Assembly: GCA_903813345.2 (NCBI GenBank)
Contig: CAIIXF020000001.1
Span: 28,892,001 to 28,956,000 of the forward strand
Length of the DNA: 64,000 nucleotides
Reading direction: 5' to 3'
Source of the DNA: Owenia fusiformis
Taxonomy: Eukaryota
Both the position numbers and the translations under genes were made by a program. This document shows positions 1 to 64,000 of this stretch, one piece after another. Each line of letters starts with the position of its first letter. Positions within the stretch are counted from its first letter, which is position 1. The notes under the pieces are model-generated. The model was not told the origin of the DNA. It saw only the letters and a program-made list of their open reading frames with translations, and did no database searches.

Positions 1-329
1 ACAAAATAAGATTTTCTTGGAATGTGTACATTCTCCAATTTTGAAAACCCAAAGGCAATGCTTATGTATGAAATATGGGAAGTTGCCTACCCTTCTAGTT
101 GAACGCCCATGATATAACTAACTTTCATATTTGACTAATCACAAGCTGCGCCTTCTTCATTTATATTCATGTCCATGTACACTTGTACAGTAGTGATCTT
201 GGGAATGGTACATCTGAAGTATTTATTCCTTTGGTAGAATAATTCGATTTCTAAATGGATGGCTCAGACAACAGTTAAGCATCATATGTAAGACAACAAT
301 GGCAAACACAAAATATTTATGACTGACTT

Positions 330-792
330 TTGACCTTTCTGGTAACATTGAATTTCTGAGAACTTGTAGATGATTTTGAAAAAAAAATTGACCTTGAGAA
401 GATCATTGAAGGTCAATTTTTTTACCTTGAGAATGTCATTGAAGGTTAAATCTATAGTCAGATTTGAACTTTTGAGAACTTGAAGATGATTTTGAATAAA
501 ATTGGTCAATTTGAAGCAAGTTGAAAAAAGACCTTTTGACCTTTTTTGACCTTGAGAAGGTCATTGAAGGTCAGATGTTAAATCTAAAGTCAAATTTGAA
601 CTTATGATACCTTGAACATGATTTGAAAAAAATTGAAGTCAGTCTACACAGTATTTGTTAAGTTATTGGAAGAATTTGTTACAGATGCCAACCGCCGCCT
701 GCCACCCACCGATCGCCAAACACCAACCACCGCCACAAAAAACGGTCACCATAACAATATGTCACCACTTCTTGGTGGTGACATAGTTAAAA
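330..792 (+). mobile_element. Non-autonomous Helentron/HINE-like interspersed repeat
   Basis: Internal TGACCTTGAGAA..TCATTGAAGGTCA tandem repeats, a C/A-rich tract, and a terminal hairpin ATGTCACCAC-TTCTTG-GTGGTGACAT near 759-784 followed by an A-rich end. Related shorter copies at about 54335-54457 (+), 26900-27010 (-) and 62395-62480 (-). Family assignment is inferred from architecture only. Confidence 0.45.
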
Positions 793-2520
793 GCCAGAAT
801 ATCTACTTGTATTTCACAAGTACATACTGAATTGTTCACAAAAACTGACTTTTTACATGTAGGTAAAAATATTACGAATGGATATGGTTAATGACCGAAT
901 TCAGGTATTTATGATTAAAATGTAATTATAGTGCAGTCAGAATGTGGGTTTCGGCGTGCGTTCAGAGGGATTTTATGGGACATAATTTTTCATGTTACTA
1001 CTATGATTATACATATTTGTATGGATTATTAGATCTTAGTTTTTCAGCTTTTAGATTTTGTGGCCATTTTACCCCCCATGGGCTTAAATTTGGACCCCTA
1101 CTATAAAATTGGGCAAGAACTCAAAAAATACTCAGTGGAATGTTTCCAAATTACAAAGTTATATTGGTATAGGCTAACTGAATATATGATAAAAATTTCA
1201 TGTCACATGGTTAAGTGGTTGCCATGGAAATGGATAAAACATGCCCATCGGGTGTCAATTTTCAGGCCAATTTTTCAGGACTGACAGAGTCATTTCATGG
1301 ATATTTTGTCACCAATGTGTTAGGAAGGGTTAAAATGTAAATAGAAAACTTCTATAATATATTAGCAACAACTGTATGTAAAGATCAGTCCACAAAACCT
1401 CAGATTTTGGCCTTGTATTGGTCCATGACTTATACAGGGGTCTATTTCATAGACTCGAGCTCCCACATTGGATGGATGCTATAACTTTTGAAATAATGGA
1501 GATACAGGTCTCATTTTTTCAGATCTTCATAAATGGTTAGTTTTAAGTATTTTATTTTACTTTGGGAGCTGACATGTGATTGGTTGCCATGGTAACCAGG
1601 GTTTTAAGGAAATTCTGACCCCCAGATTGGATGGATGCTATAACTTTTGAAATAAGGAAGATACAGGTCTCATTTTTTCAGATCTTCATAAATGGTTGGT
1701 TTTAAGTATTTTAATATACGTTGGGAGCTGGTATATGATTGGTTGCCATGGTAACCAGGATTTTAAGGAAATCCTGACCCCGACATTGGATGGATGTTAT
1801 AACTTTTGAAATAAGGGAGATTCATGTCTCATTTTTTCAGATTTTTGACAATGATTGATTCAAAGTATTGATTTAGACTTTGAGAGCTGAAATTTGATTG
1901 GTTACCATGGAAATCAGGGTTTTGTTGAAATTCAGACCTCCACAAGTGATGAACACTATGACTCTTAAATACAGCCAGATAAGATATAATCTTTTCAGAT
2001 GTAAGATAATAATAATATGTGTGTATTTTATTAGACTTTGGAAGCTAAGATTTATTTGTCTGCCATGGGAACCATGTTTCATTGTCATGGTAACTGCTGT
2101 TTTCGTTTTCAGATTCACCTTTATTCTAGATAGGTCACATGACATAAAATACCAAATTGCTCAAAGTTACCATTTTATTCTTAATTTGGGGATTTTTTTC
2201 TATTTTATATGATTTACATGCTCATGACTCAATAATACTAGAGATGCAAACATTGTTTGACTCATAAAATATCAAATACTAGTAAACAATACATGTATGT
2301 CTGACAATATTGCCTTATTCCATACGACTAGTTCTTACAAAAGTTCTGACTCCTAATTTGTTCATCTGTACTCATCATTACTGTTTTCATTTAGCACAAT
2401 TTCCTCTTAACATCAATTTCTGTTGGAATGAAGGATTGTTTTGACCATTCTTGAGATAAGGATCCTCAGGGGATATAGTCCACTCATGCAGTATTGGACT
2501 TGGCAGAATGGGTTAAGACT

Positions 2521-3011
2521 GGTCCCTGTGGGTTCACTGTATATAAAATTTGGCTGGGATCCTAGGCTGAACCCTCAGCTATCAATATGTTCCCATCCAA
2601 TCTGTCAAATTCGAATGTGTTCCGATATCAACCAAAATAATGCCAAAAAGCCATACCAAATGCCCAAATATAGGACCAGTGCCATACCAAATATCAAGAT
2701 ATGAAAACATGGCCATTCAAAATTTCTAATGCCTCGAGAAGAAGGCAGATCATTGAGGAAAACAACCAAAAACAACCTCACATTAAGGATATACTAGATC
2801 AATGCCATACATGTACAACAAGTGAGGGGCAACATATTTTTCACGACCATTCCCAAATCCGACCTTTGCCATACCTCTCAAGTCATAATTGGGAGAGCAT
2901 TCTCATACCAGATCCTAAAATTTGGGTCCATTGCCATATCAAATGTTAAAAGTAACCCTCCTGAGCTGAGGATCCCCTCAAGGTTTATATACAGTGAACT
3001 CCTGGGAGACC
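2521..3011. mobile_element. MITE nested in the left arm of the Academ relic
   Basis: Imperfect ~45-bp TIRs (CCCTGTGGGTTCACTGTATATAAA.. versus ..TTTATATACAGTGAACTCCTGGG). The segment has no counterpart in the right arm. Confidence 0.6.
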
Positions 3012-3452
3012 TCTGTTTATTTAGTAATGTTTCTCCTTCCAAATTTATGTTTTATCATCCATCCTCTTCAAATGTTATAATGAGTAATCATTACAAGGTG
3101 GAAGAGTTCATCATTTAATTCATTGCATTTTATTAGCTGCTATGAAAGCAGTGAAGGACCAATCTTGAAAGATGGGAAGAGTTGAAATGTCAACACCTCC
3201 ATAAGTGAGGGCAGGACTGTTATGTTTTGGAGAATATCTTATGTGAAACCGCTCATATCGTTATCTATTGATGTAAGTTACAAATATATTTTTGTAATTC
3301 TGCTGTACTTTTACTGGTGAACAATTAAACTTTGGATTTTATTGTGTCAGGAATTTCTATATTGATTCCTATTATGAAGAGAAAATAACCTTAAGAACCT
3401 CAACTGATGTGAACTCTGTCCCATTAGATGTCAGAGGCTCAACCCAACCCCT

Positions 3453-3990
3453 GTAGCTGCAAATCTAGGACCAAGTCCTGTGTGAAGCTATATTAGCCTT
3501 CAATGCGTTTACTGGATCAGATTCCTCCAGTGCCTTTCTGAACAAAGGAAAAGTAAATCAACTGAAACGGAAGACAAACAATTCTTAAAGTTGTTTTCTT
3601 CAATAGGAAACAATATAGGAATTCCCGCTACCATAAAATCGAAAGTTGAATTTCACCTGCAAAAATACAGCAGAAATAGAAAAATAACTGCCACTTATAG
3701 ATTACGAGATGAGCTGTTTCCCATGAGATACAGAACAAAACAGAACAGTGCTGCCCTCACTTATGAAGGTGTTGACATTTTCTTTCACATTTGAAGAGGG
3801 TAAATTATCAAACCTATGTATGGACACATTCCCACCAGCCTAAACCCAGCTCTACCATTATGCCCAAACTGCATGAATGAACTGTGAATTCCCTGACGAA
3901 TCTTTAACACAAGAATGGTCAAAAGAATCCTTCTTTCCAACAGAAATAGTTGATATTTTTAATTAAGAGGCAATTGTGGAAGATGAAAAT
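3453..3990 (+). pseudogene. Degenerate C-terminal XPG/FEN-like (H3TH) region of an Academ-type protein
   Basis: VAANLGPS-CEAILAFNAFTGSDSSSAFLNKGK resembles the family pattern ALxAFHAFTGCDxxSxFxxKGK; ORF 3591-3794 continues it and RVNYQTYVW follows; frameshifts and stops throughout. Confidence 0.65.
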
Positions 3991-5583
3991 GATAATGATG
4001 AGTAAAAACAAGTTGGGTGTCAGAATATGTCTGAGAACTAGTAGAATGGAATGAGGCTATACTGTCAGACATACAGGATAAATTGCTAAAATTAAGAGCA
4101 AAATGATAATTTTGAGCATTTTGGTATAACATGTTGTGAATTGACCATTCTCAAATAAAGGTAAGCCTGAATAAAAAATTAGGGGTACCATGACGACGAA
4201 ACATGGTTACCATGGCAATCAAGTAAATGCTAAGCTACAAAGTCTAATTCAATACAGAAATCTAATTAATTTTTAAGATCTGAAATGATGATATCTGTAT
4301 CTGCTCAAATTCAAACGTTAAAGCATTTATCAATTGAGGAGGTCCAAATTTCAATAAGACTCTAGATATCATGGTAACCAATCAAATTTAAGCTCCCAAA
4401 GTCTAATTTAATATTTATTTAATATTTATAATCAATCATTGTCTAAGATCTGAAGTAATGAGACATGTATCTCCCTTATTTCAAAAGTTATAGCATCCAT
4501 CCAATGTTGGGGTCAGAATTTCCCTAAAACCCTGGTTACCATGGCAACCAATCACATGTCAGCTCCCAAAGTAAAATAAAATACTTAAAACTAACCATTT
4601 ATGAATATCTGAAAAAATGAGACCTGTATCTCCATTATTTCAAAAGTTATAGCATCCATCCAATGTGGGAGCTCGAGTCTATGAATAGACCCCTGTATAA
4701 GTCATGGACCAATACAAGGCCAAAATCTGAGGTTTTGTGGACTGATCTTTACATACAATTGTTGCTAATATATTATAGAAGTTTTCTATTTATATTTTAA
4801 CCCTTCCTAACACATACGTGACAAAATATGCATGATATGACTCTGTCAGTCCTGAAAAATTGGCCTGAAAATTGACACCCGATGGGCATGTTTTATCCAT
4901 TTCCATGGCAACCACTTAACCATGTGACATGAGATTTTTATCATATATTCAGTTAGCCTATACCAATATAACTTAGTAATTTGGAAACATTCCACTGAGT
5001 ATTTTTTGAGTTCTTGCCCAATTTTATAGTAGGGGTCCAAATTTTAGCCCATGGGGGGTAAAATGGCCACAAAATCTAAAAGCTGGAAAACTAAGATCTA
5101 ATAATCCATACAAATATGTATAATCATAGTAGTAACATGAAAAATTATGTCCCATAAAATCCCTCTGAACGCACGCCGAAACCCACATTCTGACTGCACT
5201 ATTAGGCCTGGAGTATCTTTTTAAATCTGTCAAAGGTTTTTCATAACACTTCAAATGAATATTTTCCAAATAAATCTAAAACAACAGAATAGTATATTTT
5301 TGCAATTAACAGATTCTCTATTTTATTGTATAACATGGACGGAATATGTTTGGTTTCACAAACTGTTATCACTTTGGCTTCAACCATATACAAATATGAA
5401 GATTCTTGAGGTAATTAAAGAACTTTTCCCCCTGCTGTTTTGGGAAAGGATGAATCCTACATGTAGCTGCAGCGCTGTCTGTATATCCAACTACAGAAAA
5501 AGCATTGTTATACATGTATATTCTTAGATGAGATCATGTACCATCATGCACCCCTGTGCACCATTTTCTGAGACATTTTCCGC

Positions 5584-8500
5584 TCAAAACACAATTTGCT
5601 CTTCATCCTGAACTCCTGATATATCATCCTGATATTCATCTGTCAGTTTACGCCACCAAGGCTGGTTCAATAGTTTTATTTCATTGATATGATTCTGTCT
5701 CGCTTTAGCAGCCACAGGAGCTGACCTACTGGTATACAGTTCAATGTCTTTATCACTTGCATCCACTAGGCTGGGGGCATCTGGAAGATATAATATGTAA
5801 ATACATGTGTACATGTACATATGTTAACATCCATATTCATTTGTATTGGGTCATTTTTCACAAACAAAAACTTATTTGATCATATTCACTTGGAATCATT
5901 TATTTACGAAATAAACATGTTCTCGGTTGATTTACATGATTCTGCTGAACTGTCCATAGTTGTATATATAGTTAATTTGATATACATGCGATGTATAATA
6001 ATCCAATGGCCCACGGAAATTATGACAACAGATTTCAGACAGATTTTTGCACGGACTTTCTGACCACAAAAACAAATGCATATTTAACAGTTTAAAGGAC
6101 AACTGAAATAGCTTTTCTCAGCTTGCAGCTACAAAAATGTGGTTTTCTCCATTGTAAGCCCAACGCAGAGTTCTTGCGATAGCCATTATAAAATAAATGT
6201 TAGATAACTGCTAACGCTCATAGATAACGAAATAAAAGTAACTGATCAATCAAATTGGCCCCCACGTGATTAGTAACGTCATATACAAAATATAGCTTTG
6301 GTTTATTGGTTCCTTAGTAATCACAATGTCACGGCAACCATAGGATTGTTGTGTAAACAAATAACAAAACATTTTGGCATTATGACGTCATGATCTAATG
6401 GACCAAAATGGGCCGCTGAGGGGCCAGTGAGAGATCACGTGGGGGCCAATAACGTCACAACCAATTCGAATATTGCTTATTAAGCAACTATAACGATCGT
6501 TAGAGTGAAATTATTTTCACACTACTGATGAGAAAACATGTCCAAATACATTTATCAAAAAGTTTATTGATTCCTTTAGGTTTTAAAATACCATTTCATA
6601 TCTGCTTTAATGTCAACTTTGATTACTACTCACAAAAAGCTAAAACTGTCTGAAATCTATTGCCTGATAACTTCCATGGCTTTTTCCCTGGATCCTCAGA
6701 AATTGAGCATTTTTGTGTTGCACAAATATGTACAGTATATAAGTATATGTTTTATGTATCGTATAACAAATAAATGTTCACTTACTCAGTAAAAGATCAG
6801 CATCTGTTTCAAGCCTTGCCAGCAAAGCTTCTCTCCGTTGTTCAAGTTTACGTATGGTCTTACACTGACTGATATGGCTCCGAATGGCATCCTGCACCTT
6901 GTTATGGAGTTCTTCCTGTTGGGGACGAGTCTTGGAGGGAAACTGAAAATATTTTAAATTACGGGGTACTTGCAACTTAATATTAATTTTAAAATTGTAT
7001 TTCTACTGTGTATCTGAAGATCACCTTGAGACTGTTATGTGTATTTAGCATAAACTTGAAGAAATGTTTTTTGGTAAAAAGTTATTTTTATCAAGAATCT
7101 CCACAGTCCACACCTGTATTTTTTTACATTTGTACCCTCTACATCTATTCATTTGACCTGATGTTGTCAAAAAGTGAAATACTCAATATTATGTAATTTG
7201 ATCAAGTATATAAAAGTGCTAAACATAATTTTATTTTTATTTATTTATTTGCCAACACTTTTATAACAGTGGCACATGGATTATTATCCAGTGCGGCTAC
7301 ATACAACCATACAGTATGAATAAAAATATACAGTCAATCAGTCATGTATAATTTCTTTAAAACAATGTTGCATATACTAAAAAAATAATCAAAGACATAA
7401 ATCTCTGGGCTTGTACAATTGGATTAAAAAGCGTTTTACAATGCTATCAAATGCGGCAAGACTCTTGCCCCCATTTTGAAAAAGTCTCATCAGCAAGCAT
7501 AAAGGTCAATTTCTCAGCCAGATTCCCCTAAATGAAATCAGAAAATAAATCGGAGGGACATTGCTTACAAACAGTGTGGAAAAAGGATTCACGTTCTTCT
7601 TTAAAATGTTCACACAGCAGCAACCTATGCTGTAAGTCTTCATGTACATTCAAACTACAAAGTTTACCTTTGCCATCACTTTTGCCCCATGCAGAGTAAT
7701 TGGATTGAAGGCAAAAATTGTTGGTTCTTGCAAGAAATTTGAGTCTAGAACCATAAAAATCAAAGTCTTGTTTTAGATAAAATTTCTTGGTATGGATGGT
7801 ATGGATATCTGAGAGTAATTCACAGTGAAATTACCATGGGCATTCATTAGATTGAAAGCCCATGGAAATTACCAAAGAAAAGAAGTCTATTGAGTATACT
7901 AGTGACTTGGTGAAGTACTAGCCATTTACAAATTGTCCATGATACATGTTCAAATACAATACCTTTCATATATTTAATTGATTTAATAATAGAGATCATT
8001 ACATAAATGTTACATCAATATCCCTTGAGGCAGTTGAAAAGATATTTAGCACTGAAATTTCACTAATGAATTCAAGTTGGCCTGTTAGCCAAGCCGTGAT
8101 CGTCTAGTGGTTAGGACCCCACGTTGTGGCCGTGGTAACCCAGGTTCGAATCCTGGTCACGGCATGGCCAACATTTTTTTATATTCAAATCCTGGAGGCT
8201 ATTTCATAAAAATTTAAAACTTTGAAATTGCGTTTATGATTTCAAGTTGGCCTGCTAGCCTAGCCGTGATCGTCTAGTGGTTAGGACCCCACGTTGTGGC
8301 CGTGGTAACCCAGGTTCGAATCCTGGTCACGGCATGGCCAACATTTTTTTATATTCAAATCCTGGAGGCTATTTCATAAAATTTAAAACTCTGATATTGC
8401 ATTTATGATTTCAAGTTGGCCTGCTAGCCTAGCCGTGATCGTCTAGTGGTTAGGACCCCACGTTGTGGCCGTGGTAACCCAGGTTCGAATCCTGGTCACG

Positions 8501-11500
8501 GCATGGCCAACATTTTTTTATATTCAAATCCTGGAGGCTATTTCATAAAAATTTAAAACTCTGATATTGCATTTATGATTTCAAGTTGGCCTGATAGCTT
8601 AGCCGTGATCGTCTAGTGGTTAAGACGCCACATTGTGGCTGTGGAAATCCAGGTTTGAATCCTGGTCACGGCATTTCCAATATATTTTTTTCTTTTGTAA
8701 TCCTCAAGGCTATTTCATAAGATTTAAAACACTGATATTGCATTTATGATTTCAAGTTGGCCTGATAGCTTAGCCATGATCGTCTAGTGGTTGAGACCCC
8801 ACATTGTGGCCGTGGTATCCAGGTTCGAATTCCTGTCATGGCATGGCCAACATTTTGATTTCGTTTTTCTGTATTTGAATCACTGAGCCTATTTCATGAC
8901 ATTTTTTACACATATTATTTCTGAAAAATCCATTCCAAAGTTAACAATTTATTTCGGAAATATCCTAGATTTTAATGTTCTTTGTGGAATAATGTTCCAG
9001 ATTTTGTAACAATTTTTTTGCTTGTTATTTAATGTCTCAATCTAATTTGGTCTCATAATTCCTTTTCATGCTTTTTAATACAAGAAGTTCATTTCTATCC
9101 CTGAATTAGTCTTAATAGGGAATTCATAGATTTTAAACTTTATTTTTTCATTTTTCAAATGTTCATATCCACATTCATTATCATGAAATATCTTAAAGTC
9201 AGGGTGCACTTTGATGAAATTACATGACCATGTGCTATTTTCAGATAAACATAACTCATTCCACACATCATCTACATCTTTCATTCTTGCACAAAAGATG
9301 CATTAGTGTACCTAGACTATTAATTAAGGGGTGGATAATTCTTCAGAATTTTTAAAATAATAGAATATTCAGTGGTTTACTTTTCAAGATTGCAAAAAAA
9401 ATTCAAAAGTGCACTCTGGCCTTAATCTAAGCTTGATATATTATACGAAATTATATTTGGAATGGTAAAGAATAAAATCAGATATATTTGGGAAATAATG
9501 CTCTAGCCTAGCCAAATGCATAGGGAGTAAGTCACCCCCTCCCTCTTATAGTCTATATATATATATAATATAAGTGATATTCGATGGTTTCAAAAGTGAT
9601 ATTCAATGGTTTCAACTTTAACTTTATTAATTCTGCTTGAGTCTCAGATTCCTCAAAATGATTTTTTCAAAATTTTCATTTTTTCTGATTGTTTAATGTT
9701 CGCTGGGATATAATTTCCCATGGGATAAACCTATGGTTTTGAAGATAATATCAATTAAATCCACTCATATCATACATCAATATCCACATATGGACATAAA
9801 TTATATTTTTTCAAAACCATAGGATAAAATTCAGAGTCCCTGGAATCAGACCTGGACCGTTCAATGGTAAAGTCAATTTTACCCCCAATATTATTCAATA
9901 GATTTCAATAGGAAGTAAGAGCCAGGAAACATTTAATTCATAAAATGGACATCCATGTTAATACTGACATCATGCTGAGGATGCAATTAACCAATTTGTT
10001 ACATCTACAAATAATAATTAATAATTTTGAATGTTTGGACATAATACCTGGGCTAATTGAAGAGTCAGAGATAGAGAAGAGGTGTCAAAAATAAAGCCAA
10101 AATGATAATTAACCAAATAACATGTTCTAAAACATCTAAAAAATATAATGTCTCCTAATAAGTTCCACATTTTATCAAATGGTGCAGTAATTAAAGAATT
10201 CATATGGAGATATGTGTCTACAATTCTATTTGTGTACATGGACCTCTGATGTGTACTTGCTTTGTCTTAATGTAAACCCACATTTAAAAACAACTTAAAA
10301 TAAATATTTTGAAGGGAGATGGGAGGGGGCTTCAAAAACCCAGATCATGTTAATTTCTATCAATAAAAATATGAAATATCCCTAGTTCTTGAGAATATAA
10401 ACCATTGAATATTAGGAAAGTAAAACTGAAAAGGAAATAAGATGAAAAGATTATGAAATAAGAATCTCTTATTTTACCTTTAATTTTCAAAGACAATATT
10501 ATCATTAGAGTTTGGTGTCAGGATGCCACAATGTTGAAGTATAAAAACATCTAAGATGTAAAAAGGAAATAACTTTTCTTGAATCTGGTTACTTCCTTTT
10601 GTTTCTTTTATTAACTGACAGAACTATCTAAGGTTCAATCAATGATAACAATCATAATCTAAGCTAATAACCCCAGATTGAACCTTAATTTATGACACTT
10701 TGTTTATCAGGTTAATTAGAAACAATAAAGGAAATATTGGCTAAATATCCCAATAGGAAGCTATTGTTTCAAACAAGAAACAATATTTAGTAATCAAAGA
10801 AATTAACCATATAAACACCAAAACAATCAAACACACAATACATCTTGATGCTAATTTTAATTACATGCGTTGGTAATTAAGGGGTTAATCTAGGTAATAA
10901 AAGCCCAAGAGTTGTTAAGTTGGTGACATTTTGAGAAGGTGTTTGGAGTGGAACAAAGGGTGTGGGTAATCCTGACTATAAACCCTGACCCTAACTCAGG
11001 GCCAACACTCTCAAATTTAGATGAAACATGGAACTCACAAACATGCGGATTAGGAGTATGGCATCCCCAGTTGGTAAGTTTTTGTTTTCATCATCTCCAT
11101 TGTTTGTGACATCTTCCTAATTATTATTTGTTTGTCATCAAACTGCTAATTAATGACATTATTGTTTGCAATGTAATGTGAATATAAAGATAGTCTCAGA
11201 AAGGGTACTGCATTCATTCAACAATGTATGGGACATTAACAAAGTGATTCTTTCAAGAATTTGATTTCGCATCTTTAAAAAGTTAAAACACAGTGGGACA
11301 GGATATTTTGTTCTATGTAGGACATAAGCAAAGATGCCATGGGTTCACATACAAGACTTTTTTTCAGGTAAATTAAATTGCCACAAAACTTGATGCAAAG
11401 ATTGACTGTGGTAGCTCAACTTAGATGGATAAAGACTCAACATATTTAAATCAATTAATTAATAAACTCTCACAGACTTCATTGACATGGAATTTAGATA

Positions 11501-14500
11501 CGAATCTTTAACTTCAATTGTAACTATACAAATCATATGCCAATGCTCTAATTGCACAAAGGAAGCCATTTTGAAAATTTGATGTCATACAAAAGGAAGT
11601 CATGAAGTGAGATGATTAATTAGAAGCCACTTATGTCTTCATGTATCTTACACATATAGGTATATAACATCAACACTTGGTACAATGCAATCATTGCACA
11701 ATGGTTCCAAACACAGAACATCTTTAATTTACAAGAGAACACTCAGGAAAGTTTTATGAATTTTTCTCAATTAGCTGGCTATTAAGGTACAGTAGTTATA
11801 GGACATCAGTCTTAGCCTAGGTAATCGATCATCTGCAAACTCAACACTATCATTTATGATAAGAATTGGTATTAGAGAAACAAGTATTTTGCTACAAGGC
11901 AACTATTGGCAAGTTGTTGGAAGGTTCTAATTTGCGAACATTTCAACAACGAGCCAAACTTTGAATTGTGACATGACAACACAGAACAATGAACATACCT
12001 GGATATGGTGAAGGATCTGGTGAAGGTTTTACCAAATCTTTACATTTTTCAACTATTGGCAAGTTATAGGAGACACTTTACTATAGAACAGTGGATCCTG
12101 AACTTGTCAAATGTCGAATATGGTTTATCAACAAGTATTAAAAGTAGGTCGTTAAATTATTGAGCGTTGTGTGTAACCAGTATCTTCAAACTTTGTAATG
12201 GGATCCGGAATGGAATAAGAGAATACATAATTTGGCAAGTTTCAGGAGACGCTTAAAAATTGAATAGCGGATTCTGAAGTTGTCAAATTTTGTGCTTTCT
12301 TAAATTAAACTAACAATACAAGAAAAAGATGGTACAATTAATCCATGGATTGGGTCTGTTTTTAATCAAGGATAAAAAAGAAGGGAAATATATTTGTCCA
12401 TCATAACCTTGCCATAACTGGGACTTCTCACTGGAGTTTCACAAGTATTGGCAAGTGAAGGAGGCACTGTTTTAATACCAGTGTCCTATCTTTTGTCAAA
12501 TTCTGTGAACTCAATATAATCAACTTAACTCTTACATGGCTAGGGGTGTCAAATTGTGAATTACAACTATTGGCAAGTAAAGAAGGCACTGTTTAATGTC
12601 AGTGTCCTTTCTTTTGTCAAATTCTGTGAACTCAATATAATCAACTTAACAATTACATGACGAGAAGCTTCAAATGGAGTATTACAAGTATTGGCAAGTG
12701 AAGGAGGCACTGTTTCAATTTCAGTGTCCTTTCTTTTGTCAAATTCTGTGAACTCAATATAATCAACTTAACTCTTTCATGGCTAGGTGTTTCAAATGGA
12801 GTATTACAAGTATTGGCAAGTGAAGGAGGCACTGTTTCAATTTCAGTGTCCTTTCTTTTGTCAAATTCTGTGAACTCAATATAATCAACTTAACTCTTAC
12901 ATGGCTAAGAGCTTCAAATGGAGTATTACAAGTATTGGCAAGTGAAGGAGGCACTGTTTCAATTTCAGTGTCCTTTCTTTTGTCAAATTCTGTGAACTCA
13001 ATATAATCAACTTAACTCTTACATGGCTAAGAGCTTCAAATGGAGTATTACAAGTATTGGCAAGTGAAGGAGGCACTGTTTCAATATCAGTGTCCTTTCT
13101 TTTGTCAAATTCTGTGAACTCAATATAATCAACTTAACTCTTACATGGCTAGGAGCTTCAAATGGAGTATTACAAGTATTGGCAAGTGAAGGAGGCACTA
13201 TTTCAATTTCAGTGTCCTTTCTTTTGTCAAATTTTGTGAACTCAATATAATCAACTTAACTCTTACATGGCTAGGAGCTTCAAATGGACTATTACAAGTA
13301 TTGGCAAGTGAAGGAGGCACTGTTTCGATTTCAGTGTCCTTTCTTTTGTCAAATTTTGTGAACTCAATATAATCAACTTAACTCTTACATGGCTAGGAGC
13401 TTCAAATGGAGTATTACAAGTATTGGCAAGTGAAGGAGGCACTGTTTCAATTTCAGTGTTCTTTCTTTTGTCAAATTCTGTGAACTCAATATAATCAACT
13501 TAAATCTTACATGGCTAGGAGCTTCAAATGGAGTATTACAAGTATTGGCAAGTGAAGGAGGCACTGTTTCAATTTCAGTGTTCTTTCTTTTGTCAAATTC
13601 TGTGAACTCAATATAATCAACTTAAATCTTACATGGCTAGGAGCTTCAAATGGAGTATTACAAGTATTGGCAAGTGAAGGAGGCACTGTTTCAATTTCAG
13701 TGTCCTTTCTTTTGTCAAATTTTGTGAACTCAATATAACTAACTTATTTCTTACATGGCTAGGAGTTTCAAATGGAGTTTCACAAGTATTGGCAAGTGAA
13801 GGAGGCACTGTTTCAATTTCAGTGTCCTTTCTTTTGTCAAATTTTGTGAACTTGACAACATCAACCTAACTCTTACATGGCTAGGAGTTTCAAATGGAGT
13901 ATTACAAGTATTGGCAAGTGAAGGAGGCACTGTTTCAATTTCAGTGTCCTTTCTTTTGTCAAATTCTGTGAACTCAGTATAATCAACTTAACTCTTACAT
14001 GGCTAGGAGCTTCAAATGGAGTATTACAAGTATTGGTCCTTTCTTTTGTCAAATTCTGTGAACTCAATATAATCAACTTAACTCTTACATGGCTAAGAAG
14101 TTTCTAATGGAGTTTTACAAGTATTGGCAAGTGAAGGAGGCACTGTTTCAATTTCAGTGTCCTTTCTTTTGTCAAATTCTGTGAACTCAATGCAATCAAC
14201 TTAACTCTTACATAGCAAGGTATTTCAAATGTAGTGTTACAAGTATTGGCAAGTGAAGGAGGCACTGTTTCGATTTCAGTGTCCTTTCTTTTGTCAAATT
14301 CTGTGAACTAAATATAATCAACTTAACTCTTACATGGCTAGGGGTGTCAAATTGAGTATTACAAGATTTGGCAAGTGAAGGAGGCACTGTTTTTATAACA
14401 GTATCCTTTCTTTTGTCAAATTCTGTGAACTCAATATAATCAACTTAACTCTTACATGGCTAGGGGTGTCAAATTGAGAATTACAAGTATTGGCAAGTGA

Positions 14501-17500
14501 AGGAGGCACTGTTTTAATATCAGTGTCCTTTCTTTTGTCAAATTCTGTGAACTTGACAACATCAACCTAACTCTTACATGGCTAGGAGTTTCAAATGGAG
14601 TATTACAAGTATTGGCAAGTGAAGGAGGCACTGTTTCAAATTCAGTGTTCTTTCTTTTGTCAAATTCTGTGAAATCAACATAATCAACTTAATTGTTACA
14701 TGGCTAGGAGTTTCAAATTGAGGATTACAAGTATTGGCAAGTGAAGGAGGCACTGTTTTAATATCAGTGTTCTTTCTTTTGTCAAATTCTGTGAACTCAA
14801 CATAATCAACTTAATTGTTACATGGCTAGGAGTTTCAAATTGAGGATTACAAGTATTGGCAAGTGAAGGAGGCACTGTTTTAATATCAGTGTCCTTTCTT
14901 TTGTCAAATTCTGTGAACTCAACATAATCAACTTAATTGTTACATGGCTAGGAGTTTCAAATTGAGGATTACAAGTATTGGCAAGTGATGGAGGCACTGT
15001 TTTAATATCAGTGTCCTTTCTTTTGTCAAATTCTGTGAACTCAATATAATCAACTTAATTCTTACATGGCAAGGTGTTTCAAATGGAGTATTACAAGTAT
15101 TGGCAAGTGAAGGAGGCACTGTTTTTATATCAGTGTCCTTTCTTTTGTCAAATTCTGTGAACTCAACATAATCAACTTAATTCTTACATGACAAAGAGCT
15201 TCAAATGGAGTATTACAAGTATTGGCAAGTGAAGGAGGCACTGTTTTAATATCAGTGTCCTTTCTTTTGTCAAATTCTGTGAACTCAACATAATCAACTT
15301 AACTCTTACATGGCTAGGAGTTTCAAATGGAGTATTACAAGTATTGGCAAGTGAAGGAGGCACTGTTTCAATTTCAGTGTTCTTTCTTTTGTCAAATTCT
15401 GTGAACTCAACATAATCAACTTAATTGTTACATGGCTAGGGGTGTCAAATTGAGGATTACAAGTATTGGCAAGTGAAGGAGGCACTGTTTTAATATCACC
15501 GTCCTTTCTTTTGTCAAATTCTGTGAACTTGACAACATCAACTTAACTCTTACATGGCTAGGAGTTTCAAATGGAGAATTACAAGTATTGGCAAGTGAAG
15601 GAGGCACTGTTTTAATATCAGTGTCCTTTCTTTTGTCAAATTCTGTGAACTCAATATAATCAACTTAACTCTTTCATGGCTAGGAGCTTCGAATGGAGTA
15701 TTACAAGTATTGGCAAGTGAAGGAGGCACTGTTTCAATATCAGTGTCCTTTCTTTTGTCAAATTCTGTGAACTTGACAACATCAACCTAACTCTTACATG
15801 GCTAGGAGTTTCAAATGGAGTATTACAAGTATTGGCAAGTGAAGGAGGCACTGTTTCAATTTCAGTGTTCTTTCTTTTGTCAAATTCTGTGAACTCAATA
15901 TAATCAACTTAACTCTTACATGGCTAGGCGCTTCAAATGGAGTATTACAAGTATTTGCAAGTGAAGGAGGCACTGTTTCAATTTCAGTGTTCTTTCTTTT
16001 GTCAAATTCTGTGAACTCAACATAATCAACTTAATTGTTACATGGCTAGGGGTGTCAAATGGAGTATTTCAAGTATTGGCAAGTGAAGGAGGCACTGTTT
16101 CAATTTCAGTGTCTTTTCTTTTGTTAAATTATGTGAACTCAATATATCAACTGAACTCTTACATGGCTAGGAGTTTCAAATGGAGTATAAAAAGTATTGG
16201 TGAAGGCACTATGTGTGAGTACTTATCAGCATAGGACACAATATACCACAAGTGTTTTAATTTTTTATGCTTACGATAATGCTCTTTTTGACAAAGGTGT
16301 CACTGAATCAACTTTCTATGATCCGTCTTTTTGAAATTCAATCTCAATATTTCTCCAACTGATATCATTTAGGGGCTTCAGTTTTTTCATTAAGATGCTG
16401 AACACAGCAGTTCAAGTTAAAGTGTATTCCTCCAACCTGTAAGAGAATTGGGATGAAGTTGATGAAAGACAAACATTGAAACAGCTGGACTTACTGGGTG
16501 ATTTTCTCTCCAATCTAAGATTTTTGCCTGTAACTCTACCCTCCTGTCATCAGTCAGACCTGGTGGTCTCTGCCATGGGGGAGGCTCACGTCTCTTCACT
16601 CTTAATCTCTCTAACCATTTACGAACCTTTAGTAAACCAGAATTAAAGTTATCATTGCATATAAACATTCAAATTGCATGATATGTGATGTACATATATA
16701 TTAGTATTGAAATAGTTTGGCATTTTTTCCAGCAGACTCTTGTGGTACATGCATATTATATGACTGTTTTTATTTCCTGAATTTTAACATTAATTTCTAA
16801 AGATATGCTGTTGAGAATAAATAAAATCTAAATATATATTGGTTCTGAGAAGGAGATGAATGAAAGTGAATGGTTTCAAGTACTATACTAATAATAATTA
16901 AATCTCAAAGTTTATTTATAGACATTGAACCTGGGAAGGAGCAAGGTGTCAGAACAAACATTTCAATATTTACATGAAATATTGAGTTTCTAAAAACATC
17001 ACACAAAACTTGCAAGTTCAAAACCCAAGATTTTCCCAAGAAGTTTTCAAATGGACCAATTCTATTATGCATAAAGACAAAACACCTATAGAAAGAATAT
17101 ATTGAGTATCAATACAGACATGTATGGTGTCCTTTAATATATAACTGTATCCATAGAACCTCGCGTAATACTCATATAGGCAAACATTATGTCCCAATAT
17201 TTGGCCTATGTCTATAGACACTCAAATTGATGACTCCTTGAAATTCTGCTCTCATACAGTCTTAATGTCACAACATACATATGGAATACCTACCGCCCTT
17301 TGTATAATTATCACAGATCTTAATCTCTTTGTGGCCCGTTTCCTGGCATTTGGACTACCTATGGACTTTCTTTGTCTGTACCCCCGGAATTGTGCCTGTA
17401 TTTTTATTGCAGCTCTCTGTTGTTCTTTTTCAAGGTATTGGTCCATCTGACCTATACATACCACATGTGAATAATTCAACGCAAAGGTTCATGTTAAAAA

Positions 17501-20500
17501 AATCTGGAACAATATTTCAATCTTAAAAAGCAGGAAATATTAGCTGATGTATGTATAATTTGAATGAAAGCTATTTCCAGCCTTGAGACTATACAGGGAG
17601 GGGATGATTTTTATAGATCCTTTTACAAGGTGGAGGTCACTTTTTGACACCCCTGGTGGTCAAACATTCAATGTTCTACCCACCAGCTGGTAATATCCTA
17701 ATTGCCTCCAGCTGTTTATTCCTCAGGTCCCTCATGGCCTTCTTCCTCCTTAGCAACAATAGGTGTTGCAGCTCTTGCTGCATGGCTCGCATTTCTCTCG
17801 CTTTTTCCGCCTTTTCACGTTTTGCCCTACAATGTTATTAAGTGAATCATGGCGTTAAGCAGGTCATTTCTCATGGTTTTGGAATCTCAAATCAGAATGT
17901 GAATTCAAGAGTCCTGGTTTTATGACACATTAGAAATACAGTGATAAATCAAATATCCCTTAATCTTTATTTTGAGATATATTTTACTTTATTCAATCAA
18001 GACATTCAAAATATTTCTCTAACACCTATTTATTTACTCAGAGAATTAACACTTTAATGTTGTATTTACATTATGACTTTCATAAAAGTGAAATCAGAAC
18101 AGAATTTATCCTACTTAATTACCTGAATGATTTCTGTAGTTTGCCCATAGCTTTATCAGCTCGATTAAGCTTTTTTCTTGTCTTGAAACTTCTAAACATG
18201 GCTTGTATTGTACAAGCTGCTCTATGCAGCCTCTGAATAGCAAATAAAAACAATGAATGCAAATGCAGTAATTCAAACTCCTAGATACTGAATGTGTTTT
18301 TCAACACATTGGCATACTTGTATTGAAAGGATCATTATTGTGGTGTCCATTGCAATGTACATGTATGCTAAAACATTCTCTGGAGAACACTACATAATGG
18401 TATCTGGATTACTATATGAGTGATCAATTATAACTACTTCTTCACAGATTGTATGGCTATTTACTTCAGATAGTTTTGCTGTTTTATACCTCCATATCTG
18501 CCTTTTGTTTATTGCCTGTATCCAATAACAGCAGTAATTGCCTCAGATCTCTTCCAAATCCCTTGCCAGTCCACTTGCTTAACAATGGCCTCAGACCTCT
18601 AAATAATATTCATAGAATATATTGTGTATGAAGCTTTATGATATACAATGGATCTATCAATATAAGAAAGAAGAACTCATCAAATAATATGTTATAAGAC
18701 ATGAGAGGCCCAGAAATATACAGGGTCGTACAGTATACCCCCACTCAGAATGATGTAATTTCAATATCATGGCCAATATGCCCATGTTGCCAGGTCAAAA
18801 TCCCCATAAAGAAGACACCTCTTTCATGCAGTCACGTGTCATCAAGCTTTTACATTTTACATTAATTTCAGAAAAGATTATTCAAAATTTTCAATAAAGA
18901 AGTGAAACATTTTAGAGTAATGTGTAAATCTTACTTGTATCTGCTACACAGTATCTCTATCATAGTAGCCTGGGCATCACACAGTGTCAGTAGGCACTTT
19001 GTACTTGCACTTAAAAAACATACAGTAAATGTTATTGTTAATTCAGCAATCCATGCATGGTAAAGACTACAGTATAATTAAGGTAGGGCCAGCTTGAATC
19101 AATTAACAGAAAGAATAAACAGTGATCTATTTCTAAAAAAATTTCGAACTTAAACTTTTTTAAATATTATATTCTAAAAATAAAGAATTCTTCCATCCAT
19201 TGTTGTCACTATGTAATTCACAATGCATGGATTAATGAGAAAAGACCTTGAAATTTCAAAAATTTTATATCTTTTGTCAAATTCAATTAACATTTCAATA
19301 CATTCTCAACAGATTTGTGTTATGCACATAACCCTGATGAAAAAATTATGTTTTGATAAAACTCAAATTTTTGAACATTTCTTTGTCTAAATTGGCATTT
19401 TGTCAAGAAATTAGAATTTCACATTCAACTGAGAATTTATCCCATAGAGAGCAGTATTGAACTTACCTTCCTACAGATTCATCCATGCTAGCAGAGAGTT
19501 TGTAGATAAGCTCATCTAATATATTATGTAGGACCTTGTTATCTACAGTCACTGGGGCCAACCTAGACAAACAAGATGTATCATCAGTTATGATTTACAG
19601 AAAATCAGGCCAGCATGATCAACAGTGACCAACATGATCAACATTTAAATAACTAGCTCTCATTGTGAAGCTAGTCCCGCCAGTATTCAGTAAGGCCATG
19701 TTTTACTTTTCAATATTCACTCAAGTAGACTAATAAAGGGATGGTGAGTATTATAAACCATTTGCATGTGTTTGAGTTGGCTTCTTTAAAAAAGAGCTTC
19801 TTTGAGTTAGAGATAATCCCTTGAACTAGCCTTAATCAATCAAAATACTGAGAATATGGTCGATGAAATCCAGCAATCCAATCAAAATATCATTCACTAA
19901 ATTTTGCTTCTTTAAAAGAGAACTTCTTTGAACTAGCCTTAACCAATCAAAATACTGAGAATATGTTCAATACGAGATCAAGCAATCCAATCAAAATATG
20001 ATTTCCTAAATATTTTGCTTTCATAAGAACCTGGCATTTAGTTTATATTGAAACTGTCATTGAAGGGTATGATAGTTACTTTTGAGGTGACTAAGATCTC
20101 ATCAGCATAATTGTAAGTTTATTTTTCCTGTACAGAGTCTAATATATTAGATATTATATAATCTGAACAATGACTACAGATGTACTTACAGATTGACTCT
20201 AACTACACTTATTATTATACTGATGACTACAACAGCTGTTTCTACATCATCTGTCAGCAGCAGCTGTAGCAGCCATGGTGAGCTCAAAGCTGAATTAAAA
20301 TAAAACAAGTATATATTTTGATTTACATAACAAAAGTGTGATAAACCAGAATGGCTTATGCTTGATTTATAAATGGTATCCAAAACTTGAATTTTAGAAG
20401 ATTTACCATGAGTCCAACAACACATAGTAAAACCTGTCTGAGTGGAACACATTTGGTACCTCTAAAATGTGTTCCACTTGAGAGGTGTTCCACTTATGGA

Positions 20501-23500
20501 GGTTCATTTAACAATAAGTCAGTTGGTCTTGGGACTCTGAAATGTGTTCCACTTCTAGAGGTGTTCCACTTCACAGGTTTCACTGAATATATTTTCACAA
20601 TATATGGATATTTCTAATACATTTGTAACTAAATGCCTACCATTCACTGTCAAAGATGTATGACCACTAAACAAGTAACGTAAGGAATCTGCAACCAGTT
20701 TAAAGTCATCTAGCATCTGTTCTTTGCTTCTCTTGGTTGCCTAAAATGAAAAATAGTTCAAATCAATTAATTTATCATATTAAATCCTCTCTTTAAATGC
20801 TGGCCCGGGTAAAATGTACACAATGAGGGATTCTTATAACATGGTCATCAATGTAAAGAATGGATGGCTTTAGAATGAGTTGTTCACTATAGACAAGTGT
20901 GTAAATGGAATCTAAAATTATGAATCAAAAATACAAGACTTTACCACTGATGTTTCTATATATTTTTCTTGAATTCTCCATGCAAGGATTAACATATTTT
21001 CTATGGCATCAGGAAGCAGTTTATCATAGAAATCACTCTCCCCACTGGGTTCAATTCCAACACAACACTGGCTGAAAAACACACATGAAAAATATTAAAC
21101 AAACCTAGTGCTGAGCATTGAATGGTAGTATTTTGGAGTATACTATAGGAGTGTTCTAATTTTGTCAAAATCAAATACCCATTAACCTATTTAGGAAGAT
21201 TATTCTGCTTTCTATACCATGTGAATTGGTGGTGATAGAACATGAACAGAATCACTCCTCAATGCATCAATGAGCATGTATGCATTTAAAAAATTATAAT
21301 ACATTTACAGGGTTCTCACCAGGAAATTTTTAGACCTTGAATTTTTCACTGTACTCCTCCCCCATGTGTGATCAGAGATATCCTATTAGTATACTTTTCA
21401 AAATACTTCTTAAGAGATTATCTTCCTATTTTAATCACGATTCAACATTTCTAAAAGGTTTCTGACCTCCTATTCCTCATTTGTATCCAGTTTTAGGTAT
21501 TTTCCCAAGAGATTTACCACAAATAACGTGACAAAAATGTAAAATTAGACTCCGGAAAAAACACTCTAGACTCTGGAAAAGCTTTTAGACTCTGAAGCAA
21601 GAGGGTCTAAAGACATTGGACTCTGGAGGATCTCCAGAGTCTAAAAGCCTAGTGAGAACCCTGATTTACCAGAGTATAATACCCACTCCCCCCAGTTTTC
21701 TGCAAGTTAAAATGCTCAATTCTGCAAGTGAAATTAGTGAATTCTGCAAGAAGAAAGGGCTAATTCTGCAGAAATTCCGCGGATATTCGCGGCATTTTTT
21801 TATATAATATAAATAAATGTTATTAATTTATGTCTTTGTTTAACTTTCTGACGAGAACCGAAAGAAAAACTAATGGTTTTCAAACCAGTAAACGGGAAAA
21901 TATCGTGATAGTCAGGTAGTCAGTCACTACATACATGCTGCCATCTAACGGCAGAAATCAAACGATGGCGTTTAGAATTTTCACTTCGCATAATTTGGGT
22001 TATTTCTGCAAGGGATTTGACTGAAAACGTGTCAAATTGTTACAGGTAAGACTGACTTTTTAAACTTTTGGAAAATATATGGATCCTGCGGAAAATTCCG
22101 CGGAAATTGACCAAAATAGTTGATTCTGCAATTCCGCGGGCAGAGGCAAATTCCGTTCGCGCTCTGCAAACACGGAATCCTGGGGGCAGTGAATACCTAC
22201 CTCACTACTTTAGATAACTGAGCAGCTGTATTCCATCCTTGAGCAACTTTTGTATAGTCCTGTTTAAGCACCAAGATGAGCACTGGGAGTAAATCATAGG
22301 ACCATATATCATTCTTCAACTGCTTAATCTGCTTACTTCCAGAAGGGGTTGCATCTAGGTACTCTGGAGCAAAATATTTTAAGATAATAGAATGTACAGT
22401 ATTTTCAGTTTTTCAATGATTCCAGTGAAATACAGAAAATATTTTGCCAGAGACAACCGAACCGTATCACAATGGTAACGTCATTTTCACTCTGTATCCC
22501 ACGATAAGTTGAGAGTGTGTAAATGTACAGAATATATTTCAGTCACATGGACCAATCAGGTTGCAGGGAATTTCACCATTATGGAATAAATGTATATATC
22601 TTTTCATTGTAAACCAATGTAGAATAATGTTGAATTTTCAAAGGACTAATATTGTAGACTTTCAAGATAAACTTATGGACTGTCAATTATACTCAGTAGA
22701 TGGCATACATATTCAGTGGTGTAAATTATAAACATGAACCCCCATAAAATATATACACAAGCATTGATTCAGGCTAATGGCTGTTAAGTGAACATTTTTG
22801 ACTCCGAAAACCTTGTTCGTGAAGTGTACTTGTCTTGACCGTGCATAATAATGACCTAACGCTGCAGGGCCATCGTTTCTCATTGGCACAAGACGACAAT
22901 GCTGTTTCTGGTCAATCTGAATATCAGCGAAATGTCCGAGAGTATCAACGAAAGGTAAGTGCCCAGTGGTATGTATTAGATTGATGCCAATATTTAAACT
23001 TGGTGGCAATCTAAATTTCTTTTTACTATCTGTGACCATTATCTCAAAAAAAAAGACATTTGACAAGTACAAAAGATTATATGATTAGATCTAAGCTTAG
23101 ACTAGAGGTAAAAATAAACTAAATAAACCTAAAAACTAAATAAAATAACAGTGAGTAGGCTAACATTTAAAAAACAGGCACAGCTTACTCTACCGACTGT
23201 CAGCTCTGGGAAGTTGGATGTATGTATACTTGAAGAGAATAAATCAAGCCCATTTTCACATAACGCTGTGCTGAGTAGTGTTTATAACACGCTATATATT
23301 TGAATCAATACATAATTTAATTGTTGTTACCTTATTTTGTTCCTTTAACAGTCTGTTGTTGCAGTAAATCAATGTTCTATTAGACAACAAAACTTTTGAA
23401 TTTAGATTCAAGCCATTTTAGGTCTCGCCAGATCTCGTGACTATCGAAAGTAAAAATTTGCTACAAAATAACTTGCGTTAGCTAAATATGAATAGTCACG

Positions 23501-23948
23501 TGATCTTTCAGGGGTAATACCCGTGCACATAAAAAGTACAATGCGCATGTGCACGCATGCGCAAAAAGTTAAAAAATGGTGCGCGTCAGATCTGGAATTT
23601 CTCCACTTGAACTGCAATTACACAACAAATAGGACTTATTGTTACCACGCGTCATGAAAAGGGCAAGTTACATTCAATTATCTTCTTAATACCGTTTCTT
23701 ATTCCAGCGCGCCTACTGGAAGTTGGAGAAAACCACTTCACAAGACGGTATATCATAACGGTTCGTCAGCTGGCTTTTGAGCCAGCTTTGTTCAGTAAGG
23801 CACAGCTGAAAAAATAAAAAAAATTGTAAATTCTACCTTTGAGTTGCAACAATAACCCTGGAATGCGAACATCTCCAGCACCAGCAACTTCTGCAGCAAG
23901 AGTGATGATTCTTCTGTCATCCGGATCATATCGATCGTCATCCATCAT
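5584..23948 (-). CDS. IQCB1: IQ calmodulin-binding motif-containing protein 1 (nephrocystin-5), about 592 aa
   Basis: 14 GT-AG exons in continuous frame: 23948-23837, 22363-22201, 21071-20945, 20740-20641, 20289-20190, 19562-19467, 19009-18935, 18598-18490, 18232-18123, 17826-17684, 17451-17294, 16626-16495, 6942-6786, 5780-5584 (1779 nt). Recognisable blocks: RIITLAAEVA, QCCVGIEP, IQ motifs AACTIQAMFRSFKTRK and AAIKIQAQFRGYRQRK, LTDDRRVEL, REALLA, APSL..SRSAPVAAKA, PWWRKL. AATAAA on the - strand near 5322-5327. Confidence 0.95.
6092..6610. mobile_element. TTAA-flanked (Kolobok-like) MITE
   Basis: Weak terminal inverted match TTAAAGGACAACTGAAATAG / CCATTTCATATCTGCTTTAA plus an internal inverted repeat TTGGCCCCCACGTGAT (~6255) / ATCACGTGGGGGCCAA (~6434). 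Confidence 0.45.
7228..8030 (-). mobile_element. Degenerate 3' fragment of a non-LTR retrotransposon (LINE)
   Basis: - strand 7680-7530 translates GKLCSLNVHEDLQHRLLLCEHFKEER, resembling a decayed CCHC zinc knuckle of a LINE ORF2 C-terminus; (TAAA)n-like tail at about 7228-7250. The 5' boundary is uncertain. Confidence 0.5.
8093..8164 (+). tRNA. tRNA-His (GUG), copy 1
   Basis: GCCGTGATCGTCTAGTGGTTAGGACCCCACGTTGTGGCCGTGGTAACCCAGGTTCGAATCCTGGTCACGGCA: full cloverleaf, A and B boxes, T7 terminator just downstream. Confidence 0.97.
8263..8334 (+). tRNA. tRNA-His (GUG), copy 2
   Basis: Identical to copy 1; T-run terminator present. Confidence 0.97.
8432..8503 (+). tRNA. tRNA-His (GUG), copy 3
   Basis: Identical to copy 1; T-run terminator present. 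Confidence 0.97.
8602..8673 (+). pseudogene. Degenerate tRNA-His, copy 4
   Basis: Several substitutions including B-box GTTCGA to GTTTGA and changes in the D, anticodon and variable regions. Confidence 0.75.
8773..8843 (+). pseudogene. Degenerate tRNA-His, copy 5
   Basis: Substitutions in the D arm, a 1-nt deletion and a disrupted T-stem (GAATTCCTGTC). Confidence 0.75.
9325..12420 (+). ncRNA. Putative cluster of diverse pre-miRNA-like stem-loops
   Basis: More than ten 50-95 nt hairpins found by eye, many using G-U pairs on the + strand: 9730-9823, 10553-10607, 10629-10687, 10719-10770, 10930-11015, 11035-11109, 11199-11254, 11293-11348, 11587-11646, 11906-11957, 12001-12050, 12056-12110, 12232-12286. 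Confidence 0.5.
12430..16212. repeat. 122-bp tandem array, about 31 units plus a partial unit
   Basis: TTGGCAAGTGAAGGAGGCACTG recurs at 12448, 12570, 12691, 12813, 12935 ... 15832, 15954, 16076 (period 122). One internally deleted unit at 14033 and a partial unit at 16197. Confidence 0.98.
12439..16140 (+). ncRNA. Putative tandemly amplified pri-miRNA/hairpin-RNA cluster (one hairpin per 122-bp unit)
   Basis: 5' arm UUGGCAAGUGAAGGAGGCACUG pairs with 3' arm CAGUGUCCUUUCUUUUGUCAA around a 9-nt loop, with a basal stem UUACAAGU/AUUCUGUGA. Multiple G-U pairs make it + strand specific; variation is concentrated in the loop and linker. Confidence 0.65.
20424..20586. mobile_element. Short Tc1/mariner (Tigger/pogo-like) MITE family member
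   Basis: AGTAAAACCTGT...ACAGGTTTCACTG termini with internal GTGTTCCACT repeats; related copies at about 36292-36437 and 46092-46276. Confidence 0.6.
21308..21663. mobile_element. hAT-like MITE
   Basis: TIRs CAGGGTTCTCAC.. / ..GTGAGAACCCTG with subterminal AGACTCTGGA repeats; no clean TSD. Confidence 0.6.
21684..22191. mobile_element. Non-autonomous TIR element with a 6-bp TSD
   Basis: TIRs CACTCCCCCCAG / CTGGGGGCAGTG; AATACC at 21678-21683 and 22192-22197; internal TTCTGCA and TTCCGCGGA repeats. Confidence 0.75.
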
Positions 23949-24240
23949 CCCAATACAGATATACACTAAGAAATATCACCGAAATATTGATTTTGACATT
24001 TTGAAATTTAATTCAGAGTTCGCGCGTAATTTATTTTGGACCGCATTTTAGTACTAAATAATACCATTATCTGTTAATACTTAAACATTACATTTAAATC
24101 ATAATTATACGCTTGTACTATAGATTCATCAAGGAAAATATTAAGCTATTATCACATTCATTTATAGAGAAAATAAAAGAAAACGATTCAATCATAAATG
24201 ACCTTCACCTTGCACTCAGTTGACCTTTCAATATTTTGAG
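23949..24240. promoter_or_regulatory. Probable bidirectional promoter between IQCB1 and RPE
   Basis: Only 292 bp separate the divergent start codons (23948 on -, 24241 on +). Confidence 0.65.
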
Positions 24241-27200
24241 ATGGCAGAATCAACATGTGAATGTAAGATTGGTCCTTCTATTTTGAACTCGGATTTGTCA
24301 ATGTTGGCATCCGAGTGTCAGAGAATGATGGATTGCGGGGCTGACTACATTCACCTTGATGTAATGGATGGTGCTTTTGTGCCAAACATCACCTTCGGTC
24401 ATCCTATCGTCAAATGTCTTCGACCAAAATTGCCATCTGCATTCTTTGATATGCACATGATGGTTGCCAAACCAGAACAGGTAAATTGGCACGTCTTTCT
24501 ATTTTTAATCGATGAATACATGCTGGAATATCTACTGATTGAGAGTGTATGCTCTAATGGGGCTCTGTCTGAGTGGGGCAGCCCTGTCAACCCTCACGCA
24601 AATCACGCATTTTGTTGATAGTTTTAAAAGGGGTCAACCCAGTTGTCCGAAACCCAGTTCTCCAAAACCCAGTTTTCCGAAACCCAGTTGTCCGAAACCC
24701 AGTTCTCCGAAACCCAGTTTTCCGAAACCCAGTTGTCCGAAACCCAGTACTCCGAGAATTAGGGGATCTTATTTGAAAAATACAATTTTTTTAAACGAAT
24801 CTCGTTGTCGCAACCTCTGCGAATCACAACATAACATTGGAATAACGTTGACACCATTGCAAAATTAGGCTAAATATGCTAAGTCAAGACGTTAATTGTT
24901 TAATGTTTAGCCTACGAAAGTTCATATACAGGTGATATAGATGTTCAAACAAACAAAGTTAAATTATGTTATTCTCATTGTAAAATGACGTTCACACAAC
25001 ATACATAGATAGGGGTCTACAATTTTTAAACCAATTTTCTTTATGGCCCATGGGCCTTTTTTGAGAGGGAACAACATTTTTCCAATGGGTGATGAGCGTT
25101 CATAAAAGGAAAAATAGCTTTCCCAAGCCAATGGGCATTTATTTAGTAAAGTTGACATGTACATCTTTTGAAACCAAAACATATTCTTCATTTACGTACT
25201 CTGTTCGAGAAATAGAGATTAAATTAAAAGGATGAAGTGAGTACATGGCGAAAATGAAACTTCTTGCGAATGGGAGAACATCCATTTTGATACGAGGACA
25301 GCGTTTCCAGTTGATCCCAAGTGATTAAGTTAAGAATGTTTTGTTCTTTTACGATTTGATAAAATACAGAGACTAAGAAATTAAATGCGACGAAATATTT
25401 TGACAACGTAATATGTATACTGTTTTATTCTTAAAGTACTATATGCGTAAACTTATTTTATCTGTTTCAAAATGATTCATTTTATTTTGCCTATATAAAA
25501 GAGATTGAAGAAGATAAGATAAACTGTTCCGTAATATATTTTTTGTGTTTTGATAACCTTTTTTTAGAATCACAATTTAAAATAAATCCCCCGTTCCTGC
25601 CATTCTGGTAACGTGTGCAATGGATGCAATTCAAAGTGAGAGAGAGAGAGAGAGAGATCTATGAACATCAGAATGCGTCCATGCCATTAATTTGGCCAAA
25701 TACATGGCATGAAACTGGCCTAAGCTTAGTACGTCTCCCCTTTCTCTGGTAAATTATGACTATATTTTTCGGAGTAATGGGTTTCGGACAACTGGGTTTC
25801 GGACAACTGGGTTTCGGACAACTGGGTTTCGGACAACTGGGGTGCACCCGTTTTAATAAGCGTTTTTCATAAAATGCAGATTCGGTAAAATACCGAACAG
25901 CGAAAAAAAGCGAACGCATTTTGTTCGGGTTTTGCACACGATTGCTGTATGCATTTGGTTCAAAATATGTGTATATATCACGCATTTGTTTCGAAAATAT
26001 TTGCACCTACTCCTACCACTTTTCAAGATGTCAGAAGGCAATAGGCAAGATGGAGGAATTTTCTCAATTTGCCAATTTACTTATAATGAATTGGAGATTC
26101 AATTGCATGCCTACCATAAAGATGCTCTTTTTCTGTTTTAGTGGGTTGAGAACATGGCTGATGCAGGTGCAAATCAATATACATTCCATATTGAAGCTAC
26201 AGATGAACCTGAAGCTTGCATCAGGAAAGTGCGTGAAGCAGGAATGAAGGTAAATGCTCCATAAAATACAAATACTCAGATCTATGTACTTGATTCATTT
26301 AAAGGTATATGCAATATGAATGCATGTGTCATTTTGATCCATTCACTCTCTTGGGAACAAAATGGTCTTATTCTATTCTGAATTTAATGTAAAGTAAAGT
26401 ATCAGTACAAAATAGTATAGTGTAGTGTAGTGTAGTGTAGTGCAGTGTAGTATAATGTAGTGTAGTATAGTATAATGTAGTGTTATGTAGTGCAGTGTAG
26501 AAAAGGTACAGTATGGTACAGTTGGTACAGCACAATAGTTACAGTTTCATTTGACTGGTGTGGTTTACACTTGAATGAAAATGACTGTTTTCAGTTTTTC
26601 AATCCAAAGCCAGTAAATGACATTATTATTCTCAATTTGAAACTAAAGAGATCAGACCAAAGATGTACATGTACAAGGAATAAATAAATTGAATGTTTTT
26701 TTCTTACACTACAGGTTGGTCTAGGTATAAAGCCTGGTACTCCAGTAGATGTACTACTCCCCTATGTTAACCATGTAGATATGGTTCTTGTCATGACAGT
26801 TGAACCAGGATTTGGTGGACAGAAATTTATGGCTGATATGATGCCAAAGGTAAGCAAATCCAACTTATTTCATATATAACTACTGTATAACTATTTATTT
26901 TATAGTCTCCAACTTTTTTGTGGATGGTGTTTGGCAGTTGGTGTTCAGTGGTTGGTGTTTGATGGTCAGCATTTAACAATTGGCAGGTGGTGACATTTTG
27001 CATGGCAACACATTGTTTGCGATGTCACAAGTTCAATAACATCCTTCTTTTTATAGAAACTTGTATTCAGTTTTGGGAATTTTGGTATTTTAAAATAATT
27101 TAGTAAATAAAAAATGTGGACTAAATTTTGGAGTAAGTTCTATTCCATAAAGGTTTACCAATATCACCCTGAGACTTCTCGTCAGAGATAAGTCATATTG

Positions 27201-27855
27201 ATGTTACAGTATATATTTTTCCAGGTAGCAACTCTTAGGCAGCAGTCACAGTTACTTGACATTGAAGTAGATGGCGGAGTGGGACCTGCTAATATAGACC
27301 AATGTGCAGAGGTAGGCATTCTGTGGACATTAATGAACATCATATTTTTGGTACATTTCTAGTTTGCACAATACACCATGCAGTAAATGATCTTGTGACT
27401 ATCTAGCCGCAACATTTCCATCCTGGAAATTCTTTAATATGTCACATTCCTAGCGTCACATCATAGATGAGCTTTATTTGGTTGGTTGACTTCGAGTAAC
27501 ACCATACATGACCTCGTGATACCATACCATCAGTATTTCTGTTAACAAATCATCTATACTATTTGGCAAACTGAACAAACCGTAAACCCCATTGAAAACC
27601 TAAATCTATGACCTACATATAGATTAACAGTAAGGTCTAGATCTTCACCAGGGGTATACAATCTCTCCAGTTGACCTCTTAAAAGTAGTTCACATAAATG
27701 AACATGTTGATTTTTAATTGATGTTATTCCAGGCAGGGGCCAACATGATAGTATCAGGTACAGCTGTAGTAAAAAGTGACAATCCACGAGAAGTGATCAA
27801 CCAATTACGTAGATCTGTTCAGGAGGCTATACAGAAATCTCAGTTAGAGAGGTAG
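24241..27855 (+). CDS. RPE: Ribulose-phosphate 3-epimerase, 230 aa
   Basis: Exons 24241-24480, 26142-26249, 26715-26849, 27225-27311, 27733-27855 (693 nt). Motifs [64 protein letters not shown]. Confidence 0.98.
24628..25852. mobile_element. TTAA-flanked (Kolobok-like) non-autonomous element with 15-bp subterminal tandem repeats
   Basis: TTAA-AAGGGGTCAACCC(AGTTGTCCGAAACCC)n on the left and the reverse complement ending GGTGCACCCGTT-TTAA on the right; lies in RPE intron 1. Confidence 0.75.
26413..26500. repeat. (GTGTA/GTATA)n microsatellite
   Basis: Direct inspection. Confidence 0.85.
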
Positions 27856-28865
27856 CCGCTGAAGTATAAACTTAATGGAATAATTGAATTGCCAACACTC
27901 ATCCTAATAGTCTAACTATTTGTATGAATTTTCAACTGTCGATGAAGAATATTTGACACATTTCAAGAAAAATTGGATTTACTTCCATGAAGAATTGGTG
28001 GTTCTTATGTTCAATGATTGAAGGATAGGAACACATCAACAGTAATAGTGTAACATATACATGAACAAATTGTCACATGTTTCATCATAAATTGGAATTC
28101 TGTAGACATCATGGATATTGAACATTGAACAGTTCTATATATGTTTAAATGAAAGCAAAGATGAAACAGTGTGAGGATAGTGCAGCAATAAGGTCAGTTT
28201 TAGTTAAGATGTTTCTTGTTTTGATGTCGTTCATAACAGACTGTACAATTTTAATGTTGAAATATGTACGCTTGAACTTTTTTCTGTACTAGAGTAAAAG
28301 TTGTTACTCTATGCATGTTTATTTGCTTATTCGAACATGACTGTATTCACGCCTTCTATAAACTGTGAACAAAGTCAAAATTTGACCCGGGGTATATTCG
28401 GTAACACTACCCCTGGTAATACAAGTAATTTGTGACGTCATAATGGCGGTTGGTAGTGATGCAATATAGACCTCCGAGCAGGTGTAATATAGATGAATAC
28501 ACCCCTTAGGGTCAATACAACCCACTTGAGATTTGTTTTGCTCATGGTATAGGAAAAGTTTTACCTAAAACACTAGTTTGCTACTTTGTAGATGTATGGC
28601 ACGTATATGTGGACATGTATTGACAATTAATGTTTGGAAATAGCTAGTGGGAGTGTCAGGGACCGCTGATAGATTATAATTTTGAACCAAAAAATTGAAT
28701 TATATTTTTGGCGGTCTCAGTTAATCAATGGGATAATCAGGTCCTACTATGTAGCAAAATCTTTTTTCGTTCGTGGGATATTTTTCTCATCATATTTGTG
28801 CCTAGCCCTGCGAGGTGTATTCGTCGATATAACACCTGCTCTTCGGTTTATATTTCTTAAATAAT

Positions 28866-29099
28866 ATATCAGCCCCGCCTTAGGAAAACCGGTCTTATCA
28901 CAAAAATATAAATTGTGCTAGAGAGCCAAAAATGTGCCCAAGATTAAGAGGAAAATGTGCTAAATTCAAATTCATGTTTTGGTCTATATCTGCGAGGAAA
29001 AATTTATAAGACATAAGCCATGGGACATTTGAAAGGCCTCTTTGTGCTTTTTAAGATAAACAAAAAATCAAGATATTTTCCCGTGGCCTGGCTCATATA
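28866..29099. mobile_element. Short MITE (possibly Sola-like)
   Basis: Imperfect TIRs ATATCAGCCCCGCCTTAGGAAAA / TTTTCCCGTGGCCTGGCTCATAT. Confidence 0.45.
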
Positions 29100-29613
29100 C
29101 TGTACTGTGTTAACGATGATAATCCTGTATACAGATCATTAGACATAAAATACATGTACAAATGCATTTTGTACATATGCATGTACAAAAAGTTATCTTG
29201 TTTATAAATACTAGAACTGTAGTTAACTATTAATAGTAACTATTATTTTTTATCCAATGATCTGCAATTGGATATGTATTTATTACAAATGCACAACATA
29301 ATTAACAGAACATTATAAATGATATGTATCTTAAAGATACTTTTTTGTAGAAATATATTTATCTTAAAATATATTAGAATGCTGTGTTGAATGAAATGTA
29401 GCACATTAAAAGTAAGTTTTTCGTCTCACATCTCCTGTGATTGGAAAGTGTCCGTTCTTTCTTCCAACCTTTTCTTGGCACTTTTAGTCTCTATCCATAA
29501 GATTTCACATTTATGTACTATATGGCCAGTTTCTTATTCGTTCCTTTTTACAATTTAACTATGGAGTCTCAAGAGAACTTCACTTCAAATGTCTGTTTTC
29601 TACTTTTATCAAG

Positions 29614-32600
29614 TTATTTTTTGTTCTTGACTCCTCGTTCAAGATCTGCCATCAATCTGAGGCAGCGTTCATCTTGCCAAGGCAGTGTAATACATTGTAC
29701 TGCCACTGGGAGTCCTTCACTACCCTCCATATGCTGAAATTATACACGTGCCTTCCTTAGTCAGTTGTTTTATAAAACCCCAAAATTTGACTTAGATGTA
29801 GAGAAGTTCATAACAAAATATAGTAATAATAAAAGTGATATTTTTTATCAAGTTCTCAATTTTAGCAACTTATCAGCAGGAGTACAGTACCAGATGAGAA
29901 TTTAAAACTTCCTTCTTAATTTTATCTATCCAGATTAAAATCTAGTTGCGCCAAGTTTGGAAATGTAGATCAGAATAAAGAAGAATTTTGTACCCAGTCT
30001 AGAACTAACTACAGAGAAGCTTTAAAGGGAATTTCTTTGTCTCATTAGTGACCTTTGATCACTGGACCAAAACCAGAATTCTCACCTTTTTTATACGTCT
30101 ACTAGCAAACGTTGAAGCCTTCCAATGCTTTAGATTTTCCTGGTCAGATTTTGTTACCTTGGTTACGGGAAGAACACCAGCTGGGAAATTCAAGACATTC
30201 CACAAGGCAAAGTATGCCAGAATTTGACCTGGATCAAAACAGAATTTTATCAATTGAAGTATTATCAATTCTTAGATTTAATATCTGATTATTATGCATT
30301 GTCTCCTTAGTGATGTCCCATAATAACTGCTAATATATTACATACTGTAAATATATCTTGAGACCAACTTATGGGCACAGTATTGCTGATATATTGAGAA
30401 AATCAACGAAACAACCAACTGTTAGATTTTAACACAATTTCGCTAGTTTGAACTATTTGCTATGGAAGGGAATTCCTGTTGCATGGCATGAGCATCATCA
30501 CATGACTTTAACCCAGGCAGCCAATCAGATTCAGAGCTGTTTTTTGTGTTTTTTTGGAATTTCTGACCATCCAGTAAATAATTCAAAATTATCAAGGCCA
30601 GGGGTACTCTAATTGTGCTCCAATTAGACAGTGCCTGTGACAGGAAATTGTCTCAGATATCAATGCATCAGTCAGACATTCCTAAATCTTATTTGGATTA
30701 ATTTCTGGGTTTTTCAGTTTAACATCATTAGACTAATTTCAGACATTGTCATTTTTCACTCAATGACTCATTTAATTGTGTTGTTTACCAACATAATCTT
30801 CTGGGTTTCCAGTAGGCATAGCAACTGATCCATAAGCCGGAGCAATCACTGCATCGAGGCCAGCTCTCTTCCAGTGGTCAATGAAGCGACCTGTCAGTTT
30901 CTGGAATCAGTTATATAAAGTGCATTCAATATTTAGAATCATTGGTGTTATTGAAATTTTCTTGAAGTTGGCCTACGCTTGCCAAAAAGGAAATTAAATA
31001 TCATATTGAGACATAATTCTCTCTTACCTCGCACAGTGCTGTAACATCCCACCAATCTTGACACCTCCTGCAAATAAACACATAAGAATTGCAACTTGTA
31101 CATTTTCCATGCAAAACTCGTATGTACCTATATTTATCCAATACTTACTAGTGTTATAGGTAAATAACATGTGGGAATATAATTAATATCTGAGGTAAGC
31201 GGGTGATATATGTATCTCCCACTGAGGTGAGCAGGAGATATACTGTACATTACTGGCTCATCACGAATTACATTCTGTGTTTTTTGTGCACTGAACAATA
31301 TAAACGCCAAAGCTTTAAAAAACTACAAATGTTAAGAACTTTAAATTGAGATTAAATATTCATGTTTTGATTGTATAATTATCACAATTGTAATTATTTC
31401 ATGAAGGTTCCATAACATTCAATGTACATGTATACTTGATCATAATCATATCTCTCGCTAGATTCAATATATCAACCTTTGGTCTCGGTGATCATTCCTC
31501 CGGTGGATATATTGTATTTCCCTCAGATTATACCCTGTATCAAAAACCTCCCATTAGATAACCTCAATATGTTGAGTTTATGTAGTAACAATTGTTGGAT
31601 TGAATTGAATCTACTGATATTCACTTACTTCATTTTTGAAGATGATTCAATAGTTGCCGCCTCATCCTTCATCTGCAAAAGAATCACAACCAGAGTATCA
31701 TTCAAAGTTTCCTTGTTTTATTTTTTCATTTAGATTTCCAATTCTAAACTAGATTCCATCGATATTACCTGAGTTAATGCTCGTCATAACTGGCAGAATG
31801 ATAGTAAACAAACTTATTCTTTCTGTAATTGAATAATACTTGGCAAAAAGGGTGTTAATGAATGAAGGAGAATGCAAATAATATGTAGGATAGTGTTAAT
31901 GAATGGAGGAGAATGCCAAATATATAGGATAGTGTTAATGAATGAAGGAGAATGCAAATAATATGTAGGATAGTGTTAATCAATGAAGGAGAATGACAAT
32001 AATATGTAGAATAGTGTTAATGAATGAAGGGGAATGCCAATAATATGTAGGATAGTGTTAATGAATGAAGGAGAATGCCAATAATATGTAGGATATTGTT
32101 AATGAATGAAGGAGAATGCCAACAATATGTAGGATAGTGTTAATGAATGAAGGAGAATGCCAATACATGTAATATGTAGGATAGTGTTAATGAATGAAGG
32201 AGAATGCCAATAATATGTAGGATAGTGTTAATGAATGGAGGAGAATGCCAAATATATAGGATAGTGTTAATGAATGAAGGAGAATGCGAATAATATGTAG
32301 GATAGTGTTAATGAATGAAGAAGAATGCCAAATATATAGGATAGTGTTAATGAATGAAGGAGAATGCAAATAATATGTAGGATAGTGTTAATGAATGGAG
32401 GAGAATGCCAAATATATAGGATAGTGTTAATGAATGGAGGAGAATGCAAATAATATTTAGGATAGTGTTAATGAATGGAGGAGAATGCCAAATATATAGG
32501 ATAGTGTTAATGAATGTAGGGTGGGGTATATCACAAAGAAAAATAGGCTGTAGATACCATATGATATGTACATGTATGTGCACATGTCTTGTATAGACTA

Positions 32601-35600
32601 AATATTCTTGGACAAATACTAATACATACACCTATCAAACTGAGAAAGTGCTTTAGGCAGGTTTTCAGCCACATTGGTGCTACATGGGTGAATGCTAACA
32701 TCCTCGTAGTTGGATCTATTATCTCACCTTTCCTTTAACAGAGAACAGTAGTTAATGATTTAGTTTCTTTATATATTGTTTCTTTATATCTTATTTTTAA
32801 ACGTATAAAGATTATAGGATCAGTTTTTAGATTAATTAAGCAGACAGATGTTTGATTGGAATTTACTACACCTTGGCATAGGTAAAATTGAATTCTTTCA
32901 GAAGTAGGAAACCAAACCAGTGTTCTCCCTGGGATTTTTTTATCAAATGGGTTCAAGTTTCGCCACCAGGTGGCAAATTCGGGGGAAATAACATGGTAGG
33001 GTATTACAAAGTTCCCTTAAACTTGAATATTCATCAGTTTTAGTGGTTAACTTTTCATATTACCCTTATGTATTTGATAGTTATACAAATTGAAATATGT
33101 CCAGTAAAAAAAAAAATTATCTGCCCAACACAAGAAAAGATATTTCACTTTTTGTGATTTTACAACATGGGGAATCTCCCTGACCTAGAAGTCAAATATT
33201 TAATGACGTAAATCAAGATTATTTCTACTCGCATCTAGTTTATTTAGACAAAATTTGGTCAAAATATCTATTTTTCATGATATTTTTCATTTTAAAGTGG
33301 GTGCAAATGGATTCTCAGGTGGATGCAAGCCTATTTTTAAAATCTCAGGTGGGTGCAGTGCCTACTTGCCTTAATTCCGGGGAGATCACTGCATACTGTA
33401 CTTACAAGGACTTGTAATGTTCTGTGCAACTTTCCCCAATTATACAGGGGGTGTAGACATCACGAAAAAGTTCTTGGACAAAGGGAGGTTTGAATTCTAC
33501 AAGCTGAAATACAGTGTACAATTAATAATCAAGTCGTATACTATTATGCATAATTAAAAAATATTGAGGAGACATCTTGTTCTTCATGGTTTAAATTGTG
33601 TATCATCGCGATTGCGACCCGTGGGGCGCGTAGAGAACTTTACTATCCTACCAAACTTTATTAATTGAGAATTGTTGAAGAGAAAAACAAGTTTTATACT
33701 TAAATGACCACAAATTCTGATATAATTTTGAATTAGTCAGTAAAACAAGCTAAAATGTTACTCACTGTATGCCCCTGATGTTCCAAAATCTGTTTAGCCT
33801 CTCTCACAGCCCTCTGTACAGCTGGTATGGCTTCAAACAATGGTGGATCAAAGCTTGCGAAGTAGCCTATCTTCATTGGCCTTTTGTCTTCATAAATCTG
33901 CATCAAGTACACAACATATTTATTAATGGTCACAGAGTATTTAATTACATCAATGGTGAAGACTCTATTGCTTAATTCTACAAACCCACACAAACTAATA
34001 TAGGAACCTGTTTGTTGAACACCAAAGGTGGTGTTGTTGGAGCCAGTTGGAAGAGCTGATCAGTTAATAAAGCCTCCATACATACTGCTAGACCATTCAC
34101 ATCCTTAGCTAGGGGGCCGAATGTAGCTGGAATGGTCTTCTCTCCTTTGAACATCTCCAAATTGTCATCATTGCTAGAATGAATGAAATATCCTAATAAA
34201 CCCAATACATAAATTGTTATTTTTGTTCATGTCAAATACAAGTTCAACCAGTCTACACCTTTGAGCCCAATGTTGGACTGGATCGTGACTGTTTGAATAT
34301 TCCAACATAGTACCAAAGTTGTGGTGTTGCATGATTCTTAGGCATCGGTTGGTATGTTTTGGTTCAAAAACTGTTTGGTTTGGTTTTTACAGAAGGTTGA
34401 TTCAGAAAAATATGGCTACTTGTGATTGTGTAGTAAGCAAAATGTTAAAAGTGAAATAAGAACCAAAAGACCGAAAGGTCAAACAGTTGCAAACTGAACC
34501 ATATCAAGAAACTATGAAACCGTTTGAGCCCAAGTCTGAAGACACCAACCTTAATCTTCCTGCAGTTGGCTTAAAACCACAGCAACCACAGAATGTAGCT
34601 GGACACCTTATACTTCCTCCAATGTCACTCCCAATTCCTAAGACTGACCCCCCTCCTCCTATAATAGCACCCTCACCCCCCGAGGAACCTCCTGGCCCCC
34701 TCTTCTTGTCATGGGGATTCAATGAAGTACCAAACACTGGATTTGAAGTCTCCAAACTGAAACAAAGTACCATGATCTGTTTATGCACTAACTCCATTTG
34801 TCATCCTCCGATCACAGGGCTTCAAAATCCAGAATATATTCTTTATTTTTACCCCCTGCAATAAGCAGTTAGCATTTCCCCGATTAAGAATTCGCAATCT
34901 GATTGGCTGTCGCAACACTGCGACAGAAATCACGTATAAGCCATTGTGCATAATTAGATCATGTTATTCAGTTTAATTGGGCGCTTCCAAATTGGTTATA
35001 GCAGGAGGAAGAAGGAGGTACGGATTCTGGATACCTGCTTAGGAGGATGCCATTTGTAGAACAGTAAAAATCTAAAATATATTGAAGATGATATGAATCT
35101 TTTGATCTAACACCTGAACTTGAGATAAATCTTTAGATTTCATATCTGAACATGAGATAAATATAAAGACTTCATACCTGGACATATCAAGTTTTTAGAT
35201 CAGTTTTTTCATACTTAACAAAGATTTCATATCTGAGCCTGAAATTAAATCTTTCAGACTTAAACTCAAGCATGAACATAAGATCAAATCTTTAGATTTC
35301 ATATCTGAACATGAGATCAGCTTTTTCATACTTAACAAAGATTTCATATCTGAGCATGATATTAAATCTTTGAACATGAGATAAATCTTTAGATTTCATA
35401 CCTGAACATAAATCTTTAGATTTCATACCTGAACATGAGCTGTGTGGAATCTTTAGATTTCATACCTGAACATGAGCTGTGGTACATTGGTTTTCACAAA
35501 TGGAACAGCACCTTGTGACCTTAACACTTGCACAATGGATTGGTCCATTAATGAAGGTTTGAAGATGGACTGAGTGAGTCCAATTGTCTGGTCATATCCC

Positions 35601-37612
35601 TGGAAATAATAACATCATTTAAAACTTGAAATTTTGGACTGTCTTATACTTGTATTACCTTCTATTTCCATCTTTATTTTGAGTATTTATATTTAATAGT
35701 GAAGTATTTTTTATTTAACTGGGCATGTCTTACCTTATATTCAATGATACAAAATAATTTTTCTACTTATGTGCATGTATATCACAATAACTCAAACCTT
35801 AACAGCTAAGTGATCTTTGAGTGATATAGGTAGACCATGCAACAATCCTTTAAGTTCCTTAGAATCATCACACTCCTTGGCCCACTCCTCTGCCTCTTCT
35901 AAAGTCTCACACCAGAAATTCAGGTCTTCATTCAGCTTCAGAGCTTTGCCTTGGAATGCATGCAGGGCATCTAGTGCCTTCAGCTCTCTCTTATGTAGCT
36001 TCTGGATCAATTCTGCTGTACCTAGTTTTGTTATCTCATCTTGCTTCTTGTAACCCTATGAGCATTGTATAAACCATTATTAAGGTGAATATTATATCAA
36101 TATCATGTTGAGGTTCCCCAAAGGGTATGTGACAAGGTGACCAGGCCTATAAAATGAGATATGTATTTTAAAATGAATAAAAATATGTGCCAAATAAATG
36201 CTTGGAAGTCACAATTTGAGCAATGATATGGCTCATAAGTGTTTTGAAGTGATGTAATTTGTTCTGGATGCATATGCACTAAAACCTGTGTATAGTGAAC
36301 CCATGGAACCACAAAAATGTGTTCACTATAGGTAGGTGTTCACTACAGCAATTTCTCAGTGGAGTATGTGCTGAGACGAGGTGCTCATTAGACACAGGTC
36401 ACAAGAGAGAAGTGATCACTAAGACAGGTTTCACTGTGGATGCGATTAAAGGTGAATTATTTTGTTTTGTAATCAAACTGAATGAAAATTGAACATAACA
36501 CAGACCATTTATTGCACTGGATAAAAATGAATGAATCTGACAAAATATGATGAGTAAAATATAAATGTGACAAGTTTCAATTACAAATTTTAAATGTGAC
36601 TAAAAAAATTTATATGGGATTTCATGTTATAATACATGGACATGCATTTATAATTGTTGATGCAATATCACAAATATAGATGTGAAACAATTATTTGTTT
36701 ATCTGGTTTTCTAATTTTAATTATTAAGGCTGAATGTTTTTTTAAATCAAAACATTGATCCAGGGAGAATACTATATGAAAAGGTATTGGGCCAGAAATT
36801 TTTTCAAGGTGCCTCAAATTCAACTACAATGTGTTGCAGGATATAAACCGCTTAAAAGATCACATTCAAAAAGTAAATGTCATTTGATTTCTTTTTTTTC
36901 ACTGGTCCTTTTGAATGAAATCTTGAATAAATATGATGATGAAAAGAGATATTTCTAGAATAACAAAAGTGCACAGTCTTGTTTACTAACTAGTGTTTTA
37001 TTGCTTTTTGATATCTGTTCACATATTTATTGGAACAGCATTTCATGTATGGTTGTAAGGATGTAGTAATGTTATGCCATTGTCTTGGAGGCTGTTGGAG
37101 ATTTTTTATTCATGAATAGATAACGTGCTTGATGCCTAAGCTTAAGGTCAGGGCGCATGTTCGGAATTTTGACGCAATCCTCAATTGAGTCACATGTTAT
37201 TGTTTTTCAAATATGAATCACTCCTTCCTCACATTATCTACATCTTTCAGTTTTGCACAAAACATGTGGCTCAATTGAGGAATGCAGAAAAATTCTGAAC
37301 ATGCACCACCCTGTCCTTAACCCCCATACAGCCATTTGCAATATGAAACATAATTTGAATTATACTTACAGGCGTGTCCTTAATTCTCTCCTTCAGCCTG
37401 TCCCTGGCCTCTTTACTTTCCTCACGTTTGACCTTCACAAGAGCCTTCAGTGTATCCCTGTTGATCTTCCAGGATATCAACCTGTATAGCCCCCTCACTA
37501 GCCACATCAGGGGTAGCACACATAGTGCTATAGCAACCTGACAACCATTCACCTCAAACTTCACCTGGGTGAATGGTATTGGTAGAAAATACACAGTGTC
37601 TAAAATCCCCAT
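29614..37612 (-). CDS. Fatty-acid amide hydrolase 1-like / vitamin D3 hydroxylase-associated protein-like amidase, about 599 aa
   Basis: 13 exons in frame: 37612-37370, 36055-35798, 35599-35466, 34756-34550, 34173-34008, 33897-33766, 33503-33406, 32732-32630, 31672-31629, 31067-31028, 30900-30789, 30228-30086, 29733-29614 (1800 nt). N-terminal hydrophobic helix; amidase signature and Lys-Ser-Ser triad intact ([28 protein letters not shown]); [32 protein letters not shown]. Confidence 0.93.
31851..32517. repeat. 39-41 bp minisatellite, about 16 copies, in FAAH-like intron 8
   Basis: Unit GTGTTAATGAATGAAGGAGAATGCCAATAATATGTAGGATA. Confidence 0.95.
32918..33391. mobile_element. hAT-like MITE carrying a segment of a second repeat family
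   Basis: TIRs CAGTGTTCTCCCTGG / CCGGGGAGATCACTG; internal 32960-33237 is the reverse complement of much of 56062-56486. Confidence 0.6.
35095..35481. repeat. ~27-37 bp degenerate minisatellite overlapping the FAAH-like exon 3 splice donor
   Basis: Unit AAATCTTTAGATTTCATA(C/T)CTGAACATGAG; the last copy contains the real exon end and donor at 35466/35465. Confidence 0.85.
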
Positions 37613-38685
37613 GTTGTATGAAGGTTGATCATTGACGCTAAATGCTAAAAGCCATGGCTATCTCATTCATTATTGACTAGGCAAGTGTACTTTGCTCTTT
37701 CACTTTGCTCTGTGTCTGTTAAATGATATGCAATAAATATGAGGGGGAAACCATTAGATTTTAGGGGAACTGGTGTAACCATCAACAGAAAATGCTGGCA
37801 CAGAGTGCAAAGGGAATATTTAATTTGTGAAAGTGACACTGTATTCATGGAAAATAATGAAATATTTGTTTTATTTTATTCTTCACTGTAGCAACAGAAA
37901 GGTTGGTTAAAGTGTGTATTAAATAAACCTTTAGAGCCCTTTAGAGTTGTAACACATGTAACGGCTGTAATGCCAGTGAGAGAGTGAAGGATATGGCACT
38001 GATATAATGAAACATATAAATCAACTAACAAAAATGACTTTTTGATTTTTTTTATGACTTTTTAATAATAATAATAATATGACCTACTTGCCTGTATTTT
38101 TAAAAATGACTCAAAAGTAAGACAAAAAATGATGAAAGAAAAAAGCTTTTTATCAAAAAGTATATCTATATACAAACTATATTGTTGATAACTTGTGAAT
38201 GAAAAAATAAGCAAGAAGAATTACAATGTAAGCCTACCAAATGGAGCCATTTTTATGTCAACATCACAAGTGGTGACATATTGATATAGTCTCTATAGTG
38301 GAAGGTGTTCTGTGGTTGATTTTTGGCATTCGGTATCTGTAACAAATGCCAGGTGGTGTCATTTTGCACGTTAATGCCTTGTGTATTAAATGTAGTCACT
38401 GTAATCATACATATTTTGGGGAACATATTAAATTGGCGAATAATAATACAATTTCATTGCAACCTTAATACTCAAGCATACCATATCACATTTTCAAAAA
38501 CATCCAAGAGATTTGCCATTATTTATGACATGAAAATCACTTGAATTGAAAAATGTTGGCAATAATTTTGTTTAACAGGATATTTTCTTGTTACAACAAT
38601 TCAAAATTCAGCCTGACACCAATTTATATTTTTCTTCACTGTCAACATCAGGCAGAACTTATTAATGGTTCTATTTCTATTTGGG

Positions 38686-40464
38686 CTATTTGCTATATGC
38701 TTGATTAGATTGACCAGGGTATTGTGTTACTGGTACAGAGTATGCTGTTGGTTGTCCGGGATGCCCTGTTGTTTGTGTAGGGTATGTCATCGATTGTGTA
38801 GAGTACCCTGTTACTGGTGGCGCTCCAAATGTGGTCATAGCTTGTGGGGGGTTGGCATAATTTGCAGGTGTGGCTGTAATTGGACATGTGTTTTCCCCCT
38901 CCAGACTTTGTGCAGATATTCGCATGCATAGAGCACCAATAAAGCCTATCAAGGCTGCCACTGTCATCAGGTAGAAACTTTCATCAAGGAATGTAGCATC
39001 AGTTACATGTATTTGGTTGGTGTAAATCCAGGTTTCAAAGAAGGCTCCGAAGAGGCTGAATCCAAGCATCATAAACACACCTGAAAATTCAACAAATATA
39101 GTGATTCAGGGTGGTGTTTTATATACAGGCAACTTTGCTGATTGGTGAAATGACAGTGACATCTTTTCATTCTGAGTGGTTACATCAAAGAAATGCACAA
39201 AGGGCAATATTAAATTGGATAGTAAAAAAAGGATGTCAACCACAATTGATTTTAGAAAATAGAAGTATTACATATAAAGGCTTCATGTATTTGAGTAAAT
39301 TATAGAAATCCTTAAATATTCAGTAGTGAATAATGGCAATTCACCTGCTAACAGAGCCATCGCTGCCAAAGCAAATGTAGTGTATCGAGCAACTCTGGGG
39401 TTCTTAGTCCCATAAACGCAACAGAAAATTGGACCGTTCAAGATTAGTGTAAGGGCCATAAGGATTGTTCCACACATGTTCATAGCCATGGCAGCCGTAT
39501 GTGCGTGAGCTGAAATATATAATGTCAGTGTTACATTTTTTACAGCATTTCCAATAACTTATTTTTTAGTTTATATGAATCTATGAAGAACATATATACA
39601 GGGTGAGCCAAAAAAACAATACCGTTTAAAGATGAATAATTCATATGATATATGATAAACCATGCCATTTGTTAAATATCATTTTAAAGATAAATCATTT
39701 CCTAAAAATACGACACCATCCAATTGGAAAACCTTTGTTTACTTGTGGAGTTAGAGGCTAAAATTGACAGCTAGCCGCACTCAATATGTTTGACTGAATC
39801 ATCATACATTTATTTAACAATTGATAATTAATTAAAAAGATATAAGTATTATTGGTGAATTTTGCACTAGACATGTCCCTCCATTTTCCACTATTCCAAG
39901 TTTTTTGTTGCTCATGACAACCCTGGTTTTAATCCCCATGAAAACAACAGTTTTTCAATCAGATGGTGTCATATTGTTATAAAATGATTTATCTTTAAAA
40001 TGATATACAATACATGGCATGATTTAACGTTATATCATATGATATTCATCCTTAAATTTGGGTATTGTTTTTTTGGCCCACTCTGTACATATAGACAGGT
40101 TATAAGTTTCAACCTATATCTGGCAATATATTTAGGATATTTTTGTAATGTAGCATTAATTGAAAAGCTAATGAGCTGTAAATGAAGAAGTGAAATGGTT
40201 GATTTAAATGATTTATCTGGACTTACGTAAATTCATGTCAAGTGTACTTTTACATTCTCTGTCCGTTTCATTCACTGTGTTGCACATTTGAAATAATCCT
40301 ATTCTCGTGTCCAATTGGTGGGTTGAGTTGGATGAAGAAATTCTGGCCCAGCTTTGTTGTGAAACACTTCTTATTGCCATTCCCATGGATACACCAACCA
40401 TGACAACACCTGCGATACGGCATCCATGCCCATAACTGTAGGCCCTTTTGCTTTCATGTATCAT
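38686..40464 (-). CDS. Claudin/PMP22/EMP-like four-transmembrane protein, about 265 aa
   Basis: Exons 40464-40227, 39509-39345, 39080-38686 (798 nt, in frame). First loop has W...IGLFQMC...C (claudin-superfamily W-GLW-C-C pattern); four hydrophobic segments; P/Q/T/Y-rich tail. Confidence 0.8.
39599..40085. mobile_element. Tc1/mariner MITE
   Basis: TA-CAGGGTGAGCCAAAAAAACAATACC ... GGTATTGTTTTTTTGGCCCACTCTG-TA; the inverted similarity extends about 140 bp. Confidence 0.8.
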
Positions 40465-40912
40465 AATTTTCTTTTAGATATTATATTCAATTATAAACAG
40501 TTCAGTATTTAATTGGCAAGGTGTGTTATTCAAATGAATGTGTTATTCATTGCGGTTGTTGTGTGAATGTTTCTTATCATAATCATAGCAACGTTATCTT
40601 AATCCTTTCTATCAGCTGGCTCAAAGATAATATGTATACAAGTGGAGTTTACTTAGTCTACCTTTTACAGCTTTTATTGTATTGTTTTGTAAATGTACAT
40701 TTTAAATAAAAGCATTTCCTTGAACATCTGTGGCTTGCTCTATCAACAAATGTGTGAATGCATGACATTTCTAAAGTCCATTTCAATATTAAAATGTTTG
40801 AAAGATCTGTTGATGTTATGTTTTATTATGACTGTATCATTGAATTTTGCTTGATTGTTTTTTTAGCTCTCATGGTATTAGTTATATAATCAGCCACTTT
40901 TCTGTCCACCTC

Positions 40913-42721
40913 TCCATCTGCCTGCCTACCCATCCATCCATCCACCCATTCATCCATTCACCCATCCATCCACCCATCCATCCATCAATTCATCCATCCA
41001 TCCACCCATTCACCCATCCATCCATCCACCTATTCACCCATCCATCCACCTATCCACCCATTCAACCATCCATCCATTCACCCATCCATCCACCTTTCTA
41101 CCCATTCACCCATCCATCAATCCATCCACCAATTAACCCATCTATCCACCCATTCACCCATCCATCCATCCACCTATCCACCCATCCATCCATCCATCCA
41201 TTCACCCATCCATCCATCCATCCATCCACCCATTCACCCATCCATCCATCCATCTACCCATTCACCCATCCATCCATCCACCTATCCACCCATTCAACCA
41301 TCCATCCATTCACCCATCCATCCATCCATTCACCCATCCATCCATCCATCCACCCATTCACCCATCCATCCATCCATCCATCCATCCATCCATCTACCCA
41401 TTTAACCATCAATCCACCCGTTCACCCATCCATCCATCCATTCACCCATCCATCCATCCACCCATCCATCCATTCACCCATCCATCCATCCACCCATTCA
41501 CCCATCCATCCACCCCTCCATCCATCCATCCATCAATCTATCTATCCATCCATCTATCCACCCTTCACCCATCCATCCACCCATCCATCCATCCACCCAT
41601 TCAACCATCTATCCTTCCACCCGTTCACCCATCCATCCATCCATCCATCCATCCACCCCTCCATCCATCCATCCATCAATCCATCCACCCATTCACCCAT
41701 CCATCCATCCATCCATCTACCCATTTTACCATCAATCCACCCGTTCACCCATCCATCCATCCATTCACCCATCCATCCATCCACCCATTCACCCATCCAT
41801 CCACCCCTCCATCCATCCATCCATCCATCCACCCATTCACCCATCCATCCATCCATCCATCTACCCATTTAACCATCAATCCACCCGTTCACCCATCCAT
41901 CCACCCACCAATCCATCCATTCACCCATCCATCCATCCATTCACCCATCCATCCAGCCATTCATCCACCCATTCACCCATCCATCCAACTACCCATTCAC
42001 CCATCCAGCCATCCACCCATCCATCCATCCATCCACCAATTCACCCATCCATCCACCAATTCACCCATCCATCCATCTACCCATCTACCTATTCACCCAT
42101 CCATCCACCTATCCACCCGTTCAACCATCCATCCATTCACCCATCCACCCACCCATCCATCCATCCATTTACCCATTCAACCATCCATCCATCCACCTGT
42201 ACACCCATCCATCCATCCACCCACATACCCATCCATCCATCCACCAATTCACCCATCCATCCATCCATCTACCCATCTACCTATTCACCCATCCATCCAC
42301 CTATCCACCCGTTCAACCATCCATCCATTCACCCATCCACCCACCCATCCATCCATCCATTTACCCATTCAACCATCCATCCATCCAGCCATCCAACCAT
42401 CCATCCACCCATTTACTCATTCATCCATCCACCCATCCACCCATCTGTCCAGCCATCCATCCACCCATCCATCCATCCATCCATCCACCTGTCCACCCAT
42501 TCACCCATTCAACCATCCATTTACCCATTCGCCCATCCATCCTATCATCCACCCATCCATCCATCGATCCATCCACCCATCCATCCATCCATGCATCCAT
42601 CCATCCATGCATCCATCCATCCATCCTATCATCCACCTATCCATCCACCCATTCATCCACCCATCCATGCATCCATCCATCCATGCATCCATCCTTCCTA
42701 TCATCCATCCTATCATCCATC
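40913..42721. repeat. 1.8-kb degenerate (CCAT)n microsatellite array
   Basis: Direct inspection; contains higher-order repeated blocks. Confidence 0.97.
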
Positions 42722-43860
42722 AGGTTTCCAGCACTTTTACAATGTTAGCCTACATATCCATGGTGCTTATTTACTATTGTATATTTAGAGTATGGAGTGA
42801 GCTATTGTAATGGCCCGTCTGTTCTTCTGTCCGTCTGTCTGTCTATCCTTCTGTCATCACATTGATAGTTACTCGTAATTTGAAATCCATGACAATTGAA
42901 ATGGTTTCCTTTTTAAGACATGTCTATCTAAAACGTTCAATTATCCCATAAGTTGCGTCTCAAAAGCTTGCCTTGATTTGTTTCAAAATGGCAGCCATTT
43001 TTATTGTGGAAAAATCAGGTTTTCAACACCTTTTTGGTCAGAACTCAACAGGTATTCCATCAATTTGCATGAAATTGTACAGGTACCTTAATTTTTCATG
43101 TTATCAATAATATATACAATTACAGCAAAATATGTTGGAAAGATTTAAAATGGCTACCATTTTTATTGCGGAGAATACCTAAATGTATAAGTTATCAATA
43201 ATGTCTAGAAGTTTCTGCAAAATATGAAGCAGCTAAGTATATGGGAGGGGGCAGGCACCTGAGCCCTCCCAATGTCCACCACTACAATTTGTAGCCCAAC
43301 ACTTCAAAATAAATGGGTAACTGCCTTGCTAAGTTATGTCATTACAAACTAACCTTTTTTAAAACCACTATAGATAGACTAAGAAGCTTAGAAGCCTCTT
43401 TTGCCATCTAATATGCTATGGAAATGTGGTTATTGCAAATGTTACCTCATATTTGAACATAAAGGGCTAATAAAAGTCTCGATCATTTAGTATATTTTAT
43501 TTCAATGCTAATATTTATTATCATATGCTCTGCAATGTTTTCTGTACAACTACATTAAAATATATAGGGTGGGCCAAAAATTGTATTTTTTTTATTTTGT
43601 TCACCCGGTCTGTACATGTTCTTTCTGATAAAAAAATAATATACATGTATAATAAACCATTTGGAAAATATATATGAATATACCAACGAAATGTGTCTCC
43701 TTCAATTAAATCATTTCATATCATTTTACGGTTTAAGCCTGAAATGATATCATTATAAGATATCATTCTTAGAGTGTTCATTTTGATTATGATGCGTTTT
43801 GTCTCTGATTTAGTTTCTTGTATCTTGAAGCCCTTTAGAAGTCACTCAATGGAATCCTTG

Positions 43861-46800
43861 CTAGCTGTCAAATAACATTCCTGCAATTTGATTAGTATAT
43901 ATATAGTATATATATTAATTTGCATTTATTCAAATTTTTCTATACAGTGATGTATGCCAATGGGAAAACACCATAAATGGTTACAAAATACAACAAGAAA
44001 AAGAACACCAGTACACCAGTCATAATAGTAAAAAAACATGTATGCCAATATTCAACTGAATTATGTGTAAATTATTCACCTGCAATGCAAGCTGTTGTAA
44101 AGCAAGCAAGATTCCCTGCAACCATGGCCCGTATAGCAACAGATGCTAAATCTCCTGTAAAGAGAAATCATAAATCAGCATTCAACACAGGTTAAAAGTT
44201 TCATTTTGTCCATTTTGTAAACAATACTATTGTATCTCTTAGGCTACGTTCACACCAATGGCGCTTTGATGGCGCTTTAAAGCGGCTTGTAAAGCGGCAC
44301 CAAAGAGTAACAAAGCTTGATTAAAGCGTCGGGGTCGTAATAGGTAGTAGAAAAGCTCGGAGTAAAGCGGGATATTCGGCAAGAGCGCAAAAATAAAAAC
44401 TGTTCAAGCTACGTTCGCACCAACGGCGCTTTGATGGCGCTTTAAAGCGGCTTGTAAAGCGGCACCAAAGCGTAACAAAGCTTGATTAAAGCGTCTGGGT
44501 CGTAAAGGGTCGTAGAAAGGCTCGGAGTAAAGCGGGATAATCGGCAAGAGCGCCAAAAAATTTTAAACAGTTTAAAAATTTTGGGCGCTCAGTTACGAAT
44601 TGATAGAAGCGCCGAGAGCGTATCAAAGCTTAACAAACCGTAACAAAGCTCAGCAAAACCTTGACCCAAAGCGTATGAAAGCTTTACAGAGCTTGGTTCA
44701 AAGCAGGGACCCCAGTCTCTTCACTGTCTGTTACCACTTGACACGCTTCGTTAAGATGTCTCAAGATTTGCTACGATCTGGCATGAAGATCTGACACGAG
44801 GTCAGACGCTTTAATCAATATCTGACACTCTTTGTTACACTTTCATGAAGGACTCTCAAGCTTTCCAACAAATTGAGACGCTTTAATCAAGGATTGAAAC
44901 GCTTTGCTAGGCTTTGTTACGCTTGACAAGTTTCCACACGCTATATCACGCCGTGCGACAAACATCATGTCCATCTGCAATTTCTGGATCTTGTTGTTCT
45001 GCCATCGTGTTCTCAAGTCAAAGATGCAATGGTTTTATGGATCTACTGCATCTTTATATAGTCATTGGATCAAAAGCGGCATGAAATCGGCGATCTCGAC
45101 ATTTTCCAATGCGTGACAGAGCTTAACAGAACGTAACAATGCACAACAGAGCTTGGCAATCGTATCAGAGCCTGATTTAAAGCGTCATTGTCGCATCAAA
45201 GCGTAATAATGCTTATCAAAGCTTATCAAAGCGTAAAAAAAGCCTGAGGAACCTATCAAAGCTATGTTAAGCTTTCCTACGCTTTGGATCAAGCTTTTCT
45301 GAGCTTTGTTACGGTTTGTTAAGCTTTGATACGCTCTCGGCGCTTTAGTCAATTCGTAACAGAGCACCCAAAATTTTTAAACAGTTTAAATTTTTTTGGC
45401 GCTCTTGCCGAATATCCCGCTTTACTTCGAGCTTTTCTACGACCTATTACGACCCCGACGCTTTAATCAAGCTTTGTTATGCATTGGTGTCGCTTTACAA
45501 GCCGCTTTAAAGCGCCATCAAAGCGCCGTTGGTATGAACAAAAATAACAAAAATGACGGCGCTTTGCTCGCCGATTTAAAGCGTGGCATTCGCCGTTGGT
45601 GTGAACATAGCTTTAGAGAAACCTCTACACCCCCAATCTGCACTCTGAAATCATGTTACTGTATAGTGCATTAAGAGTATGGTACCATATGGTACTATTA
45701 GAGTATGGTGCAGTATAGTGTACATGGAATACCATACAGTACTGTTGGATATTGGCTGTGTATTTTTCTATAAATTCAACCAATTTAAGTGAATTCAATA
45801 TTGATTTCACTTACGTTTCCTAGATGGCGCTAGTGCAGTTACACTCCCTAGAACAATACCAACATCACTGAAATTTGCAAATCCGCAACAAGCATAAGTT
45901 GCTATCACCTCTGATCGAATCTACAATAAATATTACTTTACTAATTAGGCATAATAATGACACATTATGGCTAAAATGAATAAATTTTAAGTGAACTGGT
46001 ACACTTTTAAGGAATTCAGATTGAAAATATTTTAATAAATAACTACAATCCCAGTGTAAGACCATTATTATCAAAATATGCATGTTTTATATACAGTGAA
46101 ACCTATAAAGTGGAACACCTCTAGAGGTAGAACACCTCTGTAATTAGTGTAACGCTTTCCAGAGTCTCAAGACCTCCTGGCTATATGTTAAATGAACCTC
46201 CTTCAGTGCAACAGCTCTCAAGTGGAACACATTTTAGAAGTACCAAAGGTGTTCCTCTTTGACAGGTTTTACTGTAATTTGTTCGTCTATACTCACAGAC
46301 ATTGCAGGAAGGATTCCAGCTTTCCTGTTGTTAATGAGCTCTCCAAGCTTTTCATAAGCTACAATATCACTTAGAAATATTTTTGAACCAATCAGTTCTC
46401 CAACTTTCAAGCAGTCTTTGAGGTCCACACCCATCAAAAGTGCTAAGGGCCAGAATAAGTAAGAACAGATCAGCTGGAGAATAGAATATACTAGTGTGAA
46501 CATATTTAGAAATGCCTATAAAATTTTGTCTATTACTTTTGAATCGCCCCTCGTATATCAGAGGACGGGTATATAAATTTATTTAAAGGGTCTTGTATTG
46601 GATACATATGGGTCATGATTAATGAAATGATGGTATGACTTTTTATAAAAGATAAAATCAGCTTATTCAGGGCATAGAGGAAAATACTATCCCAAGACAT
46701 TCATTTAATAAGTATGTTCTTTTGTTGAAATTAATTTTTCCGAAAGAATTGATATTTCTTAAGAGAAATCTGGATTCTCCGAATGTTCACATTTTCTCAT

Positions 46801-49800
46801 TATGACTGAAGTGAAGATGAAGCAAAAGCAAAGCAAAAACATGCTACTTACCTGGAAGCTAAGATCAGGGTAGCTCACACGTTCTCCCAGCCAGCTGAGG
46901 GTTGCATTAATGAAGGTTAACATTGCCACGAATGCTATCAAGTTGACTACAATACTTGCCACCACTGGAACAGAATCACTTGCACCAGATGCAAAGGCAT
47001 CAATTGAATTCCTAGCTGGACTATAGCAAACAAAGACAGTATTTAGCCCACATATATGTATACATATATACTGAAGGTCACTTCGTGTAAATATTGGACC
47101 AAGTTACGATTTGTGAAAAGTATCTATACATGTAATGTGTATATTAGCAACAATTTATCTTACACTGGCTTATTATATCAAATGAACAAAAATGATGAGA
47201 AAATAGAGGTTAAGGTCCAGCATGCCATTGACCAAATATGACATTGAGTTGGTGTAAATACTGTACGTAAGGTAACTTAGTTTACAGAGCCTGATGATTG
47301 TAAAATCCCCAAAATTTAATAGCCACAAAATTGTGATTTATGGCGTTTGTTTTTACTGGAATAATCAAATCCTTTATTATATTCACCCATGATTTTACTT
47401 CTGCTTTGATAACATAATCTGCTAATGTGCATGGCTGAAATCATGATGACTTACGATTTTTCAAACTTGATATCCTTGACCTCAGCAATAGATGGCTTTT
47501 CTGTCTCTGGGTAGAGGAGACGTGCTATGGCTAGGGCTGCAGGCGCTGACATCAGGCTGGCTGCAACAAGATGACTAGACTCAACCTGTACATAAGAGGT
47601 AAACCATGTTATGACTGAACTCTCGAAAACCTGTACATAAGAGGTAAGCCATGTTATGACTGAACTCTCGAACAGTATTTAGAGTGAGCGCTATCCCAAA
47701 CAATGCGAAGACTGAATTATGTTTAAATAATGCTGAAATTGAGAGTCTGATTGTAACCTGTCCCTTCCCTGAATAATGTTTCGATTAATAAATAAACAAT
47801 TACTGTTGATTAAATCAATTAATTATAAGTAATTTATTCATTTGTTTATCATAAATAATCTGCTGAGTGATTCCTATCATGATTAATATATAGACTAAGC
47901 CTTATCTTGAATGATGTATAAATTGAATCCTATCCCGAATGATGTATCAACTGAAACCTATCTCGAATTATGTATAAACTGAATCCTATCCTGAATGGTG
48001 TATAAACTGAACTCTATCCCGAATGATGTATAAACTGAATCCTAACCCAAATGATGTATAAACTGAACCCTATCCTGAATGGTGTATAAACTGAACCCTA
48101 TCCCGAATGATGTTTAAACTGAACCCTATCCCAAATGATGCATAAACTGAACCCTATCCCGAATGATGTATAAACTGAACCCTATCTCGAATGATGTATA
48201 AACTGAACCCTATCCCAAATGATGCATAAACTGAACCCTATCCTGAATGATGTATTAACTGAATCCTATCCTGAATGGTGTATAAACTGAACCCTATCCT
48301 GAATTATGTATAAACTGAACTCTATCCCGAATGATGTATAAACTGAATCCTATCCAGAATGATGCATAAACTGAACCCTATCCTGAATGATGCATGAACT
48401 GAACCCTATCCTGAATGGTGTATAAACTGAACCCTATCCTTGATGATGCATAAACTGAACCCTATCCCGAATGATGTATAAACTGAACTCTATCCCGAAT
48501 GATGTATAAACTGAACCCTATCCCGAATTATGTCTAAACTGAACTCTATCCCGAATGATGTATAAACTGAATCCTATCCAGAATGATGCATAAACTGAAC
48601 CCTATCCTGAATGATGCATGAACTGAACCCTATGCCGAATGATGTATAAACTGAACCCTATCCCGAATGATGTATAAACTGAACCCTATCCCAACTGATG
48701 CATAAACTGAACTCTATCCCAAATGATTTATAAACTGAACCCTATCCCGAATGATGTTTAAACTGAACCCTATCCCAAATGATGCATAAACTGAACCCTA
48801 TCCCAAATGATGTATAAACTGAATCCTATCCCGAATGGTGTATAAACTGAACCCTATCCCAAATGATGTATAAACTGAACCCTATCCCAAATGATGTATA
48901 AACTGAATCCTATCCCGAATGGTGTATAAACTGAACCCTATCCCAAACAATGTATAAATTGAACCCTACCCCAAATGATGTATAGACAGCAAGAAGGCCA
49001 AAATCCACTGTTGAGAAGCCACTGGTCATAGCAGAGTGGAGCTCAGATATTGTCATCTTGGCAAGAAAACCAGAAACTGTGAGTAATGATGTTGTCTACA
49101 AGCAACAAAAAAACATTTAGAATCTTGACTAATTGCATTTTTTATATTACTTTAACTGTATACCAAAAGTACTGTATATACCTGAATTAGTGAAGTAATA
49201 TGACTTCATCCATTTTAGGGATACTAATACTATTAGTTCAACTCACTGGCCCAGTAAAGACATTTGCAGCTGCTATGAAGGACTCAGTTGGTATGGTACC
49301 CATGATGACCTGCATCATCCAGCCAAACTTGCGGATCCCCACCTGTATGACCCCCCAGTGGTACAATAATGCATTGATGGCAGCAAAGAATGTGATAACT
49401 GGCATGACCTGTAAGGTAAAGTAAGCAAATTATAATAATTTAGGTAGGGTTATTCCTGGATTTTCATGCATTGATATGCTTATTGAATTTTCTCTTGATG
49501 GCCCTGGGCTATAAACTGAAAGGCCTTACCTGTACATTTTTCTTTTTATAAAGGCTCAATGGCCTATTTTTGAAAAACCATGATAAATGCTCTCCCAGCA
49601 TTTATTTGAAAATATTCATGCTATGGATTGAAATATTTAGCACACATTTTATTCTACAAAAAGTATTTTATAGCCAGCTCCAGGTGCTATTTTCCTCAAA
49701 ATAAAACTCCACATGAGTTGCTTTTAAAATATTTTTAATAAAAAGTCAATAACAAATGAGTGGAACATAAAGAGAATTTTTTTTCTTTATTCTGGTGCAA

Positions 49801-52800
49801 CTACTTAACTCTAAATACATTTCTCACATTCCGATTCGTTTGCTATATGCAATTTTAATTCTCTCGAAAGTACCTATGTTCTATACCATACCATACCATA
49901 CCTGGAATACAAACATATGCTCTAAGTAGGCATCACCAAACACAAATTTTGATCCAAAGTCTGCATAATTAAGGAACATTGTGATCTGGTCCCCTAGCCA
50001 TTGAAAGGCTATCAGTCCATATGACCAACGTAAAATTAAGAGGCCGAATATGAATTGTAACACCATTCCTGATAGCACAAGACTCCAGTTCACCTACAAC
50101 CATGTTCAATATGTGGTCAATATGTGTATTCATTTGAGATCATATTTTGGAAATTAAATTATGATGTATAATGCTGTGCGAAATGGATGGATTGATATTC
50201 ATATACTGTACGCCCGGTATTATTTGCGAGCTTTAATTTCGCGAATTTTGCGAAAACACGGTTTCGCGGCTATTAAATTTCGCGAAAATGGAGGGGATCC
50301 CCCTTAATCTTAATGTGCAAGAGCTTCTTAAAAGACCGAACTGTCGATTCGGAGATTTTGAAGTGTTTAGCAGCGCTTGAATTGCCATTCAGTAATGCGT
50401 GCCGGGCTATGTTTGCCCTTTCTGCATCGTTATACACCTTATATGTCCCGCGTTTGGAATTGGACTTCATGTTATCTTTTGCAATTTGCACTTCATTTGC
50501 AATGATGTCATCGATATCATTATTTGGCCTACTGGTGGTACTGGGCCGAATCAGCCAATGTAAAATGGACATTACTGAAGTCCTGAAGATCGTGGATATC
50601 CAATTATCGCCCAATAACACTAGACGAAACGTTTACACAAAACGAAATGCATCAGAGCCCTGGCAATTGGCAATTTCGCGACGATAATTTTTCGCGATTT
50701 TAACACGAAAAGCGAAAAGCGCAAAAGTTAATCGCACGCGAATAATACCGGGCGTACAGTAGATATTTTATGAAGACTCTTTAGGGCTCTTTCAGACCTA
50801 TAATGTCGGTGCTCAGAAGTTTTTGAATTCATCAAGGAAAACGATTAACATACAGTATAATCTTTAGATATTACCTTAACTGCATTTTTTGATCCCACAA
50901 ATGCTAGCAATAAGAAGGCCAATATGCCTCCTACAGACACCAGCTTATAAGGTTTCCTAGAGGCATCAATGCCAATGAACACTATGATAGCTATTGCTAC
51001 TATAACATACCATACCCTAAAAAGAAATGAAATCAGGGTTACCTTATTACACTCATGGCAGTTGTTAAATCAAATGTGAATCAAACATGCGCAAAGGTAT
51101 TAAATATAAAATGTTAATCTGCCTGACTTATCTTTATTTATCTTATACGAGGCTTGTTTCTGGTTTTAATTGGTTGGATGAATATCAAAATTTTAAATGG
51201 TTTTGAGTAAGTACTGTTTTCTCAGGTGGAGATTTTAGGTGAATATCAAAACATTTTGAGTAGGGTTGTCCCAGGTATATTATCATTCTTTTTAACTAAC
51301 ATGAAATTTAACAAAGGGATGTTCATGTACACAGAGATATGATATGATTGATTACCAAAGATCAAAGAAGAACATCATCATATCATTTCTTGATCCCTAG
51401 AATCTAATATACAGAATGATAATTTTTATTATCATTTATATTAATTTGACGTCTGTGTAGTTTTACATACAGTATAAAAGTTGTAAATGCCTGTATTATA
51501 TAAACTAATAACCTATATTATATGTCATACTGAGTGACACAAAAATTCCACCCACTAATTTTGGAATTTCTCAATAATTAAGGAATCTTCATAATTTTCA
51601 TAATTATAATTGGTATGCTTTCATAGCATCAAATACTTGGAAATTAAGAGATATCTCATTTTCCGCGGAGGCATGGCCTGACACAAAATCACTCAAAAAT
51701 ATAAATTAGAAAATCTGTCTTTCTTAAAATTTACATAATAAGTGAATCAGTTTATCAAATTAAATGGATAGATATGACATATTATTGATAATGTTTAGAA
51801 AATTGTATTTTTGGAAATTTTTTGACGATTTCACCGAGAGCATGCCTGGACGGAAAATGTGATATCTCTAATTCTGAAGATGGAGAGTGGCATTTTTGTG
51901 TCAACCTGTTTGTATGAATTATATTGTTGTTTCTAATGTTTACTGAATTGAACCTTCCACATCAATATTTAAATGATAACTACATTTCCCTTTGAAGTAG
52001 TTAAGAAAAGAAGGACAAATAGAATTCTTGTTGAGGCACCTGAGAAGTAAATACAACATGCACAATTTGCAATTTTTTAGCCACATTTTCTGTGATAACT
52101 ATGAAGCACATGCTTTTCATTTAGAGACATTTCATATATCTGTACATTAATTTCCATTGATAGATTGTTCTATTGAAGTTTATCTAGTGGTGTCAAAACT
52201 AGAATGGGTAAGGCACTTGAGTGGCTGTCAAACAAATAATATATGAACCCTAGGATGGGCTTGTCACTTTATCAGTGCATGGTAAACAGCTCATTTCTTG
52301 CAATTAAGTATAGTATAGGAATAGTACTTTCTTCCAAGGGACAGTTTTTCTCTATGAAGCAGAGATATATGTAATAGAGCCTAGTTAGAATATGTAATAG
52401 AGCCTAGTTAGAATATGTAATAGAGCCTAGTTAGAATAAAATTATAATTAAATTAACCCTTCAGGAACCCCATCATGCATATCATGTCATATATTTTCTG
52501 AACTACCAAATGCAGATAAAACAAATGGTGTTTTGATTCATGCTTTGTATGGCAGAGAATCATTTGTTTCATTAATAGCTATAGATTGTGAAAACTATAA
52601 CTGATTACTTATTACATGTGGTTGATAAATCAGTTGAACCTATTTGAAAATGCATATATAATCATTTGTAAATTTTTATGATGTAAACATTGAAATTGAT
52701 AACATCAGAAATGAAACTTGGCAAACTAATATGTTTTGAGTACAGGATTAAAATTATTTATATGATATTTTTCCTCTTATTATTCTACGTCATGATGAAA

Positions 52801-53311
52801 TATAAAACTCCTTATTTCAAATATACAAAAATGTATGATACACTTACCAGCGTAATTTATTCCATTTTGTTTCTACAAAGTGAATTGGTTTTTCTAGGAC
52901 CTTAAGAATTTTGGGTCCGAGATATTTTTTGATGAGATTGTATATTACAAAGAATATAACAATGGCTGTTATAACGATCAATGGTATGGCACCCTGAATG
53001 TTCCAGTACATTGCATATACCAGATATGCTCCATATAGCAGTAGCCCCAGTACAAATGCAGCATATTTGATGGACTTTTTATGTGCCATATACATGGTGC
53101 TCATTTTGTTTTGAATTTTAGCAACAAAATGATTCTTGTCCGTATCTTCTTCTTCTTCTTCTTCTTCTTCATGCTGTACGTTTGGGAGAACATCTTGATG
53201 ATGTGACTTTTCTTGAATGTTAAATGTTTCCATATTGGCTCCATCTGATACAGTATTGACATATTCAGGTATATCTGCCCCGTGATTATTGATTCCTATA
53301 TTTGATACCAT
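43861..53311 (-). CDS. SLC28 family (concentrative nucleoside transporter-like) protein, about 587 aa
   Basis: 11 exons in frame: 53311-52848, 51016-50875, 50093-49902, 49408-49247, 49095-48970, 47585-47455, 47020-46852, 46473-46297, 45920-45815, 44154-44080, 43880-43861 (1764 nt). Motifs LQFIFGLLILRW, GSKFVFG, FQVMPVITFF, SELHSAMT.GF, HLVAASLMSAPAALA..LYPE, NLIAFVA, LSFQLICSY, IATYA.CGFANF, ACFTTACIAG. Confidence 0.95.
44242..45612. mobile_element. PIF/Harbinger-type non-autonomous element
   Basis: TIRs GGCTACGTTCACACCAA / TTGGTGTGAACATAGCT; TTA at 44239-44241 and 45613-45615; long internal inverted repeats; left terminus tandemly duplicated (second copy from ~44408). Confidence 0.85.
47900..48985. 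repeat. 30-bp minisatellite, about 36 copies, continuous with the SLC28 exon 5 donor
   Basis: Unit AAACTGAACCCTATCCCGAATGATGTAT-like; the last copy is the exon end and donor at 48970/48969. Confidence 0.95.
50206..50759 (-). mobile_element. Internally deleted pogo/Tc1-mariner element with a transposase N-terminal HTH remnant
   Basis: TA-CTGTACGCCCGGTATTAT ... ATAATACCGGGCGTACAG-TA; ORF 50273-50620 (-) has KRGTYKVY..AERANIARHA..GNSSAAKHFKISESTVRSFKK. Confidence 0.85.
51530..51908. mobile_element. Tc1/mariner-like MITE
   Basis: Imperfect TIRs CTGAGTGACACAAAAATTCCAC / GTGGCATTTTTGTGTCAACCTG plus an internal inverted repeat. Confidence 0.55.
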
Positions 53312-55315
53312 CTTATTTTTCTTTGCTTTATTGAATATTTTAAATCAATTTTAGCTAACTTATGCTGGTGAATTTATTTCTGGCATGATGTCTAACTTTG
53401 AATCCAAGTTGTTCTATATGATTAGATTTGAACTTATAAGTACTTCATGTATATCATATCAATACAAGTCTACTGAGGCTTATAGCCTTATATATTAGAA
53501 AACTGAAAGCAATTTTACAACACAATTCATTGTAGATATCATTCAAGTGGCTCTTACATACACAATTCATAAATCTATACATGAATCCTGAATCAATTCT
53601 ACAAGGGCTGTCCTATATTCAAAAGTAAATATTTTGTTATTAGATTGACAAACATATTAAGTAGAATAGCGGGCTCATTTTTCACCCCAAAATTGTAACT
53701 AGCAAAAATGTGTGTTTACTGGGTGAAGCGATATCTGAAGTGTTTGGATCACAAAGTTAGATATTTGAAAAATTAAGAACATAGTACAATCCTGATAGGC
53801 ATCTCCGGACATACAATTAAAAGGTATACCAAATTAATTTCATATTAAAGTGAAGGTATAATTCCTTTCTTAATGAACATTAATTTAATTTCAGCCTTGA
53901 ATGATATAAACTCTTAATTTGAGATCATTTAGTTCAGAATTTATTGAACAACCCTCGTATTTATTGTCATGTATATTTTTATTACACGCTGAATAAGCAT
54001 TTTCAAAATTTAGATGATATACAATTAATTCATGTATTTCTTATTATTTATTTAATAGATTTCCATCATGTGGCTATAATGTTGATATAGAATGTAATAT
54101 TTCAGTTTGAGATTATTTCACTTATATATAGTATTTAATATAAGTATTTAATATTAAGAAATGTAGTAACCTTGAGGTGTGGATACCTTTTGGCATGCAA
54201 TGGTTTAATCCATGTTAAAAGCAAAACTGCATTGAAGTAGGGCTTATTTATTTACTTCAACTTTGGTTTGCGCCCTAATTTTTGCACAATTCTGTTTTGC
54301 ATTCATTAAGATTAGAGGCAAGACATTAACATTCAAAATGTCACCACCTCCCATTTGTTACAGATGCCTACCGCCAGTTGTTGCAGATGCTGAACACAAT
54401 CCACAAAAAGTTGAAGACTATAACAGTATGTCAACACTTCTGGTGGAGACATAAAAAGTTGAAACACAATATAACTATAGAGAATGAACAGAAGGGGATA
54501 TAGGCATTAAGAAAAATAGCCTGGAGAAAAATTAAAAGAAATATCATTAATAATTTCTATAGTAGTCATTGAATCAATGGGTATAATGATGCCATTATAA
54601 GAGAACAATAAACAGTGGAATTAGCCTGAATTCTTAACTTATTCAAAGACAAGCTGGCTCAGTTAAGAGGTCATAACTTAACCATATACATGTAAAGGGC
54701 CTTTATAAGAATTAGAAACTGTCAACAAGTATAGATATAGATCACTCTGGCCTAGTATTGATTGGGCTTAGGATTTAAATTGAACCTTATTTGAAAAAAA
54801 CATTCCTTTAAACTCTGTACTGATCATATGGTATGAAATGAAAATTATTGTACCCTACTCTTGCTAAAGTTAAGATTAGAGATTTGAATTTAATGATTCA
54901 GCTCATAAATAGGCTTTTTGTAAAGAAATGAAAACACCTATTTTTCTAAGAAATTCTAAGAATTCAACTTCATAGGTTGTGAATATGTGAGCATTGTCTC
55001 AACTATACATGTTTGTATGTATTCTAGTATTATAAGACTTATCAGATAACACTGTAAGTCACATTGACCCATGCTGCTCAATTCAATAGTTATATCCCAA
55101 AGAACAAAGTTTGGTAGGGATAATGAAACTCTCTGTATAATATGTCTGTCAGTCTGTCCAGAAGATACTAGTAAGTGTAATACTAGTGGACAGATTTTTT
55201 TGCAAGTTTAAAAAAATAAAAGCAACATAGTAGTAATAATATTCACAATATGCATTTATTCCGTGTTTCTCAGCCTGACCCCAAGGGTGGTCGGGAGAAC
55301 AGGTATTTTTGTTAA

Positions 55316-55706
55316 AGGACGATTCTCGGTTTGGAGAACGAAGTTCATCAATCTAACTGAGCATTATCCCTGCTTCGGACAAATTTGATTTTTTTACATG
55401 ATAAAGATTTGAATGTCTTCTTTTGAATAGTCATAATTTAATTTGGGTAATATTTCTAGATTTTTCGCAAAAAAATATTAGCTCAGTACACTGATGGACT
55501 TCTTTCCCCGAATCGAGACTTGTATTTATATTTAATCGGTCTATTTGAGCATTATCCCTGCTTCAGACCAATTTGTTATCTTTACATCTTGTAGATTTAA
55601 ATGTCCTCTTTTGAATATTCATAGTTTAATTTGGGTAATATTTCTATATTTTTCATGAAAAAAATTATTAGCCCAGGAGACTGTTCTCCAAACCGAGAAT
55701 CGTCCT
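55316..55706. mobile_element. Kolobok-like MITE with an internal ~190-bp-period direct duplication
   Basis: Perfect TIR AGGACGATTCTCGGTTTGGAGAAC / GTTCTCCAAACCGAGAATCGTCCT; TTAA on the left, TTGA on the right. Confidence 0.75.
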
Positions 55707-56061
55707 TTGAGATCTTTGTGAAGTATAGCTTTATCATTCTCAATTGTAAGGCAATTAAGAGTGCATGTAGATTGCAAATATTGTATAATTTTTTTAATTG
55801 GGGATTCAGAAAATTCAAAGTGGCTGCCTCATGTGGGATTTTGCAATAGTTTCCTAATTTCTTCAAAGTATGGCTATATTTTACTTAAATTGAAGGAATT
55901 TTAGAGTAGATCACACTTATGGTATATTTGTTTTTCTGATTCTTGCCTCAATTCAAAATGGCTGCCTAAAGCGGGAATTCGCAGTGATGTTGAGATCTTT
56001 GATTCTTTTCAAAGTATCAAACACTACATTCTGACATTAGATCTCAAATATTGAATATCCC

Positions 56062-56486
56062 AGATGCGAGTAGAAATAATCTTGATTTACGTCATTAAAA
56101 ATTCACAATTCAGTCAAACTGATGTCATATTTGGAATCTACATGTAAAATTACATTTAGAAATGTGGTTTTGAAAAGAGTTTATCAACTTTGAAAATTTA
56201 ATTTTCTTTGAAAATGTGACTTCTAGGTCGGGGAGATTCCCCATAGAGCCCATGTTGTAAAGCCACAAAAGGTGAAATATCTTTTCTTGTGTTGGGCAGA
56301 TAATATTTTCTTTTACTGGACATATTTTAATTTGTATAACTAACAGATACATAAAGGTAATATGAAAAGTGAACCATTAAAACTCATGCATGTTCAAGTT
56401 TAAGGGAATTTTGTAATACCCTGCCATGTTAATTCCCCCGAATCAGCCACCTGGTGGCGAAACTGGTAACTACCTACTCGCATCTG
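56062..56486. mobile_element. MITE with AGATGCGAGTAG termini
   Basis: Inverted termini AGATGCGAGTAG / CTACTCGCATCT; a second partial copy lies at 32960-33237. Confidence 0.65.
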
Positions 56487-57314
56487 AGTAATTGTCTTCA
56501 TGATTTGAGCCTTTGAAAGTCTTAAATGGTCACCAAATGCTTAGATTGATGGAAATTCTGATATATCACAAATGTCTGTCTTTTATTATCTCCAAATCAA
56601 TACAAGGGTAGAGCAGATGGTAAAAACAGATTCATGAATGTAGTATTTGTTGGGATTTGCTACTCCATGGAGTTGTCAATTTCTAGTTGTTATAGTGTAG
56701 ACATGCCATATCTAACATACAGCTTTTTATGTTAAAGGCAAATCAGATCTATAATGGGTGAGAAAATTGCGAGCAACATGTACATTTCCTGGACTAAAGT
56801 ACAAATGTACATTATGTCGGCCTACTTTGGGGATACTTAGCAAATATACATGACAAGGAATGATATGAGCCAAAAATATTGTTTTCTTGCTTGCTGATAT
56901 CTGATTCTCTCTTTCCTACTGACTACAACAGATTTTCGGGACTCAATATTCTCCATTTTACCATATTGCTATTACTATAATTTAGGTGTGATATTGTTCA
57001 CTTATTAATATAAGTTTATGCTATTTCCATTCTCATATGCATCACATATTTGCTTTCACAGGCCCAGGAAGATGTAAATCCCCCTCCCCCCAGTCACTAT
57101 ATTGCTAATGTAAAAAAATAATGTATTTTATAAGACTTGAGTATACTGTTGCCATTGACTCGTGTTATTTATCCCTCAATCCATCTCCTCTTCTTCCCTC
57201 TACATGACTCAAACTATTTTTACATTTCTCAAACTATTTTTACAGAACTCAAACTATTTTTACATGGCTCAACCTATTTTTCATGTTAATTCAAAATTTG
57301 TACACTCAACTATT

Positions 57315-58130
57315 GAAGGGCTAGGCAGAAACACAAATAGATTAAATTGCTAATTTCTCAAAGATGAATAATGTTAGTGACAATTCGCAGGTACTATCCT
57401 TTGTATCACTATGCCCTCTTTCATATGGTTCCAAGATGTTCTATTTTCCTCCACAGATGACTGAGCAATGAGGGATTTAAGTGACCAAGTCGGAAGTGGG
57501 TTTGTGCCACTTTCAGCCAAGTCAATTCATTATCATAACATAGTGATAGGTAACAATAAACATCAGGATATTACTCTTTTACTTATTTATTCCAATTAAA
57601 GTTACACATATCATATTTACCACCCCTTTTCAATCCTAATGACTAGTCATTGTTTTAACCCCAGTGTCCTTCGACACGACCCCCATTCCTTTCAAGGCAG
57701 GTGTCTGCCCTAGATCTCATAGCACATACTGCATCCCTGTTGATGTCTCTCTGTCCCCTTAGATCCTCCACTGCTGCAACAATCCTGGGCTTTAGATTAT
57801 CAATGCCTCTTGGTAATGTTGTGGATACTTTATCCTTGAGATAACCCCAAAGGAAGTAGTCACAAGGTGCAAAACCATCCTGGCATAGCCATTTTAATAC
57901 CCCATTGTTCAATCATTCACGAAAGAAAAAGTGGCACAAACCCATTTCTGACATGGTCGCTTAAATCCCTTAGAACTCAGCCATACGTGAAAAAAATAGA
58001 CAACTTTGGTATCATTATAAGAAAGAAAACATCATAACCTGTCGGAAGGTAGCTGTGAAATTATACTATTATTATTCATATTTGAGAAATAAGCAATTAA
58101 ATCTTGGTTTCCTTTTTTGAGACACCCTGT
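57315..58130 (-). mobile_element. Deleted Tc1/mariner element with long TIRs and a transposase C-terminal remnant
   Basis: ORF 57655-57912 (-) has PCDYFLWGYLKDKV....R...CLERNGGRVE; diverged inverted repeats at ~57315-57530 and ~57915-58130; right end GACACCCTG-TA. Confidence 0.8.
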
Positions 58131-59214
58131 ATTAACCAATATGACACCAGGGAGTCAATAAAAGCTTGTCTTTGCCTATTTTTACATTTTTGAGAAAACT
58201 TGCATTGTAAATAGATTCCTTTAATAGCATTTCATTGATTTTAATCACTTGAAATACTTATTTTATCAAATTTACCTATTCACAATTCCTGAATCAAAAA
58301 ATAAGAAAAAAGCTTTCACAGCCTTTACATGCACATTAAATTGGATTTTTTCAAAATTTCAAGTGTTTTCAAAAGGTTTAATAAACCAGTTATAAAAACC
58401 TAACCTTATTCCATTAAACATCTCCATTGAGAGACATCGTGGTACGTTTTCATTCATTTGATAACTACATTGGCTTAGAGCATGGTCATATTCATGTTTA
58501 GTATGAACTCTCAAAAATAAAATCAGTTGTTTGTCTTGCAACTATAATTATCCCCCATATATCTTTCCCATATTCCCATATCCAGGTCATCATTCTATGT
58601 AGATATTTTGACTACCCAAACTCAATCACTATAAGAATCTACATCTGACATGCATTATTTCATTTAGATGTTTATTGTATCTGAATTTCTTAATAAGCCC
58701 ATTTAAAACAGAAATATATACTTTTTTTTAAAGTTTAAAGATATATAATTTAAAATTTAAAGTCTTTTTAAAGTTTTTATTTTACATTAAGCAGTATTAC
58801 AATTACAATAAATAATAATAAAAAAATGTATTTAAAACAATTTCATTGACAAGGTTGTACATATTAATGTTATAACTTATAATAGGTTGCAGATATTTGT
58901 GCCAAGTACAAATTGATATTTTATAGTTTCTCCATATTTTGTAATTTCATTGAAGAACCTCCTAGAAAAATCCATAAAGTTCATGAGAGAAGTAAATGGA
59001 CTATTCCAACACTCATTACAACAACAAACTGCACTAACAACATACAAGAGATGTCTCAAAGCATAGCTTATTCATGCAAATCACAACATGGTAACAGTAA
59101 CCAGGTAGAGTATATTACTGCTCTCATGAAGCAGTCATTGTATAATATATGTTGCTCATTGGTTTGACTTTCCAACTTTCCAAATGTCACAAAAACAAAG
59201 GCTGGAACTCTTAA

Positions 59215-59662
59215 AGGCCCCAAACAAAGTTTCAACCTCTTTGGCTAATACTGTAGAATTACCTGATGTTATTTAAGAAATGATAATGTGAAATTTTATT
59301 AAAAAATTCAAAATGTGGTACTGTTTGAGCAACTTTTTAGTTCAAAGTTGAATTTGTCAAACATTCATGCACTTTTCAGGCCACACTGACATGACTGATG
59401 AACTTTGAGTGTTATTGGGATATAGCATACATGTATTGCTTTTAAGCGTGTGTCCTTTGCTCAAGCTTTCCAAAGGTATTAAGAAAATAATGTGTTTGAC
59501 GATGTATAGTAGAATATTTCCTGATTTAAAGATTTCGAAAATGGTGGGAGTATTTGAAAAATAAAAATGCCAATAATTTCTTTAAAAATCTGTTTTTTTA
59601 CTGTTTGGAATTACTCATAAATGAATGATAAAAAACATATTTTTTAACTCTGCATGGGGCCT
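59215..59662. mobile_element. Kolobok-like MITE
   Basis: TTAA-AGGCCCCA...TGGGGCCT-TTAA. Confidence 0.65.
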
Positions 59663-60169
59663 TTAAATAAAAAAAATAAAAACAGCATAATTAAAAATCT
59701 GTGCTTATAAAACTGATTCTAATCTAATGTTATACTAATGAGAACAATTGTATTGTAGGTACATATACATACAAGTAGACACCATGGCCTTGAGTTATGC
59801 AATACAGTATTCTATTATTGCCAATTTTAATCACTGGTATATAAGCTGATTTATAAAAAAAACATTTTTAGCAAAATAGATCATATAAAATATGGCACAT
59901 GCATGAGTGGGTTTGGGGTAGATGTCCTGCTCCAGACCAAATGCGGGCAGATATAATATATCCATCCTGCTCCCGGAATTTTTCAAAAATTTAAAAAAGT
60001 TTTTAAAATTTTTCAAAAAGTTCAAATGTTACAATTGTATTGAACTAAAGGAATATTATAAAAATTTTAAAATAAACTGTGCTTTCACAGTAACGATCTA
60101 TCTTTTCATTTGAAAAAGGTGGAAAATGTTATATCTAGCCCAAACCCACTCACGTATGAGATACACCAA

Positions 60170-60495
60170 TTATGTACGGTCAGTTTTGGATATAGGGTAT
60201 ATCCCTCGGGATATATTTATTTGAGGTGTCACACCAACCTGAAGTTGACCAGAATCTCGGATCGGAAGGGTCGGGTCACGAACAACTACTTACCAATTTC
60301 GAGTTGGGTCAGGACTCAGAACACTCAGGAATATCATAAGTTATCTTAAAATTCTTTATATTTCCCGCAAAATTTCCAACTTTTTTTTTCAAACCCGTGA
60401 CACCCCTAATATTTATATCTCTTCCCTTGGTCTCTCGGGAGATATAAATATATCCCTCAGGATATATCCTCTATCCAAAACCTCCCAGTACATAA
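60170..60495. mobile_element. Palindromic MITE
   Basis: TTATGTAC..GTTTTGGATATAGGGTATATCCCTCGGGATATATTTAT versus ATAAATATATCCCTCAGGATATATCCTCTATCCAAAAC..GTACATAA. Confidence 0.6.
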
Positions 60496-60867
60496 CCCTT
60501 ATATACAAGTTGTATATATTTCATATACATATAAAAATGCCACATTTTCCAAAAAATTGATTTTGGATACTATTCAATATGACAAATCATTCCTTAACCA
60601 ATTACTACAATGTGGTAGAGATTATACATGTGATTTATTACTTGCAAACTCTGATGATGGAATTACATTTGCTTCGAACAATCAGTAAGTATGTGGTTGA
60701 GGTTTTTGTACAAGCAGTAATATATCATATGAATCATCAAAAATACTTGCAGTAAAATGAAAACAATGATACAATCATTTATAACAACACTTGTATTCTT
60801 AAAATACAGTAAAATCACCACATTCATTCATTTGATAGGACAATTAGAAAAACACATGGACATTAAT

Positions 60868-61674
60868 CAGTGGCGTAGCGTAGGTATTTTGTGAGTGTAC
60901 GCCATGAGTGAGCTAAGCGAACAAGCTTTGAGGGGGGTTGCAAGAAAATTTGAAAATGAATTGCATTTGAAGCGTTCTTGGGCGTTTTAAAATACAAAAT
61001 TCCGACTAATATGGATTAATGAAATGTAAATTATTGGCCATTTTTCAGAATATCCAATATTCCTTTAAAAGAGATCGAGTCATCCAGATTTCGATTCTGG
61101 ACAATCAGTAATGTCCCAATATAATTGCTCATAAAACATCATATATACCTTAGATATATCTTGAGACCAAATCATAAGCACGATATCGACAATATATTGA
61201 GGATATCAACAGGACAACCAAATGAACAACCAACTGTCAGAATTGAAACGCAATGGGTGGAAAACAATACAATGTTTTTTGGGGATTTATCTATATTGTA
61301 ACCCCTTAGAAGTAATAAATATGAATTCTCTAAGCCAAAATAATCTGAAGGAAAAAGCCAATCAGACTGGAACAAATTTGAGCGGGCTTTTTAAATTTTA
61401 TTTGAATTTCTATTTATGTAAGTAGAAATTCATGGCTAGGAACAATCATCAAATTGATACTGTTAACGAATTAATTCAAGCCTCAGAATTGATAAGTTGA
61501 TAAACAAACTTGTTTTACATCAAATAATACGAAAAAATCAGGGGGTTACTCTAATTGTGTTTTAGGAGACCCGATCTCTTTTTAAGTGTAGGGTGATTCA
61601 ATATATAAAATACTTTTCTCTAAATTTTGAGAGTACACCATGGCGTTTTATGAGTATATGTCGCTACGCCATTG
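60868..61674. mobile_element. hAT-like MITE with a nested TTAA-flanked element (~61066-61584)
   Basis: Outer TIR CAGTGGCGTAGCG / CGCTACGCCATTG; inner TTAAAAGAGATCG / CGATCTCTTTTTAA; inner sequence resembles ~30350-30630. Confidence 0.6.
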
Positions 61675-61730
61675 TGAATGTATGATTCATTGGGAAAATA
61701 TACATGTACCTCCAGTTTTAGTTTGTCTAC

Positions 61731-61933
61731 TGTACCTCTACTTAATTTGGCAGCCGTTTAAATTTGGTGCCAAATTGTTAAAGTCTGCCAAATTAAGTAG
61801 CCACCAAATTCCTAGTAATTTTAGTACCATGTAATGAAGTACCATTAGCATATTGTAATATTGCAAGCCCGCCAGATTAATTAGTCGGCAAATGTTCAAA
61901 TCCACCAAAGTGCCAAATAAGTAGAAGTACAGT
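61731..61933. mobile_element. Tc1/mariner MITE
   Basis: TA-CTGTACCTCTACTTAATTTGGCA ... TGCCAAATAAGTAGAAGTACAG-TA. Confidence 0.7.
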
Positions 61934-62825
61934 ATCAGACAAACATTAAGACAAACATAATATTGTACATAGTACTTATTTAATAATTTTAACATTTCAT
62001 ATAAGAAATAACCAAAGAGTAGTATAAGTAAATACCTCCATCAATTCATAACATATAAATAAAAGAAGTGTGACTCTCTGAGTAGTTAGTATTGTAAGTG
62101 CCAACACTCCAATTCTAATTTTGATTTATAATATTAGGGATACATAATACAACATTATTCACTGTCTTTTCTTATATGAAAAATTTAAGTCACCAAGCAA
62201 CACAGATGGAGGGCAAACAACTAGGTCCAATGTCTTTGAGACACAACCTTTAGACTATCTCACATGATGACTAGCTTTTGTACCATAAGTATTTAAAGGT
62301 AGTATCAGATCTAGAAAGCAACCTTAACCATAATTGTTTCAATATAAGAATATTTCTGGCTTAAATCATTCCTTGTCATGTTTGTGGTCATTGTTATGGT
62401 CTCCAACTTTTTTTAGGATGGTGTTCGGCAGTTGGTAGTTGGCATCTGTAATGAATGGCAGGTAGTGACATTTTGCCTTATTTATAAAAAACACTTTACA
62501 CTTTAAATCTTATATAACTCCATCGATTTATAACATATCACAGATATTTTTGGAGATATTATATTTGAGATCGTAAGGAATACATTGTTAGGTCAACTGT
62601 ACTTGTTGCTTGCAATCTTGTCACTGTCATATAGATCTGATTCTGCCTTAAGCATACTTTAAGATAACAGGCTACAAGATTGGAAAGGAAGACATCCCCT
62701 GGTCACCAAAGATTTGTCTTCTAAATGTAAAGAGAATTGCATCCTTCCTTTGACAAAAATATATTTTCATAGACATATTCGAAGGATTGTATCACAGCTT
62801 ATTCTTGGCATTTGTTTATTACTAT

Positions 62826-63329
62826 TCATATGCTAGTAGCTGATATAGTAGTTGGAACATTTGGAGAAGGCTCAATGACCAACTCTCTAGGATTTCCACT
62901 TGAGCCAGCATTAGTCCCTGGTGATGACTGAATCCCACTTCCACTCGTTCCAGAACTATTTCCAGAGTTTCCTTTTCCAAATTTTGTGTAAGACTTGATT
63001 GGCTGACTGGATTGTTCACTTGATGGGGTGCTTGACAACTGAATTTCTTTGTTTGGACCAGGTTCATTGCCAACCCCTGGGGGTATATAGTTACTTCTGG
63101 GTGCCTTGCCCTCATCTTTTGTCACATAATTAACTCTGGGCACTTGGGTTGGTGATGCATTAGATGTCATAGATGACCCCGACTCTGTTCCATATGAAAT
63201 TCCACTCACAGTCCCATTAGCTTCAGGAACTGTATTGAGACTATGGCTAAAGCCATTATTCAAATGAGTCCCACCATTTTCCCCAATCCCACTGTCATCA
63301 CTGGCTTGTCTTTTAACAAGGTGGTCCAT
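62826..63329 (-). CDS. Ser/Gly/Asn-rich coding exon (167 aa) of an unidentified gene, probably a terminal exon
   Basis: 504-nt open frame with coding-like composition, preceded immediately by a good acceptor (TTTCTGTTTGTAG) and ending in TGA; no recognisable domain. Confidence 0.65.
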   Translation of the reverse strand: MDHLVKRQASDDSGIGENGGTHLNNGFSHSLNTVPEANGTVSGISYGTESGSSMTSNASPTQVPRVNYVTKDEGKAPRSNYIPPGVGNEPGPNKEIQLSSTPSSEQSSQPIKSYTKFGKGNSGNSSGTSGSGIQSSPGTNAGSSGNPRELVIEPSPNVPTTISATSI

Positions 63330-64000
63330 CTACAAACAGAAACAATATTTAGTCAATGATTTTTCTGATTTATGTTAAAAGATTTTAACTGGGGAGCCAT
63401 GTGCTGAATAAAATTCAACGTACAGAAATTTAGGTTTATGCTAATACATGTAATATGATAAGCAAAGGAAGTGTATAATCTCTTGATCTATTAAATATTT
63501 CTGCTTGGATTAATGTTGAACTGTTATCATGTAACTAGATAACCTTGTTGCTCTTGTTGAAATGATATGATATTGATTCATAAAATCAATTGAAGGTCAG
63601 TAGTAAAACAAGTAGACAATTTGGTATGAGTAAACTGTTTAGTAAGAGGGGGATTAACCCCAGAGTTCAAAGATGACATACGCTTATAATGTAAACCTGT
63701 ATTGAGATGACATACACCTCTGATTGGTCCAAATCGATAAAAAAAATGGCAGATTCAAAGTTTTCTAATAACACTTCGAATAATATTATGTTGATTCCTG
63801 GCGTATTAACCAATATCATAGCTTGGTTTTTCACATCAAAATAAAGAAATATGTATGGAATATGTTTACATCAATTAAAACATCACGACGACGCGCTACG
63901 TTCGAAAATTAACTGGTGAGAATTTGCGCGAACAAAGGTGTTACGCAAGAGACATATTATGTCAGTCATCGCTAAAGCTCTGGGGCTTTCCCTCCTCTTC

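Follow-up and report, generated by a model that had tools for sequence, protein, structure and literature searches.

A probable miRNA cluster, lineage-specific and amplified in tandem, in an intron of the Owenia fusiformis IQCB1 gene

An intron of the IQCB1 gene of the annelid worm Owenia fusiformis holds tRNA genes and a long series of RNA hairpins, which raises the question of which of these structures belong together and what kind of RNA locus they may form. We analyzed this intron in a window of 64 kb (the whole stretch of DNA under analysis, to which all positions refer). IQCB1 is a cilia (ciliogenesis) gene. The boundaries of intron 12 were read from the sequence, with the GTAAG donor running from 16494 downwards and the acceptor (...TTTTCAG) ending at 6943. 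In addition, the 592-aa NCBI protein P0121, whose closest named relatives are IQCB1, is 100% identical to the exons of the window, reading ...RENHP and FPSKTRP... on either side of this intron. At 9.55 kb, intron 12 far exceeds the remaining IQCB1 introns mapped by tblastn (about 200-1590 bp), as a sequence-only reading of the same DNA had claimed with its estimate of ~9.5 kb. That reading also took the content of the intron for a lineage-specific, dosage-amplified small-RNA cluster on the + strand, made of UUGGCAAGU hairpins, of an ordered series of unique hairpins and of tRNA genes with a possible part in the expression of the cluster. The features that we found are collected in Table 1.

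Table 1. Positions of the features of IQCB1 intron 12 and its surroundings in the 64-kb window.
Feature	Position	Strand	Basis and remarks
IQCB1 intron 12	6943..16494	-	9552 bp; hosts tRNA array and hairpins; splice sites, P0121, IQCB1 orthology
Three identical tRNA-His(GTG) genes	8093-8164, 8263-8334, 8432-8503	+	ARAGORN; Rfam tRNA 62.2 bits each
Two diverged tRNA-His copies	8602-8673, 8773-8843	+	ARAGORN, Rfam, sequence reading
Dispersed-repeat filler	9124..9915	.	Outside the RNA cluster; RNA reads
Diverged hairpin H1	11884..11988	+	Fold -31.1 kcal/mol, z -5.9; covariance model 66.4 bits
Diverged hairpin H2	12034..12137	+	Fold -25.2 kcal/mol, z -3.9; covariance model 67.6 bits
Diverged hairpin H3	12210..12316	+	Fold -32.7 kcal/mol, z -6.1; covariance model 65.3 bits
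Hairpin array, 30 complete units of 122 bp in tandem	12426..16158	+	TRF, anchors, covariance model
Internally deleted array unit	14011..14084	+	213-bp spacing, sequence reading, 59.3 bits
Degenerate end fragment of unit, array boundary	16175..16212	+	Sequence; model match 16175-16282, 13.1 bits
First AATAAA on + strand past 11461	16816..16825	+	Motif positions

We then focused on the hairpin family, for which a covariance model run over the 64-kb window returned 30 full units (99-118 bits), three diverged hairpins (65-68 bits) and one deleted unit (59 bits). All 34 members lie on the + strand, and with no other hit below E 0.4, the model found no extra copies of the unit in this window. The motif TTGGCAAGT gave the same picture, as its 32 occurrences on the + strand all fall inside 11800-16300, with 0 on the - strand. 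Within the array these anchors are spaced 121-122 bp apart, except for one 213-bp gap at the deleted unit, a dead copy that through a 31-bp internal deletion has lost most of its 5' arm and loop. Whole array units are on average 91.8% alike, the 22-nt 5' arm TTGGCAAGTGAAGGAGGCACTG is identical in 26 of the 30, and all but one fold at -21.2 kcal/mol or better (29/30), the exception being a unit weakened to -17.7 kcal/mol. The earlier count of three diverged and ~30 near-identical hairpins is thus accurate, with the deleted unit and an end fragment to be added to the 3 + 30 complete ones. The hairpin region has no coding potential, with stops recurring in every frame and ORFs of at most 89 aa.

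From these sequence features, we consider it probable, at roughly 0.6, that the 33 + strand hairpins between 11.88 and 16.16 kb constitute a lineage-specific miRNA family, which would have arisen by local duplication (H1-H3) followed by tandem amplification of the 122-bp unit, and which would be processed through the RNA polymerase II/Microprocessor route, independently of the tRNA-His array.

The fold of the hairpins is in agreement with this proposal. An array unit folds at -32.6 kcal/mol on the + strand (z -3.44) versus -18.4 kcal/mol on the - strand (z -0.57), and covariance-model scores on the - strand do not exceed 38 bits, against 99-118 on the + strand; folding is strand-specific because the G:U pairs carry their G on the 5' arm. 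A MITE-like dispersed palindromic transposon was discarded on the basis of the same z-scores and of the lack of further copies in the 64 kb. The hairpin consists of an upper stem of ~22 bp, paired at 20 of 22 positions in the consensus unit, a 9-nt loop, a 4x4 internal loop and a basal stem of ~9 bp. At least ~16 pairs in the ~22-nt duplex and a loop of at least 8 nt, as expected from a miRNA hairpin, were found in 33 of 33. When a 921-nt context with H1-H3 and three array units (U1-U3) was folded, H1-H3, U2 and U3 formed separate local hairpins, while U1 gave no clean hairpin.

Hairpins repeated in tandem are also known from the Drosophila hairpin RNA hp-CG4068, an analogy drawn in the earlier reading. 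A locus of that type, giving endo-siRNAs, or another source such as piRNA precursors, would depend on Dicer without Microprocessor and would act on one target gene by extensive complementarity. The tandem single hairpin and the predicted transcription antisense to the host gene do resemble such loci. Nevertheless, these are defined by a long, near-perfect inverted repeat, whereas the Owenia stems total ~31 bp (~22 bp upper and ~9 bp basal), bear bulges and are interrupted by an internal loop. Moreover, the basal stem covaries at 5 of 8 pairs, as would be expected from a Microprocessor substrate, and conservation centers on the opening 9 nt of a single arm instead of extending along the whole duplex. 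We therefore find such an origin very improbable: having the size, the bulges and the conserved basal stem of Microprocessor substrates, the Owenia hairpins are better likened to a miRNA cluster than to hp-CG4068.

Sequence variation among the copies also speaks for a miRNA family. Nine aligned hairpins have just one long block free of variation, the 9-nt TTGGCAAGT that opens the 5' arm, and its partner varies, being G:C paired in H1 and G:U paired elsewhere. Paired cells make up 95.2% of the hairpin alignment, and two-sided changes occur at 13 of 27 stem pairs, compared with 2.9 +/- 1.4 in shuffles (0/500 reaching 13) and 5-11 in slid controls. The covariation stems mainly from H1-H3, and the alignment had been fitted to the model. 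Across the 30 array units, diversity amounts to 0.015 in the 5' arm and 0.035 in the 3' arm, while loop, spacer and 5' flank reach 0.165, 0.121 and 0.10, respectively, and the 22-nt window with the least variation in the unit is the 5' arm. Arm and seed are thus conserved above loop and flanks, as a miRNA would be expected to show, here among paralogues of one genome. It should be noted that single copies in a 30-copy array are expected to be under weak selection, so that the arms may owe some of their conservation to the time before the amplification. The array would also be a clear example from nature of how selection acts on miRNA hairpin arms within a tandem repeat.

The same data bear on the possibility that the array is a silent, satellite-like tandem repeat, that is, a 122-bp unit with a chance dyad or a former miRNA gene, spread by unequal crossing-over and neither transcribed nor processed at present. 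This possibility is in line with the ~8% difference between units, of which one is internally deleted and one weakened, with the lack of matches to curated families, and with next to no reads over the locus in three RNA-seq runs (see below). A neutral repeat would nevertheless be expected to vary evenly, while diversity in the arms is lower by a factor of 4-11 than in the loop or spacer, and shared variants shun the arms (1/44 columns in the arms versus 24/78 elsewhere; Fisher p 1e-4). In addition, the three older paralogues have retained the fold by compensatory changes together with the unchanged 9-nt block, and the fold is confined to one strand. Overall, we see a silent repeat as unlikely, although it is the alternative to which we give most weight.

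If the hairpins are indeed miRNA precursors, RNA polymerase II would make one polycistronic primary transcript from the + strand, antisense to IQCB1, and Microprocessor would cut each hairpin where the ~9-bp basal stem meets the ~22-bp upper stem, after which Dicer would cut off the 9-nt loop. The guide loaded in Argonaute would be the 5' arm, beginning at or beside the invariant UUGGCAAGU, with UGGCAAG as the predicted seed, or a register shifted by one base to either side. Some 30 copies of one guide could then yield a large output per promoter, an arrangement that otherwise serves to deliver a large dose rapidly, e.g., in early embryos. The presence of TTTT within the 3' arm of every unit counts against read-through by RNA polymerase III. 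On the + strand, no AATAAA occurs in 11462-16815, and the one at 16816 may be the poly(A) signal of a primary transcript made by read-through.

To look at transcription, raw paired RNA-seq reads of three runs under the same species label (6-12% of each run) were aligned to positions 8860-12800. In all three runs, from samples of unstated stage, tissue and RNA selection, depth over H1-H3 was 0 in every bin of 11764-12291. Over the first three array units it was 0-1.6x, with reads running either way; the difference count, available for a few of them, is ~12. The + strand primary transcript that a miRNA gene should produce, and that the earlier reading had placed here, was accordingly not seen in this part of the locus, a weak result given the 6-12% of each run and the unstated stage of the samples. 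As the surrounding intron is equally blank, all that these data exclude is a stable transcript of high abundance in the samples concerned. A further run (X2), whose label "RNA?" was guessed, was set aside as evidence of transcription, since its short contigs with allelic differences have the appearance of genomic DNA. Its contigs cover 28 of 30 bins, the longest listed measuring 144-430 bp, and they cover the units tens of times as deeply as the unique flanks, a rough figure that is compatible with the array alone.

Regarding known miRNA families, Rfam scans of the hairpins returned none at gathering score. It is conceivable that the hairpins descend, with their seed altered, from a bilaterian family already known, either MIR-31 or the mir-263/183/96 group. 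H1 matches mir-31 at 25.0 bits (E 0.0055), with 14 of 15 consecutive positions equal to the consensus at the mature arm, and an array unit matches mir-263 (RF00706) at 23.6 bits (E 0.00042). Yet neither score comes to half of what the gathering thresholds require (51 for one of the two MIR-31 models, RF00661 / RF03550, 97 for the other, and 51.3 for mir-263), the array unit reaches 16.2 bits with MIR-31, H1-H3 are unmatched by mir-263, and the two assignments are mutually exclusive. Moreover, the fit of H3 to mir-676 is just as good (25.2 bits, E 0.0071), the best match of H2 is mir-3156 with 16.7 bits, and the window holds no mir-31 consensus 21-mer at up to three mismatches. Since mir-676 is a mammalian family, scores near 25 bits look like hairpin noise. 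The mir-31 identity of H1 was put aside as unproven, the matches of the array unit to mir-263 and of H3 to mir-676 being at the same level, and descent from a known family seems to us distinctly doubtful. The 5' arm itself, searched in DNA and RNA letters, had as its sole match in the literature a text on an unrelated bacterial subject, and the 22-nt arm had 0 matches in a metagenome scan. The literature on Owenia and microRNAs, as far as its main texts were searched, describes the locus nowhere, and the array is apparently undescribed there. MirGeneDB 3.0 was built using small-RNA reads (PMC11701709), and the locus may already be among its Owenia fusiformis entries.

The remaining structures of the intron appear to be of a different nature. 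Between the tRNA genes and H1, in 8901-11880, single hairpins occur at 0.34-2.35 per kb per strand across three energy thresholds, none of them above background, while the flanking 1-8000 and 16251-30000 hold 1.5-4.6 per kb. Density in the 8.9-11.9 kb stretch is thus under the window background, with no strand bias, and the top + strand candidate in 8901-11880 has a z-score of 0.07. The "ordered series" with more than ten unique hairpins described in the earlier reading is therefore nonexistent. Part of this stretch is repeat-derived filler (Table 1), over which RNA reads are 90-95% alike and run in both directions, 76-78% of the aligned reads continuing into unlike sequence. Comparing 6943-12430 with the 64-kb window gave, besides the tRNA repeat, one 63-bp match (9238-9300 to 37204-37266), and repeats inside the window thus leave the filler unexplained.

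Upstream of this stretch, ARAGORN found a tRNA-His cloverleaf with a GTG anticodon in five of five copies spanning 8093-8843, all on the + strand and repeated in tandem with a 170-bp period. Four pass the Rfam tRNA gathering score of 29 bits (62.2-65.6 bits), and the fifth, of 71 nt, falls under it. The five genes previously counted are confirmed as three identical and two diverged copies, and so are their terminators, as a T7 run follows each of the three identical ones. Such an arrangement, with three intact and two decaying copies, resembles other tandem tRNA gene arrays of animals, its only oddity being the intronic site beside a hairpin array. The tRNA-His genes and the hairpins share strand and intron, and could be thought of as one functional unit in which the tRNA genes would provide insulation, open chromatin or a handle for processing the hairpin transcript. 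This we find the hardest of all to credit, as 3 kb of unrelated sequence, including a dispersed repeat, separates them, every intact tRNA copy comes with a T7 terminator of its own, and no hairpin adjoins a tRNA. No evidence connects the tRNA genes to the hairpins in the way that had been claimed; they look like an ordinary neighbor, an independent set of RNA polymerase III genes in a common intron. Altogether, what is supported of the proposed small-RNA cluster is its core of hairpins with + strand-specific folds, an invariant 5'-arm start, compensatory pairs in upper and basal stem and depleted variation in the arms, whereas the series of unique hairpins and the link to the tRNAs are not.

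We thus regard the array as probably a lineage-specific, tandemly amplified miRNA cluster, which may have an embryonic role. A parallel in layout exists with miR-430 of zebrafish and miR-427 of Xenopus, where tens of tandem hairpins with the same seed at one locus imply a large dose; the Owenia locus has 30 such units plus the three diverged hairpins. It differs in family and seed, with no Rfam match at gathering score or in permissive scans, and in being nearly homogeneous, as reflected in its identical 5' arms. Clusters of the miR-430 type are expressed in a burst at zygotic genome activation and clear maternal mRNAs. It is tempting, if rather unlikely, to see in the ~30-copy single-seed array an Owenia counterpart of miR-430 that would clear a set of mRNAs through a burst of expression early in embryogenesis or in the germline. 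Since transcription of the array would run antisense through IQCB1, towards and across exon 12 if it reached the AATAAA at 16816, it would interfere with IQCB1, and if this were true, a small-RNA burst would be coupled to the timing of larval cilia formation. In turn, C19MC of primates is likewise a lineage-specific repeat array in non-coding sequence with one pre-miRNA hairpin per unit, but its units are much longer and its hairpins diverse, in contrast to the near-identical hairpins of the 122-bp Owenia unit.

Arrays with many copies of a single-seed miRNA have been described chiefly in vertebrates. Among spiralians, the only one that we found in the literature is the embryonic cluster of the annelid Capitella teleta, reported as embryo-expressed, novel, non-conserved miRNAs in tandem duplications on one scaffold and likened there to miR-430 (PMC8915122). 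The Owenia array resembles it in being a one-locus tandem duplication of apparently novel miRNAs in an annelid, a likeness by description only; expression was shown in Capitella, whereas the Owenia array is known from its sequence. The authors of that work ask whether other annelids possess such a cluster (PMC8915122), and the lineage of Owenia is described as sister to most other annelids (PMC12257675). A second annelid array would therefore let one ask whether amplifying the dose of a young miRNA for early development is a repeated or an old feature of annelids.

The repeat array runs from 12432 to 16200 in units of 122 bp (TRF), and an anchor search resolved 30 units spaced 121-122 bp apart, the lone 213-bp gap in this spacing corresponding to a unit missing 31 bp. 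A covariance model built from nine representative hairpins and run over the whole window without filters matched these 30 units on the plus strand at 99-118 bits, as well as the deleted unit (59 bits, plus strand) and three diverged hairpins, H1-H3, located ahead of the array; the roughly 30 near-identical and three diverged plus-strand hairpins first described from sequence alone are thereby confirmed. The highest minus-strand score was 38 bits, and the model returned no further family members elsewhere in the window below an E value of 0.4. Likewise, all 32 occurrences of TTGGCAAGT are on the plus strand, within 11800-16300, and the minus strand has 0. No open frame passes through the array, where ORFs reach at most 89 aa.

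Diverged hairpins ahead of the array (covariance model scores, 65-68 bits across H1-H3)
Feature	Coordinates	Strand
H1	11884-11988	+
H2	12034-12137	+
H3	12210-12316	+

A unit reaches -32.6 kcal/mol on the plus strand (z -3.44, 0 of 200 shuffles as good), but just -18.4 kcal/mol on the minus strand (z -0.57, 58 of 200 as good). Folding energies of -21.2 kcal/mol or lower were obtained for 29 of the 30 units, with one weakened unit at -17.7, and z scores for H1, H2 and H3 were -5.9, -3.9 and -6.1, respectively. All share one architecture: above a basal stem of about 9 bp sits a 4x4 internal loop, and above that an upper stem of some 22 bp, interrupted by one or two bulged single bases and capped by a loop of 9-12 nt. 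When folded in a 921-nt context, H1-H3 and the second and third units formed separate local hairpins; the first unit did not do so cleanly. In all nine aligned hairpins the 5' arm opens with TTGGCAAGT, their sole long invariant block, and the bases facing it vary. We then fitted 33 sequences (30 distinct rows) to the model, and 95.2% of cells pair in the resulting alignment. Two-sided changes were found in 13 of 27 pairs, subject to the caveats that the alignment is model-fitted and that the double changes come mostly from H1-H3, as compared to 2.9 +/- 1.4 in 500 shuffles, none of which reached 13, and 5-11 in six slid controls; within the basal stem, 5 of 8 pairs changed on both sides. The hairpins thus form a one-strand family with a conserved 5' arm start and a conserved fold that includes the basal stem.

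Mean likeness between whole units is just 91.8%, with a strongly uneven distribution of the differences. Nucleotide diversity over the 30 units is 0.015 in the 5' arm and 0.035 in the 3' arm, rising to 0.069 in the 3' half of the basal stem, 0.10 in the 5' flank, 0.121 in the spacer and 0.165 in the loop. No other 22-nt window of the unit varies as little as the 5' arm, which is identical in 26 of the 30 units and whose five variants are all singletons. Variants common to at least two units occupy 1 of 44 arm columns and 24 of 78 columns elsewhere (Fisher p 1e-4), demonstrating arm-specific constraint across 30 tandem copies. Conserved arms combined with a free loop and flanks are what one expects in miRNA precursors, whereas a neutral satellite is not expected to show them.

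With respect to known families, the tRNAs were the sole matches to Rfam at gathering scores. In permissive scans, H1 matched mir-31 (25.0 bits, E 0.0055), agreeing with the consensus of the mature arm at 14 of 15 consecutive positions, H2 matched mir-3156 (16.7 bits), H3 matched mir-676 (25.2 bits), and an array unit matched mir-263 (23.6 bits, E 0.00042) and mir-31_2 (16.2 bits). Each hairpin type therefore has a different top family. Since every score is less than half of the respective gathering score, and the assignments are mutually contradictory, the hairpins were assigned to none of the known families; the likeness of H1 to mir-31 may still serve as a lead. A literature search, with the MirGeneDB 3.0 tables lying outside its reach, found no published description of the hairpin locus. 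MirGeneDB 3.0 annotated Owenia fusiformis using small-RNA reads (PMC11701709).

The host gene was delimited with P0121, an NCBI protein of 592 aa labelled Owenia fusiformis, which is 100% identical to the minus-strand exons of the window. It contains IQ motifs, and among the named proteins of animals it is most similar to IQ calmodulin-binding motif-containing protein 1 (identity 39-53%, query cover 92-100%). By tblastn, its exons span 23948 to 5587. At the intron 12 junction the protein reads ...ILDWRENHP on one side and FPSKTRPQQ... on the other, the two halves lying at 16495-16626 and below 6942, and the splice sites on the minus strand are GTAAG (donor) and TTTTCAG (acceptor); together, these bound IQCB1 intron 12 at 6943-16494 (9552 bp). 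The host gene, intron number and coordinates proposed in the sequence-only reading were therefore correct. The remaining measurable introns are about 200-1590 bp long. Beyond the gene, an exon at 24241-24480 belongs to a ribulose-phosphate 3-epimerase gene and matches, at 100% identity, an NCBI protein labelled Owenia fusiformis (annelid).

Five plus-strand tRNA-His(GTG) genes, as many as had been read from the bare sequence, were called by ARAGORN at 8093-8843, within a 170-bp tandem repeat of 4.7 copies. Copies 1-3 are identical (62.2 bits each with the Rfam tRNA model); copy 4 is diverged, yet scores 65.6 bits, and copy 5, of 71 nt, falls under the gathering score. A seven-T run follows each of copies 1-4, and the T runs behind copy 5 are shorter. 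The set is a Pol III tandem array of the ordinary kind, in which two members are decaying.

Transcription was evaluated over 8860-12800, at 90% likeness, with three raw paired RNA-seq runs labelled as this species, 6-12% of each being read, and with X2, a contig set from a further sequence run. Just downstream of the last tRNA-His, 8860-9123 had a depth of 0.9-3.3x in all three RNA runs, solely from pairs with the first mate on the plus strand, which suggests stranded libraries and a one-strand transcript, its strand depending on the library type. At 9124-9915, RNA reads aligned in both directions with 90-95% likeness and a depth of about 250x summed over both, and 76-78% of all placed RNA reads run into unlike sequence. 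This segment is a dispersed repeat within intron 12, and, as its reads are imperfectly alike and mostly enter other sequence, copies elsewhere are therefore transcribed; a 63-bp relative lies at 37204-37266. Stray reads alone were placed on 9916-11763, and in the portion read of all three runs depth was zero in every bin of 11764-12291. Over the first three units it was 0-1.6x, from reads in both directions, one run having 0, with about 12 differences in each of the handful of reads whose difference count is listed. The rest of intron 12 was equally blank. These runs speak against an abundant stable primary transcript in the sampled RNA alone, and carry no weight for small RNAs, for other stages or for transcripts that are processed rapidly.

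X2 provided short contigs over 28 of 30 bins and resembles genomic DNA. Summed, its depth is 13-120 in unique bins and 2158 in bin 12688-12800, which fits, as a rough figure, tens of unit copies, not thousands. Depth was 75-120 across 10.5-11.4 kb versus 13-37 in some adjoining unique bins. An X2 allele differs by two indels in inter-hairpin spacers: 11 bp are inserted behind 11999 and 12 bp are missing at 12197. The substitutions listed for the 411-bp contig with both indels comprise six changes within a spacer, another in the H3 loop (12255) and a change in the H2 3' arm (12098) that makes a G:C pair G:U.

More than ten unique hairpins had also been proposed between the tRNA genes and the family, a claim that did not hold. 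We folded both strands of the first 30 kb in 80-nt windows (step 5) and tallied single stem-loops at three thresholds, which gave 7, 3 and 1 on either strand of 8901-11880. The corresponding densities (2.35, 1.01 and 0.34 per kb) are under those of the flanks at 1-8000 and 16251-30000 (3.9-4.6, 2.6-3.3 and 1.5-1.9 per kb), and the top plus-strand candidate (10926-11010; z 0.07) is no better than shuffles. On the minus strand, which is that of the host, 11016-11095 holds an 80-nt hairpin of -23.7 kcal/mol (z -4.74, matched by none of 200 shuffles; plus strand z -1.28), a lone candidate structured element in intron 12. On the plus strand, TATAAA (10977) lies about 95 bp ahead of GGTAAGT (11073), a consensus-like splice donor; this could be the initial exon of a non-coding plus-strand transcript running into the hairpins, for which the 6-12% read of each of the three RNA-seq runs held no supporting read.

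Other repeats were observed in the window. Hairpins in other IQCB1 introns (17631, 20421, 21576-21591 and 22116-22121; -23 to -32 kcal/mol) fold about alike on both strands, and are palindromic DNA, probably small transposon remnants, not one-strand RNA structures. Downstream of the last IQCB1 exon, 928-1981 and 4199-5202 form a large inverted repeat, with outer arms of 519 nt (98% complementarity) 3.2 kb apart and further arm segments at 71-94%, which looks like a foldback or long-terminal-inverted-repeat element. At 40844-42810, about 2 kb of short imperfect repeat is open in three plus-strand frames, translating to His-Pro-Ser-Ile-rich peptides, and in all likelihood represents a micro- or minisatellite, not a gene.

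Regarding the mechanism, the family hairpins would be substrates of Microprocessor and Dicer, and the guide would be the 5' arm, given its higher conservation, its 5' U, and 5'-end pairing (U:A, U:A, G:C, G:U) weaker than at the 5' end of the 3' arm, which is rich in G:C. Conservation starts at the first U of UUGGCAAGU, the preceding base differing in H3, and for this reason a guide start at that U is favoured; the seed would then be UGGCAAG, and a start 1-2 bases off would be a possible alternative. The polymerase would likely be Pol II, since TTTT lies within the 3' arm of every unit and the plus strand has no AATAAA over 11462-16815. The high copy number may point to a need for a large dose. 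The array is probably a lineage-specific, tandemly amplified miRNA cluster, of a kind already known. In Capitella, a tandem cluster expressed in embryos has been described (PMC8915122), and by that analogy an early-developmental role of the array would be plausible, if unproven. The two clusters are alike in their tandem arrangement, that of Capitella being embryo-expressed, whereas the Owenia array is known from its sequence.

Follow-up and report, generated by a model that had tools for sequence, protein, structure and literature searches.

In the genome of the annelid Owenia fusiformis, three short hairpins lie directly upstream of a long tandem array, and the locus raises the question of whether these elements are genes for small regulatory RNAs or repeats that happen to fold. 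The initial annotation had described the three hairpins, at 11906-11957, 12056-12110 and 12232-12286, as diverged members of a miRNA family. Here, the hairpins, the adjoining array and the rest of the window, that is, the whole 64-kb stretch of DNA that was analyzed, were examined by folding, covariance model searches and comparisons between paralogues. The window has a GC content of ~34%, as in AT-rich animal DNA. It includes an ORF at 52844-53344 on the minus strand that matches an NCBI protein of Owenia fusiformis with 100% identity over 93% of its length, so that the DNA most likely belongs to this species or a very close relative; an RPE exon proved too conserved for placing the organism, and a protein atlas gave no usable match. 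A tRNA-His array is located upstream of the hairpin locus and a ribulose-phosphate 3-epimerase gene downstream of it.

Organization of the hairpin cluster

The coordinates and arms given earlier for the three hairpins were confirmed, and the elements of the cluster are as follows.

11890..11973, plus strand: extended stem of hairpin 1, a candidate pri-miRNA hairpin (dG -31.3, z -5.09, 0 of 200 shuffles as stable)
11906-11927, 11928-11935 and 11936-11957, plus strand: 5' arm, loop and 3' arm of hairpin 1
12043..12122, plus strand: extended stem of hairpin 2 (dG -26.7, z -4.37)
12056-12077, 12078-12089 and 12090-12110, plus strand: 5' arm, loop and 3' arm of hairpin 2
12130..12203, plus strand: possible remnant of a unit resembling hairpin 1, located between the second and third hairpins, with short matches to the hairpin 1 flanks and without the hairpin
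12216..12302, plus strand: extended stem of hairpin 3 (dG -35.4, z -7.42)
12232-12253, 12254-12265 and 12266-12286, plus strand: 5' arm, loop and 3' arm of hairpin 3
12432..16200, plus strand: tandem array of 122-bp units with 30 hairpin copies, directly downstream of the three hairpins
14023..14063, plus strand: dead array unit in which an internal deletion has removed most of the hairpin (only 28.4 bits with the covariance model R1 described below)

Hairpin 1 coincides with an inverted repeat with 34-nt arms (I1), and hairpins 2 and 3 form a direct repeat (D1) with 81% identity over 57 nt. The array units are ~94% identical, and the array has a degenerate end. The consensus 5' arm of the array hairpin is TTGGCAAGTGAAGGAGGCACTG, its loop has 9 nt, and the unit folded with its flanks has a dG of -30.8 (z -5.14). 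At the deleted unit, the spacing is 213 instead of 122. By their sequences, the array and the three hairpins are one family.

As the initial annotation had noted, the three hairpins share the first 9 nt of the array 5' arm: the motif TTGGCAAGT begins all three hairpins and the array units, except for one array copy in which it is replaced by TTTGCAAGT. There are 32 exact matches to TTGGCAAGT in the window against 0.75 expected, a number reached in 0 of 100 shuffles, and all of them are on the plus strand and within 11906-16084. A covariance model, R1, was made from the hairpin family and used to scan the whole window with filters off. It identified 33 hairpins on the plus strand at 60.7-91.2 bits and, apart from the deleted unit, no other match below an E value of 0.1; the best match outside the cluster, at 61737-61801, reached 16.9 bits (E 0.15). 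Folding of the stretches between the hairpins yielded no further good hairpins.

One of these stretches resembles hairpin 1 in another way. At 12130..12203, the direct repeats D7 (10/10) and D3 (14/17, 82%) match the 5' and 3' flanks of hairpin 1, and the segment has lost the fold (dG -7.1, z +2.42). These matches hint that it is possibly a dead copy illustrating how a unit decays locally.

The confinement of the motif to one cluster bears on the possibility that the hairpins are transposon-derived foldback elements, either MITE-like or built on subterminal repeats, whose contribution would be limited to siRNA or piRNA pathways at most. Satellites derived from transposons often contain hairpin repeats and tandem arrays, and an unrelated high-copy repeat is located nearby, at ~9119-9700. 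Against such an origin, both the motif and R1 match a single cluster in the 64 kb, always in the same orientation. The hairpins are not flanked by direct repeats in the window, and no inverted repeats exist other than the hairpins, among which hairpin 1 is the only long one. The dispersed copies, terminal inverted repeats (TIRs) and target-site duplications (TSDs) that define MITEs were thus not found within the 64-kb window. The initial annotation had named a dispersed transposon repeat with TIRs and TSDs as the alternative that would undo the miRNA reading, and at the scale of this window the motif proved to be restricted to one cluster. We therefore regard a transposon-derived origin as highly improbable.

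Folding, strand asymmetry and stem architecture

The hairpins fold much better than expected from their composition. On the plus strand, the cores of hairpins 1, 2 and 3 have dG values of -24.7, -25.2 and -28.5 kcal/mol, with z values of -4.75, -5.47 and -7.03, and shuffled sequences were as stable in 1, 0 and 0 of 200 cases, respectively. Each of them folds as a single hairpin, and when 9800-12440 was scanned for hairpins with a sliding frame of 80 nt, they ranked as the top three on the plus strand. Across the four hairpin types (hairpins 1-3 and the array unit), the extended stems range from -26.7 to -35.4 kcal/mol with z values from -4.4 to -7.4.

Folding is strand-dependent in every type. 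On the minus strand, hairpins 1-3 reach only -21.9, -21.3 and -14.3, and the array unit drops from -23.0 on the plus strand to -11.7, because 1-4 pairs per hairpin are G:U pairs. R1 scores behave in the same way, with 64.9 bits on the plus versus 21.0 on the minus strand for hairpin 1, 65.0 versus 23.5 for hairpin 2 and 60.7 versus 25.1 for hairpin 3; the array units score 75.6-91.2 bits on the plus strand, and minus-strand scores over the family are 12.7-43.7 bits. The asymmetry of both folding and R1 scores indicates that the conserved feature operates at the level of a plus-strand RNA and is not a palindrome of the DNA.

Stems of Microprocessor substrates, the pri-miRNAs, are ~35 bp long. 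When the hairpins were folded with 20-nt flanks, all four types gained 13-16 nt of lower stem beneath TTGG, and the distance from TTGG to the loop was exactly 22 nt, giving a whole stem of ~35 nt (36 nt for the 5' strand of the array unit stem). The position about one helical turn above the stem base, where the cut would fall, is TTGG ±1 nt. Each hairpin contains 18-19 pairs, with loops of 8, 12 and 12 nt in hairpins 1-3 and 9 nt in the array unit.

Canonical animal miRNA genes, as defined by MirGeneDB and the Bartel laboratory, have at least 16 pairs between arms of ~22 nt, a loop of at least 8 nt and a stem of ~35 bp with a lower stem of about one helical turn below the cut. Their conservation decreases from the guide arm to the star arm and then to the loop and flanks, and they give rise to ~22-nt reads from both arms with a homogeneous 5' end and 2-nt 3' overhangs. 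The canonical pair number, loop size and stem length were present in all four hairpin types, and the canonical order of conservation was observed, in this case among paralogues only.

Conservation between paralogues and maintenance of pairing

To describe what the family has retained, the four hairpin types were compared in all six pairwise combinations. The 5' arms resemble each other in every combination, with 15-19 of 22-23 positions identical (z 3.7-7.3, 0-1 of 500 shuffles). For the 3' arms, clear similarity is limited to the combinations hairpin 2/hairpin 3 (18/21) and hairpin 2/array (15/24), and neither the loops nor the 60-nt flanks on either side rise above shuffle level in any combination. 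The block AGGAG.C.CU is common to hairpin 2, hairpin 3 and the array once the array arm is aligned with a gap of 1 nt. The conserved element is the entire 5' arm, with the first 9 nt conserved most strongly. The earlier statement that the remainder of each 5' arm differs was overstated, and to confine what is retained to the first 9 nt is too narrow a view. That the 5' arm alone is consistently conserved between paralogues looks like the result of selection on one miRNA family.

The same gradient is found within the array. The 5' arm has a nucleotide diversity of 0.015, about one-seventh of that in the spacer; the corresponding values are 0.035 for the 3' arm, 0.165 for the loop and 0.10-0.11 for the spacer and flanks. 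Variable columns make up 5 of 22 in the 5' arm versus 40 of 70 in the flank and spacer (Fisher p 0.0067), and variants common to at least two copies occur in 0 of 22 versus 20 of 70 columns (p 0.0026); as the array copies are related by descent, these p-values overstate independence and are generous. The chief variant of the 3' arm, C>T, turns a G:C into a G:U pair and thereby keeps the pairing. Invariance or near-invariance in the 30 copies was also seen for TGTGAAC, the 3' strand of the array lower stem, and the spacer just after it varies.

Each 5' arm is accompanied by its own complementary 3' arm, as had been proposed, and pairing is kept through both one-sided and two-sided changes. Hairpin 2 is separated from hairpin 3 by a single two-sided change (A:U to G:C, arm position 20) and three one-sided changes that keep the pairing; the double change from CACT/AGTG to CGCT/AGCG pointed out previously is a true two-sided change between these two hairpins. 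Between hairpin 2 and the array there is one two-sided change, U:A to G:C, and between hairpin 1 and the other types there are 3-6. One-sided changes that keep the pair amount to 2-4 per paralogue pair. In a covariation test on a sequence-only MAFFT alignment of 8 sequences, RNAalifold found 22 pairs, 9 of which have a two-sided change. On this structure, 88.1% of cells were paired versus 79.4% in shuffles (0 of 500 reached 88.1%) and 40-50% with slid partners; the test has few rows, 5 of the 8 being copies of a single array, and its structure was itself obtained from that alignment.

These observations also bear on the possibility of a hairpin-bearing satellite that yields no small RNA, in which the dyad would act at the DNA level or be incidental and the three hairpins would represent ancient monomers in decay. 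A 122-bp tandem array in high copy number with ~94% identity would fit a satellite, as would the zero RNA-seq depth in three runs (see below) and the lack of an Rfam family at threshold. However, neutral decay should strike arms and flanks alike, whereas here the 5' arms keep their 15-19 of 22-23 positions while flanks and loops have fallen to shuffle level. Furthermore, two-sided changes maintain the pairing, the G:U pairs make the structure strand-specific, unlike a DNA palindrome, and the one decayed-looking unit, at 12130..12203, has lost its fold entirely. A satellite of this kind is therefore quite unlikely, and stem architecture, order of conservation, pairing and strand asymmetry favor the interpretation originally given, namely that the pattern is that of a miRNA family and not of neutral satellite decay.

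Evidence of constraint at the RNA level would equally suit protein-binding stem-loop modules of a long non-coding RNA, which would act intact and not diced, in the manner of a regulatory lncRNA repeat array. The presence of many identical modules in one putative transcription unit would fit such an RNA, and dicing is a predicted step in the miRNA reading. A protein-binding helix would be constrained symmetrically, whereas the constraint observed here lies on one arm and most of all on its first 9 nt, as suits a guide with its seed; in addition, a Microprocessor-like stem (~35 nt, composed of 13-16 nt plus exactly 22 nt) recurs in four diverged types. We consider intact lncRNA modules very unlikely. 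A spliced-leader RNA gene array was also considered, as GCAAGT resembles a GC-type splice donor, and was ruled out, because the sequence upstream of the motif is variable and the downstream arm is conserved.

Conservation of the family is known among paralogues: a search of metagenome contigs with a degenerate pattern revealed no orthologue in other species. The scan returned 40 loci, all of which, after folding, look like chance matches, including GC-rich bacterial hairpins resembling terminators. Two metagenome loci (L024 and L026) have 14 nt in common with the 5' arm of hairpin 1 and fold poorly (-12.6 kcal/mol).

With respect to expression, three raw RNA-seq runs carrying the same species label showed zero depth over 11856-12331 (6-12% of each read, tissue and stage unrecorded); this comparison covered 9000-12560 and does not bear on small RNAs. 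In a separate contig set of 254 million letters with unrecorded library type, parts of 10325-11974 were covered, with a depth of 75-106 at 10527-11354 and 37 at 11856-11974, and the depth was 0 at 12094-12331 and 1579 at the first array unit. Given the unrecorded library type, this set says nothing firm about transcription.

A putative miRNA cluster and its relation to known families

Taken together, the locus is with a probability of about three in four a plus-strand cluster of ~33 miRNA genes with the same seed, probably polycistronic and with the 5p product as guide. We regard it as a probable and fairly ordinary new gene cluster in an annelid. The three upstream hairpins would be diverged paralogues of the hairpin that was amplified 30-fold in the adjoining array, and one or a few polycistronic primary transcripts would carry the cluster. 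Candidate signals for such a transcript are a TATA-like box at 10977-10982, a donor-like GTAAGT at 11074-11079 and AATAAA at 16816-16825. Microprocessor would measure the ~35-nt stem and cut near the first T of TTGGCAAGT, ±1 nt, after which Dicer cleavage at the loop would free a duplex of ~22 nt whose 5' arm would be loaded into Argonaute as the guide. The guide 5' end is predicted at or within 1 nt of TTGGCAAG, so that the mature sequence would begin with (U)UGGCAAGU, and depending on the cut site the seed would be UUGGCAA, UGGCAAG or GGCAAGU. Since all members share the first 9 nt, they would have one seed and would be expected to repress the same mRNAs; the array would provide dosage, and the three older paralogues would vary in the 3' half of the guide.

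Owenia fusiformis miRNAs are curated in MirGeneDB 3.0 (PMC11701709), and the cluster may therefore already be annotated there; the main text of the article describing that release does not name it. Literature searches, within the library covered, retrieved no paper with the arm sequences and nothing relevant linking Owenia fusiformis with miR-31 or describing tandem miR-31 clusters in annelids. If the cluster is listed in MirGeneDB 3.0, our finding is a correct rediscovery. If small-RNA reads confirm it, it would be among the larger tandem miRNA arrays in an invertebrate and, if the miRNA reading is true, a clean natural case of miRNA family growth by tandem amplification with the seed kept. 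The three diverged paralogues make it possible to separate selection from concerted evolution and show that the 5' arm and the fold have been retained. The Owenia lineage is used for inferring ancestral bilaterian development.

A comparison with Rfam at gathering thresholds gave no match in the window besides four tRNAs. Below threshold, with lax filters, the best plus-strand matches are all to miRNA precursor families: mir-31 for hairpin 1 (25.0 bits, gathering 51), mir-182 for hairpin 2 (18.2 bits, gathering 71), mir-676 for hairpin 3 (25.2 bits, gathering 61) and mir-263 for the array unit (23.6 bits, gathering 51.3), which also matched mir-31_2 at 16.2 bits (gathering 97). As mir-676 does not share the seed, its match is surely spurious, and together with a wrong-strand match to mir-1006 at 23.3 bits it indicates that ~25 bits is noise for a good hairpin. 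A family assignment was rejected because the sub-threshold matches disagree between the paralogues (mir-31, mir-182, mir-676 and mir-263). The caution of the initial annotation, which had claimed no homology to miR-182 or miR-31, was thus well placed, the scores being far below threshold.

The resemblances to two ancient families can nevertheless be described. In the case of Mir-31 (RF00661, RF03550), 15 of the first 17 aligned positions in the 5' arm of hairpin 1 agree with the consensus, GGCAAG and UGUUGG among them, and a guide beginning at the second U would share seed positions 2-7. Over positions 2-8, the seed agrees at best in 6 of 7 positions, and only in that register, which is an assumption; the two are not the same at position 8 of the seed, and their 3' thirds bear no relation to each other. 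The scores with the Mir-31 covariance models are below gathering, and hairpins 2 and 3 give no match at E values up to 10.

With the Mir-96 group (clan CL00093, comprising mir-182, mir-263, mir-183 and mir-96), the family shares UUGGCAA, which starts the 5' arm as in the mir-182 consensus. The array 5' arm agrees with the mir-263 consensus at 15 of 23 ungapped positions in a hand count on the alignment, and the best Rfam matches of hairpin 2 and the array unit both belong to this clan. UUGGCAA would coincide with the mir-182 consensus seed only for a guide that begins 1 nt before TTGG, at a base that reads A, A, T and A across the four hairpin types. Outside the seed, 9 of 15 positions agree, which is not significant given the number of comparisons. 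Covariance model scores for Mir-96 are likewise below gathering, and hairpins 1 and 3 have no match in the clan. Allowing for the numbers of paralogues, families and registers compared, the resemblances to Mir-31 and Mir-96 outside the seed are not significant by our sequence comparisons, and a lineage-specific family fits equally well as a much-diverged offshoot of Mir-31 or Mir-96.

In its organization, the cluster recalls zebrafish miR-430 and Xenopus miR-427, which are large tandem arrays of miRNAs with the same seed. It differs from them in that sequence and seed are unrelated, in belonging to an annelid and not a vertebrate, and in being known from sequence alone. Like them, it consists of tens of near-identical head-to-tail hairpins on one strand with one 5' end and seed, accompanied by a few more diverged family members. 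By analogy, the locus could be a spiralian counterpart of the miR-430/miR-427 arrays, that is, a high-dosage battery serving a developmental transition, with an independent origin in an early-branching annelid; this proposal is conceivable though unlikely. Such a battery would be fired, for example, at zygotic genome activation or at the onset of larval life and clear a shared set of mRNAs, and it may have grown by runaway amplification from a diverged Mir-96-like or Mir-31-like member of an ancient family.

Candidate limits of the primary transcript

Three sequence features flank the hairpin cluster, which consists of hairpins 1-3 and a tandem array of hairpin copies.

10977-10982, TATA-like box
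11074-11079, donor-like TTG/GTAAGT, about 95 nt downstream of the TATA-like box
16816-16825, two overlapping AATAAA motifs, about 600 nt past the hairpin array

The box, the donor-like site and the AATAAA pair could be candidate limits of the cluster's primary transcript or of a host gene; no supporting read was found for any of the three.

Neighbouring genes and repeats

The hairpin cluster is free of overlapping protein-coding signals. The genes and the high-copy repeat identified around it are as follows.

8093-8843, + strand, five tRNA-His(GTG) genes in a tandem array with a 170-bp period
about 9119-9700, high-copy repeat
24202-24618, + strand, ribulose-phosphate 3-epimerase exon (Pfam PF00834, E 4.5e-20)
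46759-47103 and 52844-53344, - strand, concentrative nucleoside transporter exons (PF07662)

The tRNA-His(GTG) array lies about 3 kb upstream of the cluster and on the same strand. The high-copy repeat is probably a transcribed transposon fragment: in the contig set X1 its depth is in the thousands, each of the three RNA-seq runs covers it at 20-40 with reads on both strands, and the majority of its reads continue into dissimilar sequence. Elsewhere lie a strongly C-skewed CCAT-type microsatellite, about 1.8 kb long (40930-42721), and two minisatellites with units of 41 bp and 28 bp (31852-32520 and 47909-48984, respectively).

Look-alikes of hairpin 1 in metagenome contigs

At the pattern match in two AT-rich metagenome contigs (L024 and L026), which were retrieved by a degenerate pattern scan for hairpin relatives, the sequence TTGGCAAGTTGTTG is present, its 14 nt being identical to the start of the candidate miRNA hairpin 1. 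Because the local fold there is weak (-12.6 kcal/mol) and the match occurs as a single copy, this likeness is probably due to chance.

Follow-up and report, generated by a model that had tools for sequence, protein, structure and literature searches.

Does the 122-bp tandem repeat of Owenia fusiformis analysed here represent an ordinary repeat, or a block of genes for small hairpin RNAs? A protein match of 100% assigns the DNA to this species. The original prediction for the window (the whole 64-kb stretch of DNA under study) described about 30 copies, in agreement with our results. Tandem Repeats Finder recovered a 122-bp period at 12432-16200 in two rows (13.2 and 17.7 copies, with 94% and 91% matches), and a fuzzy search of the plus strand for the 22-nt 5' arm retrieved 30 occurrences, 26 of them exact and four with one or two substitutions. 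These four belong to the units at 12570, 13179, 14978 and 15954, the same ones previously singled out as the only units with an altered 5' arm. The spacing of the 5' arms is 122 throughout, except for one of 121 and one of 213. Together with three hairpins upstream of the array (P1, P2 and P3), the locus holds 33 hairpins inside 4.3 kb, with the following features:

11889-11978, plus strand: paralogue hairpin P1, with its 5' arm at 11906-11927, an 8-nt loop, a 3' arm reaching about 11957 and an imperfect lower stem.
12039-12128, plus strand: paralogue hairpin P2, with its 5' arm at 12056-12077, a 12-nt loop and a 3' arm reaching about 12110.
12215-12304, plus strand: paralogue hairpin P3, with its 5' arm at 12232-12253, a 12-nt loop, a 3' arm reaching about 12286 and a long lower stem.
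12431-16180, plus strand: array of 30 head-to-tail hairpin units of 122 bp (two of them 121 bp) and one deleted unit; model R1 matches 30 of 30 units at 85-109 bits.
12796-12917, plus strand: exemplar unit, whose basal stem pairs 12799-12808 with 12869-12877.
12813-12834, 12835-12843 and 12844-12864, plus strand: 5' arm, loop and 3' arm of the exemplar unit, from the fold and pair counts.
12878-12917, plus strand: linker of the exemplar unit, with a weak 6-bp hairpin inside it, from the fold.
14016-14106, plus strand: dead unit of 91 bp, missing 31 bp that span the greater part of the 5' arm, the loop and the first bases of the 3' arm, recognised by the 213-nt spacing and a partial R1 match (14016-14073, 47.7 bits).
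16181-16212, plus strand: degenerate, truncated unit start closing the array, with no stable fold (z -0.43).

On the plus strand, the unit consists of a 22-nt arm, a 9-nt loop and a 21-nt arm atop nine basal pairs. Its upper stem comprises 20 pairs, four of them G-U, with one U-U mismatch and one bulged A. Folding both strands reproduced this geometry as it had been described, including the dependence of the G-U pairs on the plus strand: the whole unit reaches -35.5 kcal/mol (z -3.93) on the plus strand and -25.4 (z -2.05) on the minus strand, and over the first 90 nt alone, all 30 units fold more stably on the plus strand (mean energies of -29.0 for plus and -17.1 for minus). The description of the copies as intact holds for 23 of the 30, which keep all 20 upper-stem pairs, and not for the other seven, in which one or two are broken. 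The imperfect hairpin, the roughly 22-nt duplex, the lower stem spanning about one helical turn and the less-paired flanks that MirGeneDB-type criteria ask of an animal miRNA are all present, with a 9-nt loop and a precursor of about 54 nt that are rather short by animal miRNA standards. As for the CNNC motifs reported shortly downstream, a CAAC does occupy unit columns 91-94, although its distance of about 20 nt past the presumed 3p end is near the usual one rather than at it, being about 2 nt too far downstream.

The variation among units is distributed unevenly, as the per-column comparison suggested in the original prediction revealed. Nucleotide diversity is low in the two arms (0.015 for the 5' arm, 0.037 for the 3' arm) and higher in the loop (0.165) and the linker (0.127). 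Shared variants affect one of the 43 upper-stem columns and 23 of the 79 remaining ones (Fisher p = 0.0002), and the upper stem ranks second lowest in variation among 122 circular shifts. Of 12 variant stem columns, the plus-strand pair is kept at three and broken at nine, and each of the pair-breaking variants is confined to single units. The sole stem variant to have spread, a C>T at column 55 found in seven units, converts G-C to G-U; this 3'-arm change and the many loop variants are both as first described. The first 9 nt of the 5' arm, corresponding to the seed region, are the same in 32 of the 33 hairpins, the exception being the unit at 15954 (TTTG). Therefore, the locus displays arms that are more conserved than the loop and flanks, and a seed shared by the paralogues, both expected of animal miRNAs. 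Covariation inside the array was not detected, the one pair altered on both sides being matched by 274 of 500 shuffles. A constraint on the second, small hairpin of the linker (columns 99-116) was rejected from its pairing counts (88.7% paired, with two of six pairs departing only by unpaired cells). A promoter in each unit was likewise rejected, as the TATA-like AATATAA coincides with columns 82-88, the most variable ones.

The three upstream hairpins are newly found here and are old, strongly diverged paralogues lying beside the array. Their identity to the array hairpin is of 34/62, 42/59 and 37/58 columns for P1, P2 and P3, respectively (about 55-70%), and model R1 matches them at 62.6, 61.9 and 58.6 bits. 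Their 5' arms, starting at 11906, 12056 and 12232, all begin with TTGGCAAGT, which occurs 32 times in the 64-kb window against 0.75 times expected (100 shuffles), and chance is therefore excluded. The remainder of the 5' arm and the loops vary between paralogues. In all four hairpin types, exactly 22 nt separate the conserved UUGG from the apical loop, which measures 8-12 nt, and 8-14 further basal pairs form an imperfect lower stem. The plus strand again gives the more stable fold: -31.3 kcal/mol (z -4.79) against -27.9 for P1, -26.7 (z -4.79) against -21.5 for P2 and -35.4 (z -7.20) against -17.8 for P3, so that this strand is favoured in 33 of 33 hairpins. The aligned hairpins retain -24.1, -22.7 and -22.0 kcal/mol (P1, P2 and P3), values attained in 0, 3 and 2 of 1000 runs of simulated neutral divergence from the array hairpin, and in 3, 41 and 4 of 1000 permutations of their own changed bases. 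Taken together, the four types contain ten G-U wobbles and no A-C mismatches. Since new mutations seen in single units include G>A at four columns and C>T at three, this strand asymmetry does not come from mutation bias alone. An R1 search of the 64-kb window with E up to 10 retrieved no more paralogues outside 11889-16180, the leftovers being weak minus-strand echoes and three matches of E > 0.5. The hairpin at 10926-11015 was considered as a relative and rejected, as it has no sequence relation to the others.

Copy number in another individual, a check suggested together with the original prediction, could be estimated from a DNA run with the same species label (X14), in which 49 reads matched. 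Using the 519 Mb given for the O. fusiformis genome in Table 1 of PMC12257675, depth-table arithmetic on 1661 M letters read yields about 10 to 120 copies, that is, tens and not thousands. With these numbers and a single array in the 64-kb window, the repeat departs from a classical satellite, which occurs at many loci as large arrays with very many copies. Among the differences listed for X14 at a frequency of at least 10%, none touches the 5' arm and two of minor frequency affect the 3' arm (3/23 reads each), and near-fixed differences fall in loop columns 43 and 47, in internal-loop column 15 and in the linker; 88% of the placed reads continue into unlike sequence. The hairpin is thus kept, with a differing loop and linker, in a second individual or lineage. 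Regarding RNA, three RNA-seq runs of the same species label contained 4, 6 and 1 matching reads (12.7, 11.5 and 11.0 million records read, respectively). These 11 reads in about 35.2 million records, in both mate orientations and none at least 99% alike, indicate that the samples contain no long transcript in abundance. The hairpin-RNA array under selection that had been proposed is borne out in part, in its geometry, its plus-strand fold and the constraint on its stem, and its transcription and processing are treated below as a model.

Searches for known families gave no assignment. At gathering level, Rfam recognised no family in the whole window other than tRNA, with four matches that lie without exception in the tRNA-His array. 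The best sub-threshold scores were 23.6-25.2 bits, and two unrelated control hairpins of the window obtained 18.6 and 22.1 against miRNA families unrelated to these. Two miRNA families are among these best matches, mir-31 being the best one below threshold for P1. The P1 5' arm agrees with the mir-31 consensus at 15 of the first 17 positions, including the cluster-wide block, although position 9 of this block departs from it; the plus-strand match (E 0.00058 in a 101-nt search) scores 25.0 bits against a gathering threshold of 51 for RF00661, and the array unit scores 16.2 bits against mir-31_2. The array 5' arm agrees with the consensus of mir-263 (RF00706, of the mir-96/182/183 clan) at 15 of 23 positions (E 0.00035 in a 90-nt search), scoring 23.6 bits against a threshold of 51.3, but the older paralogues give no such match and the score is near control level. 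Both matches, therefore, barely exceed the control hairpins. An H/ACA snoRNA was rejected (the match to a Tetrahymena snoRNA has E 3.3, and the internal loop measures just 4x4 nt). Read-through by Pol III from the tRNA-His array, located 3.6 kb upstream, is unlikely, as every 3' arm contains TTTT, a Pol III terminator. Coding capacity was also rejected: the minus-strand ORFs (76-82 aa) arise from the repetition itself, the period of 122 cannot be divided by 3, and stops limit the frames. The exact 22-mer had no matches in metagenome contigs. The arm sequences retrieved nothing relevant from the main texts of the literature, where the 9-mer alone appears in unrelated topics, and no RNA dataset was listed as matching in a sequencing-run index, in which ten Logan-contig entries, left out of the analysis, share 5-22% of the words.

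Several readings could account for these observations without a miRNA. The locus could be an ordinary euchromatic tandem repeat, maybe derived from a transposon, whose dyad is a feature of the DNA (a cruciform, a box bound by a protein, or the outcome of slippage or template switching) and yields no functional small RNA. Its satellite-like build, which combines a period of 122 bp with one dead unit and edges that degenerate, is what such a repeat would present, as are the near absence of long RNA, the lack of a known RNA family and the missing covariation inside the array; indeed, template switching during replication can make and maintain hairpins without RNA-level selection. Conserved boxes and dyad symmetries are described as frequent in satellites in the sources available, and the abstracts on euchromatic satellites, together with the oyster satellitome (PMC8268682), report tandem monomers of about 100-200 bp with uneven variation, as in Owenia, the accessible part of the oyster study noting no 122-bp monomer. 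Nevertheless, a DNA palindrome should fold alike on both strands, whereas the Owenia fold is made strand-specific by its wobbles, with the plus strand winning every time and A-C mismatches being absent. Moreover, edge copies at about 55-70% identity retain their 22-nt arms, and stems beyond those of the neutral simulation, and the copies are few. We therefore regard an ordinary repeat as improbable, though it deserves to be kept in mind.

A satellite-derived piRNA locus, or another non-miRNA small-RNA locus, would place the 22-nt block within a longer PIWI-bound RNA, the hairpin being incidental or serving another RNA-binding protein. The precedent is tapiR1/2 of Aedes aegypti, described as spanning about 3.5 kb, with 20 complete units plus a disrupted one, an embryonic role, and a small-RNA part of the monomer more conserved than the remainder (bioRxiv 10.1101/2020.01.15.907428). 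The layout in Owenia is close to it (3.8 kb, 30 units, one disrupted, a conserved block), but the tapiR products are 29-30-nt piRNAs, whose biogenesis has no need of a hairpin, whereas in Owenia both 22-nt arms of the stem are constrained, the change that spread is one that keeps its pair, and the 22-nt stem length is held in diverged paralogues. These differences make a piRNA-type locus quite doubtful. Finally, the units could be structured repeats of a long non-coding RNA or an intron, with undiced hairpins working as protein-binding or localisation elements. The constrained RNA structure on the plus strand and a few plus-strand-compatible reads in the flank would suit this possibility, but the exact 22-nt arm, the roughly 11-bp lower stem and the seed-like block better fit substrates of Microprocessor and Dicer, and long-RNA depth is negligible, so we give it very little credence.

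The reading that we favour, with a confidence slightly above even, is a putative plus-strand cluster made up of 33 paralogous hairpin genes of miRNA type, as suggested by the sequence and its predicted folds. Its thirty near-identical copies (12431-16180) probably result from a recent amplification, and the three at 11889-12304 are probably old. Under this putative miRNA cluster, Pol II would transcribe the locus as one or a few long plus-strand primary transcripts, in which every unit would present Microprocessor with about 9-14 bp of lower stem beneath about 22 bp of upper stem; a duplex of about 22 nt would then be freed by Drosha and Dicer. The guide would be the 5' arm, beginning at UUGGCAAGU or one base inside; a U and A-U pairs occupy its 5' end and G-C pairs the other end of the duplex. 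By analogy with the zebrafish miR-430 cluster, the high copy number might serve dosage.

This analogy has some basis in the organisation of the locus. The miR-430 clusters of fish and miR-427 clusters of frog may be classed as satellites by repeat finders, their variants share a seed, and their high copy number is thought to enable burst expression at zygotic genome activation, as described in PMC10417697. Like them, the Owenia locus contains many head-to-tail copies of one hairpin family in one place. In contrast, its unit has just 122 bp and one hairpin, shows no sign of a conserved internal promoter and belongs to an annelid, and no mir-430 match is found among the Rfam matches listed for the Owenia hairpins. 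Going further, the cluster might be a spiralian counterpart of miR-430/miR-427, possibly descended from the ancient mir-31 gene via the three upstream intermediates, whose expression would be switched on in Owenia embryos as the zygotic genome is activated and would clear maternal mRNAs; we consider this a long shot.

The repeat masking of genomes could conceal functional hairpin arrays, a general risk that this locus illustrates. Here, old diverged paralogues adjoin a young amplified block, an arrangement useful for investigating the growth of such arrays, and the host is a model annelid that evolves slowly and has embryology, a chromosome assembly and small-RNA data, the species being covered by MirGeneDB 3.0 with such data according to PMC11701709. 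Big tandem miRNA arrays are known chiefly from vertebrates, in which they are tied to the maternal-to-zygotic transition, and the Owenia locus provides a concrete candidate for small RNAs of this kind in annelids and other spiralians. If the cluster were indeed a counterpart of miR-430/miR-427, array amplification would be a convergent route to a burst of miRNA dosage in early embryos.

The hairpin array lies in the surroundings listed here in window coordinates, between the tRNA-His array on one side and the epimerase gene on the other.

8052-8856 (genes 8093-8843), + strand: tandem array of five tRNA-His (GTG) genes with a 170-bp unit; the hairpin cluster follows 3.6 kb downstream
11889-11978, 12039-12128 and 12215-12304, + strand: diverged paralogue hairpins P1, P2 and P3
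12431-16180, + strand: 30 head-to-tail 122-bp hairpin units
14016-14106: deleted unit of 91 bp, lacking the 31 bp that form the hairpin top
16181-16212: degenerate unit start at the array end
near 24202: ribulose-phosphate epimerase-like exon, named by eye
33.7-36 kb, - strand: amidase-signature exons, named by eye
46-53 kb, - strand: nucleoside transporter, from Pfam domains
52847-53344, - strand: exon ORF, 100% identical to an Owenia fusiformis protein

The GC content of the window (0.31-0.41) is near the 35% given for the O. fusiformis genome in PMC12257675, and four of the five tRNA-His genes exceed the Rfam tRNA gathering score. Directly downstream of the epimerase-like exon, a 15-bp repeat is present in eight copies at 24636-24755 (+) and, about 1 kb apart, in five inverted copies at 25767-25841; these opposed repeats resemble subterminal repeats, as in a transposon or MITE. 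Other repeats are a 1.8-kb CCAT-rich microsatellite (40930-42721; GC skew of -0.55 for 40001-44000), which generates long spurious ORFs, and two minisatellites, one at 31852-32520 (41/80-bp unit, 16 copies) and one at 47909-48984 (28-bp unit, 38 copies) inside the region covered by the exon ORFs of the nucleoside transporter. An ORF fragment at 57658-57912 (-) resembles, by eye, the C-terminal part of a mariner/Tc1-type transposase.

The original prediction of about 30 copies of a 122-bp repeat was borne out, as Tandem Repeats Finder detected a 122-bp period over 12432-16200 and a fuzzy search retrieved 30 copies of the 22-nt 5' arm on the + strand, 26 of them exact. The four others, carrying one or two substitutions (12570, 13179, 14978 and 15954), are the same that had been named as altered, and the arms, loop variants and C>T change at column 55 of the unit described there agree with our unit alignment. 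The 5' arm copies are spaced by 122 nt, except for one interval of 121 nt and one of 213 nt, the latter filled by the deleted unit.

For the exemplar unit (12796-12917), the + strand fold has an energy of -35.5 kcal/mol (z -3.93), against only -25.4 (z -2.05) on the - strand. The + strand structure has an upper stem of 20 pairs (four G-U), with one U-U mismatch and one bulged A, beneath a 9-nt loop; a 4x4 internal loop separates this stem from nine basal pairs. The predicted strand preference held in 30/30 units (means of -29.0 vs -17.1 for the first 90 nt); all upper-stem pairs are unbroken in 23 of them, and one or two are broken in the other seven. Substitutions are not uniform across the unit: the 5' and 3' arms have nucleotide diversities of 0.015 and 0.037, respectively, compared with 0.165 for the loop, 0.127 for the linker, 0.074 for the basal stem and 0.062 for the internal loop. 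Variants present in at least two units affect 1/43 columns of the upper stem vs 23/79 elsewhere (Fisher p = 0.0002), and the upper stem ranked second lowest among 122 circular shifts. Twelve stem columns vary; the + strand pair is kept in three, including the column 55 variant that spread to seven units, and broken in nine, each of these variants being confined to a single unit. The within-array signal is conservation only: no covariation was found within the array, since the copies are too alike, and whole-structure measures were not above shuffles.

The motif TTGGCAAGT occurs 32 times in the window vs 0.75 expected, and three occurrences upstream of the array (11906, 12056 and 12232) are each inside a strong + strand hairpin, P1, P2 and P3 (z -4.79, -4.79 and -7.20), with a weaker - strand fold in all three. 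Their identity to the array hairpin is 34/62, 42/59 and 37/58 alignment columns, respectively. Array hairpins randomly mutated to equal divergence were as stable as the paralogues in 0, 3 and 2 of 1000 simulations, and permutations of the paralogues' own changed bases in 3, 41 and 4 of 1000. In the pair-by-pair layout, the distance from UUGG to the loop is exactly 22 nt in all four hairpin types (array and P1-P3), with loops of 8-12 nt; mismatches take the form of U-U, G-A or bulges. The four types taken together contain 10 G-U wobbles and zero A-C mismatches; both G>A and C>T are present among new single-unit mutations, and therefore a simple mutation bias is inadequate for this asymmetry. 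When run on the whole window, a covariance model of the four types recovered each of the 33 hairpins together with the deleted unit, and no further copies in these 64 kb. These paralogues are an addition to the original prediction, whose observation of a hairpin array is confirmed and strengthened.

We compared the stretch 11300-12920 with reads of three RNA runs and one DNA run (X14) labelled with the same species. In X14, 49 reads matched, 40 of them 90-95% alike and none at 99%; 43 overlapped the stretch only in part, and 88% continue into unlike sequence. These loose ends resemble diverged linker, indicating that the units stand in tandem in that genome as well. The fourth unit's hairpin has the greatest depth, about 25. 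The 5' arm is free of listed differences, and the 3' arm has two minor ones (3/23 reads each); near-fixed differences affect loop columns 43 and 47, the linker and internal-loop column 15, where G>C in 26/28 reads is the state of the older paralogues. The copy estimate is about 10 if coverage is the nominal 3.2x (1661 M letters over the 519-Mb genome of PMC12257675, Table 1) and about 120 when scaled by the sparse flank depth; either scaling puts the copy number in the tens, below that of a major satellite. Being biased to what aligns, this comparison is supporting and non-decisive. Flank reads were found only at 11850-12014, covering P1, and the non-hairpin flank has zero reads at nominal ~3x; with no 99% read, this individual must be strongly diverged here, despite the shared species label, or structurally different.

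Primary miRNA transcripts are short-lived, and the long-RNA libraries of the three RNA runs are unable to reveal 22-nt products. They yielded 4, 6 and 1 matching reads out of 12.7, 11.5 and 11.0 million records, in both orientations and none 99% alike; a long transcript is thus not abundant in these samples. Two RNA read pairs fall at 11300-11794, upstream of the cluster, where a splice-donor-like GGTAAGT (11060-11080) and an acceptor-plus-donor-like stretch (11360-11372) could belong to a non-coding host transcript.

At gathering level, Rfam retrieved only tRNAs in the whole window. When short inputs were searched under relaxed filtering, the array unit matched mir-263 (23.6 bits) and mir-31_2 (16.2 bits), P3 matched mir-676 (25.2 bits) and P1 matched mir-31 (25.0 bits; agreement with the consensus at 15 of the first 17 positions of the 5' arm). 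The gathering scores lie at 51-97 bits, and two unrelated control hairpins from the window reached 18.6 and 22.1 bits with unrelated miRNA families; descent from mir-31 or the mir-96/263 group is thus to be treated as a lead rather than a result. The systems closest in kind are the tandem miR-430 clusters of fish (PMC10417697) and the mosquito tapiR piRNA satellite, of very similar layout (20 units and one disrupted unit over 3.5 kb; bioRxiv 10.1101/2020.01.15.907428). The constraint on the hairpin speaks for a locus of the miRNA rather than the piRNA type.

The miRNA-array interpretation is plausible and the best available, with putative processing to small RNAs, and the chance that the locus is a processed miRNA cluster seems to us slightly better than even. 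The hairpin arm sequences were absent from the literature full texts searched; O. fusiformis was added to MirGeneDB 3.0 with its own small-RNA data (PMC11701709), and the hairpin may already be among those entries. We assign the locus to the known kind of multi-copy tandem miRNA clusters, as a candidate member.
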